Source of the DNA: Thermoproteota archaeon
GTDB lineage: Archaea; Korarchaeota; Korarchaeia; Korarchaeales; Korarchaeaceae
Direction: 5' to 3'
Assembly: GCA_027492205.1 (NCBI GenBank)
Contig: JAOZFN010000007.1
Coordinates: 155,278 to 219,277, forward strand
DNA length: 64,000 nucleotides
Positions within the stretch are counted from its first letter, which is position 1. The number at the start of each line of letters is the position of its first letter. The notes under the pieces are model-generated. The model had not been told where the DNA came from. It did not search any database and saw only the letters and a list, made by a program, of their open reading frames with translations. Shown piece after piece: positions 1 through 64,000 of the stretch. Both the position numbers and the translations under genes were made by a program.

Positions 1-1
1 A

Positions 2-844
2 GTCGAGAGGTACCCCAAGATCGTGGGAGGGGTCGGCCCGGAGAGCGCCCGGGTCGCCGCTGCCCTCTACCGAGAGGTGGCGAAGGGGGGCGTGATGGTC
101 CTGTCCAGCGACGTCGCGGCGGAGTTTGAGAAGCTCGCGGAGGGGGCCTACAGAGACGTCAACATAGCTCTAGCCAACCAGCTGGCGATCCTAGCCGCCA
201 GGCTGGGGGTTGAGTTCGAGGAGATCAGAGAGGCGGCAAACAGCCAGCCGTTCTGTCATCTCCACCGTCCTGGAACGGGCGTCGGGGGGCCCTGCATTCC
301 CATCTACCCCCACTTCCTCCTCGAGGTGGCGCGTGACGTCGGAGCCGACCTCGAACTCGTAGAGCTAGCCAGGAAGATCAACTCTGAGATGCCGAGACGC
401 GTTGCCCACCTCGCCCTGGAAGGGACCGAGCGGGCCGGGTTGAACCCGAACTCCGCCAGCGTGTGCGTCCTAGGACTCGCCTTCAGGGGAGGGGTGGCAG
501 ACACCCGCCTCAGCCCGACCTACGATCTCGTGGGGGAACTCCTAAGGTTGGGGTTCCGCAGCGTGAGGGTGCACGATCCCAGAGTCCGAGCTGGGGGGGG
601 CCTGCCCCGGGGGGTCAGGTTCCTCTCCGACCTTCGCGCCGCGCTCCAAGGGTGTCAGGTGGTCGTGCTCTCGACCGACCACCCCGAGTATGTCGGGATG
701 AGCCCAGCAAGACTCCGCGAGCTATCTCAGGGGACCCTGCTAGTGGTGGTGGATGGGAGGGATTGCCTGGACGCCAGGCACGTGCCGGAGGGCATGATAT
801 ACCTGGCTGTCGGGAGGCCGATCAGGGTTGGGGGATCCGGCTGA
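2..844 (+). CDS. Nucleotide-sugar dehydrogenase (UDP-ManNAc/UDP-GlcNAc dehydrogenase family), 5'-truncated by window edge
   Basis: PKIVGG, AEFEKLAEGAYRDVNIALANQL, GVGGPCI (catalytic Cys), GLAFRGGVADTRLSP, TDHPEY. Frame is open back to the window start. Confidence 0.9.
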   Translation, partial: VERYPKIVGGVGPESARVAAALYREVAKGGVMVLSSDVAAEFEKLAEGAYRDVNIALANQLAILAARLGVEFEEIREAANSQPFCHLHRPGTGVGGPCIPIYPHFLLEVARDVGADLELVELARKINSEMPRRVAHLALEGTERAGLNPNSASVCVLGLAFRGGVADTRLSPTYDLVGELLRLGFRSVRVHDPRVRAGGGLPRGVRFLSDLRAALQGCQVVVLSTDHPEYVGMSPARLRELSQGTLLVVVDGRDCLDARHVPEGMIYLAVGRPIRVGGSG

Positions 845-1673
845 CATCCTGAGGAGGCCGGATCGGCCACCCGACAGGGAATCTTTTCTTCGGCTGCTCG
901 AGGATACCGAGGAGGAGTTCTCGGGGATCCGCCACCTGCTGGAGGTTGAGGACCCTGAGTGGCCCGTGCTCTTCGTGGGGGACACCCACGGGGACCTCGA
1001 GTCGGCCGTCAGGGCCAAGGAGCTGGCGGATGAGAGAGGGGCCAGCGTCGTCTTGTTGGGCGACTACGTCGACAGGGGGCCGAACCAAGTCGAGACCCTG
1101 TCCTTTGTGCTTGCTTGGAGGCTCGTCGAACCGGAGAGGGTGGTGATCCTGCGGGGGAACCACGAGAGCCCCCTCACCAACCCGTACTACGGCTTCCTAA
1201 GGGCTGTGGTTGGTCTATATGATAAGCAGGTGTACGACCAGGCCACGCGAACGTTCGCACAGCTCCCCTACGCCGCCAGGATAGGAGGTGAGGTGCTCGC
1301 TATTCACGGGGGGCTTTCAAGAGGGATCAGCGGTGTGGAGGAGATAGCTGGCCTGCCCAAGGGGGATTTGAACCCCGATCACCCGGTCGCCATGCAGCTG
1401 CTGTGGAACGATCCAGACGAGTCCATTGAAGACTTCGCCCCCAGCGTGCGTGGCCCCGGAGTTTTCAGGTTCGGGAGGAGGGCCTTCCGCGACTTTATGG
1501 ATAACTCAAGGCTAAGGTTACTGGTGAGGGCCCACGAGTTCTTTCCGGAGGGGGTGCGAACGTTCTTCGGGGGGAGGCTCCTCAGCGTCTTCAGCTGTAG
1601 GTTCTACGGCGGAACTCCTGCGGCCGTCCTAATGGACGAGGGGCTCAGCTGGAGGATGGTCCCCCTCTCATGA
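828..1673 (+). CDS. PPP-family serine/threonine protein phosphatase
   Basis: Intact GDTHG, GDYVDRG, LRGNHE, HGGL, LLWNDP, RAHE and SVFS motifs. Confidence 0.92.
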   Translation: MGDPADILRRPDRPPDRESFLRLLEDTEEEFSGIRHLLEVEDPEWPVLFVGDTHGDLESAVRAKELADERGASVVLLGDYVDRGPNQVETLSFVLAWRLVEPERVVILRGNHESPLTNPYYGFLRAVVGLYDKQVYDQATRTFAQLPYAARIGGEVLAIHGGLSRGISGVEEIAGLPKGDLNPDHPVAMQLLWNDPDESIEDFAPSVRGPGVFRFGRRAFRDFMDNSRLRLLVRAHEFFPEGVRTFFGGRLLSVFSCRFYGGTPAAVLMDEGLSWRMVPLS

Positions 1674-1686
1674 GGCTCCGGCGGTT

Positions 1687-2379
1687 TCAGTACCACTCCA
1701 CGTAGTAGTCCCAAAACACCCTCCCGGGCGCCTCCCGCCTCCTCCTAGCGGCCTCCCTTAGTGGCGAGCCCAGGACCAGCCCCGTGATGAAGCCCCCTAC
1801 GTGAGCCCACCAGGCCACCCCGGAGATGCCGAGAGCCCCCATGATGAGCTGGTACACGAACCAGAAGCCGATGTAGTAATAGGCGGGTACCCGGACAACC
1901 TGCCAGAAGAAGCCGTAGGTGACCACGGTCTGGATTCTGGCGTGGGGGTAGAAGATCCAGTAAGCGCCGAGGACCCCGCTTATCGCCCCCGAAGCCCCCA
2001 CCGCGGGGATGTACGCCGCGGGTGGCGTGAGGCTGGCCAGCACGTGGAGTCCCGTTGCACCGACGCCCGAGGCTAGGTAGAACGCAAGGTACTTGGCCTT
2101 CCCGAATGCCGCCTCCACGTTGTCCCCGAAGATGTACAGGTAGACCATGTTGCCTATCAGGTGGGACCAGCCGCCGTGCAGGAACATGGACGTGAATATC
2201 CGGTACGCGTTTCCCAGCGGGTCGGCCAGGAACGCGGCGGGGATGAAGCCGAAGTCGTACACGGCACGCTCCAGGCCGTACGCCAGCTCCCAGAGGAAGA
2301 CCACCGTGTTGACGATGATGAGGGCGTAGGTGACGGCTGGCCTCACCCCGCTTGGGTTCTCATCTCTGATGGGGAACAT
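1687..2379 (-). CDS. Rhomboid intramembrane serine protease
   Basis: FLHGGWSHLIGNM, GASGA (catalytic Ser), AHVGG (catalytic His); SD GAGGTGA upstream. Confidence 0.93.
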   Translation of the reverse strand: MFPIRDENPSGVRPAVTYALIIVNTVVFLWELAYGLERAVYDFGFIPAAFLADPLGNAYRIFTSMFLHGGWSHLIGNMVYLYIFGDNVEAAFGKAKYLAFYLASGVGATGLHVLASLTPPAAYIPAVGASGAISGVLGAYWIFYPHARIQTVVTYGFFWQVVRVPAYYYIGFWFVYQLIMGALGISGVAWWAHVGGFITGLVLGSPLREAARRRREAPGRVFWDYYVEWY

Positions 2380-2393
2380 GGGACATCACCTCG

Positions 2394-2452
2394 GGCTCAG
2401 CCGACCCTCTTCCGGGGCACTGGACCCCTCTTGCCGAATAGTCATCATCGCC
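2394..2452 (-). ncRNA. Box C/D guide-type sRNA (candidate)
   Basis: Minus strand reads GGCG-ATGATGA (C box)-CTATTCGGC-AAGA (D')-GGGG..CCCC hairpin-GGAAGA (C')-GGGTCGG-CTGA (D box)-GCC. Terminal GGC/GCC stem; TATA-like TAAATAT about 22 nt upstream. Confidence 0.72.
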
Positions 2453-2478
2453 TAAGACCTCACTCCCGGTGCCAATAT

Positions 2479-2967
2479 TTAGGACTTGAGGACCCTCCCC
2501 CGGCGATCTATCTCGCCGGCCCTGATTCTGGTGGAGCTCAGCCTTCCCCCGTCCTCTGCGGGGACGAGGGGACACGCCACAATGTATAGGGGCCGAAGTC
2601 CTCTCTTTCTGCGGGCCTCGTTGACCAGCAGCGCCCCCGGAATGGTCTCCTCTGAGACCACCAAGGCGTCCGCCCTGCTGTCCTCTCCAGCCGGTCCGAC
2701 CGGGTCCGTTATGCGTACGACCTCTTGATCGACGCCGAGACTCCTCAGGAAGTCCTCAACAGCCCTCTTCCTGACATCAAAGGGTTCTATCATATCCCTG
2801 TACTTTTTCGACCTGAGGAGAGGTCCGTCGGCGAGGCCCACAAACACCTCTCGGCCTATGGAGGCCGCCAGCCTCAGCAGGGACTCGTGCCCGGCGTGAA
2901 GCCTGTCGAACGTACCCGCCACGATCACCCTTCCAAAAGGCTTTCCGCACGACCCGCGATCTCCCAA
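2479..2967 (-). CDS. coaD: Archaeal phosphopantetheine adenylyltransferase
   Basis: GTFDRLHAGH (HxGH), DPVGPA, LVVSEET, LSSTRIRAGEID. Confidence 0.9.
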   Translation of the reverse strand: MGDRGSCGKPFGRVIVAGTFDRLHAGHESLLRLAASIGREVFVGLADGPLLRSKKYRDMIEPFDVRKRAVEDFLRSLGVDQEVVRITDPVGPAGEDSRADALVVSEETIPGALLVNEARRKRGLRPLYIVACPLVPAEDGGRLSSTRIRAGEIDRRGRVLKS

Positions 2968-3611
2968 ACAGACACCACCTCTATATCCGGCGCCGCGGTC
3001 GAGTCCTTTGATGCGCTCTTGCCCCTCCTGACCCTGACCGTCTTCATGCCGAGCTCTCTGGCGGAGTCAACCCCCTCAGGCCTCGCAGTCACGTAGATGC
3101 AGTTAGCAGGGTTTACTCCCAGCTCTTCGAGGGCAGACCTGTGTCTCTCGGGGTCTGGCTGACCTACCCACGCTCTCTCGAAGAGGTGGTGTAGGCCCAA
3201 CCTGATAACCTTCTCCCACTCCTTCACGGGGCTCCCGGGCGAAGACAGACCGAGGCCGTAGCCGCGATCTCGAAGCGTGAGGAGAGTCTTGAAGACCCTG
3301 GGGAGCGGCCTCAAGAAGGCGCGCTTGGTGTCGTGATAGGCTATTACGCCGGCAGCTATGACCCTCGGGTCCACCCTCAGGCCGAGCGCCGATATGGCGT
3401 CGTCGAAGTGCCTCGTGTAATCCTCTCCCATCTCCTCGACCACCTCGTTCACCTTCCTCAGCAGGACCTCAAAGTCCGCGGGGAGTCCGGCCTCAATCAT
3501 AGCAACAACCGCGTTCTCTCGGGCCATCCTCTTCAGCAAGGTTGCGTCATACAAGACGTCGTCCACATCGAACAACCACCAGACTCGAGCTCTCCCCGAA
3601 CCGGAGCTCAT
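2925..3611 (-). CDS. HAD-superfamily hydrolase-like protein (MJ1437/TIGR02253-like), motifs III/IV degenerate
   Basis: FDVDDVLYD (motif I), ARENAVVAMIEAGL, IAAGVIAYH, KEWEKVIRLGL. The usual KP and GD..D motifs are replaced. Confidence 0.8.
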   Translation of the reverse strand: MSSGSGRARVWWLFDVDDVLYDATLLKRMARENAVVAMIEAGLPADFEVLLRKVNEVVEEMGEDYTRHFDDAISALGLRVDPRVIAAGVIAYHDTKRAFLRPLPRVFKTLLTLRDRGYGLGLSSPGSPVKEWEKVIRLGLHHLFERAWVGQPDPERHRSALEELGVNPANCIYVTARPEGVDSARELGMKTVRVRRGKSASKDSTAAPDIEVVSVWEIAGRAESLLEG

Positions 3612-4610
3612 TCACACCACCCTCACGGACGCATCCGGGTCTATACCCAGGCTGAGCGTGACCTTCAGGGCGAGGAGTAGCAGCGCCGGAGCGTAGACCA
3701 GCGGGGCTATCTCCCCCGGCGGATTGACCCCCAGCGGTACGTGGGGACCAGCGGGGCCTACGCCGATCACTGTGGCGCCGTACCTCTCCGCAGCCATTTT
3801 GACCTCTGGGCTTCTCTCAGGTTCTAAAACCAGCACCGGCGTGCCAGCCGAGAGGAGTCGGTGCTTCGTGGCCAAGAACTCTCCCGGCGATGCGACGTCG
3901 CACATTATACCCGACATCAGCGTCAGCCGGTAAGAGAACTCCTGAGCCGCAGGCTTCATGCCGTTGGTGGAGACCACGAAGAGAAGCCGAGAGCGTGCGA
4001 TCAGCTCAGCCGCCTCATCGGCTACGGATTCAGCTCTCCCGAGAGCCTCGGCGGCCTGTTCGGGCGCCGCCTCCAAGAGGGACCGGAGGGAGTGAGCCCT
4101 GGCAGGCATACCCGCCAGCCTCGCAACCTCCGCCGCCAGGAGCAGGCCCGCCACCGACATGGGTGAGAAGAGGCCCATTCTCCCGGGTCCTCTCGTGAAC
4201 ACGAGGCTGTAATCTGATGCCCTGTGCAGGGTGCTCCCCGGGCTGCCCAGTACGGAGATCACAGGGGCGGTCGGATCCCTCTTCCTTAGTTCTCTGATGG
4301 CCAGCAGCGCCTCTCGCTCCTCCCCTGTCTCAGAGAAAATCACCGCGGCGGGCCTCTTGGGCTTCTCCGCAAGCCAGTTCGGGAAGTCCTCAGCGTCCAT
4401 CTCAATGGCCCCCGGACCGCCCACCTTGCCGAGGATTCTGCCGAGGAGGGAGGCGGGGTGCAGGGTGGGGCCCACTCCGATCGAGTAGACGAACTCCCTC
4501 GCGGCGAGAGCCTCGGCGGCGTACCTGGCCGGGACTGAGAGTAAGGAGAGGGCCCTCCTCATGAGGGCAGGCTGCTCGAGTATCTCACCCCTCGTCTCCT
4601 CGCCCCGCAA
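3612..4610 (-). CDS. Double-SIS-domain protein (GlmS isomerase/AgaS-like), degenerate
   Basis: EILEQP N-terminus, IFSETGEE, AAQEFSYRL, PGEFL, LGIDPD C-terminus. Confidence 0.75.
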   Translation of the reverse strand: MRGEETRGEILEQPALMRRALSLLSVPARYAAEALAAREFVYSIGVGPTLHPASLLGRILGKVGGPGAIEMDAEDFPNWLAEKPKRPAAVIFSETGEEREALLAIRELRKRDPTAPVISVLGSPGSTLHRASDYSLVFTRGPGRMGLFSPMSVAGLLLAAEVARLAGMPARAHSLRSLLEAAPEQAAEALGRAESVADEAAELIARSRLLFVVSTNGMKPAAQEFSYRLTLMSGIMCDVASPGEFLATKHRLLSAGTPVLVLEPERSPEVKMAAERYGATVIGVGPAGPHVPLGVNPPGEIAPLVYAPALLLLALKVTLSLGIDPDASVRVV

Positions 4611-4717
4611 ATCGTCTCGAGGTGGCCCCCAGGGGCCTCCAAATTAAGTCCTCCCGATTCGAGTCGGTCCACAACCGTTAAGGGAGACCCACGAACCGGG
4701 CGAAGGGGTGACTCGAG

Positions 4718-5794
4718 CTGCTCGCGGACAGGGTCGAATTCTTCAAGAGGCTAAGTGAGGCGTTTGGGCCTTCTGGCTTTGAGGTAGAAGTAGCGAGACT
4801 CGTTAGAGAAGAATACGGGCAGTACGCCGACCAAATCCTCTACGACGGCTTGGGCTCCATCATACTTAGGAAGGGGGGCGGCGTCGAGGACGGACCTCGC
4901 GTCCTCCTCGCGGGACACATGGACGAGGTCGGGTTCATCGTGAAGGGCATCACCGAGGGGGGCTACCTGGCCTTCCAGACCCTCGGAGGCTGGGTGACCA
5001 CGACCCTTCCCGCCCACAGGGTGGTGGTAAGGTCCAAGAAGGGCGATCACGTCGGTGTTCTCGTCTCGAAGCCCCCTCACCTCCTCCCACCAGAGGAGAG
5101 GAAGAAGGCGCCTGACGTGAAGGACCTCTACATCGACGTGGGGGCAACTAGCAGGGACGAGGTCAAGGAGATGGGCATCAGGATCGGCGATCCGGTCGCC
5201 CCGCTCGCCGACTTCAGGACCCTCAGGGGAGGGGAGGTCTGGCTCGGGAAGGCGTTCGACGACAGGATCGGCGTGTTCATGGCGATGGAGGTCCTCAGGC
5301 AGCTTGGATCAGACCACCCCAACGTCGTCTACGCGGCCGGGACGGTACAGGAGGAGGTGGGCCTTCGGGGCGCTGAGACAACCGCCGACGTCGTGAACCC
5401 TGACGTGGCCATCGTCTGTGAGGTGGACATAGCCGGAGACGTCCCGGGGGTGACGGAGCGTGAGGCGCCGGCCAAGATGGGGAAGGGGGCCTCGATAATA
5501 ACCTGGGACAGGACCATGATACCCAATCAGGCCCTCAAGGAGCTGGCCATCTCGGTGGCGGAGGAGCTGGGCATACCCTACCAGCTGTCGGCGGTCTCCG
5601 GAGGGACGGACGGGCACAGGATCCACCTGCACTACCGAGGGGTTCCCACAATCGTGATATCCGTCCCGACGAGGCACATTCACTCCCACAGCTCCATGCT
5701 CATGCCCAAGGACGTCGACGCGGCCATAAGGCTGATCTCGGAGGTCGTCAAGAGGTTGGACCGGGAGACGGTCGAGTCGCTGACCCGCATCTGA
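4718..5794 (+). CDS. M42 family (TET) aminopeptidase, probable CTG start
   Basis: GPSGFE, GHMDEVG, KAFDDRIG, QEEVGLRGA, GGTDG, RHIHS. The conserved N-terminus lies upstream of the ORF-track start at 4850; SD GGGGTGA, 6 nt, then CTG at 4718. Confidence 0.92.
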   Translation: MLADRVEFFKRLSEAFGPSGFEVEVARLVREEYGQYADQILYDGLGSIILRKGGGVEDGPRVLLAGHMDEVGFIVKGITEGGYLAFQTLGGWVTTTLPAHRVVVRSKKGDHVGVLVSKPPHLLPPEERKKAPDVKDLYIDVGATSRDEVKEMGIRIGDPVAPLADFRTLRGGEVWLGKAFDDRIGVFMAMEVLRQLGSDHPNVVYAAGTVQEEVGLRGAETTADVVNPDVAIVCEVDIAGDVPGVTEREAPAKMGKGASIITWDRTMIPNQALKELAISVAEELGIPYQLSAVSGGTDGHRIHLHYRGVPTIVISVPTRHIHSHSSMLMPKDVDAAIRLISEVVKRLDRETVESLTRI

Positions 5795-5868
5795 CCCAGG
5801 GTCCGCCACCGGGTCCCGCCCCCATTTTATTATCCCCGCCGAGTTCCAACCCCCGAGGGCTCTCCCCC

Positions 5869-7056
5869 GTGGTGAGGGCGATCAGGCAGAGGACGGTCAG
5901 GGACATCCTGCTCGAGATGAAGGATCGATCCGAACTCGCCGTGAGCCTGGCGTACGCGGCCCTGATGTACAACGACGACGAGATCGCGGATGAGGTGCTG
6001 GAGCTGGAGAACGAGCTGGACGACCTCAGGTACGAACTCTCCGTCAGGACGATAGTGGCCGGCAGGTCGCTGGAGGAGGCAGAAGAGCTCGCCGCCATAC
6101 TCGAGGTCGGGGCTGCGGCAGACGAGATCAGCGACGCAGTGGCCGACCTCGCCAAGATCATTCTGAGGGGTTACCCGCTCCACGAGTCAATCTCGGCCGC
6201 GTTCATGGAGTCGGAGGAGATCATCGGCCTGGTGAGGCTCGGCGAGGGCGCCCCGCTGGCGGGCATGAGGGTGTCCGAGCTGTACGAGCCGGAGAAGCTG
6301 GCGGGGTGCGACATCCTCGCCGTGAAGCGGGCTGGCAGGTGGCTGTTCGACTACCCAGACGACCTGGTCCTGCAGGAGGGTGACATGCTCCTCTTGGAGG
6401 GGACCAGAGAGGGGGTGGAGGCCGTGAGATCCCTCCTAGGCCTGCCGATCAGGTCCCGCCCCGAGAGGGTTGAGGTCAGCCAGGGGTCCAGGGAGCTGGC
6501 CCACTCTCTCCAGGTGCTCAGGGCTCACTCCGAGCTGATGGTGTACCTGGCCTACGCGTCCATGCTCATGAACAGCCAGGCCATAGCCCTCGAGGTCTCG
6601 AGGCTGGAGGACGAGATCGATGAGCTCCACGAGGAGTTCGAGGTGAAGGTCCTAAAGGGACTGGCGGGGAAGGCAGACCCCCGGGCCGTGGTCGGGCTCC
6701 TTAGGGCCGGTTCTGCGGCAGAGAGGATAGGAGACGCCGCGCATCGTATGGCCAGCGTCGTCGAGAGGGGAGTCGCTATTCACGAGGTCCTCGCCGCAGT
6801 GGTGGAGGAGAGCGAGGAGTCCATCGCCTGGGTGCGCGTGGGAGAGGACTCCCCTGCAGACGGGAGGGAAATTGGCGAGCTGGAGTTGGAGGAGTCCACC
6901 GGAATGGAGATCCTCGCCGTGAGACGCGGGCTGAGGTGGGTCTTCGAGCCAAAGGACTCGTTTAGAATCAGAAGCGGGGACATCGTGATACTGCTCGGCC
7001 CTCCCGACGGTCTGGAGGCCGCCCTCAAGGTGCTGGGGGCTGAGGAGATTGAGTGA
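5869..7056 (+). CDS. Tandem (PhoU-like + TrkA-C) x2 protein, COG3273-like ion-transport regulator
   Basis: Repeated halves: SELAVSLAYAALM / SELMVYLAYASML and DILAVKR..W..P / EILAVRR..W..P. Confidence 0.8.
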   Translation: MVRAIRQRTVRDILLEMKDRSELAVSLAYAALMYNDDEIADEVLELENELDDLRYELSVRTIVAGRSLEEAEELAAILEVGAAADEISDAVADLAKIILRGYPLHESISAAFMESEEIIGLVRLGEGAPLAGMRVSELYEPEKLAGCDILAVKRAGRWLFDYPDDLVLQEGDMLLLEGTREGVEAVRSLLGLPIRSRPERVEVSQGSRELAHSLQVLRAHSELMVYLAYASMLMNSQAIALEVSRLEDEIDELHEEFEVKVLKGLAGKADPRAVVGLLRAGSAAERIGDAAHRMASVVERGVAIHEVLAAVVEESEESIAWVRVGEDSPADGREIGELELEESTGMEILAVRRGLRWVFEPKDSFRIRSGDIVILLGPPDGLEAALKVLGAEEIE

Positions 7057-8515
7057 AAGTGAAAGGGACGAGCTGAGACTCACAGCGCCCCTGAGTTGGC
7101 TGGACGGCGTGGACCCGGGGACGGGGGTGATAACCCAGCCCGGGCACCCTCAGGCCGGCCTAAGCGTCGCGGGGAAGCGCGTCGTCATGCCCCACTCGGT
7201 CGGATCCACCGTGGGGGCGTACGGCCTGTTTAAGCTTGCCAGGCACGGGGTCGCCCCGCGCGAGATAGTTCTGGAACACCCTGACAGCGTCACCATAAGC
7301 GCGGAGCTCGCCGGCATCCCCGTCAGGGTGTTGGGGGCCGTTGAGGCCCCGCGCCCAGAGGCCCCGGAGGGCGTCCCCGAGGAGTTTGTCAGGTTCCTCC
7401 AGAAGGAGGCCTCCCTCGCCGGAGCTCACTCCTACATCCCGGTGAGGTCCGTCCACCTCTCCGGGATATCCTATGCCACGATAGGAGACGCGGGGCTCGA
7501 GTTCCTAGAGGGCCTCGTAGAGAGGGGGGTCCGCTTCCGCACGCTCGTCACCACGAACCCGGCGGGGATGGACGTATCTCGCTGGCGAGAGATGGGGGTG
7601 CCGGAGAGTTTCGCCGAGAAGCAGATCCGGATCGTGAAGTCGCTGATCGAGATGGGGGCGGCGCCCACGCTGACCTGCACCCCCTACCTGGCGGGAAACC
7701 TCCCCAGGTCCGGCGAGCACGTTTGCTGGGCGGAGTCCAGCGCCGTCGCGTTCGCGAACAGCGTCTTAGGCGCCAGAACAAACAGGGAGGGCTCGGTCAA
7801 GGCCATCGCAGCCGCTATCCTCGGGCTGACGCCAGCCTACGGGATGCATCTGGATGAGAACCGGGCCCCCGGCGTGATCGTGGAGACCGACGGATCCCTC
7901 TCCGGGACGACGGACTTCTCCGCGGCGGGCTACTTCGTGGGGGAGAGAGTCCCTAGGGGGGTCCCCCTCTATCGCGGCATTAGAGAGGCGTCCGTCGACG
8001 AACTCAAGGCAATGGGGGCGGGGGGAGCGGCTTCCGGGAGCATAGAGCTCTTCCACGTTGAGGGAATAACCCCCAACCCGGTCGGTTCCCCTCAAGAGGG
8101 GGCGAAGGTCCTGAGACTTGGGAGGAGAGACGTTGACGAGACGATCGAGCGACTGAGCACGACCGGCTCAACTCCAGACCTCGTCGCGCTCGGCTGCCCG
8201 CACCTCTCCCTGAGCGAACTAAGGGAGATTCACGGGCTCCTGAGGGGGAGGAGGGTCAGCGTACCCTTCTGGCTGTTCACCGCCAGGGCGACGCTGAGCC
8301 AACTTTCAGAGGGCGTGCTCAGGGACATGGAGGGGAGCGGGGCAAGGGTCTACGCCGACACGTGCATGGTGGTGGCCCCGCTGAGAGCCATGGGTTATCG
8401 CGTAATCGCGACGAACTCTGCCAAGGCCGCCAAGTACCTCAGGACCCTCGGCGGGCTTGACGTGATCCTGCTCCCCACGCGCGAACTCGTCGAGAGGTTC
8501 TCCAGGCCAGCCTAG
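7049..8515 (+). CDS. Fused aconitase X (swiveling small subunit + catalytic large subunit), putative phosphomevalonate dehydratase
   Basis: N-terminal GVDPGTG..HP..G.S..GK...P...GSTVG (DUF126); C-terminal TCTPY, WAESSA, GCPH, DTCMVV, TNSAKAA.Y (DUF521). Confidence 0.85.
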   Translation: MSESERDELRLTAPLSWLDGVDPGTGVITQPGHPQAGLSVAGKRVVMPHSVGSTVGAYGLFKLARHGVAPREIVLEHPDSVTISAELAGIPVRVLGAVEAPRPEAPEGVPEEFVRFLQKEASLAGAHSYIPVRSVHLSGISYATIGDAGLEFLEGLVERGVRFRTLVTTNPAGMDVSRWREMGVPESFAEKQIRIVKSLIEMGAAPTLTCTPYLAGNLPRSGEHVCWAESSAVAFANSVLGARTNREGSVKAIAAAILGLTPAYGMHLDENRAPGVIVETDGSLSGTTDFSAAGYFVGERVPRGVPLYRGIREASVDELKAMGAGGAASGSIELFHVEGITPNPVGSPQEGAKVLRLGRRDVDETIERLSTTGSTPDLVALGCPHLSLSELREIHGLLRGRRVSVPFWLFTARATLSQLSEGVLRDMEGSGARVYADTCMVVAPLRAMGYRVIATNSAKAAKYLRTLGGLDVILLPTRELVERFSRPA

Positions 8516-8527
8516 CGGTGCCCCCCC

Positions 8528-9136
8528 ATGATAGACCGCGAGAGGGCGGAGGCGGCGATAGTCGCGCTGCTGGTGGAGGATGTCGACCTGCTCGACCCGG
8601 AGGTCAGAGAGTACTTGATCGAGTCGGGAGCCCTCGTTAACGGTAAGATCAGGCCGGTCAGGGCCGCCGTCTCGCTCGTGCTGGCTGGGGTCCCGCCGGA
8701 GAAGGCAGCGGCCCTCGTGGACTGGAGGGGGTTCGAGTCACTCGTACAAGAGTACCTAGAGGAGTTCGGCTATAGGATCGTCGCCAAGAGGTTCAGGTTC
8801 GCCCACTTGGGGAGAAGGTGGGAGATCGACCTCTTGGGCGTGGGGCCGCTGGCTGCGCTGGCGGTGGAGTGCAAGCTGTGGACAAACAGGAGGGCAATTC
8901 GATCCAGGATCGCCGCCGAGGTCAGGACGCACCTTGAGAGAGTAAAGGCGTTCGTGGAGTCGAATTCGGCGGTGAAGCTTGGTATGAGGGGCAGGGTGAT
9001 CCCGCTGGTGGTCGGGTGGTTTCCAGAAACGGGGGAGTTGGTGGATAGGGTACCCTACGTCCCACTCTTCAAGCTCAACTCATTCTTGATGGAACTCGAT
9101 CCCCTCGACGGCGACCTCGCCGGATTCGATCTCTGA
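8528..9136 (+). CDS. PD-(D/E)xK restriction-endonuclease-like protein
   Basis: WRGFESLVQEYLEEFGY, EIDLL, VECKLW. Confidence 0.75.
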   Translation: MIDRERAEAAIVALLVEDVDLLDPEVREYLIESGALVNGKIRPVRAAVSLVLAGVPPEKAAALVDWRGFESLVQEYLEEFGYRIVAKRFRFAHLGRRWEIDLLGVGPLAALAVECKLWTNRRAIRSRIAAEVRTHLERVKAFVESNSAVKLGMRGRVIPLVVGWFPETGELVDRVPYVPLFKLNSFLMELDPLDGDLAGFDL

Positions 9137-9577
9137 CGCGCCTTCGTTCCTCAATACCGGCGGAGAAGGTGTTATTATCTCCCTCCTCCACCGCCCTCCT
9201 CTGAAGAAGAGGGCGGCCTCCCTAGATGAGACCAGGTATATCGCCAGCAGGGCGAAGACGCCAGCCGCGGGCACGGTCCAGGCCCAGACCCTCCTGACCA
9301 GGAGCAGGTACGCCGACAGGGAGAGCATCGCGACAGCTCCGGAGGGCCGCCCCCACCCGGATCCGGAGAGTACCCCGTAGGCCACTATGGCCGTTATCAG
9401 GGAGGTTGAGATCAGCAGGGCGCCTCCCTTCACGGAGACGGCCGGGGACCCGGGGATCACCTCCCTGGCCATGACCTCGAGGCCGAGCGCCAGGTCCACC
9501 CCCAGGAAGAGCATCAACCCGGAGGCGGCCAAGAGGGCTATCCCCGCCAGGGCGACCCCCTTGGGGATTCCAGCCAT
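9080..9577 (-). CDS. Hypothetical integral membrane protein (~4 TM)
   Basis: Hydrophobic segments; SD GAGGTG; follows prs after 9 nt. Confidence 0.65.
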   Translation of the reverse strand: MAGIPKGVALAGIALLAASGLMLFLGVDLALGLEVMAREVIPGSPAVSVKGGALLISTSLITAIVAYGVLSGSGWGRPSGAVAMLSLSAYLLLVRRVWAWTVPAAGVFALLAIYLVSSREAALFFRGGRWRREIITPSPPVLRNEGASEIESGEVAVEGIEFHQE

Positions 9578-9586
9578 TGGAACACC

Positions 9587-10498
9587 TCACGCGACTCGCC
9601 TTATCTCGGCGGCGAGCTCTGGGATCACCGAGGCCTTGGAACCGGCCCACTCCAGGGTGTCGGTGGCGACGATCACGTCCCCGCCAGCACCCAGTATCCT
9701 GTCCAGCGCACCCTGTGCAAGGACCGGGTGGACAAACGCCGAGAAGACCCTCCTGGCCCCCATCCTCCTGGCGGCGGCTATCGCGGCCGCCATGGTCCCG
9801 CCGGTGGACACGATGTCGTCGACCACGACCACATCCCTCCCGGTGAGGTCAAACTCCTTGACGGTCATCCTGATCTCCCCGGTGTCTCTGTCCCTCTCCT
9901 TCACGAAAGACGTGTAGTCACTTGCCTGAACGTGGTTGGCGAACTCCTCGGCCCAGATTATGGCCTCCTCGTCGGGGCCGACTATGAGGGGATCGCTCAA
10001 GTCGAACCTGCCGACCTCTCTGGCGAGCGCCGGGATCCCGCTCACGTTGACGCCGGGTATCTCGTCGAAAAGGTCCCCAAATCTCTTGAGCCTGTGGAGG
10101 TGAACGGTGACGCTCAGGACGGCGTCAGCCCCTGCGTGGTAGAGGAGGTCTGCAACGTACTTCGAGCTCAGAGGTTCGCCGGGCCTGAAGATCTCGTCCT
10201 GCCTGGCGTACGGGAAGTAGGGGATCGCCGCGATCAGGCGGCCCACCTTGAACTCTCTCTTCAGGTTCCTGAGGGTCAGCAGGACCTCCACCAGGTAATC
10301 GTTGGGCCTGCAGGCGGCCGCCTTCATTCGGAGGGCCAGGACCACCGTCTCCCCCCTGAGGACCTGCTCGGACCCCGCGAGGATTCTGGGCTGAAGCTCT
10401 CCATCTGGAAAGGTCCTTCTGGCGAGGAACACCGTATCAGCGGTCAGTTCAGATGCAAGAGACTTGGTGAACTCGTCTTCCGGTCCGACCACCAGCAT
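9587..10498 (-). CDS. prs: Ribose-phosphate pyrophosphokinase
   Basis: FPDGE, PYFPYARQD, GPDEEA, VDDIVSTGGT, ATDT. Confidence 0.95.
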   Translation of the reverse strand: MLVVGPEDEFTKSLASELTADTVFLARRTFPDGELQPRILAGSEQVLRGETVVLALRMKAAACRPNDYLVEVLLTLRNLKREFKVGRLIAAIPYFPYARQDEIFRPGEPLSSKYVADLLYHAGADAVLSVTVHLHRLKRFGDLFDEIPGVNVSGIPALAREVGRFDLSDPLIVGPDEEAIIWAEEFANHVQASDYTSFVKERDRDTGEIRMTVKEFDLTGRDVVVVDDIVSTGGTMAAAIAAARRMGARRVFSAFVHPVLAQGALDRILGAGGDVIVATDTLEWAGSKASVIPELAAEIRRVA

Positions 10499-10566
10499 GA
10501 TGGATCTCGAAGTCTCGCATCCTCAGGGATTAATGGTTTCCCGAGCAAGACTACCCACATGAAGGG

Positions 10567-11415
10567 GTGACCTTTCCGTTGAGGGGCGAGTTTGAGAGCG
10601 CCGAGGAGCCGCGGACCAGCGAGGGTGAGATGTACCACGTCGCACTCGGACCTGGGGACGTCAGGAGGTACGCGCTCCTCCCGGGAGACGTAGAAAGGGC
10701 GGAGAAGATAGCCGCAGAGTGGGAAGAGCGTAGGCTCGTGGCGAAGCACAGGGAGTACGTCACTTACGTGGGCAGATACAGGGGCGTGGACCTGATGGTC
10801 ACGTCCACGGGCATCGGGGGGCCGGCCGCAGCGATCGCGGTCGACGAACTCTCCAGGCTCGGCGTGGACACCTTCATCAGGGTTGGGAGCACGGGGACCA
10901 TCAGGCCGGAGGTCGAGCTGGGAGATCTCGTGATCCCCCTAGGGGCAGTAAGGCTGGACGGCGCCAGCGCGCAGTACGTCAGGCCCGAATACCCCGCGGT
11001 GGCTCACTACGAGGTTGTGATGGCCCTCGTGGAGGCCGCCGAGTCGCTCGGCTACAGGTATCACCTGGGCCTCACGGCGTCGACGGACAGCTTCTACACC
11101 GGACAGGGGAGGCGAGGGTGCTGTGGATACTGGCAGAGCTGGATGGATAGCATTATTCCCGATCTGCAGGCCGCTGGCGTCGTCAACATCGAGATGGAGG
11201 CCGCCACGATCTTCACGCTGGCCTCGCTGTTCGGGAAGAGGGCCGGAGCCATCTGCGCGGTCTACGCGCAGAGGTTGAGAGATGAGTTTGCCATAGCGGG
11301 GGAGAGAGAGGCCATAAAGACGGCAAACGAGGCCGTCAAGATTCTCGCCGAGTGGGATGAGGTGAAGAGGTCTGCCAACAAGAAGCACTTCTACCCGGGG
11401 CTGCTCCGGAGGTGA
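10567..11415 (+). CDS. udp: Uridine phosphorylase
   Basis: LLPGD..R, HREY, STGIGGP, RVGSTG, DSFYTGQGR, EMEAA. Confidence 0.92.
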   Translation: MTFPLRGEFESAEEPRTSEGEMYHVALGPGDVRRYALLPGDVERAEKIAAEWEERRLVAKHREYVTYVGRYRGVDLMVTSTGIGGPAAAIAVDELSRLGVDTFIRVGSTGTIRPEVELGDLVIPLGAVRLDGASAQYVRPEYPAVAHYEVVMALVEAAESLGYRYHLGLTASTDSFYTGQGRRGCCGYWQSWMDSIIPDLQAAGVVNIEMEAATIFTLASLFGKRAGAICAVYAQRLRDEFAIAGEREAIKTANEAVKILAEWDEVKRSANKKHFYPGLLRR

Positions 11416-11419
11416 GGGT

Positions 11420-12331
11420 TTGACCAGAATAGTCGCCGTGGGAAACGCAAACGTGGACATCGCCGTCTTCCTCTCAGAGATACCCGGACCGGACGAGGAT
11501 GTGGACGCGGATTCCGTGGCGCTGGGAGTCGGGGGAAGCGCGTCCAACTTCGCCTCTACGTGCGCCATGCTGGGGGAGGAGACCTCGATCGTCGCCGTGG
11601 TCGGCGGCGATCCCCTCGGCTCCTTCTACCTGGAGGAGATGGCCAAGAGGGGCGTGAACACCAGACTCATCGAATTGAGGGCCGACTCGCAGACCGGGTT
11701 CGTTGTCATTCTCAACTTGGCTGGATCTCAGAGGAGGATGATCCGATACCGCGGCGCAAACCTCCTGCTCGCTGACGATGTTCTCACTAGGCGCGGCGAG
11801 GCTCTGAGGTCGGCCGAGGTCGTACACACGTCCAGCGTGAGGCCGGCTGTGGTGCGGGCCCTCATCGAGATGGGGCTCAGGCCCTCGTGGGACCCCGGCT
11901 GGACTGCCGTCAGCCGGTACAAGGAGGAAGTACTCGAGCTCATGGAGACGGGTCAGATCCTCCGCGCGTTCTTCAACGAGAAGGAACTAAGGGAGTTGAC
12001 TCGGTTAGATGACCTGAGGGAGGGTGCGGCTTCTATTCACGAGAGGGGGGTGGAAGAGGTGGTGGTTAAGAGGGGGAAGGCCGGCAGCTCGGCCCTAACC
12101 TTAGGAACCTGGTACGAGGCCCCCGCCCTGCGGGTGAAGGCCGTAGACACCACGGGCGCCGGGGACGTGTTCGACGGGGCTTACACGGTCGCCAGGCTGA
12201 GGGGGCTGAATCCTGGAGAGGCCCTGAGGGCGGCAAACTTCGCCGCCGGAAAGACTGTGGAGGTTCAGGGGGCTGTAAACGGCCTACCTTCGTGGAGCGA
12301 GATCCGGTCGTTCCTCAGCGAAACGAAATAG
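11420..12331 (+). CDS. PfkB/ribokinase-family kinase
   Basis: GNANVD, GGSASN, NEKE, VDTTGAGDVF. Confidence 0.9.
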   Translation: MTRIVAVGNANVDIAVFLSEIPGPDEDVDADSVALGVGGSASNFASTCAMLGEETSIVAVVGGDPLGSFYLEEMAKRGVNTRLIELRADSQTGFVVILNLAGSQRRMIRYRGANLLLADDVLTRRGEALRSAEVVHTSSVRPAVVRALIEMGLRPSWDPGWTAVSRYKEEVLELMETGQILRAFFNEKELRELTRLDDLREGAASIHERGVEEVVVKRGKAGSSALTLGTWYEAPALRVKAVDTTGAGDVFDGAYTVARLRGLNPGEALRAANFAAGKTVEVQGAVNGLPSWSEIRSFLSETK

Positions 12332-12396
12332 GGTTGCTCCAGCTGGAGCAGGTCCATGTGTAAAAGGTTTAGAAAAATCCGTAGAGGTCTCGCGGG

Positions 12397-13590
12397 GTGT
12401 TCGGGTTGCCGGGTTTCGCCGATCGAATGTCCAAGTTGGGGGTCGAGGGTGCCTTCATAGTACTCGCCAGGGCCAAGGAACTCGAGAGGCAGGGAAAGAG
12501 GATCATCCACTGTGAGATAGGCCAGCCCGACTTTGACACGCCGGCCCACATCAAGGAGGCCGCCAAGAGGGCCCTCGACGAGGGGTTCACTGGGTACACG
12601 CCATCAGCTGGTATAATGGAACTCAGGGAGGCCATAGCCGAGTATGTCTCGAGGACGAGGGGCATAGAGGTTACCCCAGATCAAGTCGTCGTCACCGTGG
12701 GCGCCAAGATCGGGATATTCTCGGCGCTCATGGCGTTCGTGAACCCTGGTGAGGAGGTAATCATTCCGATGCCCGCATACCCGTCCTATGAGAGCGTCAC
12801 GGAGTTCGTGGGCGGGGTTGTGAAGCCTGTGGTGCTAAAGGAGGAGAGGGAGTTCTCGCCCAGCGGCGAGGAGATAGCTGAAGCCGTCACAGACAAGACC
12901 AAGGTCATCGTGATCAACACGCCATCCAACCCGACAGGCGGGGTCTACAAGAGGGAGGACCTGGAGGCCATCGTAGAGGTCGCCAAGGAGCACGATCTCT
13001 GGATAATCTCCGACGAGATCTACGAAGACATCATATTCGACGGAAAGAAGCACGAGAGCATCCTTTCGATACCCGGCGCAGAGGAGAGGGCCGTCATGCT
13101 CAGCGGGTTCTCTAAGACCTACGCAATGACCGGTTGGAGGCTCGGCTACGTGGTAGCCCCCAAGGAGGTCGCCGACAAGATCACCAAGATCCAGCTCAAC
13201 ACGGTCTCCTGCCCCGTCTCCTTCGTCCAGAAGGCCGGCATCGCCGCGCTCAAGGGGCCCAGAGATGAGGTCGAGGTGATGGTCCGGGAGTACGAGGAGA
13301 GGAGGGACCTCCTCTACAGGGAGATCAACAGGATACCTGGCTTCAGCATGATCAAGCCCGCCGCCACGTTCTACGCCTTTCCGAACGTCAAGAAGCTCGG
13401 TGTGAAGTCAAAGGAGCTCGCCACCATGCTCCTAGAGGGGGCCGGCGTGGCGCTGCTCCCCGGAACCGACTTCGGCGCTCCGGGGGAGGGCTACCTGAGG
13501 CTCTCATTCGCCACCTCGAAGGAGAACCTGATGGAGGCCATGGAGAGGATCAGAGCGTTCGTTGAGGAGAAGTTCCCAAACGTTTCCTGA
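12397..13590 (+). CDS. Class I/II PLP-dependent (aspartate-type) aminotransferase
   Basis: IGQPDFDTP, NTPSNPTG, DEIY, SKTYAMTGWRLG. Confidence 0.93.
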   Translation: MFGLPGFADRMSKLGVEGAFIVLARAKELERQGKRIIHCEIGQPDFDTPAHIKEAAKRALDEGFTGYTPSAGIMELREAIAEYVSRTRGIEVTPDQVVVTVGAKIGIFSALMAFVNPGEEVIIPMPAYPSYESVTEFVGGVVKPVVLKEEREFSPSGEEIAEAVTDKTKVIVINTPSNPTGGVYKREDLEAIVEVAKEHDLWIISDEIYEDIIFDGKKHESILSIPGAEERAVMLSGFSKTYAMTGWRLGYVVAPKEVADKITKIQLNTVSCPVSFVQKAGIAALKGPRDEVEVMVREYEERRDLLYREINRIPGFSMIKPAATFYAFPNVKKLGVKSKELATMLLEGAGVALLPGTDFGAPGEGYLRLSFATSKENLMEAMERIRAFVEEKFPNVS

Positions 13591-13689
13591 TCCCTCCCTC
13601 CCCCTCTTTATCCCGCGTGAATGCCGGCGGGGGGCTTCTCGGGTCGGGGCCCTACGTCTCTGAGGGAGTCGCCTGCCTCAGACTGATAC

Positions 13690-14199
13690 CTATATGCGCA
13701 GGATCTCGGCCGAGAGGTCCTCTGTGTCCAGGATGGCGATTGTTCTGTCCCCCGTAAGGCACCCGCAGGCCTCTCCCGGATTGAGCACGAGCGCAGAGCC
13801 GATCCGCGTGACTTCCGGCTCGTGAGTGTGACCATATAGGACGATCTCGTAGTCTCCTGAACCCGCCAACAGGCGGGCCACGGTCTTCGTCAGCCCAAGC
13901 GAACCGAAGCCGTGAAACAAGATTGCCCTCCTGTCTCCGAGCCACGTCTCAACGGGAGACGGGTGGAACGTCACATCCCCCTCGAGCGCGTCGAGGGCCA
14001 GCTTGAACTCGGCCTCGTTGTTTCCCCTCAGAAGCAGCGTGGGGATCCCACTGTTGATTATGGGTTTCAGCGAGAAGGGGGAGACCAGATCACCCAGGTG
14101 AACGACCTTGTCTACCGCCCTGGCCGCAAACATCTGGTAGGCGACCTCTATCGCCTCGAGGTCGTCGTGCGTGTCCGAGATGACTCCCACGAGCAACAT
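13690..14199 (-). CDS. YfcE/MJ0936-family metallophosphoesterase
   Basis: SDTHD, HLGD, GNN, FHG, GHTH, NPGE. Confidence 0.9.
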   Translation of the reverse strand: MLLVGVISDTHDDLEAIEVAYQMFAARAVDKVVHLGDLVSPFSLKPIINSGIPTLLLRGNNEAEFKLALDALEGDVTFHPSPVETWLGDRRAILFHGFGSLGLTKTVARLLAGSGDYEIVLYGHTHEPEVTRIGSALVLNPGEACGCLTGDRTIAILDTEDLSAEILRI

Positions 14200-14237
14200 T
14201 CAACCCCCCGACGGAGAGCTCTCGGGGAAGAGCCGCG

Positions 14238-14564
14238 CTACCTGGTGAGGCGGGAGAGCCCCTCGGCTATCTCCATCACGGCCGACTCCACTGACTTCTT
14301 AGAGGTCTCATGCGCTATTATGCCCCTCGACTCGATTATGTCCCTGCTCTCAGGGTCCATCTCACCTGAGATTATGGCTCCGCAGTCCTTGAGCACATCC
14401 AGCGCTGAGGTCGCCCCCTGCCCCCTCCTGGTGTTCACCCTGAGTTCAACCCTGGTGGGGCTCTTGCCCGTCAGGTCGTATATCGCAAAATACCGGGCCT
14501 GGTAAAAAGGCCCCTCCTTAACCTCAGACCCGTCATCGGTAGCTACTGCAACTCTGATGGGCAA
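14238..14564 (-). CDS. NifB/NifX-family (Fe-Mo cofactor-binding-like) small protein
   Basis: RVAVATDDG, F..ARYF.IYD, C..IISG pattern. Confidence 0.75.
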   Translation of the reverse strand: MPIRVAVATDDGSEVKEGPFYQARYFAIYDLTGKSPTRVELRVNTRRGQGATSALDVLKDCGAIISGEMDPESRDIIESRGIIAHETSKKSVESAVMEIAEGLSRLTR

Positions 14565-14641
14565 AACCCTGAACCTCCCTCGGGTGTATCTACTGGGACC
14601 GCGCGGGCGTGGTCACTCAAATAAATTGATGTGGTTCATGC

Positions 14642-15679
14642 TCAGGACTCCAGCAGCTCCGAAATTCGCCTAAGGAGGGTCTCTAGTTGCTGGGCCCTCA
14701 CGGCGGCCTCTACAAATCCTCCAGATCCGAAGTAGCTCCCCTCCAGGTCCAACATCGAGAGGTGAACTAAGGAGGGCAGGTCCTTGCGCTGGGCGCGGGA
14801 TCTCAGGGAAACGACGGCCATGACGTCGTCCGAGTACACTGCTCCAGCCACATCTCTGCCCGATGAGAGACTATCTGCGGCGGCGTGCCGTATCCTCGGA
14901 TCTTCTACCGGAATTACGAGAAGGCTCTGAGAACTAATCAGCGGCTTCGCTTGAACTAGATCGCCCAAAATCGCCTTCCCTCGATCTGCCAGACCAAGTA
15001 GGGCCTTAGACAACGGGTATCTGCCCCCTAGGAGGCAGGTGGGATCCTCAAAGCATTCCTCCAGGGCTGCAACCCCGAGCACCACCCCCGACTCGGGATC
15101 CCCGGCCACCGCCTCCAGCAGAGTTTCATACACCCGGGAAACGACACCCTCGCCCTCTCTCGACGTCTCAGCGTGGGGGCTGATCTCACATCTCGCGCCA
15201 GGTTCCAGGCAGCCTATTCTGCCCACCCACAGGTCGGGCGGCAAATCGGGGCAGAGGTACTGAGCCACGGTCATCGCCACCCGCGACGCGGGCAGCGGAG
15301 GAAGTCCCGACCCCAAGGGATTCAGCCTGAGAACTCTAGCCGGGATTCGGGGTCGATCAATCTCGTAGTGATCTATCACGAGAACCTGACCCCACAGCTG
15401 CTCGGCAACCTCGATTGGACCGGGCCCGGCGGGAATAAGATCGACGAGGACGAGTGCAGAATCCTCTGCGAAGGCCTCCTCGACGACTGAGAGCAGCTCT
15501 TCTGGAAGCGCCGGTCTCAAGGAGACTCCGACTCCCTGCTCCGAGATGGCCCTTCGAAGCAGAGCCGTTGCCGCCATCGAATCGGGCCAGGGGCCGTGGA
15601 CTAGGAAGGCGCTGTCGACCTCGTCCAGCACCTCTGCAAACATCCTGGCCCAGGAGGCGATGGGACTACTACTCGCCAA
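14642..15679 (-). CDS. DHH/DHHA1-fold protein (RecJ/GAN-like), catalytic motifs degenerate
   Basis: VHGPWPDSMAA replaces HxDxDG; LVLVDL; VIDHY replaces DHH; NP; SLRS...GSGGFVEAA (DHHA1-like). Confidence 0.6.
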   Translation of the reverse strand: MASSSPIASWARMFAEVLDEVDSAFLVHGPWPDSMAATALLRRAISEQGVGVSLRPALPEELLSVVEEAFAEDSALVLVDLIPAGPGPIEVAEQLWGQVLVIDHYEIDRPRIPARVLRLNPLGSGLPPLPASRVAMTVAQYLCPDLPPDLWVGRIGCLEPGARCEISPHAETSREGEGVVSRVYETLLEAVAGDPESGVVLGVAALEECFEDPTCLLGGRYPLSKALLGLADRGKAILGDLVQAKPLISSQSLLVIPVEDPRIRHAAADSLSSGRDVAGAVYSDDVMAVVSLRSRAQRKDLPSLVHLSMLDLEGSYFGSGGFVEAAVRAQQLETLLRRISELLES

Positions 15680-18143
15680 CCCTCTCCCACCTCAAGGCGG
15701 CCCAGAGCAGGAGGACCGAGGAGGTGAGCAGTGTGATCGTCAGAGGGACTATCGGATCTAGCTCTCTGCGGGGGGCCGCCTCCAGCTGGCTCAACTCATC
15801 CTCGACCTCCGAGAGGGTGTTGGCAGCGGATTGATAGTCTCCCGCCTCGATCTGGCTCTCTGCGCGGTTCAGCGCGTCCTCCAACTCGCCTAACCCGGCC
15901 GGTGAGGTGGCCCAGGGCAGGAGTGACCGCTCGCGAAGGGTTCTAACTCTCCTCCTGAGTTCCGTGAGCAGGCCTATGAGCTCCTCCCGGGTCACGCCGG
16001 CCCTCTCGACGATCCTTATCCTGAGGGGGTCTCCCGCGATTATCGTGTTGTTCACGGTGACCACCACGGGCAGCAGGTATGATCCGGGTTCGCCACCGGC
16101 CCTCAGGGTGATCCAGACCGTTCCAGGAACGGGAAACTCGAGGGTAAGGTTGTCTCGAAGGGTTCCGTTCGATGCGACCACCGTGAATCCATCGGGGAAC
16201 CTCGCGACGGCCACACCTGCCGGGCCGCCCACCCGAAGGGACACGTTCACCAAGCTACCTGTGAAAGCCCTCAATGGACCCATGGCGGCGTAAGAGTGAG
16301 GAATCGCTCCCACGGTGACGTTCACCGTCCTTCTCTCTATGACCCTCCCCCAGGGAAACGTGCCCTCTACAGCTATGTGAACAGGAAACCTGCCCGGCCT
16401 GTCCGACGTCATTTGAAGGCCAACGTTGAGGGTCTCGTTGGGTGATACCCTATCTACGTGGTGCGTCAACGAGCCGGAGACCGAGAAGTTCCTTGGAACT
16501 GTGACGTTTAGATCCACGTTTTTGGCCGGGGCACCGAATCTAATCGTGAGAGTCAGGTTAAACGGTATCAGGGGTAGAGCCTCCTCTGGGAGGTCCACCC
16601 GTAGGGTCAGAGGGGTTTTCAGGATGTGGACCTCAATCGGACCCACAGTCGGTTCAAGGATGAGACCAAACGCCTCATCGCACACTCTGGAACTCGCCAC
16701 AACTCTGTATAGGCCTGGGGACAGATTCAGCTCGACTTGCGTTATCCCCGCAGAATCCGGACCGAGCACCGAGAAGGACGGGGGGAATGTGAGGTTGGCC
16801 CCATCCACCGTGACAAGGGTGGAGTTAACTGTCATATTCCTGTCGCCCCTGTTAAGGAGTTCGAAGATCAACCTGACCGCGTCCCCTGCTCGGGCGTAGA
16901 CATCAGACCCGTTGAGGCAGATCAGCTGCACAGAAGGCAGGATGCCTATCCCTCTCTCAATCGAGAGGACCGTGGTATCGTTTAGAGATATGTGGGCGCC
17001 TATGGACCCGGAGGCGCCGTGGTCAAGGTGGGGCAGGGCTATGCTGATTGGCAGCTCTCCTGGCCCAGCGTCTGGGAGTGCCAGAGACGCCGACAGAGGT
17101 GGATCCGTGAGGTACATGGTAACGTTTAGGCCACCGTGTCCCGACAATTGGAGTGTTGCTTTGATTTCTGAGCCAGCGACGGCTGGAGCTTCTGGGAGTT
17201 GGAGGCTCGCGGCCCTCTCGCTTGGAAGGGTCAGCCTCAGTCTGTAGGCCACCCTTCCGTCGACCACGACCTTGTACGTTTTCACGCTAGCGTTTGCGGG
17301 GACGGAGATTAGGGCTGCCCACTTCCTTTGAAGTTCGGGCGACAGTATCCTGACTACCTCCTCTGATGGCAACCTCACTGCGATGAACTCGAAGCTCGGG
17401 TTGAAGGATATCTCACCGGTTACGGGGATCGCTCGGTTTAGCACGTAGGCGCCGGCGGTCCCTGCGATGCCCGTGCATATGAGAACGTAAGATCCTTCGT
17501 CGGAAGCGTACCAAACCTCGGCTCCAGCCCTAGAGATGGAAAGAACACTGTAGCGCCCGAGGGCTCCACTCCTCAGTCTGTACAGATAACCCCTGTTCAC
17601 GTCCAAGAACAACCAGGCACCCGTCTCATTATCGAGGGCGCCGTGGAGGATTACCTCATCGTTCCCTTCTGCCAAGACCAGCGTACCATTAGCTTCTGTG
17701 AATGTGAAGTTCTCCACCCTGGATTCGAATTTTGCCACCATGGGGTCCTCCGCTAAAATACCGGGCGGGATCACTAGCAGGTCTCCCACTCGGAGAGACC
17801 CGTTAAGCTCGTATTTCTCTCCATACATCACTTTCGGTTGTTCAAAGGCCATGAGAACCGCCCAAAGACCCCTAGAGATCTCGACCGGTCTCCATGCCTC
17901 TGTGATCTCTCCGCGCTCCCTTAACTCAATGTGATACATCTCCGAGACCTCAACCTTGGCCCCAGGGACGTCCGTCTCAGCCGATCTGGCCGGACCGGAG
18001 AGCGGGATCATGACGAGAGAGCCAGGAAATGCCACCAAGTCGGCTGACTCAGGCTGGCTTTGGGCAAGAGTCGGTGCGGGAGAGAGGAGGATCGCGAGAA
18101 CAGTCAGAAGTGCTGTGAACGCAAATCTCCTTGTGGACCCCAC
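15669..18143 (-). CDS. Large secreted, C-terminally membrane-anchored surface protein (Ig/CARDB-like repeats)
   Basis: Signal peptide, many N-x-S/T sequons, beta-rich repeats (LLNRGD), helical stalk and C-terminal TM helix. The start may be 18143 or 18164. Confidence 0.75.
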   Translation of the reverse strand: MGSTRRFAFTALLTVLAILLSPAPTLAQSQPESADLVAFPGSLVMIPLSGPARSAETDVPGAKVEVSEMYHIELRERGEITEAWRPVEISRGLWAVLMAFEQPKVMYGEKYELNGSLRVGDLLVIPPGILAEDPMVAKFESRVENFTFTEANGTLVLAEGNDEVILHGALDNETGAWLFLDVNRGYLYRLRSGALGRYSVLSISRAGAEVWYASDEGSYVLICTGIAGTAGAYVLNRAIPVTGEISFNPSFEFIAVRLPSEEVVRILSPELQRKWAALISVPANASVKTYKVVVDGRVAYRLRLTLPSERAASLQLPEAPAVAGSEIKATLQLSGHGGLNVTMYLTDPPLSASLALPDAGPGELPISIALPHLDHGASGSIGAHISLNDTTVLSIERGIGILPSVQLICLNGSDVYARAGDAVRLIFELLNRGDRNMTVNSTLVTVDGANLTFPPSFSVLGPDSAGITQVELNLSPGLYRVVASSRVCDEAFGLILEPTVGPIEVHILKTPLTLRVDLPEEALPLIPFNLTLTIRFGAPAKNVDLNVTVPRNFSVSGSLTHHVDRVSPNETLNVGLQMTSDRPGRFPVHIAVEGTFPWGRVIERRTVNVTVGAIPHSYAAMGPLRAFTGSLVNVSLRVGGPAGVAVARFPDGFTVVASNGTLRDNLTLEFPVPGTVWITLRAGGEPGSYLLPVVVTVNNTIIAGDPLRIRIVERAGVTREELIGLLTELRRRVRTLRERSLLPWATSPAGLGELEDALNRAESQIEAGDYQSAANTLSEVEDELSQLEAAPRRELDPIVPLTITLLTSSVLLLWAALRWERVGE

Positions 18144-18202
18144 GGCGCACCACCGGCGCCACACAGAAATTTAAAGCGAGGGAGTAGGCGCCTTAGGTTT
18201 CC

Positions 18203-19762
18203 ATGGTTTCGCTGAAGGTTAGAAGACTTCCGGTAGAGATTGGGGAACTCCGAGTCGTTCTAAATAGGGCTGACGCCGAGAAGGTGGGAATCTCTCCCCA
18301 CGACAGAGTTAGAATTGTGAAGGCAGATGGGAGCCAGGTGGTCGCGCTGGCCAGCGTGTCCTCATCAGAGGACGTGTCTCCGCCCGGCCAGGTTGGCGTG
18401 TTTGCCGACGTCGTGAAGAAGCTCCCCCTCAACGAGGGGGAAGTCGTCTCAGTTGAAGTCGTTCCTACCCCCCAATCGGCCGGGCTCGTCAGGAAGAAGG
18501 TCTTAGAAGGGAAACTCACACCGCAAGAGGTTTCTCTACTCATCAAGGACGTCTATGAGGGGGTCCTGAGCGACGTCGAGCTGGCGGCGTTCGTGACCGC
18601 CCTGCAGCTTCACGGGGCTGACATGGACGAAGTTGAGGCCCTGACGCGCTCCATGGCCGAGGTCGGGACCATGCTGGACTTCGGTGACACCCTTACCGTG
18701 GACAAGCACAGCGTGGGCGGCGTCCCAGGTAACAGCAAGGATGCGCTGCTGATAGTCCCGATAGTCGCAGCAGCAGGTCTGGTGATACCTAAGACGAGCA
18801 CCAGGGCCATCATGAGCCCCGCCGGTACGGTCGACACGATGGAGGTCCTGGCGCCGGTGGACCTGAAGCCCGAGGAGATCGTTGAACTCTCCAAGAAGGT
18901 CGGAGGGGTAATCGCCTGGGCGGCCAGCGCCAACCTGTCGCCGGTAGACGGGATACTCATCGAGAAGGTGGAGTACCCCCTCTCGCTGGACCCAGAGAGC
19001 CTCATCTACGCCTCTATAATGTCGAAGAAGCTCGCGGCCGGCGTCAAGAGGATGGTCTTAGACATCCCAGTGGGTCCAGAGGCCAAGGTGGAATCCCTCA
19101 AGGACGCAAGGAGGATGGGGAGGAACTTCGTCGAGCTGGGGGAGAGGCTCAACATACTGACGCAGGTGGCGATATCCTACGGCGGTCAGCCCATCGGGAG
19201 GTACGTTGGGCCTGCCCTAGAGGCCAAGGAGGCTCTGGAGATCCTGATGAGTAAGGGGAAGGGATCTAGGAGCATAATTGAGAAGTCCCTCACGCTCGCC
19301 GGCATACTCCTGGAGATGGGAGGGGCCGCCCCTATGGGCTACGGGGAGAGAATGGCGAGAGAGATCTTGGAGAGTGGCAGGGCCTACGAGAAGATGAGGG
19401 AAATAATTGAAGCTCAGGGCGGAGACCCCGACGTGAAACCCGAGGACCTCCCGATAGGTGAGCACAAGGCCGTCCTGACGGCCAAGATGAGTGGGTACGT
19501 CGTTGCGGTATCTAACAGGGCCATCGTGAGGATCGCCCGCGCGGCAGGAGCCCCCCGAGACAAGGGCGCGGGAGTCAGGATCTACGCCAAGAGGGGCGAC
19601 AGGGTAGAGGCCGGAGAGGCTGTTATTGAGATCTTCGCGGAGAGCGAAAGCAAGCTACAGGCCGCCGTCGAGGTCGCCAAGAGCATGGAGCCCATCAGGG
19701 TGGAGGGGATGGTCCTAGAGGTGTTCAGGGACAGGACGATAGGGAAAGAAATAGTTGAGTGA
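18203..19762 (+). CDS. deoA: AMP phosphorylase
   Basis: N-terminal extension typical of archaeal AMPpase, DKHSVGGVPGN, PKTSTRAI.SPAGT.D.MEVLAPV, SIMSKKLA, RAAGAPRDKGAG. Confidence 0.9.
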   Translation: MVSLKVRRLPVEIGELRVVLNRADAEKVGISPHDRVRIVKADGSQVVALASVSSSEDVSPPGQVGVFADVVKKLPLNEGEVVSVEVVPTPQSAGLVRKKVLEGKLTPQEVSLLIKDVYEGVLSDVELAAFVTALQLHGADMDEVEALTRSMAEVGTMLDFGDTLTVDKHSVGGVPGNSKDALLIVPIVAAAGLVIPKTSTRAIMSPAGTVDTMEVLAPVDLKPEEIVELSKKVGGVIAWAASANLSPVDGILIEKVEYPLSLDPESLIYASIMSKKLAAGVKRMVLDIPVGPEAKVESLKDARRMGRNFVELGERLNILTQVAISYGGQPIGRYVGPALEAKEALEILMSKGKGSRSIIEKSLTLAGILLEMGGAAPMGYGERMAREILESGRAYEKMREIIEAQGGDPDVKPEDLPIGEHKAVLTAKMSGYVVAVSNRAIVRIARAAGAPRDKGAGVRIYAKRGDRVEAGEAVIEIFAESESKLQAAVEVAKSMEPIRVEGMVLEVFRDRTIGKEIVE

Positions 19763-19789
19763 GGGAGTAGCTGGCCGCCCGGACCCGGC

Positions 19790-21052
19790 TCACGGCAGGA
19801 CCCTATCGGGGTCCCTGGGGAACAGCGAGGCCTCTCTGATGTTCTTGAGTTCCAGCATCTGCTTCACGAGCCGCTCTATCCCTATCGCGAATCCGCCGTG
19901 GGGCGGGGCTCCGTAGCGGAAGAACTTGGTGAACCACTCCATCGACTCCTCCCTCATGCCCTTCTCCCTGATCTGCTCGAGGAGGACCTCGTATCTGTGC
20001 TCCCTCTGACCCCCGGAGCTGAGCTCGAGGCCTTTGTAGAGGAGGTCGACGCTTCTCGCCCACGGGGGCTCCGCCTTCATGACGTAGAACGGCTTGGCCT
20101 CGAACGGGAACCTGTTCACGAAGAAGAAGTCGCTGCCGTACTTCTCCCTCACGTACCTCCACAGCAGGCCCTCTGACTCGGTGTCGTAGTCGCTCCCGTA
20201 GGATATCTCCTTCCCGAACTCGGCCAGTATGTCGTAGATCTGTGGGAACCTGAGCTCGGGAAACGGGGTCTTCGGGACCTCCAGCTCCACCCCCAGCAGC
20301 TCGAGTTCCCTCGACCTCTCCTCCAAGACCCTCTTTATCCCCGAGACGACCACCTGCTCCTCGACCCTCATCACGTCCGTCTCGTCTGAGATGAAGGCCA
20401 TCTCCACGGCCAGAGATCTGAACTCCGTTATGTGACGCGTCGTGTGGCTCGGCTCGGCCCTCCAGTTTGGTCCGAGGTCGTATATCCTCTCAAATCCCCC
20501 GAGTATGGTCAGCTGCCTGTGAAGCTGAGGATCCTGCCTCAGAAAGGCCTCCCTCCCGAAGTAGTCGACCCTGAACACCTCGGCGCCGCTCTCGCTCGCG
20601 GCCCCTATGAGGGCGGGGGTGAAGACCATCAGGAAGCCGTGCTCGTCGAGCCAGTCGGTCATTCCCCTGACAAGGGACGCCGTGATCTTGAATATCGCCT
20701 GGACCTCTGGCCTCCTGAGGTCTAGTGGCCTGTTGTCAAGCCTCGTCGGAAGCAGGGCTGGGACCTTCCAGTTCGGGTCCAGCGGGAGCTTGGGCTCAGC
20801 CCTGCTCAACACCTCTATCCTCTCGGGGATAATCTCCAGGTCCACGGCCCTCGCCTTCTTCTCCGGCGCCGGCTCCCCGTACGCGACCAGGACGGTCTCC
20901 TGAGTCAGGTTGTCGGTCACGTCAAAAAGCTCGTCTGGAGTGACTCCCCTCTTCAGGGTCAGCTGGATCTTCTTTTCCCACGTCCTGAGAACTATGAACC
21001 TGAGGTGCCTGCCGACATCCCTTACCTCGCTAACCCATCCGCCCACCTTCAA
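19790..21052 (-). CDS. aspS: Aspartyl-tRNA synthetase (archaeal type)
   Basis: OB-fold GWV..VRD.G, RLDNRPLDLR, QDPQLHRQ, WRAE, SSGGQREH, GAPPHGGFAIGIER, FPRD. Confidence 0.9.
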   Translation of the reverse strand: MKVGGWVSEVRDVGRHLRFIVLRTWEKKIQLTLKRGVTPDELFDVTDNLTQETVLVAYGEPAPEKKARAVDLEIIPERIEVLSRAEPKLPLDPNWKVPALLPTRLDNRPLDLRRPEVQAIFKITASLVRGMTDWLDEHGFLMVFTPALIGAASESGAEVFRVDYFGREAFLRQDPQLHRQLTILGGFERIYDLGPNWRAEPSHTTRHITEFRSLAVEMAFISDETDVMRVEEQVVVSGIKRVLEERSRELELLGVELEVPKTPFPELRFPQIYDILAEFGKEISYGSDYDTESEGLLWRYVREKYGSDFFFVNRFPFEAKPFYVMKAEPPWARSVDLLYKGLELSSGGQREHRYEVLLEQIREKGMREESMEWFTKFFRYGAPPHGGFAIGIERLVKQMLELKNIREASLFPRDPDRVLP

Positions 21053-24014
21053 CCTTCATCACCCAGATCCCGAGCTTCGCTCCGTCCACGTCCCATATCC
21101 GACCGTAAGCCTCGGCCGGCGCCTCATCCTTGGCGGCCAGTTTAACGAACTCCAGGGCGCCGCTCTCCCTCTTCAGGTTCTCGGCGTACGTCTCTGCGGC
21201 CCTGAGAACGAGGTCGCTGTCGCTCCACAGGAACACCCTGACCACCTCCTTCCCGACCGTGAGCCCCATCTCCTTCCTCGTCTGCTGGACCCTCCTCAGC
21301 ACCTCGCGGTAGATCCACTCGAGCATGTCCTCATCTGTGAGCTTGGCTGGGAGGTACACCTGGCCGCCCTCGAACTCTACCGAGGTCCACTCCCCCTCTG
21401 GAGGCTCTGCGGCGACCCGCACGCCCTTCACGTTGAGTTCCAGTTGGAGGACGTCTGCGAAGTCCCGCGCCGCCCTTTGAACCTCGCCGTCTGTGGTGAC
21501 TATCACGAGCTCCCGCAGGGGAGCTCTCCTCTTCAGCTTGGCGTTAGCCCTCGCCTGCAGGCCGGCCTTGATGATCGCCCTGACGGCCTCCATCTCGGCC
21601 TCCAGTTCGAGATCCCTCCAGTCCGACCTCTCCGGCGGGAACGAGAGCATGTTCACGCTAACCGGCTCGCCTTCCTGCTTCAAGGACTCCTGGTAGATCT
21701 CCTCCGCGATGAACGGCGCGAACAGCCCCAGTATCGGGAGCATGTAGCGGAGCACCGTGAAGAGCACGTTGGCCTTCGCGTGGCCTTCCTCGCCCCCGCT
21801 CCTGAGCGCGGCCCTCACCGCGTGGAGGTACAGGTGGCTGAGGTCCTCCACGTAGAACTCGAGCACCGCGGACGCCGCCTCGTGGGGCGACATGCTGTCC
21901 ATCGCCCGAGAGACGGTGTCCCTGACCGAGGCGGCCCGGGAGAGGATCCACCGGTCGACGGCCGGCAGGTCCGAGAGGTGGGCCTGCACGTATCCCTCGT
22001 CTAGTTCCATGTCTGCCATGTAGGTGGATGCGAACGTGTGGATGTTCCATATCGTGTTGAGAGTCCTTACCATGTTCCTCAGGTCCTTCCACACGAACTT
22101 TATGTCGCTCCACTGGGTTCGCGTCATTACGAACAGTCTGAACGCGTCCCTGCCCACCTCTGCCACTATCTTGTCGGGCGGCTCGAAGTTACCCAGGGAC
22201 TTGTGCATCTCCTGGCCCTTCTCGTCGAGCATGAAGCCGTGCATCAGGACGGACAGGTAGGGCGCCCTGCCGAAGAGGAGCACCCCCAGCCTGAGCAGCG
22301 AGAAGAACCACCCCCTGGTCTGGTCGTGGCCCTCCGTGATGAAGTCGACTGGAAACAGTCTCTCAAACTCCTCCGGGTTCTTTGGGTAACCGAGGCTGGC
22401 GAAGAAGGACACCCCCGAGTCATACCACACGTCCACGATGTCCGGGACCCTCCGCATGGTCCCGCCGCACTTGGGGCAGGAGAAGGTGATCTCGTCCACC
22501 CAGGGCCTGTGCAGCTCCGCAGGCCTCCTCCCAGCTAGCTTCTCCAGCTCGTCAGCCGAGCCGACGACGACGGTGTGCCCGCAGCTCTCACACTGCCAAA
22601 TGGGCAGAGGGGTTCCCCAGAACCTCTGGCGGCTGATGACCCAGTCTCTCAGTTCCTCTAGCCAGTTCCTGAATCTGTCTCTGGCCCAGCTGGGGGACCA
22701 CCTGACCTTTTCCATCTCCTCGATGAGGCGGTCCTTCAGGTCGGACAGGTGGACGAACCACTGCTCCGTTGCCCTGATGATGAGGGGAGTCTTGCACCTC
22801 CAGCACACTGGGTACCTGTGGACGATGTACCCAGCTCCGGCCAGGGCGCCGAGTTCCTCCAAGTCCTCAATTATCCTCGGATTCGCATCCCGAACGGGAA
22901 TGCCCGCATAGGGGCCAGCCTCCTCGGTGAACCTGCCCGAGTCATCCACCGGAGACAGGATCGGGAGCCCCCTGTTCAGGTGGACCTCCTCGTAGTCCTC
23001 CTGGCCGTGGCCGGGGGCGGCGTGGACGCACCCGGTCCCCTCCTCCGTCGAGACGTACTTCGAGCTGAGGATGACCACGTGACCCCTCTCCAGATTCTTC
23101 AGGGCGGGGACCGTCTCCCTGAGGGGGTGATCGTAGGACAGGCCCTCCAGCCTGGAACCTGGAAACCTCTCTATCACCTCATAGTCCTCCCACCCCAGCT
23201 CCGAGGCCACCTCCTGCAGCCTGGCCTCCATGAGTATGAGCACCTCGCCTCCAACCCTGACCCGGACGTAGGTCTCCTCCGGGTGTACCATGACCGCCAC
23301 GTTGGCCGGGAGGGTCCAGGGAGTCGTCGTCCAGATGAGGAGGCTCTCCCCGGGCCTGTCCTTAAGTGGGAACTTCACGAATATCGAGGGGTCTCGGAGG
23401 TCCTTGTACTCGCTCACCTCGTAGTCCGCAAGCACGGTCTCACACCTGGGGCACCAGTGAACCACCTGAACGCCCTTCTTCAGCCTGCCCTCCTCCCAGA
23501 TCCTCTTGATGCCCCACCACGCGCTCTCGATGTAGTAGTCGTCCATGGTGCGGTAGGCGCCCTTCCAGTCCAGCGAGGCCCCGAAGTTCTTGAAGTGGAG
23601 GGTCATCTCCTCGATGTTCCTCTCGGCGAACGACCGGCACCTGTGAACGAAGTTTCCTATACCAAAGCTCTCTACGTCTCTCTTTGTCCTGAATCCGAGT
23701 TCCTGCTCCGTCTTCACCTCGATGGGAAGGCCGTGGCAGTCCCAACCGGCCCGATCGTTGACGTCGTGCCCCCTGGCCCTGGCGTAACGGATGAAGGTGT
23801 CTTTGAGGACCTTGTTCCAGACGGTGCCGGGATGGGGCTCTCCGGAGGACGGGTAGGGTGGGCCATCGAGGAAGTAGAACTTCGGTCCTCCCTTCAGGCG
23901 GCGCCTGAGCTCCTCGTATACGTCTTTCTCATCCCACAACCTCAGAACCCTCTCTTCTACGTCTTTGGGGCTGTAGCTCTTGCTGAGCCTACCTATCCTG
24001 GCCAAATCGGACAC
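21030..24014 (-). CDS. ileS: Isoleucyl-tRNA synthetase
   Basis: DGPPY, HPGT (HIGH-like), GWDCHGLPIE, WTTTPWTLP, SRQRFWGTP, EGHDQTRGWF, EMHKS (KMSKS-like). Confidence 0.96.
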   Translation of the reverse strand: MSDLARIGRLSKSYSPKDVEERVLRLWDEKDVYEELRRRLKGGPKFYFLDGPPYPSSGEPHPGTVWNKVLKDTFIRYARARGHDVNDRAGWDCHGLPIEVKTEQELGFRTKRDVESFGIGNFVHRCRSFAERNIEEMTLHFKNFGASLDWKGAYRTMDDYYIESAWWGIKRIWEEGRLKKGVQVVHWCPRCETVLADYEVSEYKDLRDPSIFVKFPLKDRPGESLLIWTTTPWTLPANVAVMVHPEETYVRVRVGGEVLILMEARLQEVASELGWEDYEVIERFPGSRLEGLSYDHPLRETVPALKNLERGHVVILSSKYVSTEEGTGCVHAAPGHGQEDYEEVHLNRGLPILSPVDDSGRFTEEAGPYAGIPVRDANPRIIEDLEELGALAGAGYIVHRYPVCWRCKTPLIIRATEQWFVHLSDLKDRLIEEMEKVRWSPSWARDRFRNWLEELRDWVISRQRFWGTPLPIWQCESCGHTVVVGSADELEKLAGRRPAELHRPWVDEITFSCPKCGGTMRRVPDIVDVWYDSGVSFFASLGYPKNPEEFERLFPVDFITEGHDQTRGWFFSLLRLGVLLFGRAPYLSVLMHGFMLDEKGQEMHKSLGNFEPPDKIVAEVGRDAFRLFVMTRTQWSDIKFVWKDLRNMVRTLNTIWNIHTFASTYMADMELDEGYVQAHLSDLPAVDRWILSRAASVRDTVSRAMDSMSPHEAASAVLEFYVEDLSHLYLHAVRAALRSGGEEGHAKANVLFTVLRYMLPILGLFAPFIAEEIYQESLKQEGEPVSVNMLSFPPERSDWRDLELEAEMEAVRAIIKAGLQARANAKLKRRAPLRELVIVTTDGEVQRAARDFADVLQLELNVKGVRVAAEPPEGEWTSVEFEGGQVYLPAKLTDEDMLEWIYREVLRRVQQTRKEMGLTVGKEVVRVFLWSDSDLVLRAAETYAENLKRESGALEFVKLAAKDEAPAEAYGRIWDVDGAKLGIWVMKVEGGRMG

Positions 24015-24054
24015 CTCTCAGGGAGACCCGGGCCGGGCGGAAGTGCTCGGAAGA

Positions 24055-24062
24055 TTTAAAAT
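24055..24062. promoter_or_regulatory. TATA box between divergent ileS and 5S rRNA
   Basis: TTTAAAAT in GC-rich context, about 20 nt before the 5S 5' end. Confidence 0.6.
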
Positions 24063-24082
24063 TCAGGAAGGGAGGGGAGGTC

Positions 24083-24210
24083 GGGGCGAGCGGCCATAGT
24101 GGCCGGGGACACACCCGGACTCGTTCCGAACCCGGAAGTTAAGCCCGGCCACGTCCTGCGGAGTACTGGGCTCCGTAAGGGCCCGGGAAACGCAGGAGCT
24201 GCTAAGCCCC
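24083..24210 (+). rRNA. rrf: 5S rRNA (stand-alone)
   Basis: GCGGCCATAG, CACCCGGACTCGTTCCGAACCCGGAAGTTAAGC, AGTACTGGG..GGGAAA, GCTGC; terminal GGGGC/GCCCC helix. Confidence 0.95.
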
Positions 24211-24285
24211 CCTTCTGACAATCACGCCGCCTGACCATACTGACTTTTTACGGAATCCGCCGACCGCCTGCCACGGGTCTATTCC

Positions 24286-25524
24286 ATGCCAGCAGGCATT
24301 TCTGAGACTGCCAGATATGCCATTGAGAACCCTAGCTCGATTAGAGAGATAATGAACCTCGTTGCGGACTATGAACGGAACCCAGAGAAGTACCCGCGCC
24401 CCTTGGTATATTTAGGCGGCGGGTGGCCCCAGGATCCGCCGCCGAAGCCGCTAGTAGACGCGATGAGGGAGCTCTGGGAGGATGAGAGGGAGATACGGCT
24501 CAGCGCGAGATACCCTCCTACCAAGGGAGACCCAGACTTCATAGACGCGGTTGTGGAGTACGAAGAAGCAATCTTCGGTAAGAAAATGTCCAGAGACGAG
24601 ATAATCTCGGGTCTAGGCAGCACGGACCTGGCGGGCGGTCTCTTCCTAGCAACTATGGACAGGGGTAGCGAGGTCATAATGGCGAGGCCGTGCTACCTCA
24701 ATTACCAGCGCCAGCTCCTCGTAGAGACGATGCTGGGCGCGAAGCTGAAGTACTGGAACGTGATCAAGGGGGGGAGATTCGAGCCGAACGTCGACGAGCT
24801 CCAGGAACTCATCAGCCCGGAGACCAGGATGCTGATCCTAGTGACCCCCGGAAATCCGGACGGGCAGGTCTTCCCGGACGAGGTGATCTCGGCGGTGTCG
24901 GACATCGCCGAGGAGAAGGGGTTCTGGGTCCTCTTGGACGTTGCCTACCGCATGTTCCACTACTCCGGCGTGCCGAGCTACTACTCTCGCCCCAGGAGGG
25001 AGAGGGAGATCTGGCTGGCGTCCATGTCGAAGGAGTTGAGGGCGCCCGGATGGAGGCTCGCTTATCTCTACGCCGATCCGGAGCTCATCAGGGCCGTCGA
25101 GACCGTTCAGCAGGCCAGGACGCTTGCCCCGACCAGGATCCCGCAGAGAGCGTTCGTGAGGATGATGTCCAAGGAGGGCGTGAGGGGCTGGCTGAGGAGG
25201 TACATGCTGGAGGAGACTCCGAAGGTCTACGGAGAGATCGCGAGGATGACGACGGACCTCATGTCTCAGATTGAGGGAATTCGGGTGCTCCCGCCTCAGG
25301 GTGGGTTCTACGTGTTCTTCAACGTGGAGTGCGTCGAGCCCAGCTCCAGGAGGTTCGTCCAAGGACTTCTGAACGAGTGGCAGGTCGCCCTCGCTCCGGG
25401 AGTCGATTTCGGCATGGAGGGCTGGGTCAGGCTCTCGTTCGCGCCCGCCGTGGAGGAGCCGGAGAAGATAAGGGAAGGGGTGGAGCGGATCTCGCAGTAC
25501 GTGGCGGGACTCAGGTCGTCGTAG
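24286..25524 (+). CDS. Class I/II PLP-dependent aminotransferase
   Basis: LGGGWP, TPGNPDG, DVAY, SMSKELRAPGWRL, VRLSF. Confidence 0.88.
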   Translation: MPAGISETARYAIENPSSIREIMNLVADYERNPEKYPRPLVYLGGGWPQDPPPKPLVDAMRELWEDEREIRLSARYPPTKGDPDFIDAVVEYEEAIFGKKMSRDEIISGLGSTDLAGGLFLATMDRGSEVIMARPCYLNYQRQLLVETMLGAKLKYWNVIKGGRFEPNVDELQELISPETRMLILVTPGNPDGQVFPDEVISAVSDIAEEKGFWVLLDVAYRMFHYSGVPSYYSRPRREREIWLASMSKELRAPGWRLAYLYADPELIRAVETVQQARTLAPTRIPQRAFVRMMSKEGVRGWLRRYMLEETPKVYGEIARMTTDLMSQIEGIRVLPPQGGFYVFFNVECVEPSSRRFVQGLLNEWQVALAPGVDFGMEGWVRLSFAPAVEEPEKIREGVERISQYVAGLRSS

Positions 25525-25584
25525 GCCCCTTGGCCTGAATCCGGAAACGGTTAACAGGAAAGGGGGCGCATCTCTGGCTGGGAC

Positions 25585-27813
25585 ATGTCGGAGGAGGGGG
25601 TGTTCTACCACATAGAGGGAACCCCCGGGGGTGTCTCGCTGTGGCTCGGGGGAGGTAAGAGCGTCGAGGTTGAGTTCCACCCGTACTTCTTCGTCCCGAA
25701 GGACTCCCTAGACAGGGAGACGGAGATTAAGCTGAGATCAAAGGCCCTCCGGGTGGAGGAAACCGTCGGCTACGATCCCTGGTTTGAGAGGAAGTTCCTG
25801 AAGGTGGTGGGAAGGGACGAGGAGGACCTCAGGAGGTTGGCGAGGCTGGTTCCCGATCCGTGGGAGTACTCCATCCCCACGTGGCAGAGGTTCCTCCTCG
25901 ATTCCAACCTGAGGCCTTTCTCCAGAGTCGTCTTCGAGAACGGCTCTCCGAGCCAGGTGAGCGAGGGGTACCTCGACGATCTCAAGGTCCTCTACTTCTC
26001 GGCGCTGATATACAGCGAGGATGGCTTCCCTGTTCCCGGGAGGAGTCCAGTCCTCGCGGTGGGTCACTCCACCGACGAGGGTCCCGTTGAGGTGATATCC
26101 TCGGAGGACGACTCTCAGGTGATAAGGGAGTTCCTCGACGTCGTTCGAAGGGAAGATCCAGATGTGATAGTCGGGTACGGCCAAGACGCCGACGAGCTTC
26201 AACACATGAAGGCCAGGGCGAAGCTGCACGGTATGAAGCTCACCCTGGGGAGGAGGGGAGGAGAAACGGAGGAGACGGGCAGGTTCTTCCGCGGGATAAT
26301 ACTCGTGGAGCAGAGGATTTCCGGCAGGGCCAACGTTGACATGTTCTCAATAGCTTGGCGGGACTTCCCCGGGCTCCCCACCAAGTCCTGGTACGAGCTG
26401 GCCGACGAGCTCGGCGTGCCCAGGCCCAGGCCGGTTCCCAAGTTCAGGATAGCCGAGAGGTGGAAGTCCGACAGGGACGGTCTCCTCGCGTATCTCAAGG
26501 CGAAGGTAGTCGCCATAAGGAACCTGGCGGAAAAGCTTCTCCCGCACCAGGCAGAGCTTGCGAAGCTCACCTACAGGCCCCTGCAGGAGGTCACGAGGAC
26601 TCCTGTGGGCGGCCTCGTCGAGTCCCTCGTCGCGATTCACGGGAAGAGGAGGGGGTGGGTGATTCCTCCCCAGAGGAAGGAGGAGAGGGGGTTCATTGGC
26701 GGATACGTGTGGCTAAAGTCCCCTGGCATCTACCAGAACATCTGCTACCTGGACTTCAAGAGCATGTATCCCAGCATCATGATACTTCACAACATCAGCC
26801 CGGAGACCGTGGAGCCCAAGGAGGGCTTCTGCTCCGTAGAGGAGGTCTCGGCGGAGGGCATAACCAAGAGGGTGTGCTCGGACAGGCGCGGGCTGTTTGC
26901 CGAGATCGCCTCGGACCTTCTTAGGAGAAGGGCAGAGATCAGGAGGGAGATGGAGGGCCTACCCCCGGACGCCGTCGAGCGGAAGAGGCTGGACGCGATC
27001 CAGAAGGCCATCAAGGTCGTCACGAACGCGATGTACGGCTACATGGGGTGGGAGGGCGCGTCCCTGCGGAACGTGCACGCGGCGGCTCTCACGGCCGCCT
27101 TGGGGAGGCACTACATCAAGAAGGTCGTGGAGATACTGCAGGAGAGGGGGCTTGAGGTCATCTACGTCGACACCGACGGCATTCAAGTCGTCGGAGGGTC
27201 CCCAGACGAATACTCCACTCTGCCCGACTGGCTGAACGAGCGGGTTCCCCTGACCATCGACCTGCAGTACGTGGCCGAGCGCGGCCTGTATCTCACGAAG
27301 AAGAAGTACGCCCACCTCGTCAACGGCAGGGTGGTGGCCAAGGGCTTCGAGTTCCTCAGGAGAGACTACCCGCCGATCATCAAGAGGGCCCAGGAGGAGG
27401 CCGTGAAGATGGCCCTTCAGGGAAGGCCCCTCCCCGAGATTGAGAAGAGGGTCGCAGAGTACAGGCGACTCCTGGAGGGGGGTAGAGTTCAGAAGGAGGA
27501 CCTGATCTTCATCGAGACTCTGGGAAAGAAGCTGGAGGACTTTGAGAGGAAGACGAAGGGCTACGTCGCCGGGCGGTGGCTCGAGGAGAACAAGGGCATT
27601 GAGGTCCACAGGGGGCAGGTCCTGAGGATAGTGATCGTGAGGGGTCACGGGAGCGTAAACGAGAGGGCTCGTCCGGCCGAGTTCTTTGACGTGGAAGACT
27701 GCGACCTGGACTACTACCTCAAGCTGCTCGATCAGGTCATGGAGAGAACTCTGAAGGCCCTCAAAGGAGTGGGCGTCGAGGAGGGCAAGAAGGGGCTAGA
27801 AGAGTTCTTCTGA
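25585..27813 (+). CDS. polB: Family B DNA polymerase (PolB3-like) with inactivated 3'-5' exonuclease
   Basis: Polymerase motifs DFKSMYPSI, KVVTNAMYGY, YVDTDG and KKKY intact; Exo I/II/III acidic residues lost; C-terminal KKGLEEFF. Confidence 0.9.
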   Translation: MSEEGVFYHIEGTPGGVSLWLGGGKSVEVEFHPYFFVPKDSLDRETEIKLRSKALRVEETVGYDPWFERKFLKVVGRDEEDLRRLARLVPDPWEYSIPTWQRFLLDSNLRPFSRVVFENGSPSQVSEGYLDDLKVLYFSALIYSEDGFPVPGRSPVLAVGHSTDEGPVEVISSEDDSQVIREFLDVVRREDPDVIVGYGQDADELQHMKARAKLHGMKLTLGRRGGETEETGRFFRGIILVEQRISGRANVDMFSIAWRDFPGLPTKSWYELADELGVPRPRPVPKFRIAERWKSDRDGLLAYLKAKVVAIRNLAEKLLPHQAELAKLTYRPLQEVTRTPVGGLVESLVAIHGKRRGWVIPPQRKEERGFIGGYVWLKSPGIYQNICYLDFKSMYPSIMILHNISPETVEPKEGFCSVEEVSAEGITKRVCSDRRGLFAEIASDLLRRRAEIRREMEGLPPDAVERKRLDAIQKAIKVVTNAMYGYMGWEGASLRNVHAAALTAALGRHYIKKVVEILQERGLEVIYVDTDGIQVVGGSPDEYSTLPDWLNERVPLTIDLQYVAERGLYLTKKKYAHLVNGRVVAKGFEFLRRDYPPIIKRAQEEAVKMALQGRPLPEIEKRVAEYRRLLEGGRVQKEDLIFIETLGKKLEDFERKTKGYVAGRWLEENKGIEVHRGQVLRIVIVRGHGSVNERARPAEFFDVEDCDLDYYLKLLDQVMERTLKALKGVGVEEGKKGLEEFF

Positions 27814-27834
27814 GCCCTCGGCGCGGTGAATCAC

Positions 27835-28173
27835 TCAAAGCTTCAGGAACTTCAGGGGGAGCTTGCCCGTCTGCCTGCTCCTCCTGGCCTGCAGCGGCCT
27901 CTTGATCTTCCTATCTTCCTCAGCCCTGGGCCTGACGAGACCCATGTGAACGGCGCAGCTGATGCAGTAGTACCTGGTCTCGAGCCTCTTGGAGATGTAA
28001 GCTCCCTGCTTCTCCAGCTCCCTCGCCAGGGGTCCGCCGATGGGCGAAACCCACCTGGTGATCCTCACCGCCTTGTCCGCTGGGACGAGCCTCCCGCAGG
28101 CGTGGCACTGCACAGGCTTCTCGTGACCTGAGTCAGATAGCTTCCTACCCCTGCTCTTCCTCTTCTTCGGCAT
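27835..28173 (-). CDS. rps26e: Ribosomal protein eS26
   Basis: MPKKRKSRGR, CHACGRLVPADKA, YCISCAVH, VRPR. Confidence 0.96.
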   Translation of the reverse strand: MPKKRKSRGRKLSDSGHEKPVQCHACGRLVPADKAVRITRWVSPIGGPLARELEKQGAYISKRLETRYYCISCAVHMGLVRPRAEEDRKIKRPLQARRSRQTGKLPLKFLKL

Positions 28174-28227
28174 ACGCGTTTCCCCAGGGGACTGGGCCCG
28201 CCCACCTATAAAAGGTAGTTGTGGGGA

Positions 28228-29673
28228 TCAGTAGCTGCGTCCGATCCACGCCCTGTGCGGAGAAGGAGAGCCGCATACTATGCAGGGCCGCTCTTCTCCG
28301 CTCAGGGCTCCCTCCTCGTACCCCAGGATTCCGTAGCCTATCTCCTCCTCAACGGTGTGGGCGCACTCCTCCCGCCCGCACCAAGCGAAGCTAGCGAGCT
28401 TGCCCGCCGAGATGGCCTCTCGGATTTCGTCAAAGTTCTCCGCGTGCGTCAGCCTGCTCTCGAAGTACCTCTTAGCCTCTTCCCTGAGGGCGCTCTCGTA
28501 CTCCTCGAGCACCCGGCGGATGCCCTCAACCAGCTCCCGCTCTGGGATCTTGACGCGCTCGACTCTGTCCCTCCTCGCCACCGAGACGTAGCCTCCCTTG
28601 ACCTCCTGGGGCCCCACATCGATCTTCAGCGGGACTCCCCTGATGTCCCACTTGTAGTACTTGTAGCCCGGCCGCTCGTCCGACTCGTCTATCTCGACCC
28701 GGAATCCAGCCTCCTTAAGCCTCCGATAGAATTCCCTGGCCTTTGCGATGACGGGCTCCTTCTCTTCTGCCTTGGGAATCGGTATTACCACCATCTGCAC
28801 CGGCGCTATCTTGGGGGGGAGCTTCAGCCCCCTGTCGTCGCCGTGGATCGCGATTACTGCTGCCAGACTTCTCTCCGAGATCCCGAAGGAGGTAGTGTTC
28901 ACGTACCTCCGCTCCCCTTTCTCGTCCATGTAGGTCAGATCGTACGCCCTGGCGAAGAGATCCCCGAAGTTGATGACGCTACCCAGCTCGAGGGCCTTCC
29001 CGTCCGGCATTATGGTGATGAGGTCTATGTTGTACTTCGCGCCCGGGAAGGTGTCCCACGGGAGGGTTTTCACCACCAGGTACGGGACCATCAGCTCGTC
29101 GTAGAACTGGCGGTAGATCTTGACGCCCAGCTCGACCTGCTCGATCGCCTCCTCGAGGGTGGCGTGGAAGGTGTGACCCTCCTTGAAGAATGCTATCTCC
29201 CGGACCCTTATCAAGGGGCGGGTGGCCTTGGTCTCGAACCTGTACACGGGGACTATCTGGTATATCCTGAGCGGGAGGTCCGCGTAGCTCTGTATCCACC
29301 GTGATAGGACCTCATACATGATGGCCTCGCTCGTGGGTCTCAGAGCCAAGGGCTCTGGGGCGGGGCCGGTGCCCAACCGGGTGATCCAGTAAACCGAGTC
29401 CTGAAATCCCTTTATGAACTCGAACTCCCTCCCAAGGACGCTTTGTGGGACGACTCCCGGGAAGTAAACCCTCCTGTGGCCGGTCTCCCTCAGAAGTCGC
29501 TCCATTATGTCCATTACCGCCTCCATGATGGCGTAGCCGAAGGGCAGCCAGACGTACATTCCCTTAACTGGGTACCTCTCGTCCAAGATGCCCGACTTGA
29601 AGATGACCTCGTCGAACCACCTGGAGAAGTCCTCCTCCTTGGGGGTCAGCTCGAACGCCTTCCTCTCGGACAT
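28228..29673 (-). CDS. proS: Prolyl-tRNA synthetase (archaeal/eukaryotic type)
   Basis: RYPVKG, LRPTSE, RFETKATRPLIRVRE, FPGA, C-terminal Zn motif, GRSY terminus. Confidence 0.96.
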   Translation of the reverse strand: MSERKAFELTPKEEDFSRWFDEVIFKSGILDERYPVKGMYVWLPFGYAIMEAVMDIMERLLRETGHRRVYFPGVVPQSVLGREFEFIKGFQDSVYWITRLGTGPAPEPLALRPTSEAIMYEVLSRWIQSYADLPLRIYQIVPVYRFETKATRPLIRVREIAFFKEGHTFHATLEEAIEQVELGVKIYRQFYDELMVPYLVVKTLPWDTFPGAKYNIDLITIMPDGKALELGSVINFGDLFARAYDLTYMDEKGERRYVNTTSFGISERSLAAVIAIHGDDRGLKLPPKIAPVQMVVIPIPKAEEKEPVIAKAREFYRRLKEAGFRVEIDESDERPGYKYYKWDIRGVPLKIDVGPQEVKGGYVSVARRDRVERVKIPERELVEGIRRVLEEYESALREEAKRYFESRLTHAENFDEIREAISAGKLASFAWCGREECAHTVEEEIGYGILGYEEGALSGEERPCIVCGSPSPHRAWIGRSY

Positions 29674-29720
29674 GTGAGACCAACCCCGCCCTGCGCGACC
29701 CGCCCGGTATCTGCCCCAAA

Positions 29721-30359
29721 TTAAAGGATGCCACCCCTGGCATCAGCCAGCCTCTCCATAGACCTCAGCATGTTGTAGGTGGACCCGGGGAACTCGTCCT
29801 CCAGGGAGAAAACCAGGTCTAGCATGGGAGACGATCTCGTATTCTCCTGCTGGAAGGCAGCGGCCAGCTCCCAGCCCAGCACGTCGTAGAGGGGGAGAAC
29901 CACGTCCAACCCGTCAGGCGGATCTGGATACAGGAGACGGCCTCTCAGGAGCAGACACCCGCCCCTTCCAGAGATCCAGAGCAGGTTGTTGGCGACTGTC
30001 TCCTCCGCGGTCAGCGGGAGGACCACCTTCTCTATACCCCGCCGGGTGGCCTCTAAGATGGCGGTCTTGAGGTACAGGCAGTTGACGGGCCTCTCACCAT
30101 CCACGATCGCGAGGAACGATATCCTGACCTTCGGAAAGTCCCGCTCGACCTCGAGGAGCAAGCTCATCCCGAGCTCGTCGACCGTGACACCGCTCCTGAC
30201 GACCGCTAGGACGTTGGACTCGGGAGTCAGCAGCTGATACCTTGCTATTGCCCTCCTGACCTTATGATGGAGCGACTCTCGCAGGCATTGGAGGCAGAGC
30301 CTCTCTCCTGAGTACCTCCTGTGGTAGACCGCCTGCCTCCGCCCACAGGCCGTGCACAT
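29721..30359 (-). CDS. Shortened, degenerate TtuA/Ncs6-like protein
   Basis: MCTACG..AVY..RYSG.RLC..C zinc finger and KVRRAIARYQLL; PP-loop SGGKDS replaced by RSGVTVD. Confidence 0.65.
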   Translation of the reverse strand: MCTACGRRQAVYHRRYSGERLCLQCLRESLHHKVRRAIARYQLLTPESNVLAVVRSGVTVDELGMSLLLEVERDFPKVRISFLAIVDGERPVNCLYLKTAILEATRRGIEKVVLPLTAEETVANNLLWISGRGGCLLLRGRLLYPDPPDGLDVVLPLYDVLGWELAAAFQQENTRSSPMLDLVFSLEDEFPGSTYNMLRSMERLADARGGIL

Positions 30360-30414
30360 GGGGGTGCTCGACCGCGCGTTAAAGGGTGATCCCCGGGAGC
30401 GGCTCGGGGGGTTG

Positions 30415-31113
30415 ATGGGACTAAAACCTGAGCGGCGAGTGGTGTACGGTCCGGACAGGTGGAGGCTGCTGGATGAACTCAGGATCAGGGCCGAGGATGT
30501 CATGAGCCGCCTAGCCAGCGCGGGCCAGCCGTCCCTGGTCTACGGGAGCGTGGCCAGGGGCGATGTGGACGAGAAGAGCGACGTCGATGTGGTGATCCTG
30601 AGGCCTAGGCTCCCTGCGTCCACTATCGAGATGATCCTCAGGGAGGAGTTAGGCGACCCGGTGAGGAGGGAGATAACGCAGGCTACGCCCTCCAGCGCCG
30701 TCAAGGGATACATCCACTTCGATGGAAACGTGGTCGTCTCGCTTCCCTTAACTGGCCTGGGAGAGAGGGAGGAGGAATTCTACCGGTTTGGCGGCTGCCT
30801 GGACCTGGAGGGGCTTAGAAATTGTGAGCGCGCTCCCGGAGTAAACAAAGAACTCATGCTGATAATACCGACCCCTGAGGGACACGCAGAAGTTTCGGTG
30901 AGGGGTAGGGAGGAGGTCGTCGCAAGGGTTCTGGGCATTTCGGTGGGTACCGTCGAGGAGAGAGTTCGGGTGCTGACCGAGAGGAGAATTCGAGGGAAGA
31001 CCGGGCTCTACGTTCACTACACCCTCGGGCTCAACGAGAGCTTCGAAGGCGCGCTGAAGAGGCTGGCCAGCGTGAAGAAGGGGCTTAGGAGGAGGCTCGG
31101 AGAATTGTTTTGA
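30415..31113 (+). CDS. Archaeal Pol-beta-like nucleotidyltransferase (COG2413-like)
   Basis: YGSVARGDVDEKSDVD, QATP, EFYRFGG, GVNKEL, ERVRVL. Confidence 0.85.
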   Translation: MGLKPERRVVYGPDRWRLLDELRIRAEDVMSRLASAGQPSLVYGSVARGDVDEKSDVDVVILRPRLPASTIEMILREELGDPVRREITQATPSSAVKGYIHFDGNVVVSLPLTGLGEREEEFYRFGGCLDLEGLRNCERAPGVNKELMLIIPTPEGHAEVSVRGREEVVARVLGISVGTVEERVRVLTERRIRGKTGLYVHYTLGLNESFEGALKRLASVKKGLRRRLGELF

Positions 31114-31162
31114 GCGGCGGCAGCGAGATAGCTCAGACGCGTGCCTCTTCTGGCGAGGAGCC

Positions 31163-31459
31163 ATGAGGGGAGTCTTTGCGGCTGCGCTGTCGGCCCTGCT
31201 GATCTTGCCCACCATCAGCGTAGTCGCCTGCGCCAGTCCCGGAATATCTCACTCTCGGGCCTTCGAGGGGTTCAAGGCGGAGCTGATTGAGATACTATCC
31301 TTCTTGAAGGAGACGGCGCTTGAGATAGGGAGAATTCTCTCGGGCACCCTGATAGCGTTGGGAGTCGTGCTTTGGGCATCCGACGTGTTCTCCTACAAGG
31401 GGAGGAAGCTCATCACGTCGGGCGTGATACTCTACTTCATCCTCGAACTCTTGGGCTAG
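31163..31459 (+). CDS. Small membrane protein, VirB2/TrbC/CedA1-like pilin candidate
   Basis: Signal-like N-terminus, amphipathic helix, two TM helices joined by a basic KGRK loop. Confidence 0.55.
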   Translation: MRGVFAAALSALLILPTISVVACASPGISHSRAFEGFKAELIEILSFLKETALEIGRILSGTLIALGVVLWASDVFSYKGRKLITSGVILYFILELLG

Positions 31460-31474
31460 GCAAGGCCCGGCGCC

Positions 31475-32554
31475 CTACTCGGAAACCGGGAAGCGGAGGA
31501 AGGCTACAATCCCCCCGAGGGAGTCAAGCATCTGCCCAGGCTCTGAGTCCGAGTCCAATATGCGGAAGTTGGCCCTGGTCCGCCTGCACATCTCCAACAT
31601 CCGCATCGCCTCGTCCCTTGTGGACGGGTCGAACAGCAACTTGCTGGACAGCAGCATGATCTCCACGGCGCCAAGTGACAGGGCTTTTGAGACCTGCTCG
31701 AGTCCGTAGGTGACGAGTCCGGAGCCCTTGGACAGCTCGCGGAGGAAGTCCTGGAGGAGACCCGCGTCCCTCGAGATGGATAGCTCTCTGGCCACTCTGT
31801 CAATCTCCCCCCTGCGAAGAACCTCGTAGATTCCGCTGAGCGTTGCGGACGACGAGTCGACCACCCTGATCAGGTTCGCCAGCTCGGGCGACCTCTCCTC
31901 GATGAACCTCGCAAGCTCCTCCTTGAAGAAGCCCGGTCCCGTCAGCACTATGGCCTCCGGAGAGTACCTCTCTGCAAGTCTCTCCAGTAGCTCAGCAAGC
32001 TCTCGCTGAAACTCCCTATTCAGCGCGCTCTGAATCCTCTTTGAGCGGAGGTTCGCTGTTCTGGACGCTCTCAGCGACGCCTCGGGTGCGACCCGAAAGT
32101 CTGAGATCACGGCGACAACCGCGTCCCTGTCGTCCAAGGCGACGGTCAGGACCTTGGGCGATAGGGTCGACCTCTCTGCCCTGTCCAGGAATTCCAAGAG
32201 CGTGTCGCTCCAGGACTCCTTCTGGATCGTGAGCCGCGACCCCGGAGAGATGTCCAGGGAGTGGTGCTTCCCCTGAATCCCCAACCACTCCGGGGCCCTC
32301 CTGACCACGCCGAGGACTCGAAGCGAAGCCCCCCTGGGGCCGACCTCAACCTTCTCCACCTCGATCGTCAGCGTAACCGGAACGCGCTCTCCGCTGTCCG
32401 CCCTCTGCTGACCCTCGGGCTTGTACCTCCGCGTCGTCCGGGCGGTTATCAGGTCGCCAGGTTTGATTATGAGGGACAGCCAGTAGAGGTCCTCCTGGCC
32501 GTCGACCTTCACAGTCACTATGCCCCTTCTTTCGTCCCTCTTCAGTACCCTCAT
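31475..32554 (-). CDS. pelA: Pelota/Dom34 ribosome rescue factor
   Basis: EDLYWL...I.PGD, T.R, GKHHS, GPGFFKE, YG..V..A...GAVE, LGGIVAFLRF. Confidence 0.93.
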   Translation of the reverse strand: MRVLKRDERRGIVTVKVDGQEDLYWLSLIIKPGDLITARTTRRYKPEGQQRADSGERVPVTLTIEVEKVEVGPRGASLRVLGVVRRAPEWLGIQGKHHSLDISPGSRLTIQKESWSDTLLEFLDRAERSTLSPKVLTVALDDRDAVVAVISDFRVAPEASLRASRTANLRSKRIQSALNREFQRELAELLERLAERYSPEAIVLTGPGFFKEELARFIEERSPELANLIRVVDSSSATLSGIYEVLRRGEIDRVARELSISRDAGLLQDFLRELSKGSGLVTYGLEQVSKALSLGAVEIMLLSSKLLFDPSTRDEAMRMLEMCRRTRANFRILDSDSEPGQMLDSLGGIVAFLRFPVSE

Positions 32555-32572
32555 GCGGATCACGCGTTGGAC

Positions 32573-33868
32573 CTACTCCAGCGTGTAGACCTTCAACCCA
32601 ACGGGTATCCTGCTCAGCTCGTAGGTCCTTCTACCGACTATCACCCTGATCCCAGAGAGGTGCGCCTTGTCCACAATTCGCTGAGTAACGTTCCCATCGT
32701 ACACGAGGTACTTCGCTCCGTCAACCGAGTCCAGCTGCTCGTGCAGGTCGCTCACCCTTACCTCCTTCACCTTTTTCATGTCCTCGGACAGGAGGATCGC
32801 CCTTCCGCTGGAGATTGCCTCTTTAACCCAGTCTCTGAACTCCTTGGGGATCCGCTTCTCCCACAGCTCCTCAACCGGAGGAGGTCCGGCGTGCTTCGTC
32901 ACGGCGGATCCCGCCTGAGGTTGTTGAATCTCCGCGGGAGCCTGAGGCGGGGGTGGCCTACTCACGGGCTTGGGGATCCCCATCCTCTCCCGCTCTTCGG
33001 ACGCTGGAACTGCAGACTCAAGCGCCTTCCTGATCTCCTTGGCCGTGAGGTCTTGCACGCCCTTGCCAGGGGGGGCCCTAGCGACGTAGTCCACATCCGT
33101 CTGCTCCAAGAGGGCCCTGAGAACCATCTCCCCTCCGCGATCCCCGTCAACGAAGGCTATGGCGTCCTTCTGGGCTATCAGCTTCACCACCGTGTCGGGG
33201 ACCCTCTCGACGGCCCCGCCGACCGATATGACGTTGGTCCAGCCGTACCTCAGCATGTTTACGACGTCCGCCCGGCCCTCCACGACTATCAGCTCCTCGG
33301 ACTCGTCCACCCCAGGGCCGGCTGGGAGCCTTTCTGGGCCGTAAAAGACCACCTCTTCGCGGGAGGCCTCCCTCAGGATCTTGTCAAGCAAGTCCTTGGA
33401 CGACTCCGCTGCCTGGCTCCTCCACTCCTTGAGTATCTCCACGGCCCTCTTAGCAATAAATCTCCTCTTCTCCTCACGTTCATCTGTAATTTTTCTCAAT
33501 TTGACCTTTGCAGTATAAGGTCCAACACGATCAACGCTCTCCATGGCGGCGGCGATAATGGCCGTCCGGGCCTTGTCTAGGCTGCAGCCGACCTGAATGA
33601 CGCCCCTTGTCTTGGCGCCCTCGTTCTTGAGGTGAACCTTTATCCTGCCTATCTTTCCTGTCCTCTGGAGCTCTCTCAGCTCTAGCTCGGGCCCTATAAG
33701 ACCCTCAAGCTGACCGAACAGCGCCCCTATAACGTCGCTGTCGTCCACATGACCGTTAACGACTATGTCGAGGTGGATCAGGTACTTGGGGTGGTGCTCT
33801 GCGTCCCTGTTCCTGTTCCCAGGGGGCCTCGACTCGAACCCAGGGGAATTCCTCAAGTCAAACATCAC
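32573..33868 (-). CDS. dnaG: Archaeal DnaG (exosome-associated primase-like)
   Basis: DVIGALFGQLEGL, LRELQRTGKIGRI, VEGRADV, DGDRGG (TOPRIM), DGNVTQRIVD. Confidence 0.95.
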   Translation of the reverse strand: MMFDLRNSPGFESRPPGNRNRDAEHHPKYLIHLDIVVNGHVDDSDVIGALFGQLEGLIGPELELRELQRTGKIGRIKVHLKNEGAKTRGVIQVGCSLDKARTAIIAAAMESVDRVGPYTAKVKLRKITDEREEKRRFIAKRAVEILKEWRSQAAESSKDLLDKILREASREEVVFYGPERLPAGPGVDESEELIVVEGRADVVNMLRYGWTNVISVGGAVERVPDTVVKLIAQKDAIAFVDGDRGGEMVLRALLEQTDVDYVARAPPGKGVQDLTAKEIRKALESAVPASEERERMGIPKPVSRPPPPQAPAEIQQPQAGSAVTKHAGPPPVEELWEKRIPKEFRDWVKEAISSGRAILLSEDMKKVKEVRVSDLHEQLDSVDGAKYLVYDGNVTQRIVDKAHLSGIRVIVGRRTYELSRIPVGLKVYTLE

Positions 33869-33991
33869 CTCTCCTCAAGCGGGTATTGAGCCTGGAACGG
33901 CGCCCAGACTCCTCCAACCACCCAATCAATTGCGATTGATCATCAAACTCGACCGATAACACTCCCTTCAACACCCGGTCTGAGAGGGGGT

Positions 33992-34076
33992 TGTGCGCCT
34001 GCCAACTAATCCCGCGGGCTCACCGGTCGGCCCACGCCGTCCTCCCTCGCCCGGGGTCATGCAGTGGCAGGCGCCA
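33992..34076 (-). ncRNA. H/ACA-like guide sRNA with K-turn
   Basis: Perfect 10-bp stem GCGCCTGCCA/TGGCAGGCGC followed directly by ACA; internal loop; K-turn CGGGC-GA-GG / CC-GGT-GA-GCCCG; TATA TTAAATTT about 25 nt upstream. Confidence 0.72.
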
Positions 34077-34102
34077 TGCCTATTCTCTCAGGGACCCCAA
34101 AT

Positions 34103-35182
34103 TTAACGGTTCCTGAACACGAGCGCGTCGGCAAGCTCTGAGAGGAGCTGTAAGAACTCTGGGTCTGCAGCTCCCTCAAGGGATTTCAAGGCAGCCTTAG
34201 ACTCCTCCAAGAGTTCTATTGCCTTCGAGCGTGCATAGTCGAGCGAGCCAGTCTTTCTCACCACGTTCCTGACGAAGTCTACATCTTCGTCGCCTGCAGA
34301 CGGGTTGCCCAAGATGCTCAGCATCCTATCCCTCTCCTGAGGAGAGCAGCGCTCTAAAGCCCGTATTATTAGGATGGTACGCTTTCCCTCCTTCACGTCC
34401 GAGTCCGCTGGCTTGCCCGTAACCTTTGGGTCTCCGAACAGCCCCAGAATGTCGTCCACTATCTGGAACGCCACCCCCACCTTGTGCCCGTAATCGTCAA
34501 GGTGTCTGAGGAGCGAGTCCGGCGCGCCGGCTAGAATGGCTCCCATCTTAAGGGAGGCCGCGAAGAGGGCGCCTGTCTTGAGAGAGAGCATCCTGAGCAC
34601 CGCCTGCTCATCTGGCACCTCCTCGCTGCAGCTCAGGTAGAGGTCCAGCAGCTGACCCTCAATCAGCCTCCTGTAGGCCTCGACATACTCGACGGCCGCG
34701 GCGTTGGCCCTGCCAAATGGAAATCCGGACTTAAGGAGGGTCTCAATCCCCAGCCCCAGCAGGCTGTCGCCTCCGAGGATACCGATCGAGATCCCAATGT
34801 TGGATGGAGCTCTCTCCACCCCCAGCGATGCGAACCAGTCGCGCCCAAGGACGTGAAAGGCCGGCCCACCCCTCCTCGTCAGGCTCTCATCCATGATGTC
34901 GTCGTGGATCAGAGAAGACGCGTGGAGGAGCTCGACGGATATGGCCGCCCGGTAGATGCCCTCGTGGTCCCCTCCGAATCCCCTGTACGCCGCCACCACC
35001 GACAGGGGCCTTAACCTCTTTCCTCCCCTCAAGAGGTACTCTGTGAGCTTTTCGTAGTAGTCTGAGGTCTCACGGGACGGAGATTCAGCGCTAATCTCCT
35101 GCATGAACCTTGAAATCTCCTCGTTAATGCGGCCCTTGTTCTCCGAGATGAAAGCCTCGAGTATTCCGGTCATCTCACCCAC
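34103..35182 (-). CDS. Polyprenyl diphosphate (GGPP) synthase
   Basis: GGKRLRP, HDDIMD, RRG, GQLLD, KTG, FQIVDDILG, EGKRT. Confidence 0.93.
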   Translation of the reverse strand: MGEMTGILEAFISENKGRINEEISRFMQEISAESPSRETSDYYEKLTEYLLRGGKRLRPLSVVAAYRGFGGDHEGIYRAAISVELLHASSLIHDDIMDESLTRRGGPAFHVLGRDWFASLGVERAPSNIGISIGILGGDSLLGLGIETLLKSGFPFGRANAAAVEYVEAYRRLIEGQLLDLYLSCSEEVPDEQAVLRMLSLKTGALFAASLKMGAILAGAPDSLLRHLDDYGHKVGVAFQIVDDILGLFGDPKVTGKPADSDVKEGKRTILIIRALERCSPQERDRMLSILGNPSAGDEDVDFVRNVVRKTGSLDYARSKAIELLEESKAALKSLEGAADPEFLQLLSELADALVFRNR

Positions 35183-35252
35183 ACCGTCTCGCCAACGCCT
35201 ATCGAAAACCAGTTTTTAAAACGCAACCGACGGGCTCGGGAGGTGACCTCGC

Positions 35253-36389
35253 CTGCCGCCAAATGAATTGGATCCTTGGTCCAGCGACCTAATTCAAGAC
35301 TACAAAAGACTAGTGGAGCAATTCGGTCTATCCGAGATTAGAGACGATCACTTAGAGTTCTTCGGGGACGCGCCCTTCTTCCGCCGCAGGATAATCTTCG
35401 CACACCGCGACTTGGATGTGATAGCCGAGGCCATCAGGACCGGGAAGGAGTATGCGGTCCTGACTGGGATAAAGCCCACGGGGGAGTACCACCTTGGAAC
35501 GTTTCAGACCGTGAAGGAGTTCGTGTACTTCCAAAGGAAGTCGAGAAGCGCCGTAGCCTTGTTCTCGATAGCCGACGTAGAGGCGTGGGAGGACAACGGG
35601 CAGGACTTTGACGTCAGCAGGAAGGTGGCCGTCAGCAACGTGGCCGACCTCCTGGCAGCGGGCCTGGACCCCGAGAGGTCCTACATCTACTTTCAGAGCA
35701 AGGAGATCAGGGTACACGAGATAGCGGCCCTGGCCGCTAGAGGGATCACCCTGGCGACGATGAAGGCGGTGTACGGCGAGAGGCACATGGGGCTATATCT
35801 GTCGGCCCTGGTCCAGATAGGGGACATCCTCCTCCCCCAGCATCCCGACTTGGGTGGGCCTAAGCCCACAATAGTGCCCGTCGGCGTGGACCAGGACCCC
35901 CACCTCCGCCTAACGAGGGATGTCACCGCCAAGCTGAGGTCAAAGTGGGGTTTCATGGAGCCCTCCTCCACGTACCACCTGATCATCAGGAGCCTGCTGG
36001 GCGACAAGAAGATGTCCAAGCGTGACCCCATGAGCTACATAAGCCTGAGAGACGACGAGGACCTGGTTCGCAGGAAGATTCTGAACGCGTTCACGGGAGG
36101 TCGGGAGACGGCGAAGCTCCAGCGGGAGCTCGGCGGAGAGCCTTGGCGGTGCGTGGTGTATGAGATAGCTAAGTTCCACCTCTTCCCAGAGGGGGACCCT
36201 GAGCTTGAGAGGATCTACAGAGAGTGTGTTAACGGGGAGCGGCTCTGCGGCGAGTGTAAGGCACAGATAACTGAAGAGCTGCTCAGAGAAATGCGTGAGC
36301 ACGAGAAGAGAAGGGCGGAGGTTCTCCCACTCGCCAAAAAGATCGTTGAGAGGGCGTCCAGGCGCCAACCTTTATATAGCCTGGCCTGA
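35253..36389 (+). CDS. trpS: Tryptophanyl-tRNA synthetase, probable CTG start
   Basis: LDPW, RRRIIFAHRD, TGIKPTG.YHLG, PVGVDQDPH, KMSK, AFTGG; SD GGAGGTGA, 6 nt, then CTG (alternative TTG at 35268). Confidence 0.95.
   Translation: MPPNELDPWSSDLIQDYKRLVEQFGLSEIRDDHLEFFGDAPFFRRRIIFAHRDLDVIAEAIRTGKEYAVLTGIKPTGEYHLGTFQTVKEFVYFQRKSRSAVALFSIADVEAWEDNGQDFDVSRKVAVSNVADLLAAGLDPERSYIYFQSKEIRVHEIAALAARGITLATMKAVYGERHMGLYLSALVQIGDILLPQHPDLGGPKPTIVPVGVDQDPHLRLTRDVTAKLRSKWGFMEPSSTYHLIIRSLLGDKKMSKRDPMSYISLRDDEDLVRRKILNAFTGGRETAKLQRELGGEPWRCVVYEIAKFHLFPEGDPELERIYRECVNGERLCGECKAQITEELLREMREHEKRRAEVLPLAKKIVERASRRQPLYSLA
36371..36378 (+). promoter_or_regulatory. TATA box for eS17 inside the trpS 3' end
   Basis: TTTATATA about 30 nt before the eS17 ATG. 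Confidence 0.55.
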
Positions 36390-36409
36390 TGGGCTCGCGG
36401 AGAGGGCCC

Positions 36410-36613
36410 ATGGGAACAGTCAGGGAGAAGGCCATAAAGAGAATGGCCTACAAGCTCGTCAAGCAGTATCCCGAGCTCTGGACCACGGACTTTGAGCACA
36501 ACAAGAGGATCCTTCAGAGGATAGCTGACGTGCGGTCCAAGGTGTACAGAAACCGGGTGGCCGGCTACATAACCAGACTCAAGAAGAGGGAGCTTCAGGG
36601 AACCCTAGTCTGA
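36410..36613 (+). CDS. rps17e: Ribosomal protein eS17
   Basis: MGTVR, DFEHNK, SKVYRNRVAGYIT. Confidence 0.96.
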   Translation: MGTVREKAIKRMAYKLVKQYPELWTTDFEHNKRILQRIADVRSKVYRNRVAGYITRLKKRELQGTLV

Positions 36614-36659
36614 TTCCACTCCTCTCCCGGCTGGATTCCCTCCCTTTCAACCGTTTCGC

Positions 36660-38111
36660 TTGTCAGGGTTATTATCCGACTTCACCCGGCTTCTCGGGAT
36701 GGATTTGGAGGAGTTCAGCGGATCGCCCTTTGATAGCCTGCTGACGAAGATCCAACGAAGGGCGGCCAGGGTCGCCGTGCTGGGGCAGGGACACATCGGG
36801 CTGCCAATATCCCTGTTGTTGGCCATATCGGGCTTTGAGGTGGTCGGCTACGACGTGAACGAGAGGCTCGTGGAGAGCCTGAACTCGGGGACCACCCCCT
36901 ACCCCGGCGAGCCCGACCTCCCCGAACTCCTCCGACAGGGACTCAGTTCTGGGAATTACAGGCCCACGGCCGACCCCGACGATATATCCGGGGCTGATGC
37001 CTTCATAATCGCCGTTCCGACCCCCAGAATTAACGGGGGGGAGCCAAACCTCGCGTACCTGCTCGATGCCGTCGAGACCGTAAAGAGGTCAATCAAGGGA
37101 GACGCCGTTGTGATCGTGGAGAGCACGGTCCCCCCGGGTACCACGTCGGGTATCGTGGCCACGTCCCTTCTCAGAGAAATTCCCCACCGAGTGTTCATAG
37201 CCCACTGCCCGGAGAGGGCCATGCCCGGCCAGCTAATCAGAGAACTCACAGAGGCGAGCAGGATTATCGGGGGAATCGATGAGGAGTCTGCGCTGCTGGC
37301 CAAGGAACTCTACAGCTCATTCAGCCGGGGCGAGATAATCACCACTGACGCGACAACGTCCGAGGTTGTGAAGCTCGTGGAGAACACGTACAGGGACGTG
37401 AACATCGCCCTGGCGAATGAAGTCGCCAGGATATGCTCGGTGTTGAGGGTCAGCGCTAGAGAGGTCATAGAACTCGCTAATCTCCATCCGAGAGTCAACC
37501 TGTTGAGGCCCGGGATAGGGGCCGGCGGGAGCTGCCTCACGAAGGATCCCCTCTTCCTGGCCAACGCCTCGACCGAGAGGGGATACCCTCCGGAACTCGT
37601 CATCTGCGCGAGGAAGTTGAATGAAGATATGCCGAGGGTCGCGGCCAGGCAGATAATGTCCTTCTTGGAAGAGACGGGTGGCGTTGAGGGGGCCGTCGTG
37701 GCCATCTTGGGCACGGCATATAAGGGCGGGGTGGGGGACGCAAGAGAAAGTCCTGTAAAGGATCTAGTCTCCGTTCTTAAGTCAGCAGGAGTCCGTGTCC
37801 GAGCCTACGACCCCAGATGTGAGGAGTATTTCGGGGCTGAGGTTGCCGGAAGCCCTTATGAGGCTGCAGAGGGCGCCAGGTGCATCGTTCTGGCCACGGA
37901 CCACCCCGAGTTCAAGTCTCTAGATCTCGCCAGACTGAGGGCGGCTTGCGCAGAAGGGGGACCAGTACTTCTGTACGACGGGAGGCTCATGTTCGAGAGA
38001 AAGAGGGTAGAAGAGGTCGGATTCGTGTACTCCGGGGTCGGGGAACCCCTGCTCAGGCCTTCCGAGCTACTTGAAGCAAGAGTTGGAACGCGTCGAGGAT
38101 CTTTGGCCTGA
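36660..38111 (+). CDS. Nucleotide-sugar dehydrogenase (WecC-like)
   Basis: GQGHIGLP, VPTP, ESTVPPG, CPERAMPG, KLVENTYRDVNIA, GGSCLTKDP. Confidence 0.92.
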   Translation: MSGLLSDFTRLLGMDLEEFSGSPFDSLLTKIQRRAARVAVLGQGHIGLPISLLLAISGFEVVGYDVNERLVESLNSGTTPYPGEPDLPELLRQGLSSGNYRPTADPDDISGADAFIIAVPTPRINGGEPNLAYLLDAVETVKRSIKGDAVVIVESTVPPGTTSGIVATSLLREIPHRVFIAHCPERAMPGQLIRELTEASRIIGGIDEESALLAKELYSSFSRGEIITTDATTSEVVKLVENTYRDVNIALANEVARICSVLRVSAREVIELANLHPRVNLLRPGIGAGGSCLTKDPLFLANASTERGYPPELVICARKLNEDMPRVAARQIMSFLEETGGVEGAVVAILGTAYKGGVGDARESPVKDLVSVLKSAGVRVRAYDPRCEEYFGAEVAGSPYEAAEGARCIVLATDHPEFKSLDLARLRAACAEGGPVLLYDGRLMFERKRVEEVGFVYSGVGEPLLRPSELLEARVGTRRGSLA

Positions 38112-39141
38112 CCTTAGCCCCCCTCAATGCGGCCTTGACGGCTGAGTACGCGGCCGGGTGGACGAAAGCAACGTAGGTCAGGCCCTCCTCCTCCGCCTGG
38201 GATGCTATTCCCCTTCCAAGACGCTCGATAACGTCCGGTCTCGCGTTGTAAGTCACCAAATATCCGCAGGAGGCGCAGATTTTCGAGTAGACCACGGGGA
38301 CGTTGGCCTCCGATAGGATCTGGAGCATGGCCTCGTTGGCACCTTCGTGCCAGCAGTCTGGCACTAGAAGCACCCCTCTTGAGAATTTCTTTGAGGCCAT
38401 CTTCTCATCCACGACATTCGCATCGAAAAGGGATTCGTGAAGGGTCTTTGCACTTAAGCCGGCCTCAGAGAGTCTAGAAGCCGCTTCAGGGCAGGCGGTA
38501 ACGATTCTTTCGACTCCCCGCTCCCTAAGAATTTCCGCCAGAGACTCCAGCTCCTCTCTAGCCTCATCGAAGTATCCCGCCAGCCTTAGAACCTCCCCGC
38601 AGGATGGGCGAGAGTCGGCCAGTGGGGGTACGCTCAGCCATCTCATCGCCAGTTCGGATGCAGCGACGGCCGCTTCGGGAGAATTCAGGACCCAGCGGCC
38701 CAGGTAAAGGATCGATGATCCGCCCTCCTCTGGTGGACTCCACGCCCCCTCTTGTGCTGCAGGTTCAAATAGGGGCAGGTTCGTCCTAATTTTTCTGGGA
38801 AGGGCGGCGACCTCCAGTGGAGGAACATATCCTAGGTCTATCAGCTCCTTCCTGGTCCTAAGTATGAGTTCAGAGGGCCTGACGTCGTAGGGGCAGGGTG
38901 GATCGCATCTCCCGCAGAGAACAGATATGTACATGTGCTCGATCTTGTCGATGAAGACGGGGATGTCTCTGAGGGCCAACATTGAGGCCAGGTTGACCCA
39001 ACCCCTCGGTGAGTACGCCTCGTTAAACTGTAGGGTTCTGTGAACTGGACAGCGGAGGTTGCATTCGCCACACCTAAGGCAGAATTGGAGCCCCCTAGTG
39101 AGGTCTTCGCTGAATAGTGGCTCCTTTTCCTCCGACGACAT
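38053..39141 (-). CDS. Fe-S protein of the GlcF/HdrD (CCG-domain) family, divergent
   Basis: CLRCGECNLRCP, SPRG, SVLCGRCDPPCP, SCG in place of CCG, TACP. Confidence 0.78.
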   Translation of the reverse strand: MSSEEKEPLFSEDLTRGLQFCLRCGECNLRCPVHRTLQFNEAYSPRGWVNLASMLALRDIPVFIDKIEHMYISVLCGRCDPPCPYDVRPSELILRTRKELIDLGYVPPLEVAALPRKIRTNLPLFEPAAQEGAWSPPEEGGSSILYLGRWVLNSPEAAVAASELAMRWLSVPPLADSRPSCGEVLRLAGYFDEAREELESLAEILRERGVERIVTACPEAASRLSEAGLSAKTLHESLFDANVVDEKMASKKFSRGVLLVPDCWHEGANEAMLQILSEANVPVVYSKICASCGYLVTYNARPDVIERLGRGIASQAEEEGLTYVAFVHPAAYSAVKAALRGAKVRPKILDAFQLLLQVARKA

Positions 39142-39146
39142 GCCCC

Positions 39147-40499
39147 TTATCCCCCTCTAGCAGGCACGATCTTGCCCGGATTCAGGATCCACGCTGGATC
39201 AAAGACCTTCTTGAGCAGAGCGAAGGCGGCCGCCGCCTCCGGCCTGTGCTTGGCGAAGGCATGGGCCATGGTGCGCCCTATCCCGGTTCCAAATCCCAGA
39301 ACTCCCCCGTTACCGGCAAACAGCTCGGCCGCGCTCTGAGAAGCTGATACCGCCCTCCCTACAAGTTTGTCGTCTAGGGGATCGAAGAGGAATCCCACGG
39401 TCACCCATCCGAGAGGCACTGAGGATACGGTCAGCGTAGAGACCCTGTACCTTGAGGCGGTTCTGTCTATCTCGGGGATGATGTCGCGGAGCGTGGATCT
39501 GGGGAGCGCCGCGCTCACGAATATCGCAGCCTGCTTGGCTTGCTTGATCGCCCTTATGATCGGCTCGTTTCTGTCCGGCAGCTGCCCATCAAGCACATCG
39601 TGGCTTAACGGTTTGAACTCCTCAAGCACCTCTCGCAGGATCTTTGAGTTGGATTCTATGCACTCGGGGGTCCCCGTGAAGGTGATCAGGGCTCTAGCGC
39701 CCTTCTCCTGCTCTCCCTCCGCGACCTCCAAGACATCCCTATGAAACACGTCCATGGCGGCTGGCCTCACTCCCCTCGCAGTTAACTCTGAGAGTAGCGC
39801 CAGGGCGTCGAGTGAATCGAGTAGATCGAGCGAGTGTGTCACCACCTGAGGCCGCCTCGCCAACCTGATGGTCACCCGGGTTATGACGGCCAGGGTGCCC
39901 TCCGAACCCAGGATGGAGTCCATCAAGAACCTAGGTCCTCCGGCCTGGTAGCCCCTGAGGTCGATCCACTGGCCAGCAGGCGTCACCGCCCTTAAGCCTA
40001 CGACGAAATTCCTCATGGTCCCGTAGCTCACAGACAGGCTCGATGCGGCGTCCGTGGCCGCGAGTCCCCCTATCGTCGCGCTGCCACCACCAGCTAGTCC
40101 AATAGGGAGAAAGAAATCGCCCCCGAGCTTTTCCTCAAGCTCCTTAACCCTGAGGCCTGGGCCAGCCTCGACCGTTCCCTCCTCTTCGTCTAGTTCGAAC
40201 GCCTCATTCAAGCCCGTGAGATCCAGAACCACGCCACCCTCAACCGGAATGGGTCCCCCAACCAGGGAAGTGGCCGCCCCTCGTGGGGTCACGAAGAACT
40301 CATGCTCCGTCGCCGCCTGCAGAACCTCTCCGACCTCCTCCTCCGACGTGGGACGGACGACGGCATCCGGCATCTGCCTGACGTTAGAAGCGTCGAAGGA
40401 GAAGGTGGCAAGCGAGATCTCGTCTGACAGTATCCTATCGTCACCCAGAATCTTACCCAGTATCTTCACGAGGTCTTCTGGCATCTTGCAGTCTGTCAA
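39147..40499 (-). CDS. FAD-linked oxidoreductase (GlcD/Dld family), C-terminal catalytic motifs degenerate
   Basis: PRGAATSLVGG, ATIGG, GSEGTLAVIT, FDPAWILNPGK. Confidence 0.85.
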   Translation of the reverse strand: MTDCKMPEDLVKILGKILGDDRILSDEISLATFSFDASNVRQMPDAVVRPTSEEEVGEVLQAATEHEFFVTPRGAATSLVGGPIPVEGGVVLDLTGLNEAFELDEEEGTVEAGPGLRVKELEEKLGGDFFLPIGLAGGGSATIGGLAATDAASSLSVSYGTMRNFVVGLRAVTPAGQWIDLRGYQAGGPRFLMDSILGSEGTLAVITRVTIRLARRPQVVTHSLDLLDSLDALALLSELTARGVRPAAMDVFHRDVLEVAEGEQEKGARALITFTGTPECIESNSKILREVLEEFKPLSHDVLDGQLPDRNEPIIRAIKQAKQAAIFVSAALPRSTLRDIIPEIDRTASRYRVSTLTVSSVPLGWVTVGFLFDPLDDKLVGRAVSASQSAAELFAGNGGVLGFGTGIGRTMAHAFAKHRPEAAAAFALLKKVFDPAWILNPGKIVPARGG

Positions 40500-40545
40500 A
40501 GTCTCCGGAGAAATGGTTTAAGATTTCGCGCTCAACCCCAACGCG

Positions 40546-41649
40546 ATGCCATACGAGAGTCCTCTACTGGAAGCGCATGAGCAATTGGGGGCTGATTTTA
40601 CGTTATTTGCCGGGTGGAAAATGCCCCTGAGATACACAAGCGCCATCAAGGAAACCCTCGCTGTTAGAAACTCTGCTGGGATTTTCGACGTCTCCCACAT
40701 GGGACGACTGAGGATCAGAGGACCGGATGCGGCGAGGTTCCTGAACTACGCCACGTCAAATCAGGTCGACGCGGAAGTCGGCAGGAGCAGGTATACCCTG
40801 ACGCTCAACCCGCGGGGTGGGATCAAGGACGACGACATGACCTTCCGTCTGGGGCCTGAGGAGTACATCGTCGTGGTGAATGCAGCCAGTAGAGAAAAGA
40901 TTGTCTCCTGGTTTGAGACGATAGCCTCAGAGCGGGAGTTTAATGTGAGCATAACCGATGAGACGTTTGAATCCGCGATGCTGGCGGTCCAAGGCCCGCT
41001 GGCCAGGGAGCGAGTTCACGAAGTGATTGGAAGGCCCGTCAAGATGAAGAAGTTCAGGAACGCGCTAATCCAGGCGTACGGGAACCAAGTGCTCATCAGC
41101 CGGACGGGATATACCGGCGAAGACGGGTACGAGGTGATATTTTGGGACGCCTCAGCCGCATCTCGATTCCTGAGGGACCTCGTCGAGGCCGGGGTAACTC
41201 CCTGCGGCTTGGGCGCTAGGGACATACTCAGGCTTGAGGCCGGCCTCCCACTGTACGGAGCCGATATGACCGAGGACACCACGCCCGTGGAGGCAGACCT
41301 AATGTTCGCGGTGAGCATGGAGAAGGGAGAGTTCATCGGGAAGCAGGCTGTGGATGAGATCCTTCAGACGGGGCCCGCGGAAAGGAGAGTTGGACTGAAG
41401 AGCTCCTCGCGAAGGGCGCCGAGGCATGGAGACAGGCTCGTCAAAGACGGTGAGGTCGTGGGCCGGGTCACGAGCGGCGTGTACAGCCCCACCGTGGGAG
41501 TCGGCGTGGCAATGGGATACGTGAGATCGGACCTAGCGAGTCCCGGCGTTTATCTATTGGCGGAGGGCGTTGGAAAAATAGAGGTGCAGGTTGTGGACAT
41601 GCCTTTCTACGACACGACGAGATATGGGTGGAGGAGGAAAAGAGAGTAG
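40546..41649 (+). CDS. gcvT: Glycine cleavage system T protein
   Basis: FAGWKMP, FDVSHMG, QGP, RTGYTGEDGYE, GLGARDILRLEAG. Confidence 0.95.
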   Translation: MPYESPLLEAHEQLGADFTLFAGWKMPLRYTSAIKETLAVRNSAGIFDVSHMGRLRIRGPDAARFLNYATSNQVDAEVGRSRYTLTLNPRGGIKDDDMTFRLGPEEYIVVVNAASREKIVSWFETIASEREFNVSITDETFESAMLAVQGPLARERVHEVIGRPVKMKKFRNALIQAYGNQVLISRTGYTGEDGYEVIFWDASAASRFLRDLVEAGVTPCGLGARDILRLEAGLPLYGADMTEDTTPVEADLMFAVSMEKGEFIGKQAVDEILQTGPAERRVGLKSSSRRAPRHGDRLVKDGEVVGRVTSGVYSPTVGVGVAMGYVRSDLASPGVYLLAEGVGKIEVQVVDMPFYDTTRYGWRRKRE

Positions 41650-41655
41650 CAGGGG

Positions 41656-42015
41656 CTACTCTTCCCTCTTCCCGCCCCTGACTACACCCAGTACCACATG
41701 GCTCACGGTCTTGGCCAGTCTCCTCGTCTCAGCGATCTTTACGACATCCCCCTCCTTAACATCGATGCACGGTGGCAGGTGCGCGTGGATCTTGCTCCTC
41801 CTTCTCTCGTACCTCTTGAACTTCGGCACGTAGTGGAGGTAGCTTATTTGAACAGTGACCGTCCGAGTCATCTTCGTCGAAACGACCTCTCCGACTAGGG
41901 TCTTTCCCCTGATTGATATCGTGCCGTGCCAGGGGCACTTGTCGTCGTCGCACTCCCTTTCGGGCGGTATCACATCGGAGACCAGATAGTCAGGAAGGGA
42001 CCTAACCCTGCTCAT
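41656..42015 (-). CDS. rps17p: Ribosomal protein uS17
   Basis: CDDDKCPWHG, RYERRRSKIHAH.PPC, ETRRLAKT. Confidence 0.96.
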   Translation of the reverse strand: MSRVRSLPDYLVSDVIPPERECDDDKCPWHGTISIRGKTLVGEVVSTKMTRTVTVQISYLHYVPKFKRYERRRSKIHAHLPPCIDVKEGDVVKIAETRRLAKTVSHVVLGVVRGGKREE

Positions 42016-42320
42016 ATCCTCTTCACCCTCTCCTCCGGTCTTCCTACAATCTTATCGCCAAGAACCCTGACGCGCCTGCCGGATGGCAGGGTAAACAAAA
42101 ACACTCTGTGAGACTTAGGTATCAGGCGGCGTCCTCTGTGGGTCTCCAGCACGAGTAGGTGGTGGGTTTCATCTACCACGACCCCCGAGAGCCCGACCTG
42201 ATCCGGATCCGGGGAGGACTCCACCTCAACTTTTAGCCCAATCAGCTCGTGGTATATCAGGTCAGATGGCTTCCTCGGAATTTTGACACGACGATAGAAC
42301 TCCTCAAAGGCGTTTATCAA
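42012..42320 (-). CDS. rnp1: RNase P protein Rpp29
   Basis: HELIGL, G.VVDET, IPK, RPEER. Confidence 0.93.
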   Translation of the reverse strand: MINAFEEFYRRVKIPRKPSDLIYHELIGLKVEVESSPDPDQVGLSGVVVDETHHLLVLETHRGRRLIPKSHRVFLFTLPSGRRVRVLGDKIVGRPEERVKRI

Positions 42321-42535
42321 GCCATGAACCCCCTCTCTCGCATTACGGTGAGCACTCGGGCGATCTGCCTGCGCACCAGCTTGAACTTGTGCACCTGCTC
42401 AGGAGGCGCGCCTGCGGCCAGCTTGGCCTGCAGATCGAAGTACTCCCGCCGCAGTTCACTGAGCCTATTCCTCAGCTCCTCCTCCGACAGCGTCCTCAGC
42501 TCCTCCAGAGTCTCGTTCCTCAACGGCAGATTCAC
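42317..42535 (-). CDS. rpl29: Ribosomal protein uL29
   Basis: ELRTLSEEEL..RL.EL, RRQIARVLT; operon position. Confidence 0.92.
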   Translation of the reverse strand: MNLPLRNETLEELRTLSEEELRNRLSELRREYFDLQAKLAAGAPPEQVHKFKLVRRQIARVLTVMRERGFMA

Positions 42536-43313
42536 TCACCCCCTCAACCACACTCTCTTCGGCTTCGAGAGACCCTTCTTCGGCCTCCTCACCCGGGGTG
42601 TCGGAAGTCCCTTCCAGGAGTTCGGGCGGGATCTCCTCGCCCTCCCCGCCCTCGCCAGGTGCCTCACCTGAGAACTCCGCGAGGACCTCCTCCACCCTCT
42701 CAGGAATCACGATTATCTGATCTGGCATTGTGGACTCGTCCACCGGCTTGACAATTCTGACGCGGATCCCCAGCATGCCTTGAGGGAGCATAACGTGCCT
42801 GACCGCGTAATCCACGTAGCTCGTCGGCTCCTCACCGCAGCGGTAGATGACGCCCGCCCTAAATCTCTCCTCTCGGGCCCTCTGGCCGGTGAACTTCCCG
42901 GCTATCCTTATCTCAACGCCCTTGGCTCCCGAGGCCATCACCCTTCGGAGGGCGGCGAAGGCAGCCCTCTTGTGCCGCTCTCCCCTCATTATTCTCCTCG
43001 CAATGTAGTTCGCGACTATGCTGGCACTTAGGAAGGGCTGCTCAACCTTCTCCACCCTCAAGTACGGGTTCTGGAACCCAAACTCTCTCTTGAGAATCTC
43101 AGTGAGCCTCTTGGCTATCCTGCCGCCCCTCCCGATGACAAGTCCCGGCCTCTCCACGTAAAGCGTCACCACATCCCTGACCGGCGTCGTGACCACCTTG
43201 GCTCCGTGGAACCCCGCCCTATCGAGTTCTCCCAGAAGGAACTCGTAGACTCTGGCCTTGATCAGGCCCTCTTCAATAATCTTCTTGTAAGTTGGGCTTG
43301 CCTTGGCGCTCAA
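42465..43313 (-). CDS. rps3: Ribosomal protein uS3 with acidic C-terminal tail
   Basis: RPGLVIGRGG (KH domain), GAKGVEIRIAGK, GMLGIRVRI. Confidence 0.95.
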   Translation of the reverse strand: MSAKASPTYKKIIEEGLIKARVYEFLLGELDRAGFHGAKVVTTPVRDVVTLYVERPGLVIGRGGRIAKRLTEILKREFGFQNPYLRVEKVEQPFLSASIVANYIARRIMRGERHKRAAFAALRRVMASGAKGVEIRIAGKFTGQRAREERFRAGVIYRCGEEPTSYVDYAVRHVMLPQGMLGIRVRIVKPVDESTMPDQIIVIPERVEEVLAEFSGEAPGEGGEGEEIPPELLEGTSDTPGEEAEEGSLEAEESVVEGVSESAVEERDSGGAEDAVGGGAEE

Positions 43314-43320
43314 GCCACGA

Positions 43321-43785
43321 TCACCCCCGCTCCTCCAGGACCACCTCTAGGTGGACCAGCTGCTCTACCTTGGGAGTGGCCCTCCCGAAGGCCCTCGGGA
43401 AGAATCTCCTGAGCTTCGGCCCCTGCTGGGCTGCTATGTGCCTAATGAACAGCCTCTCCGTGTCGAGCCCCTTCTGCTCGGCATTGGCCTCCGCGCTCTT
43501 GAGAAGCTTCATCGCCAGCTTGGCGGCCTTCACCGGAAACCTGCCAGCCTTCCAGCCCTGGAGCTGCCGCCGGTGGCCCACGCCCTTCTTGTACCTCTTG
43601 AAGGGAACGGGCCTCCTGAGGGAGATCACGTCCTCCAGTATCCTGCGAGCGTCTTCGAGAGATTTACCCCTGAGCTCACGAACGAGCTCAACCATCTCCT
43701 TGAAGGAGACTCTGAGGTCCCTGGCAGAGGCCTTCACTTGGTTTTCAGCTAGCTCCTGAGCGTAAGAGTATCCAAAGTTCGGCAC
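43321..43785 (-). CDS. rpl22: Ribosomal protein uL22
   Basis: VSFK, PVPFKRY, GRFPVKAA, NAEQKGL, PRAFGRATP. Confidence 0.96.
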   Translation of the reverse strand: MPNFGYSYAQELAENQVKASARDLRVSFKEMVELVRELRGKSLEDARRILEDVISLRRPVPFKRYKKGVGHRRQLQGWKAGRFPVKAAKLAMKLLKSAEANAEQKGLDTERLFIRHIAAQQGPKLRRFFPRAFGRATPKVEQLVHLEVVLEERG

Positions 43786-43829
43786 TGAGCCACCACCTCT
43801 AGCTTTCGCCCAGACCGAGTTGGTGAGGT

Positions 43830-43837
43830 TATTTAAA
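43830..43837 (-). promoter_or_regulatory. TATA box for the uL22-uS17 operon
   Basis: TTTAAATA on the minus strand about 45 nt before the rpl22 start. Confidence 0.55.
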
Positions 43838-43853
43838 CATGGTTCGGAGAGTC

Positions 43854-44879
43854 CTACTGAGGTCTTCTTTTCTCCCTCTTCAACAGCGCGTACACCAGGA
43901 CGACCGTCCCCGCTAGGGGAGGGACGAGCGGGAGTATCACGGCGCCGGCACCTGTTAAACCAGTTCCACTGGTCTTCAGCTTACCGAGATCTACCCTAAT
44001 TCCCTCTGGATTGTCGACGGCGCTGAGTTCCCAAACGACCGAGTTCATGTCCAGCTTAAAGGGGTTTGGATCGGCGCCGACTATAGACTGGTCGGGAACT
44101 TCCTCCCTGAATATGAGCGTGTAGGCCGCTCCCCTCGGGAGGGCCGTTGTGATGGGGTCCAAGTACACCGAGGTGACGCCCCCCTCCCTCTTGAGGGGGT
44201 AGGGCGATTCGAAAGATACCGTCTTCCCGCTGATCTCATAGGCCAGGTCTCCAACCCAGTCAGGCTTCACTGGGGGTTGGGGAGACTGTAGAACGAAGTG
44301 GATCCTGTACTCCTCCAAAAATGGCGTCTCGCTCCTCACCGGAGCCTCTACCGTGAATCCCCTGCCGGTTAGGTTCTTGCCCGTCACGGGGTTCGTGAAG
44401 TTGACTATTAGGTCGGTTCTCACGGTGGGCCTTGGGATCATGAGAAAGCCCTCTCCGAACAGCGTCTTCATCAGCTCCTGGAGCGCGAGGTACGGAGACC
44501 CCATGGACTGAAGAGAGTTCCATAGCCTGATCGCCAAGTCCGGGTTGGCACCCTCGGGTAGGTTCGGAGTTATGTAGAGTCGGTAGGTCCCCCCGAGCGC
44601 GTCTCCTGACCTCTTCAGCTCAACGTACCCCTCATACCTTATGCCCATCGCCAGAGGGATCCCTCTCCTGGTGTAGCTGCTGAATTCTATCGTCGAGAAG
44701 GGTCTGTGAACGTACCCCGAGAAGTTGACGCTGAAGTCCGGATTGAGCGTGATCGTCACGACGGACTCGTCTGGGAACGGAGCTTCTATCCCCACTGGTG
44801 GAACCGAATTGGCAAGCGGGGTCGACACCACCATCATGGCAATCAGCGACGTGACCGTGATCCTGGCGATCCTGTTCAT
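43854..44879 (-). CDS. Hypothetical secreted protein with C-terminal membrane anchor
   Basis: Signal peptide, N-glycosylation sequons, C-terminal TM helix and basic tail; SD GGAG. Confidence 0.7.
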   Translation of the reverse strand: MNRIARITVTSLIAMMVVSTPLANSVPPVGIEAPFPDESVVTITLNPDFSVNFSGYVHRPFSTIEFSSYTRRGIPLAMGIRYEGYVELKRSGDALGGTYRLYITPNLPEGANPDLAIRLWNSLQSMGSPYLALQELMKTLFGEGFLMIPRPTVRTDLIVNFTNPVTGKNLTGRGFTVEAPVRSETPFLEEYRIHFVLQSPQPPVKPDWVGDLAYEISGKTVSFESPYPLKREGGVTSVYLDPITTALPRGAAYTLIFREEVPDQSIVGADPNPFKLDMNSVVWELSAVDNPEGIRVDLGKLKTSGTGLTGAGAVILPLVPPLAGTVVLVYALLKREKRRPQ

Positions 44880-44931
44880 TCTCCTTGACCTCCTTCAGGA
44901 TCGGGGCTCACGACGGCAGGTTATATAAATC

Positions 44932-47484
44932 ATGGTTCGCCTTGTGGCGTCGGGGAATTCGCTCGGAGAGGCGTCTCAATTGGTGCCCGCCGCGGGTAGA
45001 GTGGGCTACCTTCTCTCGGTCTACTACGAGGGTTCTGAGAGGAAAGCTGTCGCCAAGTTGTACGACCCAGAGAGCGGGGAAATCTTTCACGTCCCGGACT
45101 GGACGGGCCACAGGCCCTACCTCCTCACCGACGCAAGGCCGGAAGAGGTAGAGGAGCTTGCCGGTAGGTTGGCCGCCAGGATCGCGGGCTACGCTCCCTC
45201 AGAGAAGTGGGACGTGGTCAGGCTCAGGAAGGCCAGGCTGACCAGGGTGGAGACGAAGGACCCGCTCGCGGTCGGAGGAGATAGGGGCGGCGGGCTCAGG
45301 GAACTCCTTGGAAGGGCGGGTCACCAGGTGTGGGAGGCTCGGATAAAGTACTATGAGAGCTACATATACGACGTCGGGCTGATCCCCGGCCTCCCCTACA
45401 GGGTGAGCGAGGACGGGAGGCTTGAGCCGCTGATCCCGGACGACGTCAAACTTCCACGCCTCGCCCACACGCTCTCGGACGAGGCGAGCCGGCGCCTCAT
45501 GGAAGATATCGCCAGGATACTTGAGGTCAGGGCTCCAAAGATGCGGAGCGTGGCCTTAGACATAGAGGTGGCCGCCGCCGAGAATCAAATCCCCTCCGTC
45601 AAGGAGGTGAGGCATCCGGTCATAGCCGCGGCCCTGGCCGGGGACGACGAGAACGAGGTCCACCTGCTAAGGAGGGGCGCGCCTGAGGTACCGGGGGAGA
45701 TCGACGGTGCCAGGGTGGTGGTGCACGAGAGTGAGGCCGAGCTGATTAGGACCGTTTTGGACAAGATCTCTAGGTACCCGGTCGTGTTCACCTTCAATGG
45801 CGACGGGTTCGACATGCCCTACCTCGCCAAGAGGGCGCAGGAGCTGGGGGTGAATCCGAGGCCAATAAGGCTCGAGCGAGACCGGGCTCTCCTCGACACC
45901 GGCGTCCATATAGACCTCTACCAGCTATACAGCAACAGGTCGGTGCAGGTCTACATCTTTGGGGGCAAGTACCTGGGGACGACCCTGGACGAGATAGCCC
46001 AGGCGATAGTTGGCGTAGGGAAGCTGGAGGTCGGCAGGGACTTCACATCCATCGAGACCGCAAGGCTGGCCAGCTACTGTTACAGAGACGCTAAGATCAC
46101 CCACATGCTGGGAAACGTCCTGGACGGAAGGCTCATCGACCTTCTCATGCTGTTCGCCCGTCTGAGCAAGCTCCCGCTGGAGGACGTGGCGAGGCTGGGT
46201 ATCTCCCAGTGGATCAAGAACATGGTCTACTTCGAGTACAGGAGGAGAGACTGGCTGATTCCCAACAAGGAGGAGATAATCCTCGTCAGGGGGGCAGAGA
46301 CCTACAGCAGGGCGCTGATCAAGGGAAAGAAGTACATGGGGGCGATAGTGCTTGAGCCGGTCCCGGGCGTGCACTTCGACGTTCACGTCATGGACTTCGC
46401 GAGCCTGTACCCCAGCATAATTGCCCGGTGGGGGGTGAGCTTTGAGACCGTGAACTGCCCGCACACGGAGTGCCGTTCTAACAGGCCTGTTGAAGGGCTC
46501 CCACACTGGATATGCACCCACGATGAGGTCGGCCTCATCCCCAAGCTAATCGGGGTCCTCAGGGACCTCAGGGTGGGGTGGTACAAGAGGCTGGCTAGGG
46601 ACAGGAGCCTGCCGGAGGAGCAGAGGCGCTGGTATGACGTGATCCAAAGTGGGCTCAAGGTTCTCCTCAACGCATCTTACGGGGTCTTCGGATATGAGAA
46701 CTTCCCACTGTACTCCCCTCCGGCGGCCGAGATGATAACGGCCCTTGCGAGGAAGGCCATGACGACCGCGCTGAGGATTGCTCGAGAACTCGGGTTGAAC
46801 GTGGTGTACGGCGACACGGACTCATTGTTCATCAAGGGAGCCTCGGAGGGTGACCTGAGGGCACTGGAGAGGCGGGTTGAGGAGGATCTGGGGATCGACA
46901 TAGAGCTGGAGAAGCACTACAGATACGTGATCCTCTCGAGGCTCAAGAAGAACTACTTGGGCGTGAGAGACGACGGCACCGTTGACATCAAGGGCCTGCT
47001 TGGGAAGAAGCGTAACGTCCCGGACCTTGTCAGGCGGGCCTTCGCCGAGGTGATCGACATACTCAGGTCGGTTCATGACCCGGCCGACTTTGAAGGCGCC
47101 AGGAGGGAGATCAAGGAGAAGATCAGGGAGTACGTGAACCGACTCAGGAACAGGGAGTTCAGCCTCGAGGAGGTCTCGTTCAGGATGGTACTGACCAAGC
47201 CTCTAAAGTCCTACGTGAAGACGACCCCTCAACACGTAAAGGCGGCCAAGATGCTCGAGGCTAGAGGCACCCGGGTTTACCCAGGGACCGTGATTGAGTT
47301 CGTGAAAACAACGGGCCGCCAGGGCGTGAAGCCGGTTTCTCTGGCCAAGAAGGAGGAGGTGGACATCCAGAAGTACATGGAGATCATGAAGACCACTTTC
47401 GAGCAGATACTCGACGTGCTGGGCATAGACTTCGACGAGGTTGCCGGAGGCGTCTCTGAGGAGGGGCTGGCGGCCTACTTCTGA
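44932..47484 (+). CDS. polB1: Family B DNA polymerase, PolB1 type, proofreading intact
   Basis: YYEGSERKAVAKLYD, GHRPY, DIE, FNGDGFD, YCYRDA, DFASLYPSI, KVLLNASYG, YGDTDS, KKNY. Confidence 0.94.
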   Translation: MVRLVASGNSLGEASQLVPAAGRVGYLLSVYYEGSERKAVAKLYDPESGEIFHVPDWTGHRPYLLTDARPEEVEELAGRLAARIAGYAPSEKWDVVRLRKARLTRVETKDPLAVGGDRGGGLRELLGRAGHQVWEARIKYYESYIYDVGLIPGLPYRVSEDGRLEPLIPDDVKLPRLAHTLSDEASRRLMEDIARILEVRAPKMRSVALDIEVAAAENQIPSVKEVRHPVIAAALAGDDENEVHLLRRGAPEVPGEIDGARVVVHESEAELIRTVLDKISRYPVVFTFNGDGFDMPYLAKRAQELGVNPRPIRLERDRALLDTGVHIDLYQLYSNRSVQVYIFGGKYLGTTLDEIAQAIVGVGKLEVGRDFTSIETARLASYCYRDAKITHMLGNVLDGRLIDLLMLFARLSKLPLEDVARLGISQWIKNMVYFEYRRRDWLIPNKEEIILVRGAETYSRALIKGKKYMGAIVLEPVPGVHFDVHVMDFASLYPSIIARWGVSFETVNCPHTECRSNRPVEGLPHWICTHDEVGLIPKLIGVLRDLRVGWYKRLARDRSLPEEQRRWYDVIQSGLKVLLNASYGVFGYENFPLYSPPAAEMITALARKAMTTALRIARELGLNVVYGDTDSLFIKGASEGDLRALERRVEEDLGIDIELEKHYRYVILSRLKKNYLGVRDDGTVDIKGLLGKKRNVPDLVRRAFAEVIDILRSVHDPADFEGARREIKEKIREYVNRLRNREFSLEEVSFRMVLTKPLKSYVKTTPQHVKAAKMLEARGTRVYPGTVIEFVKTTGRQGVKPVSLAKKEEVDIQKYMEIMKTTFEQILDVLGIDFDEVAGGVSEEGLAAYF

Positions 47485-49403
47485 CCGCCCATCATCTCCT
47501 CCATGGCGGCCCTTAGCTTCCTGCTGACCACGGAACCGTCTACTCTGCCGCGGACGACAGACATCACCCTGCCCATGAGCCTGCCGAACGCCCGCATCCC
47601 GACCCTCTGTACTACCTCACGCTCCTCGTACAGCACCCTCCTGATTATCTCGTCAAGCTCCTCTTCGCTCATAGTGAGGCTCGCGGCCAGGTCAGAGGGG
47701 TCCAATTCGGGGTTCTCCGCGAGCTTCCTGAACACATTGGGGATGGCCTCCTTGGCTAGGCGACCCTCCGCCACCAGCCTGAGAGTGGTCTCCAGCGCCG
47801 AGTCGGGGATCCTGTGCACAGCAACCCCCTCCCCAGCCAGCCCTCGCAGCGTCGACGTGAGAGTAGATGCTATGAACCGGGGGGACAGGCCTGAGATCTC
47901 TGAGGCGACCCTCTCAAACTGCGCAATGCGCCCATCGTCCAGCAACATGTTGGCCAGGTCCTCGGTGAGGCCGTAGTGGGTCACGAGCCTTGAGATAACC
48001 CTGTCCGGCATCTCTGGGAGACCTCTGGCAAGTATCTTCCTCACTAGAGGGCCGGTCACCACAGGTAGCACGTCCGTTTCAGGGTACATCCTGGCGGAGC
48101 CCGGGAGAGGTCTCATGAATGCCGTGTTTCCGTCCGGTAGGGCTCTCCTGGTCTCCTCAGGTACTCCGAGCGCGGCCTGCATCACCCTCCTCCTGACCGC
48201 GTCCAGCGCCAGCTTGGCCTTTTCGCCGGAGGCGAGCACCAGCACGAACGCGTCGGACCTGTCAAGTCCGGCCTCCCTGTAGAGGTAGGACAGCTCTTGC
48301 TCCGTGATCCCGTACCCCGGCAGCTCGTCTGAGTGCAGGATTCCGGCGACGCCCCCGAAGACCTTGGCATAGTCCGAGAGTTCCGTACCGAACCTCCTGT
48401 TTGGCTGAACCTCCCTCCCGAGCAGGCCGCCCATTCCGGGCAGCTTGAGGAGCAGGGCCTTGGATCCCCTGGACAGGGACCGGCGCACTAGCTTAGACTT
48501 CGATCCACTCAGATGCTCGGTCACGTCCAGCGTCTCGGCCGATTCGAACGAGGAGGGGGACAGCCCCCTGGACCTCATCTCGTCGCGGATTCTGAGCAGG
48601 TTCACCTGCCTGAGGGCTTCTCTCCTGACGACCTCGCTTATCAGATCGAGCTCCTGAACCCCCTTGATCTCCTGCCTGGCGCCCCCCTCTATGCTGACGT
48701 TGAGATCCTGCCTTATGCTCCCAATCCCCCTCTGGACCCTGCCCGTGGCTCTCAGTATGCGGCCAAGCTTCAGCGCGGCCTCCTTCGCCTGGTCCGGGGA
48801 CCTGATGTCGGCCCCAGTGGCCAGCTCTATCAGGGGAATGCCGAGCCTGTCCAGCCTGTATCGGGCCCCCTGTGGCGTGGTCTCCACGATATAGGCAGAT
48901 TCCTCCTCCAAGCACAGGGTAGAGAGCCTGACCTCCCCCTCCGAAGTCTCGATCGCGCTCTTCTCCCCACCGAGGGCCACCAGGGCCGTGCGCTGGAACC
49001 CCGTGGTGTTGCTCCCGTCAACCACTATCTTCCTCATGACATGGACCTCGTCCACGACATCCATGTTCAGCATCAGGGCGACCTCTATGGAGACCTCTAG
49101 GGCCTCAAGGTTCAGGGGGAGGGGCGGCGCCTCATCGAGCTCGACCTCGCAGGTGCTGTCGGAGTAGGCGCCGTACTCAAACACCCTGGCCCTGAGCGTC
49201 TCAAACCTGGCAGCCGGATCTATGGACCCCAGCTCGCTGTAGGAGACGCGGAGCCTCCTCCTGACCCAAAGGTGAGGTTCGTCGTGCCTCATGAGGGGAG
49301 GGCAGTGACAGAACAGCTTCTCCCTCGTGGCCAGCCTCTGGTGAATCTCTATTCCGACCCTGAGCCCCAGCTCGCGGTAGTCGAGGTCAGCCACCTCGGG
49401 CAC
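47475..49403 (-). CDS. gatE: Glu-tRNA(Gln) amidotransferase subunit E
   Basis: GIEIHQRL, RKIVVDGSNTTGFQRT, LDRLGIPLIE, RQDLNVSI, RMYPETD. Confidence 0.97.
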   Translation of the reverse strand: MPEVADLDYRELGLRVGIEIHQRLATREKLFCHCPPLMRHDEPHLWVRRRLRVSYSELGSIDPAARFETLRARVFEYGAYSDSTCEVELDEAPPLPLNLEALEVSIEVALMLNMDVVDEVHVMRKIVVDGSNTTGFQRTALVALGGEKSAIETSEGEVRLSTLCLEEESAYIVETTPQGARYRLDRLGIPLIELATGADIRSPDQAKEAALKLGRILRATGRVQRGIGSIRQDLNVSIEGGARQEIKGVQELDLISEVVRREALRQVNLLRIRDEMRSRGLSPSSFESAETLDVTEHLSGSKSKLVRRSLSRGSKALLLKLPGMGGLLGREVQPNRRFGTELSDYAKVFGGVAGILHSDELPGYGITEQELSYLYREAGLDRSDAFVLVLASGEKAKLALDAVRRRVMQAALGVPEETRRALPDGNTAFMRPLPGSARMYPETDVLPVVTGPLVRKILARGLPEMPDRVISRLVTHYGLTEDLANMLLDDGRIAQFERVASEISGLSPRFIASTLTSTLRGLAGEGVAVHRIPDSALETTLRLVAEGRLAKEAIPNVFRKLAENPELDPSDLAASLTMSEEELDEIIRRVLYEEREVVQRVGMRAFGRLMGRVMSVVRGRVDGSVVSRKLRAAMEEMMGGQK

Positions 49404-50739
49404 CTCCCGAGAAGCAGGGCGGATAGGCCGAGGGGCTGATGGTCTCCGTCAGCTCGCCCACTTGGCTGGTTGTCATGAACCTCCTGAGGTCCTCGCCCTC
49501 CATGCCCCTGCCCAAGGCTACCATGAGCTTCACCGTGGCCACCTCAGGGAGCGTGTCGGCCGCCGGTATCACGCCGGCCTGGAGCATCCTCCTGCCCGTG
49601 GCGTAGACCTTCAGATCCACTCTCCCAAACAGGCACTGAGAGGTCACCACTACGGGGATTCCGGAGTCCACTATCTCCCCTATCTCGTCGACGATTCTAT
49701 TTGGGACGTGTCCAAGCCCAGTCCCGGCCATGACTATCCCCCTGTAGCCCGACGAGACTACAGCCTCCAAGAGGTCCCGTTCAATTCCTGGCCAGGAGTG
49801 GACCAGCGCGACGCGCGGCTCGATCTCGACCCTGGCCACCACCTCGGTAGGTTCGCTCGGCCTCCTCCTGAACCTGGGGTTCAGTATCTCTATACTCTTC
49901 TCGGTCACCCTTGCTAGGGGGGCCTCGTTCACCGACATGAAGGCGTCTCTCCTGGAGGTGTGCATCTTCCTCGCCCTGACTCCCCTGATCACCCAGGCGA
50001 AGTCGTCCGAGGTGCTGCCGTGCATGACTATCACGGACTCCGCCATTGGCCCCTCGGCCGCTACCCTGACGGCCGCGGTGACATTCAGGACCGCGTCCGT
50101 GCTAGGTCGATCTATAGACCTCTGCGAGCCGACTAGCACCACGGGTCCAGTCAGGCCCTCCAGCATGAAGGCCAGCGCGGACGCCGTGTAGTGCATTGTG
50201 TCTGTTCCGTGGGCCACCACGACCCCGCTCGCTCCGGAGTTAAACTCCTCAGCCACCTTCTTCGCTATCCTGCCCCACTCCTCTGGTCTGATGTCCTCGC
50301 TGAGCTTCGCCATCAGTGGGACGTAGGAGACGTTCGCCAGCTCGGCGATCTCCGGAATGAGGTCGATGAGTTCTTCGGGAGTCTCGGTGGGCTTAACCGC
50401 GCCTGTGGAGTAGTCGACTCTGGAGGCTATGGTGCCACCCGTCACCACGATAGGGACTGATGGGAGACCCTCTCTGGGGGACACTCTCGGGGGAGAGGGC
50501 CTCTCGGGCGGTCTCGCTCTGCCCAGCACCTCGACGGAGGAGATCTTCTCTACGTCAATTCCCACGTTGTACCCGTTGGACATCTTCAGGACGACGTGGA
50601 GGTCGTCCAGAATCTCGGGCCTGGGCATTAGGATGCCCTCATAGATCCTTCTTCCCGCGGTAACCCTCAGCAGGTCGTAGTCCTTGGCTCCGGCTGACTC
50701 CAACAGCTCTCTGGCTCTTCCGGAGTAAGAGAGGTTCAT
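49387..50739 (-). CDS. gatD: Glu-tRNA(Gln) amidotransferase subunit D
   Basis: NGYNVG, TGGTIASRVDY.TG, HGTDT, GSQRS.DRPS, RKMHTSRRDAF. The start may be 50739 or 50766. Confidence 0.96.
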   Translation of the reverse strand: MNLSYSGRARELLESAGAKDYDLLRVTAGRRIYEGILMPRPEILDDLHVVLKMSNGYNVGIDVEKISSVEVLGRARPPERPSPPRVSPREGLPSVPIVVTGGTIASRVDYSTGAVKPTETPEELIDLIPEIAELANVSYVPLMAKLSEDIRPEEWGRIAKKVAEEFNSGASGVVVAHGTDTMHYTASALAFMLEGLTGPVVLVGSQRSIDRPSTDAVLNVTAAVRVAAEGPMAESVIVMHGSTSDDFAWVIRGVRARKMHTSRRDAFMSVNEAPLARVTEKSIEILNPRFRRRPSEPTEVVARVEIEPRVALVHSWPGIERDLLEAVVSSGYRGIVMAGTGLGHVPNRIVDEIGEIVDSGIPVVVTSQCLFGRVDLKVYATGRRMLQAGVIPAADTLPEVATVKLMVALGRGMEGEDLRRFMTTSQVGELTETISPSAYPPCFSGGARGG

Positions 50740-50778
50740 CCCGTAGGGTCTCCCCTTGGTCAACAAAAACGGTGTCGG

Positions 50779-52017
50779 TCACCGATCGCTCCGCGACGCT
50801 CCACCTCGCCCAAGCTTCGCGTGACTGCGGGCGAGCGAACCCTCGGCCAGAGAAGCTAGCAGGGAGAGTTCTCCTGCGAGCGCCGTCGCGGCCACGATCT
50901 CCGCGAACTTCCGTGCGTTGGAGCCGGGGGGGTCCCCCCCTCCTGCGCAGCCCAGCGACTCAAGCGCGGCCCTCGCGTAGGGCAGCCTGGTGCCACCCCC
51001 CACGGTGCCGACCTCTAGAGATGGGAGGGTCAAGGACACGTACACGCCGTCCTCCCACCGCTCGACCGTGGTGATCCCCGTGCTCGACTCCACCACCTGA
51101 GCTGGATCCTGGCCATACGCGATGAACATGGCGGCCACGACATTCGCGACGTTGGCGTTGAAGCCGCCCAGGGTCCCTGCCACCGACGACCCGAGCTGGT
51201 TCTTCCTCCAGCTGACCTCTACGAGCCTCTCTGGCGTGGTCTTCAGCCTCTTGTGCAGGAGTTCCGATGGGATGAAGACCTCCGCCACGACGGTCTTTCC
51301 GCGGCCGGTGATCCAGTTCACGGCTGCCGCCTTCTTGTCGGAGCACACGTTCCCGCTGAGCGCCACTGGATCTATGTCCGGGAACAGCTCTGATATCCCC
51401 CTGACTATTCTGTCGGCCGACAGGGTGACCATGTTCATGCCCATGGCGTCCCCCGTCTCGAACACGAGCCTGAGGAAGACCGTCCGGCCGGCCTGGAGAG
51501 GCTGAACCTGCTTTAGCCTCCCGTGCCTAGTGACCTCCCTAACCCATTCGGCGAGTTGATCGCTGTTCTGAACTGCCCACTCCGCAAGTTCGGCCGCTCT
51601 GGTCGCGTTCGGTGCGACAAAGGCCGGAGCTCGGGCCATACCGTCTCGGAGCACCTTAGTCTTTGCTCCTCCAGCCATGGTTATCGTTGTGGCCCCCCTG
51701 TTCACTGATGCGACCAGCGCCCCCTCGGTTGTCGCCAGCAGCGGGTAGAACGTCCCCCTCGCGTAGTCCCCCTCGACTGTCAGCGGCCCTACGACGCCCA
51801 CCGGCACGCTGACCTCCCCGATCGGGTTCTCGATGTTCCAGCCGACGAGCTTGTTGAAGTCGAGCCTCGACCGGCGGAGCGGCCCAAGGTCGACCCCTGT
51901 GAGCCGCTCCAAGAAGGCCAGCCTCACATCCGCGGCTGCGTTAGAGTCGCCCAGCTCAGAGTCCAGGTTCCTTAGCCTTATCTCGCCCGAGAGCAGCCTC
52001 CTCAGTAGGTCTTCCAA
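50779..52017 (-). CDS. hmgA: HMG-CoA reductase (class I)
   Basis: NIENPIG, ATTEGALVASVNRG, TGDAMGMNM, SDKK, GTVGGGT, GELSLL. Confidence 0.96.
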   Translation of the reverse strand: MEDLLRRLLSGEIRLRNLDSELGDSNAAADVRLAFLERLTGVDLGPLRRSRLDFNKLVGWNIENPIGEVSVPVGVVGPLTVEGDYARGTFYPLLATTEGALVASVNRGATTITMAGGAKTKVLRDGMARAPAFVAPNATRAAELAEWAVQNSDQLAEWVREVTRHGRLKQVQPLQAGRTVFLRLVFETGDAMGMNMVTLSADRIVRGISELFPDIDPVALSGNVCSDKKAAAVNWITGRGKTVVAEVFIPSELLHKRLKTTPERLVEVSWRKNQLGSSVAGTLGGFNANVANVVAAMFIAYGQDPAQVVESSTGITTVERWEDGVYVSLTLPSLEVGTVGGGTRLPYARAALESLGCAGGGDPPGSNARKFAEIVAATALAGELSLLASLAEGSLARSHAKLGRGGASRSDR

Positions 52018-52023
52018 TCGACC

Positions 52024-52437
52024 TCACCGCTCGAGCACTGGCCTGAACTTCAGGCCGTAGGCCACTGGCCCCCCGTGGCCTCCGACCCTGACCTTCCTCA
52101 GCACCGCCTCGACCTCCATGCCCTGGGTGACCTCCTCGGGGTCGACGTCGGTTAGCTGTGAGAAGATCCTAGTTCCGTCCTCCAGCTCGATCAGCGCAAG
52201 TACGTAGGGCGTGTAGAACTCGTACCCCCGGGGGGCAGAGTGGACCACTGTGTGCTGGAGGACCCTCCCCCGCCTCGGCAGCCTAACCCTGCTCACGTTC
52301 CTTGACCCGCACCTCGGACAGACCTGCCTCGGCGGCAGGGAGCGGAACCCGCAGTCGTGGCACTCAAAGCCCTCGAGCCTGTAGCGGGAGGGCATCTCAC
52401 GCTTGATTGGCGGTATGCTCGGGTTGAACGCCCACAT
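52024..52437 (-). CDS. DUF35 Zn-ribbon/OB-fold scaffold protein
   Basis: CHDCG, CPRCG, YGLKFRP; adjacent to the thiolase. Confidence 0.92.
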   Translation of the reverse strand: MWAFNPSIPPIKREMPSRYRLEGFECHDCGFRSLPPRQVCPRCGSRNVSRVRLPRRGRVLQHTVVHSAPRGYEFYTPYVLALIELEDGTRIFSQLTDVDPEEVTQGMEVEAVLRKVRVGGHGGPVAYGLKFRPVLER

Positions 52438-52438
52438 C

Positions 52439-53596
52439 TCAGCTCACCCTCCTAAGGATCGTCACCACGACGTTGGACCCGGTGCCCCCGACGTTCATGG
52501 CGGCGCCCAGCTCCGGGCTCCCCGCCTGGGCCGGGCCCGCCCTGCCAGAAAGCTGCCTATAGAGCTCCACAAACTGGTACACCCCAGTGGCCCCAACGGG
52601 GTGCCCTCTGGCCTTGAGGCCCCCCTCTGGATTGACCGGAAGGCTCCCCGACCTATCGGCGTCGCCTGACTCTATGAGCCTGCTGGCCTTGCCCGGCTCC
52701 ACGACGCCCAGCGCCTCTAGGTTCAGGTAGCCCATCACGCTGAACGCGTCGTGCACCTCCAAGACCTGCAGATCTCTCGGGGTCACCCCGGCCATCTCCA
52801 TGGCCCTCTTCGCGGCCAACTTTGCTCCCTTGAGCTCTACAAGATCCTCCCGGGTGTACAGCGCCATGGTGTCGGTCGCGGATCCGAAGCCCACGAGAGC
52901 CACGGAGATCCCCTCTCCGTCCCTCCTCTCGCTGGCGGAGAGGACGGCGGCCGCGGACCCGTCTCCCATCGGGGCTGAGTCCAGTAGCTTGATTGGGTCT
53001 GCGATCTTCGGGGAGGAGAGGTAGGCTTCCATCGTTATCGGAAACCTCAGCTGGGCATATGGAACGTCCGACGCGTTCTTGTGCATCAGAATTGGCATCC
53101 ACCCAAAGTCCTCCTCCCTCAGTCCGTACCTCTGGGCGTAGGCCCTCATGATCAACGCGTTCAGGGACACGAAGGAGGCCCCCCAGAACATCTCGTAGTC
53201 GGCCTCCGAGGCCGTGGCTAGAGCAGAGGTCACATCCTCCGTGGCTGTCATGTCAGACATCTTCTCAACTCCGACCACGAGCACGCGATCGAAGAGGCCA
53301 GACTTGATCGCCATAGCCGCGCTGACCACCGCGGCGCCGCCGGAGGCGCATGCCGCCTCGACCTTGAACGCGGGGATCCCCGGCAGGCCGAGGTAGTCTG
53401 CCACGTACGCGCCCAGATTCTCCTGAGCATTCAGAATGCCCGACATCATGTTTCCGACAAACACCGCATCCACGCTATCGACGCCGGCTTCCTCCATGGC
53501 GGCCAGGCCGGCCTCGACCGCCAGGTCTCTAAGCCCCTTGTCCCAGAGGTTCCCTATCTTCGTGAGACCAGACCCGATCACGTAGACCTCCCGCAT
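52439..53596 (-). CDS. Acetoacetyl-CoA thiolase (archaeal)
   Basis: EAACASGG, GVEKM, EVHDAF, GHPVGATG, NVGG. Confidence 0.93.
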   Translation of the reverse strand: MREVYVIGSGLTKIGNLWDKGLRDLAVEAGLAAMEEAGVDSVDAVFVGNMMSGILNAQENLGAYVADYLGLPGIPAFKVEAACASGGAAVVSAAMAIKSGLFDRVLVVGVEKMSDMTATEDVTSALATASEADYEMFWGASFVSLNALIMRAYAQRYGLREEDFGWMPILMHKNASDVPYAQLRFPITMEAYLSSPKIADPIKLLDSAPMGDGSAAAVLSASERRDGEGISVALVGFGSATDTMALYTREDLVELKGAKLAAKRAMEMAGVTPRDLQVLEVHDAFSVMGYLNLEALGVVEPGKASRLIESGDADRSGSLPVNPEGGLKARGHPVGATGVYQFVELYRQLSGRAGPAQAGSPELGAAMNVGGTGSNVVVTILRRVS

Positions 53597-53610
53597 TATC
53601 CAGCACCCCC

Positions 53611-54687
53611 TCAGTAGGCCCCCACGTCGGGTGGCATCACATACATCCTCATGCTCCTGGCGTAGTAGGGGTAGTCCACGTAGACCACCCTCCTGAGGTA
53701 GACCTCCAGCTTCGGAGCGCGATTCCTGACCTCTACTATCCTGTCCCTCACCTCGATGTGGAAGGCGTCGCTGCCGGCTCCAGAACCGAAGGACACCACG
53801 AGGATCTTGGCGCCGGGCTCTGCAACGTCGAGGACCGCGGAGAGCCCAACCAGAGAGGAGCCGCTGTAGGTGTTCCCGATGATGGGGGTTACCAGGCCTG
53901 GCTCTATCTGCTCCCTAGTGAAGCCGAGCCTCTTGCCGACCCTTCTCGGGAACTTTCCGTTAGGCTGGTGGAACACGACGAAGTCGTAGTCCTGCGGGGT
54001 GGTCCCCATCTCCTCCATCAGGGCATTGGCCGCCGACGTGATGTGGTGGAAGTAGGCCGGCTCTCCGGTGAAGGCCCTGGCGTGGGACGGGTACTTCATG
54101 TGCGCCCTCCTCCAGAAGTCCGGGGTATCTGTGACGTATGAGTGTGAGGCGACGATCTCCGCGACGGACTCCTCTGCCGGCCCGAGCACGAACGCAGCCC
54201 CTCCTGCCGAGGCCGTGTACTCCAGGGGATCCCCTGGCGCCCCCTGAGAGGTGTCGGCCCCCACGGCAAGCCCGTACTTGATCATGCCAGACCCCACCAA
54301 TCCCGTTACCGCCTGGATGGCCTCCGTACCCGCCTTGCACGCGAACTCGAAGTCCGCTCCCGTCGTCGCCCCGCTCGCTCCTATGGCCTCCGCAAGTATG
54401 GTTGAGGTGGGCTTCACGGCGTAGGGTTTAGACTCGGTGCCGACGTAGACCGCTCCAAGCTCTGACGGGTCCATTCCCGCCCTGGCGATCGCGTTTTGAG
54501 CTGCCTCATACGCTATGGTGAGGGTGTCCTCGTCCAGGCCAGGGACGCTCTTCTCCGTGACCATCAGACCAGAGGCGTATCTCTTGTAGTCGCGACCCCA
54601 GGCCTGAGCCAGGTCCTCCTCCTTGATACGGTACCGGGGGACGTAGGCTCCCCAGCCCACGATGCCCACGGGCCTCTGAGGCTTCAA
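53611..54687 (-). CDS. HMG-CoA synthase (archaeal)
   Basis: [44 protein letters not shown]. Confidence 0.96.
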
Positions 54688-55313
54688 GTCGTTTCACCCC
54701 CTGAAATCTCGTTGTATCCCATCCAAAAGGCCCTCTCGTTCTCTTCGAGGGCGAACTTGGGGACTCGGGCCTTGACGGCCTCGATCAACTCATCTGGGCC
54801 GATCGGGATGACCCCCGTGGCCGAAAGGGCCCCCAGCATCACCACGTTGACCGTGCGTGGGTTGCCCGCCCTTATGGCCAAGGAGGCGGCGTCTATCACG
54901 TAGATCCTTTCGGGCTCCAGCCTGCTCTCCAAGACTTCGAGCAGGTCCTCCCTCCTAGGATACCTCACGTGCCCCGTGAAGTGCGCGAGCGGGTACATGA
55001 GAGCGTTGTTCACTACGAGTATTCCGTCGTCTGGCTTGAGCAGGCGCAGGTGCCTAGCCGCCTCCGATATCTCAAACCCAACGACTGCATTGGCCCGTCC
55101 CGGGGGGATCTTCGGGCTGTAGACCGCGCTCCCCATCCTCACGTGGCTGTAGACCGAGCCCTCCCTCTGGGCAAGGCCGTGAACGTTGGCTATCCTCACG
55201 TTGAGGCCAGCCTTCATTGCGGCTAGGCCGAGCGCGTCGGACGCCACGACGACTCCCTGCCCTCCCACCCCGGCGAGGACCACATTCACCTCGTCTACAT
55301 TGGCGGACGCCAT
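54684..55313 (-). CDS. iorB: Indolepyruvate:ferredoxin oxidoreductase beta subunit
   Basis: [34 protein letters not shown]. Confidence 0.92.
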
Positions 55314-55317
55314 GGAC

Positions 55318-57207
55318 TCATCCCTCCCTGACGATGGCCCCGGTCGGGCACACCTGGGCGCAGATGGTGCAGCCTGTGCACTTGTCCTCGTAGATGAACG
55401 CCTTGTTGAGTTCCTCGTCGAAACCGAGGGCCGGGCAGCCCGTCTTGATGCACTCCTTGCACCCCACGCAGGCGGACGGGTTGACGGTCATCGGCCTGGG
55501 ACGGAGCCCCTTCCTACGGAGCCGCCTCAGTACCTGCAGGGTGCACTCCGCCCGGAACACGAGGACTGCCGGCAGTCCGGATGATTCGGCTGACCTGATG
55601 GCCTCTACCACGGCCTCCTCCGCCGCCTTGAGGTTGTAAGGGCTCAGAACCCGCACGAAAGGTATCTGGAAGGCCTTGGCCACGTCCTCCGGCTTGAGGA
55701 CCGGCGCCTGATCCCCGATCGCGTTGACTCCGGACGTGGGGCTAGGCTGGTGTCCAGTCATGCAGGTCCACCTGTTGTCGAAGACCGCCACGACTATGGG
55801 GGCCCTGTTGACGACCGCATTCACCAGCGCCGGGAGCCCACCGTGGAAGAATGTGGAGTCTCCTATCACGGCCACCACCGGCCTGGTCTCGCCCGCCTTC
55901 TTCGCGGCGGCGGCCATGGCGATGCTGGACCCCATCGCTATGCAGGTGTCGATGGCGTCTAGGGGAGGATTCGATCCCTGGTTGTAGCACCCCCTGTCCC
56001 CGAAGACGAGCCCATCGACGCCCAGCCGTGCGAACGCGGCCTTAATCGAGAGGTAAGACCCCCTATGAGGACATCCGGCGCACATCTGGGGGATCCTCCT
56101 CCCCACGGAGGAGGAAACCTCATCCGAGGTGGTGAGCGTCAGGGCGGGGTAGTTCACATCAAATAGATCGCTCAGAACCCTACCGACGAGTTCGGGGCTG
56201 TACTCTCCATACCTCGGGAGGTGGCCCGTGTTCTTGCCGTAGATCTCCACCCCCACCCCGTTGAGCTTGGCAATCCTGATTACCTGATCCTCCAAAAAGG
56301 GCTCGAGTTCCTCCAAGACAACAACCTTGTCGACGGAGCGGAGGAAGTCCAGAACAGGCCCCTCAGGGATGGGATACTGGCCGATCAGCTTCAAGACCGG
56401 CACCTTCTTCAGTAGACCCTCCGCGGCCAGGACGTCCATCGCGTAATTGTGCGGAACCCCTGTGGTGATTAGCCCCCAGACGCCGCTGTCCGGCCCGAAC
56501 CTCTGAACGAAGGGCTCGCCCTCAAACACCTTTTCTACCCTCTCCAGTCTCTCGAAGAGCTTCGGAATGTTGGCCCTCGCGTGAGGGGCTATGCTGACGA
56601 GCCGGGGGTGATCTTTGGGGAAGTTGGGCTTCCTCTTCTCCAGCCTGAGCGGTCCCAGCCGGACTGGGGCCTTGGAGTGAGCCACCGCCGCCGTGTATCT
56701 GAACAGCACGGGCGTCTTCATCTCTTCGGAGAGGTCCATGGCCCAGACGATGAGGTCCTTGGCCTCTGCGGGGTCTGACGGTTCCACCACTGGAATGTTT
56801 ACTATCCTCCCGTGAAACCTCGTGTCCACGGAGCTCTGAGAGCTGTGCGGGTGTGGATCGTCGGCCGAGACTATGACGAGGCCCGCGTCCACCCCAGTTA
56901 TGGCCGCCACCGCGAGCGGGTCCAGGATCCAGTGCGTACCCAGGTGCTTCATTACGGTCATGGACCTCAGTCCTGCGAGGGCCGCCGAGTAGGCGGCCTC
57001 GAAGGCGACCTTCTCGTTCGTCGACCACTCGACGTAGATTCCCGCCTTGCTGGCAACTCTCGAGAGGTTCGCGAGCACCTCGCTGCTGGGGGTTCCCGGG
57101 TACGCCGTGACGAACTGAGCTCCGGCCTCTAGGGCGCCCCGAGCAATGGCCTCATTGCCCATCATTAGGGCGACCTTCTCTCCCTCCTCCAGCAGGATTG
57201 CGGCCAT
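55318..57207 (-). CDS. iorA: Indolepyruvate:ferredoxin oxidoreductase alpha subunit
   Basis: GNEAIARGA, YPGTPS, NEKVA, CAGCPH, GDSTFFH, MTGHQP, two C-terminal 4Fe-4S motifs; SD AGGTGA. Confidence 0.94.
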   Translation of the reverse strand: MAAILLEEGEKVALMMGNEAIARGALEAGAQFVTAYPGTPSSEVLANLSRVASKAGIYVEWSTNEKVAFEAAYSAALAGLRSMTVMKHLGTHWILDPLAVAAITGVDAGLVIVSADDPHPHSSQSSVDTRFHGRIVNIPVVEPSDPAEAKDLIVWAMDLSEEMKTPVLFRYTAAVAHSKAPVRLGPLRLEKRKPNFPKDHPRLVSIAPHARANIPKLFERLERVEKVFEGEPFVQRFGPDSGVWGLITTGVPHNYAMDVLAAEGLLKKVPVLKLIGQYPIPEGPVLDFLRSVDKVVVLEELEPFLEDQVIRIAKLNGVGVEIYGKNTGHLPRYGEYSPELVGRVLSDLFDVNYPALTLTTSDEVSSSVGRRIPQMCAGCPHRGSYLSIKAAFARLGVDGLVFGDRGCYNQGSNPPLDAIDTCIAMGSSIAMAAAAKKAGETRPVVAVIGDSTFFHGGLPALVNAVVNRAPIVVAVFDNRWTCMTGHQPSPTSGVNAIGDQAPVLKPEDVAKAFQIPFVRVLSPYNLKAAEEAVVEAIRSAESSGLPAVLVFRAECTLQVLRRLRRKGLRPRPMTVNPSACVGCKECIKTGCPALGFDEELNKAFIYEDKCTGCTICAQVCPTGAIVREG

Positions 57208-57254
57208 TGCCATCACCTTAGCGCAATTTTTTAGGCGATTGCCAAACATCGTTG

Positions 57255-57376
57255 GTTTATTAAACTTTACGGTCCTAGAATCAGTGCAAGAGTGACGGGA
57301 TATAGGTCCAATAGCCCGGCGATTTATCCGGCTAGCTCCAGATCAAATAAATGTTGACTATCGAGCGTTTACTATC
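57255..57376 (-). promoter_or_regulatory. AT-rich promoter region of the iorA-gatE run, with a direct repeat
   Basis: GTTTAATAAAC TATA-like palindrome (57255-57265) and GATAGT(A/C)AAC direct repeat (57353-57376). Confidence 0.5.
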
Positions 57377-57386
57377 CAAAGGGCGC

Positions 57387-58187
57387 CTACAAGGACGCTC
57401 TCAGCCGCTCGACCAGTTCACCGATCTCTGGGAGCTTGGATACCACTAACCCGACGTTGGAAAGTTTTGCAAGCCTCACCGCAAGCGGGTCGACCGAGTC
57501 GGGCTTTAGGCCGTGGAGGACTACGAGAGCTGGCCTCACGTCGAACACCCTTATCGCCACCATCGGCGACCTGCCCGTGGAGACCTTCGTGAATATGAGG
57601 GCCCTCTCGGTGGACGAGCCAAAGAGCCTCATGAAGTCCGCCCCGGAGAGAGTTTCTATGGCCTTCACGCTGTCTATAACCGTATAGCCGTAGATGTACT
57701 TGGATCCCTCCGGCTCCACCAGGGCTTCGCCCTCTATGACCTCCACGAACTTTCCCGTCTCTACTGGGGCGGCGAGCTCCCTTATGTCGACTACGCTCAC
57801 CAGCATGTCCGAGATGCCCAGGGTTCTCGCCAGGGTCTTAATCGTCGTTCCTCCCCTTCTCTCGTCAAGTTCCAGCAGGGCCTCAACGAACCTCCGCAGG
57901 ACGAGAGAGCCGGGGCTTCTCCTCCTCCCCGATTCATAGTCAGATATTACGGAGGCAGACACCTCCAGCGCCCTGGCGAGCTCGCTCTGCTTGATTCCAA
58001 AGTACTGCCTCCACTTCCTCATTGCGAGCCCGATGTCGCTGGAGAACAGTATATCTCCCGCTATCTTCTTGGCGATAGTCTCCCTCAGTATGCGCCTGTG
58101 ATAAGATGCGACGACCTCCTCTGAGGAGCCACCCTCGGACAAAAGCACCACCTTTCCAATAGCTCGATGGCAGATCTCTCCGATCAT
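57387..58187 (-). CDS. XRE-family HTH transcriptional regulator (COG1709-like)
   Basis: KIAGDI, RKWR..FG..Q.ELA, SVISDYESGRRRSPG, GYTVIDS, STGRSPMVAIR. Start position uncertain. Confidence 0.88.
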   Translation of the reverse strand: MIGEICHRAIGKVVLLSEGGSSEEVVASYHRRILRETIAKKIAGDILFSSDIGLAMRKWRQYFGIKQSELARALEVSASVISDYESGRRRSPGSLVLRRFVEALLELDERRGGTTIKTLARTLGISDMLVSVVDIRELAAPVETGKFVEVIEGEALVEPEGSKYIYGYTVIDSVKAIETLSGADFMRLFGSSTERALIFTKVSTGRSPMVAIRVFDVRPALVVLHGLKPDSVDPLAVRLAKLSNVGLVVSKLPEIGELVERLRASL

Positions 58188-58237
58188 TTATAAAGCGTTC
58201 ATCGACATCGACCGTCGTCGTTGTCCTCAGGGGCATG

Positions 58238-58603
58238 TCAGGGATCGTTTCGGAAGTCCGTTAGCTTCATCAGAAGTCGAGTGAGTTCTCCTCGATTCAC
58301 TACCCTCTCACGGACTTTCCCCTCCGCCTCCGCAATCTCTTTGGCTATCAGGTGGTAACAGTAGGGCCGGCCCCTTCGGAGGAGGGCCTCAATGTAGAAG
58401 TCGGTGCACGTGCAGAAGTAGTCCCCCAACACCAAGTAGGCGCCCCGCTCCCCCTCCACAACCCACGCCTTGAAGCCCTCGGTCGAGGATATCCTTATCA
58501 CGCGGCCCTCTTCGACGGCCCTGATGGCCTTAACCGCGCTCTCGGGAGGGAGAAGCCGCAGGAGCTCTCTAGATCCATCCTGTCTACGGGGGGCGCGCCT
58601 CAG
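58238..58603 (-). CDS. SWIM zinc-finger protein
   Basis: YFCTCTDF...CYH SWIM motif, KAIRAVEEGRV. Start uncertain (CTG at 58603 behind GGTGA). Confidence 0.72.
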   Translation of the reverse strand: MRRAPRRQDGSRELLRLLPPESAVKAIRAVEEGRVIRISSTEGFKAWVVEGERGAYLVLGDYFCTCTDFYIEALLRRGRPYCYHLIAKEIAEAEGKVRERVVNRGELTRLLMKLTDFRNDP

Positions 58604-59377
58604 TTGAGGATCACCATGCTGAAGGAGGAGCCGGCGTTGGTTTTTACTGTTGGAGACCGAAGGCTGCTGGTAGTCGCGGACCTCCACCTTGGACTTGAGG
58701 ACGAACTCGCGGCGAAGGGGGTGAGCACCCCTGGACTGTCGGCGAGAATATCTAGGCGGCTGGTAAACTTGGTTGATCGAGTGGATCCCGAGGAATTGGT
58801 GATCCTCGGAGATTTGAAACACGGCGTGGGTCCGCCAAGCAAGTCGACTCAGCTGGTCATAGAGGAACTCGTGTCAGACCTGCTCAAGCGGGGGGTGGAG
58901 CTCACACTGGTCAAGGGGAACCACGACGGAGGGATCGAGAACTACCTCCCCACGCGTGTGAAGATCGTCGGGCCGCGTGGATTCAGGGTGGGGGAGGCTG
59001 GGCTCTTTCACGGGCATTCTTGGCCGGCGGAGGAGGTTCTAGCGGCCGAACTGATCCTGGCCGGTCACGTTCACCCGGCAGCCAGGGTTAGAGATCCGAA
59101 CACGGGCAGAAAGAGGGTCGTCAGAGTCTGGGTCATCTCCTCCCCCGAGGAAGCCGAATCGGCTGAGACGCGAGATGTTGTCGGGGCCCGCTTGGTGCTT
59201 ATGCCCGCCTATAACCAGTTCGTAGGCTTTGGACTGGTTGAGTTCCAGGGCTCAAAGAGGACCTTTGGCCCTTTGTCGAGGCTCATCTCGGATCGAGGGG
59301 TCGCTCACGTACTGGCACTCGACGGCACGTACCTGGGAACTCTTAGAGACCAGAGAGGGAGCCGGGAAAAAGGTTAA
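58604..59377 (+). CDS. ICC-like metallophosphoesterase (COG1407-like)
   Basis: ADLHLG, LGDLKH, GNHD, HGH, GHVHP, MPAYN; start TTG 58604 or ATG 58616. Confidence 0.88.
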   Translation: MRITMLKEEPALVFTVGDRRLLVVADLHLGLEDELAAKGVSTPGLSARISRRLVNLVDRVDPEELVILGDLKHGVGPPSKSTQLVIEELVSDLLKRGVELTLVKGNHDGGIENYLPTRVKIVGPRGFRVGEAGLFHGHSWPAEEVLAAELILAGHVHPAARVRDPNTGRKRVVRVWVISSPEEAESAETRDVVGARLVLMPAYNQFVGFGLVEFQGSKRTFGPLSRLISDRGVAHVLALDGTYLGTLRDQRGSREKG

Positions 59378-59412
59378 TATCGCAGTGTCCAGTCTGGGCG
59401 GAAGGGATAGGG

Positions 59413-60807
59413 CTGGCTCCGGAGTACGACGTCGTCATTGTGGGAGCTGGTCCCACGGGACTCTTTGCGGCCCACGAGATCAAAAGGAGGGCGCCAGAGT
59501 CCAGAGTGCTAGTGGTTGAGATGGGCCCCGACCTCGCCGGGCGCCGCTGCCCCGCCCAGTCCACAGGCAAGTGTGTGCTCTGCCCAACCTGCGCCGTGGT
59601 GTCTGGCTTCGGAGGGGCCGGCGCCTTCAGCGACGGTAAGCTCAACCTAACTGAGAGAGTTGGCGGAGAGCTCGCGGACTACCTTGACGGAGGTCAGGTG
59701 CGTGAACTCATCTCCTACGTGGACTCGGTCTACCTAGAGCTCGGGGCTCCTGACCGGGTCTACGGAACGGACGATAAAGCCATAGCGGAACTCAAGAGGA
59801 AGGCCTACAGGCAGGGATTCCTCCTCATCCCGTTCAGGATAAGGCATATGGGAAGCGACGGCGGATACAGGGTGCTTCAGAACTTCAGGAAGCTGCTGGA
59901 GGAGCTGGGCGTTGAGTTCAGGTTTGGAACCCCCGTAGAGAGAGTAGAGGTCGAGGACGGGAGGGTGAGGGGGGTCGCCCTGGCCGGGGGGGAGTTCCTC
60001 CCAAGCAGATACGTGGTTGTCGCCCCAGGAAGGGTGGGCGCGAACTGGCTCGTCTCGGAGGCCAGGAGGTTGGGCATGAGGGTGGAGTCCGGGAGGGTCG
60101 ACATAGGCGTCAGGGTAGAGGTCCTGGCTGAGGTCATGAGGGAGTTCACCGACGTCCTCTACGAGCCCAAGCTAGTCTACTACACCAAGACCTTCGACGA
60201 CAAGGTCCGCGTGTTCTGCGTCAACCCAGGGGGGTTCGTCGTCACGGAGTCCTACTGGGGGATCGTAACGGTCAACGGGGCGGCCAGGGAGGACTCAAAG
60301 ACCGACAACACGAACTTCGCGCTGCTAGTCTCGGTGAAGTTCACCGAGCCCTACAAGGATTCGATCTCCTACGCGCTCGACATAGCTAAGCTGGCTAACA
60401 ACATCGCCGACAACCAGCCAATCATCCAGAGGCTGGGAGACCTCCTCAGGGGCAGGAGGTCTACCCCGGCGCGGATCTCCAGGAGCGTGGTGGAGCCCAC
60501 CTTGGGAGGGGCGGTCCCGGGAGACCTGAGCTTCGTGTACCCCTACCGGTACCTAATTGACATTCTAGAGACCCTACAGGCCCTGAACAACGTGATGCCT
60601 GGGATATACTCGGATCACACGCTCCTGTACGGCGTCGAGATCAAGCTCCACACCGCCAAGCTGGACCTGAAGAGGAACCTGGAGAGCAAGACCATTCAGG
60701 GGCTCTACGCCGGGGGAGACGCCGCCGGAGTCTCTCGCGGTCTCATTCAGGCGTCCGCGTCCGGTGTGGTGATCGGAAGGGACGTGGCCCGACGCCTGGC
60801 GGGCTGA
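59413..60807 (+). CDS. FAD-dependent oxidoreductase (COG2509-like), probable CTG start
   Basis: YDVVIVGAGP, CP..C..C..C, GGAGAFSDGKL, DIGVRVE, GDAAG.SRG. Confidence 0.88.
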   Translation: MAPEYDVVIVGAGPTGLFAAHEIKRRAPESRVLVVEMGPDLAGRRCPAQSTGKCVLCPTCAVVSGFGGAGAFSDGKLNLTERVGGELADYLDGGQVRELISYVDSVYLELGAPDRVYGTDDKAIAELKRKAYRQGFLLIPFRIRHMGSDGGYRVLQNFRKLLEELGVEFRFGTPVERVEVEDGRVRGVALAGGEFLPSRYVVVAPGRVGANWLVSEARRLGMRVESGRVDIGVRVEVLAEVMREFTDVLYEPKLVYYTKTFDDKVRVFCVNPGGFVVTESYWGIVTVNGAAREDSKTDNTNFALLVSVKFTEPYKDSISYALDIAKLANNIADNQPIIQRLGDLLRGRRSTPARISRSVVEPTLGGAVPGDLSFVYPYRYLIDILETLQALNNVMPGIYSDHTLLYGVEIKLHTAKLDLKRNLESKTIQGLYAGGDAAGVSRGLIQASASGVVIGRDVARRLAG

Positions 60808-60825
60808 CCGGAGGCTCGTTGAACC

Positions 60826-60833
60826 TTTTTATA
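60826..60833 (+). promoter_or_regulatory. TATA box for the uL14 (spc) operon
   Basis: TTTTTATA preceded by GAACC, 46 nt before the ATG. Confidence 0.6.
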
Positions 60834-60879
60834 GCCGACCCGGGCAGGGGCCCCGAGTTGACACTCTGGAGGGGTGTAA

Positions 60880-61308
60880 ATGGCCCGTAGAGCCGTGAGA
60901 AGGCGGAAGCTAAAGGGCGTAAAGCCGAAGGTATCGCGGGGCCTGCCCGTGATGGCTAAGCTCAAGTGCGCCGACAACACGGGCGCCAGGGTCCTTCAGA
61001 TAATAGGCGTGATTGGTTACAAGGGGAGGAAGGGCAGGCTCCCCTCCGCGAGCGTCGGAGATATGGTTGTGGTGGTGGTCAAGCAGGGCAAGCACGACCT
61101 CCTCCACAAGCCGTTCAAGGCGGTCGTGGTCAGGCAGAGGAAGCCCTTCAGGAGGAAGAGCGGGCAGTGGGTCGTGTTCGAGGACAACGCCGCCATACTG
61201 GTGAACGACGACGGGACGCCAAAGGGAAGCGAGGTCAAGGGGCCAGTCGCCAAGGAGGCCCTCGAGAAGTGGCCGACCCTTAGCGCAGTCTCGATGACGG
61301 TGGTGTGA
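60880..61308 (+). CDS. rpl14p: Ribosomal protein uL14
   Basis: [28 protein letters not shown]. Confidence 0.97.
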
Positions 61309-61311
61309 GGG

Positions 61312-61692
61312 ATGGCGCAGACCAGGGTTACCTCGTCCAAGCCTTCCAAGCAGCGGAAGTTCCTCTACACGGCCCCGCTGCACGTCAGGGCCAAGATTAT
61401 GGCTGCTACGCTCTCGCCCGAACTCAGGGCGAGATACGGGAGGAGATCCTTCCCCGTCAGGAAGGGAGACAAGGTCAGGGTCATGAGGGGGGACTACGCC
61501 GGGCGAGAGGGGAAGATAATCGGCGTCGACAGGGAGAAGTACAGGATACACATAGAGGGCCTGACCAGGAAGAAGGCCGACGGGACCGAGGTCCCCATCC
61601 CCATACACCCCTCCAAGGTCATGATAATCGAACTCGACCTCAGCGACGAGCGGCGGAAGGCCGCGCTCGAGAGGGGAAAGGAGGCTGAGTGA
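61312..61692 (+). CDS. rpl24p: Ribosomal protein uL24
   Basis: PSKQRK..Y.APLH, VRKGD.V.VMRG, IHPSKV. Confidence 0.97.
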
Positions 61693-61694
61693 TC

Positions 61695-62414
61695 ATGACG
61701 AAGAAGGGCGGAGGAAGGCACCTCAAGAGGATGAAGGCTCCGGGCTACTGGCCCATCGCCAAGAGGGAGTTCAAGTGGACCGTCAAGCCCAGGCCTGGCC
61801 CGCACCCCATTGACAGGGGCATCCCGCTCCTGATCATAGTCAGGGACATGCTCAAGCTAGCCACGACGGCGAGGGAGGCCAAGAGGATAATCCACCAGAA
61901 GGAGATCCTCGTGGACGGCAGGCCGGTCTACGACCACAAGTTCCAGGTTGGGCTCTTGGACACGATAGCAATCCCCAAGGCCGAGATGTACCTCCGCATG
62001 ACCTCCGACCCCACCAAGTTCCTCAGGCTGATCGAGATACCGGAGGAGGAGGTGGAACTCAAGGTTGTGAGGATAAAGAGGAAGACCGCCGCCAAGGGTG
62101 GGAGGATCCAGCTCACGGGCCACGACGGCAGGAACTTCCTCACCGAGCCGGGCGCGGACCTGGCCAAGGTGAGGGTCGGCGACTCCCTCCTCATCAAGGT
62201 GCCCAGCCAAGAGGTCGTCGAGGTACTGCCCCTCCGAGAGGACGCGATCGCTTTGGTCATAAGTGGAAGGCGTGCGGGCCGAATTGGGAAGATAGAGCGC
62301 ATCGCTGAGTTCGTGGAGGTGAGGGACCTCGAGGACCCGAACCTGACGTACAGGGCGCTGAAGGAGAGCCTGATCGTGGTGGGCAGGGAGGCCCCCGTCA
62401 TCAAGGTGAGGTGA
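61695..62414 (+). CDS. rps4e: Ribosomal protein eS4
   Basis: HLKR..AP..W, PRPGPH, PLLIIVRD, HDGRN. Confidence 0.96.
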   Translation: MTKKGGGRHLKRMKAPGYWPIAKREFKWTVKPRPGPHPIDRGIPLLIIVRDMLKLATTAREAKRIIHQKEILVDGRPVYDHKFQVGLLDTIAIPKAEMYLRMTSDPTKFLRLIEIPEEEVELKVVRIKRKTAAKGGRIQLTGHDGRNFLTEPGADLAKVRVGDSLLIKVPSQEVVEVLPLREDAIALVISGRRAGRIGKIERIAEFVEVRDLEDPNLTYRALKESLIVVGREAPVIKVR

Positions 62415-62421
62415 CCAGCCC

Positions 62422-62988
62422 ATGGAGTCCAGCGCGGAGAGGGTCGAAGGGGGCTACGAGGAGAAGTGGAAGAGCAACCCAATGCTTGAGCCGAGGCTCC
62501 TGGCGGTCACGCTCAACATAGCGGTTGGGAGGAGTGGTGAGGTGCTGGAGAGGGCGGCCTCTGTGCTCGAGGAGCTCACGGGTCAGAAGCCGGTACAGAG
62601 GAGGGCCAAGAGAACCATCAAGGAGTTCGGGATCAGGAAGAAGGAGCCCATCGCCGTGTCTGTGACGGTCAGGGGCAAGAAGGCCTATGACCTGCTGGAC
62701 AGGGTCGTGGAGGCAGTCGGCAGGAGAGTCAAGGCCTCGTCCTTCGACGAGTTCGGCAACTTCGCTTTCGGCATCAGGGAGCACATAGACATCCCGGGCA
62801 TGAAGTACAAGGCGGAGGTGGGAGTGTTCGGTATGGACGTCATCGTCACCATGGGCAGGGCTGGCTACAGGGTCGCGAGGAGGAGGCTCAAGAGGAGGAG
62901 GATCCCGAAGAGGCACAGGCTCACCAGGGAGGAGGCCATCGAGTACGTCAGGAAGCGCTTAAAGATCGAGGTGGTCGAGGAGGAGTGA
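62422..62988 (+). CDS. rpl5: Ribosomal protein uL5
   Basis: NPM, TGQKP, FGIRK.EPI, GNFAFGI.EHID.PG. Confidence 0.97.
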   Translation: MESSAERVEGGYEEKWKSNPMLEPRLLAVTLNIAVGRSGEVLERAASVLEELTGQKPVQRRAKRTIKEFGIRKKEPIAVSVTVRGKKAYDLLDRVVEAVGRRVKASSFDEFGNFAFGIREHIDIPGMKYKAEVGVFGMDVIVTMGRAGYRVARRRLKRRRIPKRHRLTREEAIEYVRKRLKIEVVEEE

Positions 62989-63000
62989 GAGGTGTTGAGA

Positions 63001-63165
63001 TTGGCCAAGCCGAAGAAGAGGGTCAGGACGAGGGGAAAGGGCGCTTACGTGTGTAGGAGGTGCGGGAGGGTAGGCTACGGCATCATCAGGAAGTACGGGC
63101 TGTACCTCTGCCGGTCTTGCTTCAGGGAGGTCGCCCCCCTGATGGGGTGGAGGAAGTACGAGTAG
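63001..63165 (+). CDS. rps14: Ribosomal protein uS14 (absent from ORF track, 54 aa)
   Basis: TTG start; GKG...CRRCG...[23 protein letters not shown]. Confidence 0.95.
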
Positions 63166-63180
63166 TCGGGGGTGTTGCGC

Positions 63181-63573
63181 GTGACTCGGCTGGATCCACT
63201 GGCGGACGCCCTGAGCGCCCTCACAAACGCCTCCAGGCTGGGGAAGCGTGAGGTCGTAGTCCCAATAGCCTCGAAGCTCATCGGGCAGGTGCTGAGGGTC
63301 ATGCAGGAGGAAGGCTACATAGGCGAGTTCGAGTACGTCGACGACGGCAGGGCCGGCAAGTACCGGGTTAAGCTCATCGGGCGGCTCAACAAGGCGGCCG
63401 CTATCAAGCCAAGGTTCTCGGTCAAGAAGGACGAGTTCGAGGACTTCGAGCGGAGGTTCCTGCCCGCATATAACGTCGGCGCCATAGTTGTGTCCACCCC
63501 CAAGGGCGTCATGACCCACCGGAAGGCCAAGGAGCTGGGCATAGGGGGGGTGCTCCTGGCGTACTTCTACTGA
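63181..63573 (+). CDS. rps8: Ribosomal protein uS8
   Basis: [33 protein letters not shown]. Confidence 0.97.
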
Positions 63574-63589
63574 TGGAGGGTGGTGCCCA

Positions 63590-64000
63590 ATGCCTCATCC
63601 AAAGGTCGCCGTGGAAGTGCTCGTCAAGGAGGTCCCGATAGTGGAGGGGGTGGAGGTCTCCGTAGAGGGGGGCGTTATCAGGGTTAAGGGCCCCCTCGGA
63701 GAGCTGAGCAGGGAGTACGACTCCCGGATGGTGGATGTTGAGGCAGACCAAGAGGAGAAGAAGGTTATTCTCAGGACCTACAACCCGAGGAAGTTTCAGA
63801 GGGCGTACATCGGGACCGTTGCGGCCCACATCAAGAACATGATGAAGGGCGTCACGGAGGGCTTCAAGAAGGAGATGATCGTGGTCTACGCCCACTTCCC
63901 CATCAAGGTGGAGGTGGACGAGAAGAGGAGGCTCGTGCTCATCCACAACTTCCTGGGGGAGAGGAGCCCCCGAGTAGCCAAGATAGTGGGAGACGTCAAG
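63590..64000 (+). CDS. rpl6: Ribosomal protein uL6 (runs off window)
   Basis: VKGPLGELSR, GTVAAHIKNMMKGVTEGF, YAHFP, NFLGERSPR. Confidence 0.95.
   Translation, partial: MPHPKVAVEVLVKEVPIVEGVEVSVEGGVIRVKGPLGELSREYDSRMVDVEADQEEKKVILRTYNPRKFQRAYIGTVAAHIKNMMKGVTEGFKKEMIVVYAHFPIKVEVDEKRRLVLIHNFLGERSPRVAKIVGDVK

Follow-up and report, generated by a model that had tools for sequence, protein, structure and literature searches.

The 742-residue B-family DNA polymerase described here is probably a Korarchaeum-type PolB3, best read as a PCNA-tethered, non-proofreading accessory polymerase that may have descended from an exonuclease-dead PolB3; this is the best overall explanation of the evidence. Judging from sequence, we are highly confident that it belongs to the PolB3 lineage and is exonuclease-dead but polymerase-competent. 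The gene lies in a 64-kb window, by which we mean the whole stretch of DNA analysed (Thermoproteota archaeon, Korarchaeaceae, GCA_027492205.1, JAOZFN010000007.1:155,278-219,277), and all coordinates are window positions (Table 1).

The protein matches the Pfam families DNA_pol_B (2.7e-42) and DNA_pol_B_exo1 (1.4e-9). Its closest solved relative, by a PDB sequence match and HMMER alignment, is the PolB of Pyrobaculum calidifontis (5mdn_A, E 2.2e-88), followed by the Thermococcales polymerases near 1e-75; the match to Sulfolobus PolB1 (1s5j_A) reaches only 1.8e-35, and the matches to eukaryotic Pol alpha and Pol zeta are much poorer (1e-13 to 1e-21). The protein has five domains (N-terminal, exonuclease, palm, fingers, thumb) and a C-terminal PIP-like tail, and Foldseek superposes its AF2 model (pLDDT 88.6, pTM 0.84) over the full length on the 9N, KOD and Pyrobaculum polymerases (TM 0.80-0.84). 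The PolB3-like N-terminus claimed in a preliminary description of this DNA is present in the translation, as the stretches FHPYFF and EYSIPTWQRFLLD. In a partial alignment, I97-P98 are retained from the Thermococcales 'DIPF' stretch, which we take to represent residues of the N-terminal uracil/hypoxanthine read-ahead pocket, with Phe replaced by Thr99.

In the polymerase site, motifs A, B and C and the KxY motif carry invariant residues in an alignment of 25 sequences (Table 1), including Y395, presumably the steric-gate position. Across the 35 members of the clade to which the protein belongs, the motif A Asp is present in all, and the motif C DTD and KKKY in 34, the exception (P0032) being a 478-aa fragment that stops short of both. 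The preliminary description had combined an intact polymerase site with loss of the exonuclease metal ligands, and the HMMER and MAFFT alignments bear out this predicted combination. In the pairing with 5mdn_A, FDIEV stands opposite FSALI at Exo I (HMMER, with the MAFFT alignments concurring), YNSNGFD opposite YGQDADE at Exo II, and YVLDD opposite YLKAK at Exo III; S139, L141 and K307 have taken the place of three of the four exonuclease carboxylates, and the remaining position holds Glu (E204). No clade member (0/35) has Asp or Glu at either of the two Exo I positions in the alignment, the Asp position being occupied by Ser in 26 of the 35, and the Exo III Asp is missing throughout (35/35), being replaced by Lys in core members and by Tyr in the short, DHVE2-type forms. 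The earlier claim that Exo II was lost as well is correct for the NxxxFD pattern, which is replaced, but not for its carboxylate, which underwent a conservative change to E204 and is still Asp in the short forms. The proofreading-dead state predicted from these residues is clade-wide and not a matter of chance. Some acidic character is left in the old exonuclease cleft, in the form of E204 and the invariant D201.

Table 1. Features of the polymerase gene and its surroundings (window positions).
Feature	Position	Strand	Details
Korarchaeum-type PolB3, predicted exo-dead, polymerase motifs intact	25585..27813	+	ORF; 742 aa
Exo I position LYFSALI	25990..26010	+	D->S139, E->L141; alignments
Exo II position VGYGQDADELQH	26170..26205	+	N->G199, F->D203, D->E204; D201 clade-invariant; alignments
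Clade-specific insertion ETGRFFRGIILVEQ	26272..26313	+	lengthens beta-hairpin of exonuclease domain; strands 229-235, 238-244 (model)
Exo III position AYLKAKVV	26488..26511	+	Y303 retained, catalytic D->K307; alignments
Motif A YLDFKSMYPS	26746..26775	+	D390 metal ligand; D390, F391, S393, M394, Y395, P396 invariant, 25/25
Motif B KVVTNAMYGY	27013..27042	+	N481, A482, Y484, G485 invariant (25-sequence alignment)
Motif C IYVDTDGI	27160..27183	+	Y527, D529, T530, D531 invariant (25-sequence alignment)
KxY motif TKKKYA, KKKY 572-575	27295..27312	+	K572, K573, Y575 invariant (25-sequence alignment)
PIP-like tail KKGLEEFF (L738, F741, F742)	27787..27810	+	aligns with canonical PolB3 tails ...SLLDFF / ...KLTDFF
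Class I/II aminotransferase, slot marker	24286..25524	+	upstream of polymerase gene; Pfam
Ribosomal protein S26e, slot marker	27835-28173	-	downstream; Pfam
Prolyl-tRNA synthetase, slot marker	28228-29673	-	downstream; Pfam
Toprim-domain (archaeal DnaG-like) gene	32573..33868	-	Pfam Toprim_4 3e-7; convergent, 4.8 kb downstream of polymerase gene
PolB1, 850 aa	44932-47484	+	exonuclease ALDIEV, FNGDGFD, YCYRDA and motif C YGDTDS intact; B1 clade, support 100

The exonuclease domain is modelled at pLDDT of about 86-97 and contains conserved motifs that are new to the clade, namely QDxDE, an extended FFRG hairpin and IAWRDFPxLP. The FFRG insertion, nine residues long relative to Thermoproteota PolB3, is found in all 35 members, with G232, F235, R236, G237 and I239 invariant; hairpin residues 231-240 have a pLDDT of 57. 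Between residues 183 and 273, 20 columns are invariant in 33 sequences, D201, R236, W258, R259 and D260 among them. The mean pairwise identity among 12 core sequences is 0.62 in the exonuclease domain and 0.61 in palm and fingers; their ratio, 1.01, compares with 0.89 in exonuclease-proficient crenarchaeal B3 and 0.84 in B1. Conservation is lowest in the N-terminal domain (0.40). For the three pairs with unsaturated dS, the NG86 dN/dS is 0.04-0.13 in the exonuclease domain, 0.08-0.18 in palm and fingers, and 0.08-0.24 over the whole gene. Because the exonuclease domain is conserved to the same extent as the palm, with such a low dN/dS, it is a folded module retained under strong constraint rather than a decaying one.

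Two alternative readings concern this retention. A polymerase homologue that lacks catalytic activity, serves in regulation or is decaying is a very improbable reading: the loss of exonuclease residues, and nothing further, speaks for it, whereas all polymerase catalytic residues are invariant, the whole-gene dN/dS is low, and of the 29 matched Korarchaeia genomes 25 have an unbroken reading frame (three of the other copies, G020, G029 and G030, are truncated or split, and that of G032 bears a stop). Alternatively, the exonuclease domain could have been repurposed, either as a weak or altered nuclease or for binding DNA or a partner through QDxDE, the FFRG hairpin and WRDFP. The identity ratio, the dN/dS, the 20 invariant columns and the Glu or Asp retained at the Exo II carboxylate are all in line with such a change, which we nevertheless consider quite unlikely. 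In B-family polymerases generally, the exonuclease domain has a structural role that explains its conservation equally well, no partner is known, and every member lacks the two carboxylates of Exo I along with the Asp of Exo III; an exo-minus archaeal PolB is normally made by mutating both Exo I residues.

The protein ends 14 residues past the last thumb helix, in KKGLEEFF, without a cysteine cluster, and GLExx[FW][FL] occurs within the last 10 residues of 26 of the 35 clade members. The predicted complex with the single PCNA of the genome scored 0.59 (best control 0.00), a weak score on a scale on which values of up to 0.60 count as weak. Among solved complexes, 58/80 attain the mark, and among mismatched pairs 2/110; in the present prediction the pLDDT of the partner was at least 58, and the runs agreed in at least 67% of the contacts. 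The PCNA-binding tail previously proposed is upheld in part, by the alignment of LxxFF with the PIP of canonical PolB3, with the complex prediction contributing weakly. PolB-PCNA complexes have already been solved (3a2f), and the complex score may reflect likeness to these.

Phylogenetic analysis against PolB1, PolB2 and PolB3 puts the clade on the PolB3 side. In a tree of 74 rows, B1, B2 and the clade (21/21) are each recovered with support of 100, and the clade together with all other B3 and the PolII-like sequences forms a group with support of 99, in which it is sister to the remaining B3 and PolII-like sequences (88). In a tree of 36 of these rows, covering all groups except the four PolII-like rows and also omitting two long rows, P0083 and the PolB2 of the genome itself, the B3 side has support of 95 and the placement of the clade 29, and B2 is again separate. 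Both trees place the clade, on a stem of 0.8-1.1, apart from Thermoproteota B3; its identity to B1 is 16-30%, depending on the domain, and it does not belong to B1. Membership in PolB2 was considered and rejected, given the YVDTDG motif, the conserved exonuclease fold and the separation from the B2 clade, so the likeness to PolB3 rather than PolB2 noted initially holds. On these sequence trees, the clade sides with PolB3 and stands apart from PolB1 and PolB2, its place within the PolB3 side having support of 88 in one tree and 29 in the other.

Loss of the exonuclease site next to an intact polymerase site, as read from sequence, is not unique to the clade among PolB3. A second such group, which we denote type-2, comprises sequences from Bathyarchaeia, Methanodesulfokora, Caldarchaeales and MAGs labelled Nitrososphaerota. 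Like the clade, it combines intact polymerase motifs with lost exonuclease ligands, and the same substitutions recur: the Exo I Asp is replaced by Ser in 26/35 clade and 11/18 type-2 sequences, and the Exo II Asn by Gly in 28/35 and 13/18. However, the type-2 sequences are only 29-34% identical to the clade, lack its FFRG insertion and its QDxDE and YLKxK motifs and, unlike the clade, nest inside Thermoproteota B3 (99 and 100 in the 74-row tree). The AU test, run on the 36-row subset, rejects a grouping of the clade with type-2 (p 0.0125; log-likelihood lower by 34.8); this grouping was specified once the first tree was known, and long branches are involved.

The genomic context points in a different direction from the AU test. 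The order of aminotransferase, polymerase and then S26e, prolyl-tRNA synthetase, g29721, a Pelota-like gene and the DnaG-like gene is conserved in a Kor2 locus (L006), and in four further loci (L007-L010) it is retained without an aminotransferase match. In Methanodesulfokora (L039, L033), the same slot, in the same orientation, is occupied by a type-2 polymerase, the flanking proteins being 56-65% identical and the polymerase only 31%. In Bathyarchaeia, the type-2 gene is immediately followed by a DnaG-like homologue that is convergent with it, and the convergent polB3-dnaG context is known from crenarchaea/Thermoproteota, as described by Makarova et al. 2014 (PMC4104785). The clade gene appears to occupy the ancestral PolB3 slot. 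The suggestion that the protein represents an undescribed PolB subfamily is therefore sustained in that the clade is sharply separate, and not in that it lies on the PolB3 side and in the PolB3 slot and shares its exonuclease loss with type-2.

The clade consists of 35 members, from Korarchaeia and, as N-terminally shortened copies, from DHVE2/Aciduliprofundum and a Nanoarchaeia MAG; among 1.84 billion representatives it spans only about five clusters at 50% identity. A clade-type match (44-100% identity) is present in 29 of 40 Korarchaeia genomes, distributed over the genera g1 (5/5), g2 (1/1), g3 (20/21), g6 (1/2) and g7 (2/2), and in g4 and g5 (nine genomes) the sole match is about 31-34% identical. 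None of the 40 has both kinds of match, and the two with no match are 63% and 66% complete. The clade gene is present in g6 and g7, which lie outside family f1, and missing from g4 and g5 within it; a simple vertical history would therefore require transfers. In DHVE2, Aciduliprofundum and the Nanoarchaeia MAG, the clade gene is an extra paralogue, because an exonuclease-proficient PolB is also present. The DHVE2-type forms lack the entire N-terminal domain, and no separate N-domain ORF lies upstream of the DHVE2 copy, which is surrounded by housekeeping genes. In the Kor3, DHVE2 and Nanoarchaeia loci, no neighbours of the clade gene are shared; such extra copies, along with the other contexts in Kor3, indicate that the clade moved between lineages. 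A viral or mobile reservoir was sought in IMG/VR with the clade alignment and a clade-specific pattern and was not found: none of the 80 loci kept contains a clade member, the best match is 26% identical, and the pattern yielded no close relative.

The polymerase inventory of the genome (96% complete) comprises PolB1, the target, PolB2 and PolD (DP1 and DP2), with one PCNA. The intact PolB1 mentioned in the preliminary description was confirmed 17.1 kb downstream, with all motifs in place, and in at least 16 genomes PolB1 lies on the contig of the clade gene, 17-20 kb apart. The PolB2, on C17, has LVDSLF at motif C, falls within the B2 clade and is divergently adjacent to an iRadA-like (inactivated-RadA-like) ORF. 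PolY was not found in the target genome, nor in 39 of the 40 Korarchaeia genomes, the lone match being a 77-aa fragment. As to the type-2 genomes, DP2 is present in 5/5 and PolB1 in 4/4 tested, including Methanodesulfokora. PolB1, PolD and an exonuclease-dead PolB3 occur together in 6/6 genomes examined, a pattern that is a lead and not a test because these genomes were chosen for carrying an exonuclease-dead PolB3.

These observations bear on two further readings, one of origin and the other of function. An old, separate PolB lineage, perhaps derived from an extinct lineage or a mobile element, might have displaced a resident exonuclease-dead PolB3 in situ in the Korarchaeum-like genera. This scenario, which would affect only the evolutionary history, is a serious contender to which we give somewhat less than an even chance. 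It is consistent with the AU test, with the branching of the clade outside Thermoproteota B3, and with the additional genes in DHVE2, Aciduliprofundum and the Nanoarchaeia MAG and the other contexts in Kor3. However, the clade shares with Methanodesulfokora exactly the same slot and orientation, the two groups have the Ser and Gly substitutions at catalytic positions in common, the DHVE2 copy sits among housekeeping genes, and the viral contigs of IMG/VR contain no clade member. Moreover, because the stem is so long, misplacement of the clade by long-branch effects is plausible. In terms of function, the enzyme could be a dedicated translesion polymerase, a lesion 'inserter' that replaces the missing PolY, with the PolB2/iRadA module serving as the extender. 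Translesion polymerases usually lack proofreading, and the target has lost the proofreading residues; the absence of PolY and the adjacency of PolB2 and the iRadA-like ORF fit as well, as does the report that Sulfolobus Dpo2 acts as an extender (PMC8764526). Nonetheless, a dedicated role of this kind is unlikely: the neighbours are genes for a tRNA synthetase and a ribosomal protein rather than a damage-response context, the polymerase active site is of the standard high-fidelity B-family type, and in DHVE2 and the Nanoarchaeia MAG the clade gene accompanies an exonuclease-proficient PolB.

Among known systems, the archaeal PolB3 (5mdn; Pfu, KOD, 9N, Tgo) are the closest to the target. They share its five-domain fold and give its best sequence matches, they have the same polymerase motifs and a C-terminal PIP where the target has its PIP-like tail, and they lie on the same side of the PolB tree. 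The target gene, for its part, appears to sit in the PolB3 neighbourhood, with a convergent dnaG-like gene nearby. The target differs from them in the replaced catalytic residues of Exo I, II and III and in the hairpin lengthened by the nine-residue FFRG insertion, and its identity to canonical PolB3 is only 29-33%. Sulfolobus Dpo2, a PolB2, is likewise a B-family polymerase without the exonuclease catalytic residues, and it has been reported as a translesion extender (PMC8764526). However, PolB2 is described as usually lacking the first Asp of motif C and having a decayed exonuclease domain (PMC11791011), and it belongs to an iRadA/PPB2 (arCOG07300) operon, whereas the target lies between the aminotransferase and S26e. 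Eukaryotic Pol alpha and Pol zeta are described as retaining a catalytically dead exonuclease next to an intact polymerase site and as working beside proofreading replicases (PMC7544198, PMC12680538). Their catalytic subunits resemble the target in this combination; they carry a Cys-rich C-terminal domain that binds the B-subunit, whereas the target ends in a PIP tail. We know of no B-subunit or primase link for the target. The likeness to Pol alpha and Pol zeta is one of analogy, not membership.

According to Makarova et al. 2014 (PMC4104785), PolB3 and PolB1 are both present in Korarchaeum, and the clade members include sequences sourced to Candidatus Korarchaeum sp. The classification of Kazlauskas 2020 recognises Delta-like (B4, B6), PolII-like (B7) and EpsilonN-like (B8, B9, B10) clades; in its main text, none of B4 and B6-B10 is described as korarchaeal or as DHVE2, and the string 'Korarch' occurs 0 times. 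In the open literature, we found no printed description of exonuclease loss in korarchaeal PolB3; the supplements of Makarova 2014 and Kazlauskas 2020 may classify the clade.

Taken together, these results are compatible with a division of labour in which PolD (DP1/DP2) and PolB1, both proofreading, would carry out accurate bulk synthesis, and the Korarchaeum-type PolB3, as the third polymerase, would take on short-patch or accessory synthesis, that is, lagging-strand or gap filling and repair. As its residues suggest, the enzyme would polymerise DNA without proofreading and would be held on DNA by the binding of the LxxFF tail to the single PCNA. An accessory or lagging-strand and repair role is a reasonable proposal that we hold tentatively. 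Among related enzymes, B3 polymerases can act in replication or in repair (PMC7544198), and the Thermococcales PolB has been reported to facilitate lagging-strand synthesis and Okazaki fragment maturation (PMC13136892). The third polymerase might also serve in damage-tolerant synthesis, since Korarchaeia are without a Y-family polymerase. The absence of PolY is compatible with a role in damage tolerance and does not demonstrate one.

With regard to origin, the simplest course would be that the clade is a strongly accelerated descendant of an exonuclease-dead PolB3, with the gene subsequently spreading to other Korarchaeia, DHVE2 and Nanoarchaeia. For descent in situ, in the PolB3 slot, we see the chances as evenly balanced; it conflicts with the sequence-based tree, in which clade and type-2 stand apart, and with the AU rejection. 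A bolder and rather improbable version is that archaea with two proofreading replicases, PolB1 and PolD, turned PolB3, their third B-family polymerase, into a dedicated non-proofreading enzyme, in parallel to Pol alpha and Pol zeta, that a burst of change in Korarchaeum remodelled the exonuclease domain, and that DHVE2 and Nanoarchaeia then took the gene up. The dead exonuclease domain would have gained a new function through the FFRG hairpin, QDxDE and WRDFP, for example in strand displacement, primer hand-off or partner binding, and the DHVE2 copy, stripped of the uracil-sensing N-terminal domain, would have been taken as an extra polymerase.

In textbooks, archaeal PolB3 stands for the thermostable polymerase that proofreads and senses uracil. 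The clade described here appears to be a class-wide archaeal version in which the proofreading site is gone and the remainder of the protein is strongly constrained. In practical terms, the clade would be a source of natural exo-minus thermostable PolB enzymes, as predicted from sequence, N-terminally truncated ones included. The occupation of one slot by homologues that are 31% identical offers a clean case of either extreme acceleration or in-situ gene displacement, and the clade raises the question of which enzyme performs damage-tolerant synthesis in archaea without a Y-family polymerase. More generally, it may provide a natural and testable case of a replicative B-family polymerase that became specialised once other proofreading polymerases existed, a question that parallels how eukaryotic Pol alpha and Pol zeta arose.

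In agreement with the preliminary description, the metal-binding carboxylates of the exonuclease site are lost from the PolB protein of the window: three of the four are gone and the fourth is a Glu. In the alignments, Exo I FDIEV corresponds to FSALI in the target (S139, L141), Exo II YNSNGFD to YGQDADE (G199, D203, E204) and Exo III YVLDD to YLKAK (Y303, K307). The polymerase motifs, also described as intact, are indeed so, with D390 and Y395 of motif A, N481, Y484 and G485 of motif B, D529 and D531 of motif C, and K572, K573 and Y575 of KKKY invariant in a 25-sequence alignment. The C-terminal KKGLEEFF, proposed to be PIP-like, is present and aligns with the canonical PolB3 tails ...SLLDFF and ...KLTDFF, and the nearby PolB1 reported as intact is borne out by its motifs and by its placement in the tree.

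Coordinates of the polymerase genes and other features discussed (window numbering unless a contig is named)
Feature	Location	Strand	Remarks
Target polymerase	25585-27813	+	one open frame, 742 aa
PolB1	44932-47484		850 aa; exonuclease and polymerase motifs intact; PolB1 by tree
831-aa ORF	15669-18164	-	no Pfam match at 1e-5
DP2, C-terminal end	contig C16 of the source genome (L096), 74-1105		same strand as the next two
PCNA	C16 (L096), 1447-2238
321-aa ORF	C16 (L096), 2249-3214
RadA-like ORF, 291 aa	contig C17 of the source genome (L177), 1934-2809	-	divergent from PolB2
PolB2, 685 aa	C17 (L177), 3194-5251	+	motif C LVDSLF
Additional PolB-like gene	G009:C6:201798-202949 (korarchaeal genome of genus g6)		1178-aa open frame; weak PolB match, 28% over target residues 155-530

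A word-indexed search over 5.8 billion proteins delineated a clade of 35 close relatives (39-100% identity; source names Candidatus Korarchaeum sp. and Thermoproteota archaeon), beyond which identity is at most 33% and the matched proteins are standard PolB3 from Pyrobaculum, Vulcanisaeta and Bathyarchaeia. The Exo I Asp and Glu are absent in all 35 members, and in all 35 the Exo III Asp has given way to another residue: Lys (28 members), Tyr (the six short forms), Arg (P0006) or Thr (P0034). Every member has the motif A Asp along with a 9-residue insertion, TGRFFRGxI, and 34 of the 35 have the motif C DTD and KKKY, the exception (P0032) being a 478-aa fragment that stops upstream of both. When 1.84 billion 50%-identity representatives were searched exhaustively with phmmer, full-length clusters of the clade type numbered only about five (P0012, P0028, P0242, P0030 and P0034), after which the score steps from 472 to 290 bits.

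The target matches the Pfam families DNA_pol_B (2.7e-42, residues 354-725) and DNA_pol_B_exo1 (1.4e-9, residues 163-260); none of the NCBIfam equivalogs attains its cut-off, and the top one, at 159 bits, falls short of the 780 required. The closest solved structure is the Pyrobaculum calidifontis PolB (5mdn_A, 2.2e-88, residues 27-734), followed by Thermococcales PolB at about 1e-75 to 1e-64; Sulfolobus PolB1 (1s5j_A) matches at only 1.8e-35, over the polymerase half. An AlphaFold2 model built from an alignment of 33 clade sequences (mean pLDDT 88.6, pTM 0.84) superposes in Foldseek over its full length on the 9N, Pyrobaculum, KOD and Tgo polymerases (TM 0.80-0.84).

The exonuclease domain of the clade is retained rather than decaying. 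Among 12 core sequences, mean pairwise identity in this domain (0.62) matches that in palm and fingers (0.61) and exceeds that in the N-terminal domain (0.40); the resulting exonuclease-to-palm ratio of 1.01 compares with 0.89 in exo-proficient crenarchaeal PolB3, 0.84 in PolB1 and 0.78 in a second exo-dead group (type-2, below). Within the genus, whole-gene NG86 dN/dS values are 0.08-0.24; in the three pairs with unsaturated dS they are 0.04-0.13 for the exonuclease domain versus 0.08-0.18 for palm and fingers. In an alignment of 33 sequences, 20 columns within residues 183-273 show no variation. The clade's 9-residue insertion is modelled, at low confidence (pLDDT 57), as a longer beta-hairpin with strands at 229-235 and 238-244.

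Across 40 genomes of the same class as the window, clade-type matches, at 44-100% identity, were obtained in 5/5 genomes of genus g1, 1/1 of g2, 20/21 of g3, 1/2 of g6 and 2/2 of g7. In genera g4 (4/4) and g5 (5/5), which share the window's family, the sole match is 31-34% identical; the two types occur together in none of the 40 genomes, and two genomes, with completeness of 63% and 66%, gave no match at all. Among one-genome-per-species records, further carriers are Kor2, Kor3, LHC4 and other Thermoproteota MAGs; the same records yielded forms of about 583 aa that start at target residue 133 and lack the N-terminal domain, in DHVE2, Aciduliprofundum and Thermoplasmata MAGs (L013-L017 and L020), and a 688-aa form in a Nanoarchaeia MAG (L019). 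These short and Nanoarchaeia copies are 40-45% identical to the korarchaeal-type polymerase. An exo-proficient PolB (SFDIEN or AFDIET) accompanies the clade gene in the genomes of DHVE2, Aciduliprofundum and Nanoarchaeia (L013, L020 and L019 checked). The copy in DHVE2 is surrounded by housekeeping genes, and no ORF for a separate N-domain precedes it. The copies in DHVE2-type and Nanoarchaeia genomes look like inter-phylum transfer among hydrothermal archaea; a search of IMG/VR found no clade members. In the LHC4 MAG (L012) the open frame stops short of the end of the tblastn match, and on G032:C48 the match is split, with one TAA inside; these irregularities could each reflect a frameshift, an assembly error or a pseudogene in a single genome.

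Outside the clade, 18 relatives have lost the ligands of Exo I and Exo III but retain DTD and KK[RK]Y; their source names are Bathyarchaeia, Korarchaeota archaeon, Caldarchaeales and, in one case, Chloroflexi. Of the 150 best representatives, both sites are intact in 113, while 21 are exo-dead and 10 are unreadable for gaps; the polymerase site is intact in 20 of the 21, the clade included. Within this part of the family, losing proofreading while keeping an intact polymerase site is thus a recurrent state. Type-2 (loci L039, L033, L024, L029, L038 and L066; proteins within P0038-P0064) is monophyletic, with members from Bathyarchaeia, Methanodesulfokora, Caldarchaeales and Nitrososphaerota-labelled MAGs; PolD was found in 5/5 of the type-2 genomes checked and PolB1 in all. 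Kor3 combines PolB1 with the clade gene, and Methanodesulfokora combines PolB1 with the type-2 gene.

In a 74-row IQ-TREE phylogeny (LG+C20 PMSF, SH-aLRT), PolB1 (support 100) and PolB2 (100%, including the C17 protein of the source genome) are separated from a single group (99) that holds the clade, all remaining PolB3 and PolII-like sequences. The clade (21/21, support 100, stem 0.82) is sister to the rest of that group (88), and type-2 (13/13, 99) is nested inside Thermoproteota PolB3 (100). In a 36-row tree the clade (stem 1.13) falls on the PolB3 side (95), with a placement support of only 29.

The window order (aminotransferase, target, S26e and ProRS on the minus strand, an unnamed gene, Pelota/eRF1-like, Toprim/DnaG-like) recurs in Kor2 (L006) and, without an aminotransferase match, in four further Korarchaeum-type loci (L007-L010). 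The 831-aa ORF of the window is a fast-evolving gene, only 37% identical to its Kor2 homologue versus 72-88% for the genes around it. Two Methanodesulfokora loci (L039, L033) keep the window order with a type-2 gene in the polymerase slot. Between the two lineages the flanking proteins are 56-65% identical and PolB1 55%, but the slot polymerases only 31%. At three loci of Bathyarchaeia, Pelota-like and DnaG-like homologues flank the type-2 gene, which is convergent with the DnaG-like one, an arrangement that Makarova et al. 2014 (PMC4104785) give for crenarchaeal polB3.

Two histories have to be weighed. The Korarchaeum-type gene has close to an even chance of having evolved, at a violently accelerated rate, from a PolB3 in the slot that had lost its exonuclease site beforehand, as suggested by the gene order common to Korarchaeum-type and Methanodesulfokora loci and by the substitutions common to both exo-dead groups, namely Ser for the Exo I Asp (26/35 in the clade, 11/18 in type-2) and Gly for the Exo II Asn (28/35 and 13/18). 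Synteny and these substitutions, however, point the opposite way to the AU test, which rejects a union of the clade with type-2 (log-likelihood 34.8 lower, p 0.0125), for a grouping chosen after the first tree was seen and with long branches in play. That the gene instead displaced an exo-dead PolB3 in situ is about equally balanced between true and false. Under descent and displacement alike transfers are needed, because g6 and g7, outside the family of the window, carry the clade gene in other genomic contexts.

The source genome (1.94 Mb, 96% complete) encodes three PolB, PolD (DP2 and DP1) and one PCNA, the latter directly downstream of DP2 in a compact replication gene cluster. No Y-family polymerase was found in this genome, and only one of the 40 class genomes has a PolY match, a mere 77-aa fragment. 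The ORF that lies next to PolB2, in divergent orientation, carries a RadA-like GVEGLDRLLGGGI motif but shows no evident Walker A; the pair is probably the PolB2-iRadA damage module known from PMC4104785 and PMC11791011. A complex prediction of PCNA with target residues 700-742 scored 0.59, a pass that counts as weak (at or below 0.60), against 0.00 for the best control, with partner pLDDT of at least 58 and agreement between runs in at least 67% of contacts. Among solved complexes, 58 of 80 attain the mark, against 2 of 110 mismatched pairs. Because PolB-PCNA complexes have already been solved, the pass may reflect likeness to them.

The gene family itself is already catalogued, given that Makarova et al. 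2014 (PMC4104785) credit Korarchaeum with both PolB3 and PolB1 and that Candidatus Korarchaeum sp. is a source name within the clade. The article passages searched make no mention of a korarchaeal PolB3 without exonuclease ligands, of a separate, remodelled clade for it, of a slot common to two different exo-dead PolB3 or of a truncated extra copy in DHVE2.

Judging from its sequence, the target would polymerise DNA without proofreading, on PCNA. Proofreading would be held by PolD and PolB1, which would make the target an accessory polymerase. In Thermococcales, PolB takes part in lagging-strand synthesis and the maturation of Okazaki fragments (PMC13136892), and PolB3 enzymes may serve in replication or repair (PMC7544198); by analogy, a putative short-patch, gap-filling or maturation role is the default for the target. 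Because PolY is absent, a putative role in damage tolerance is plausible as well.
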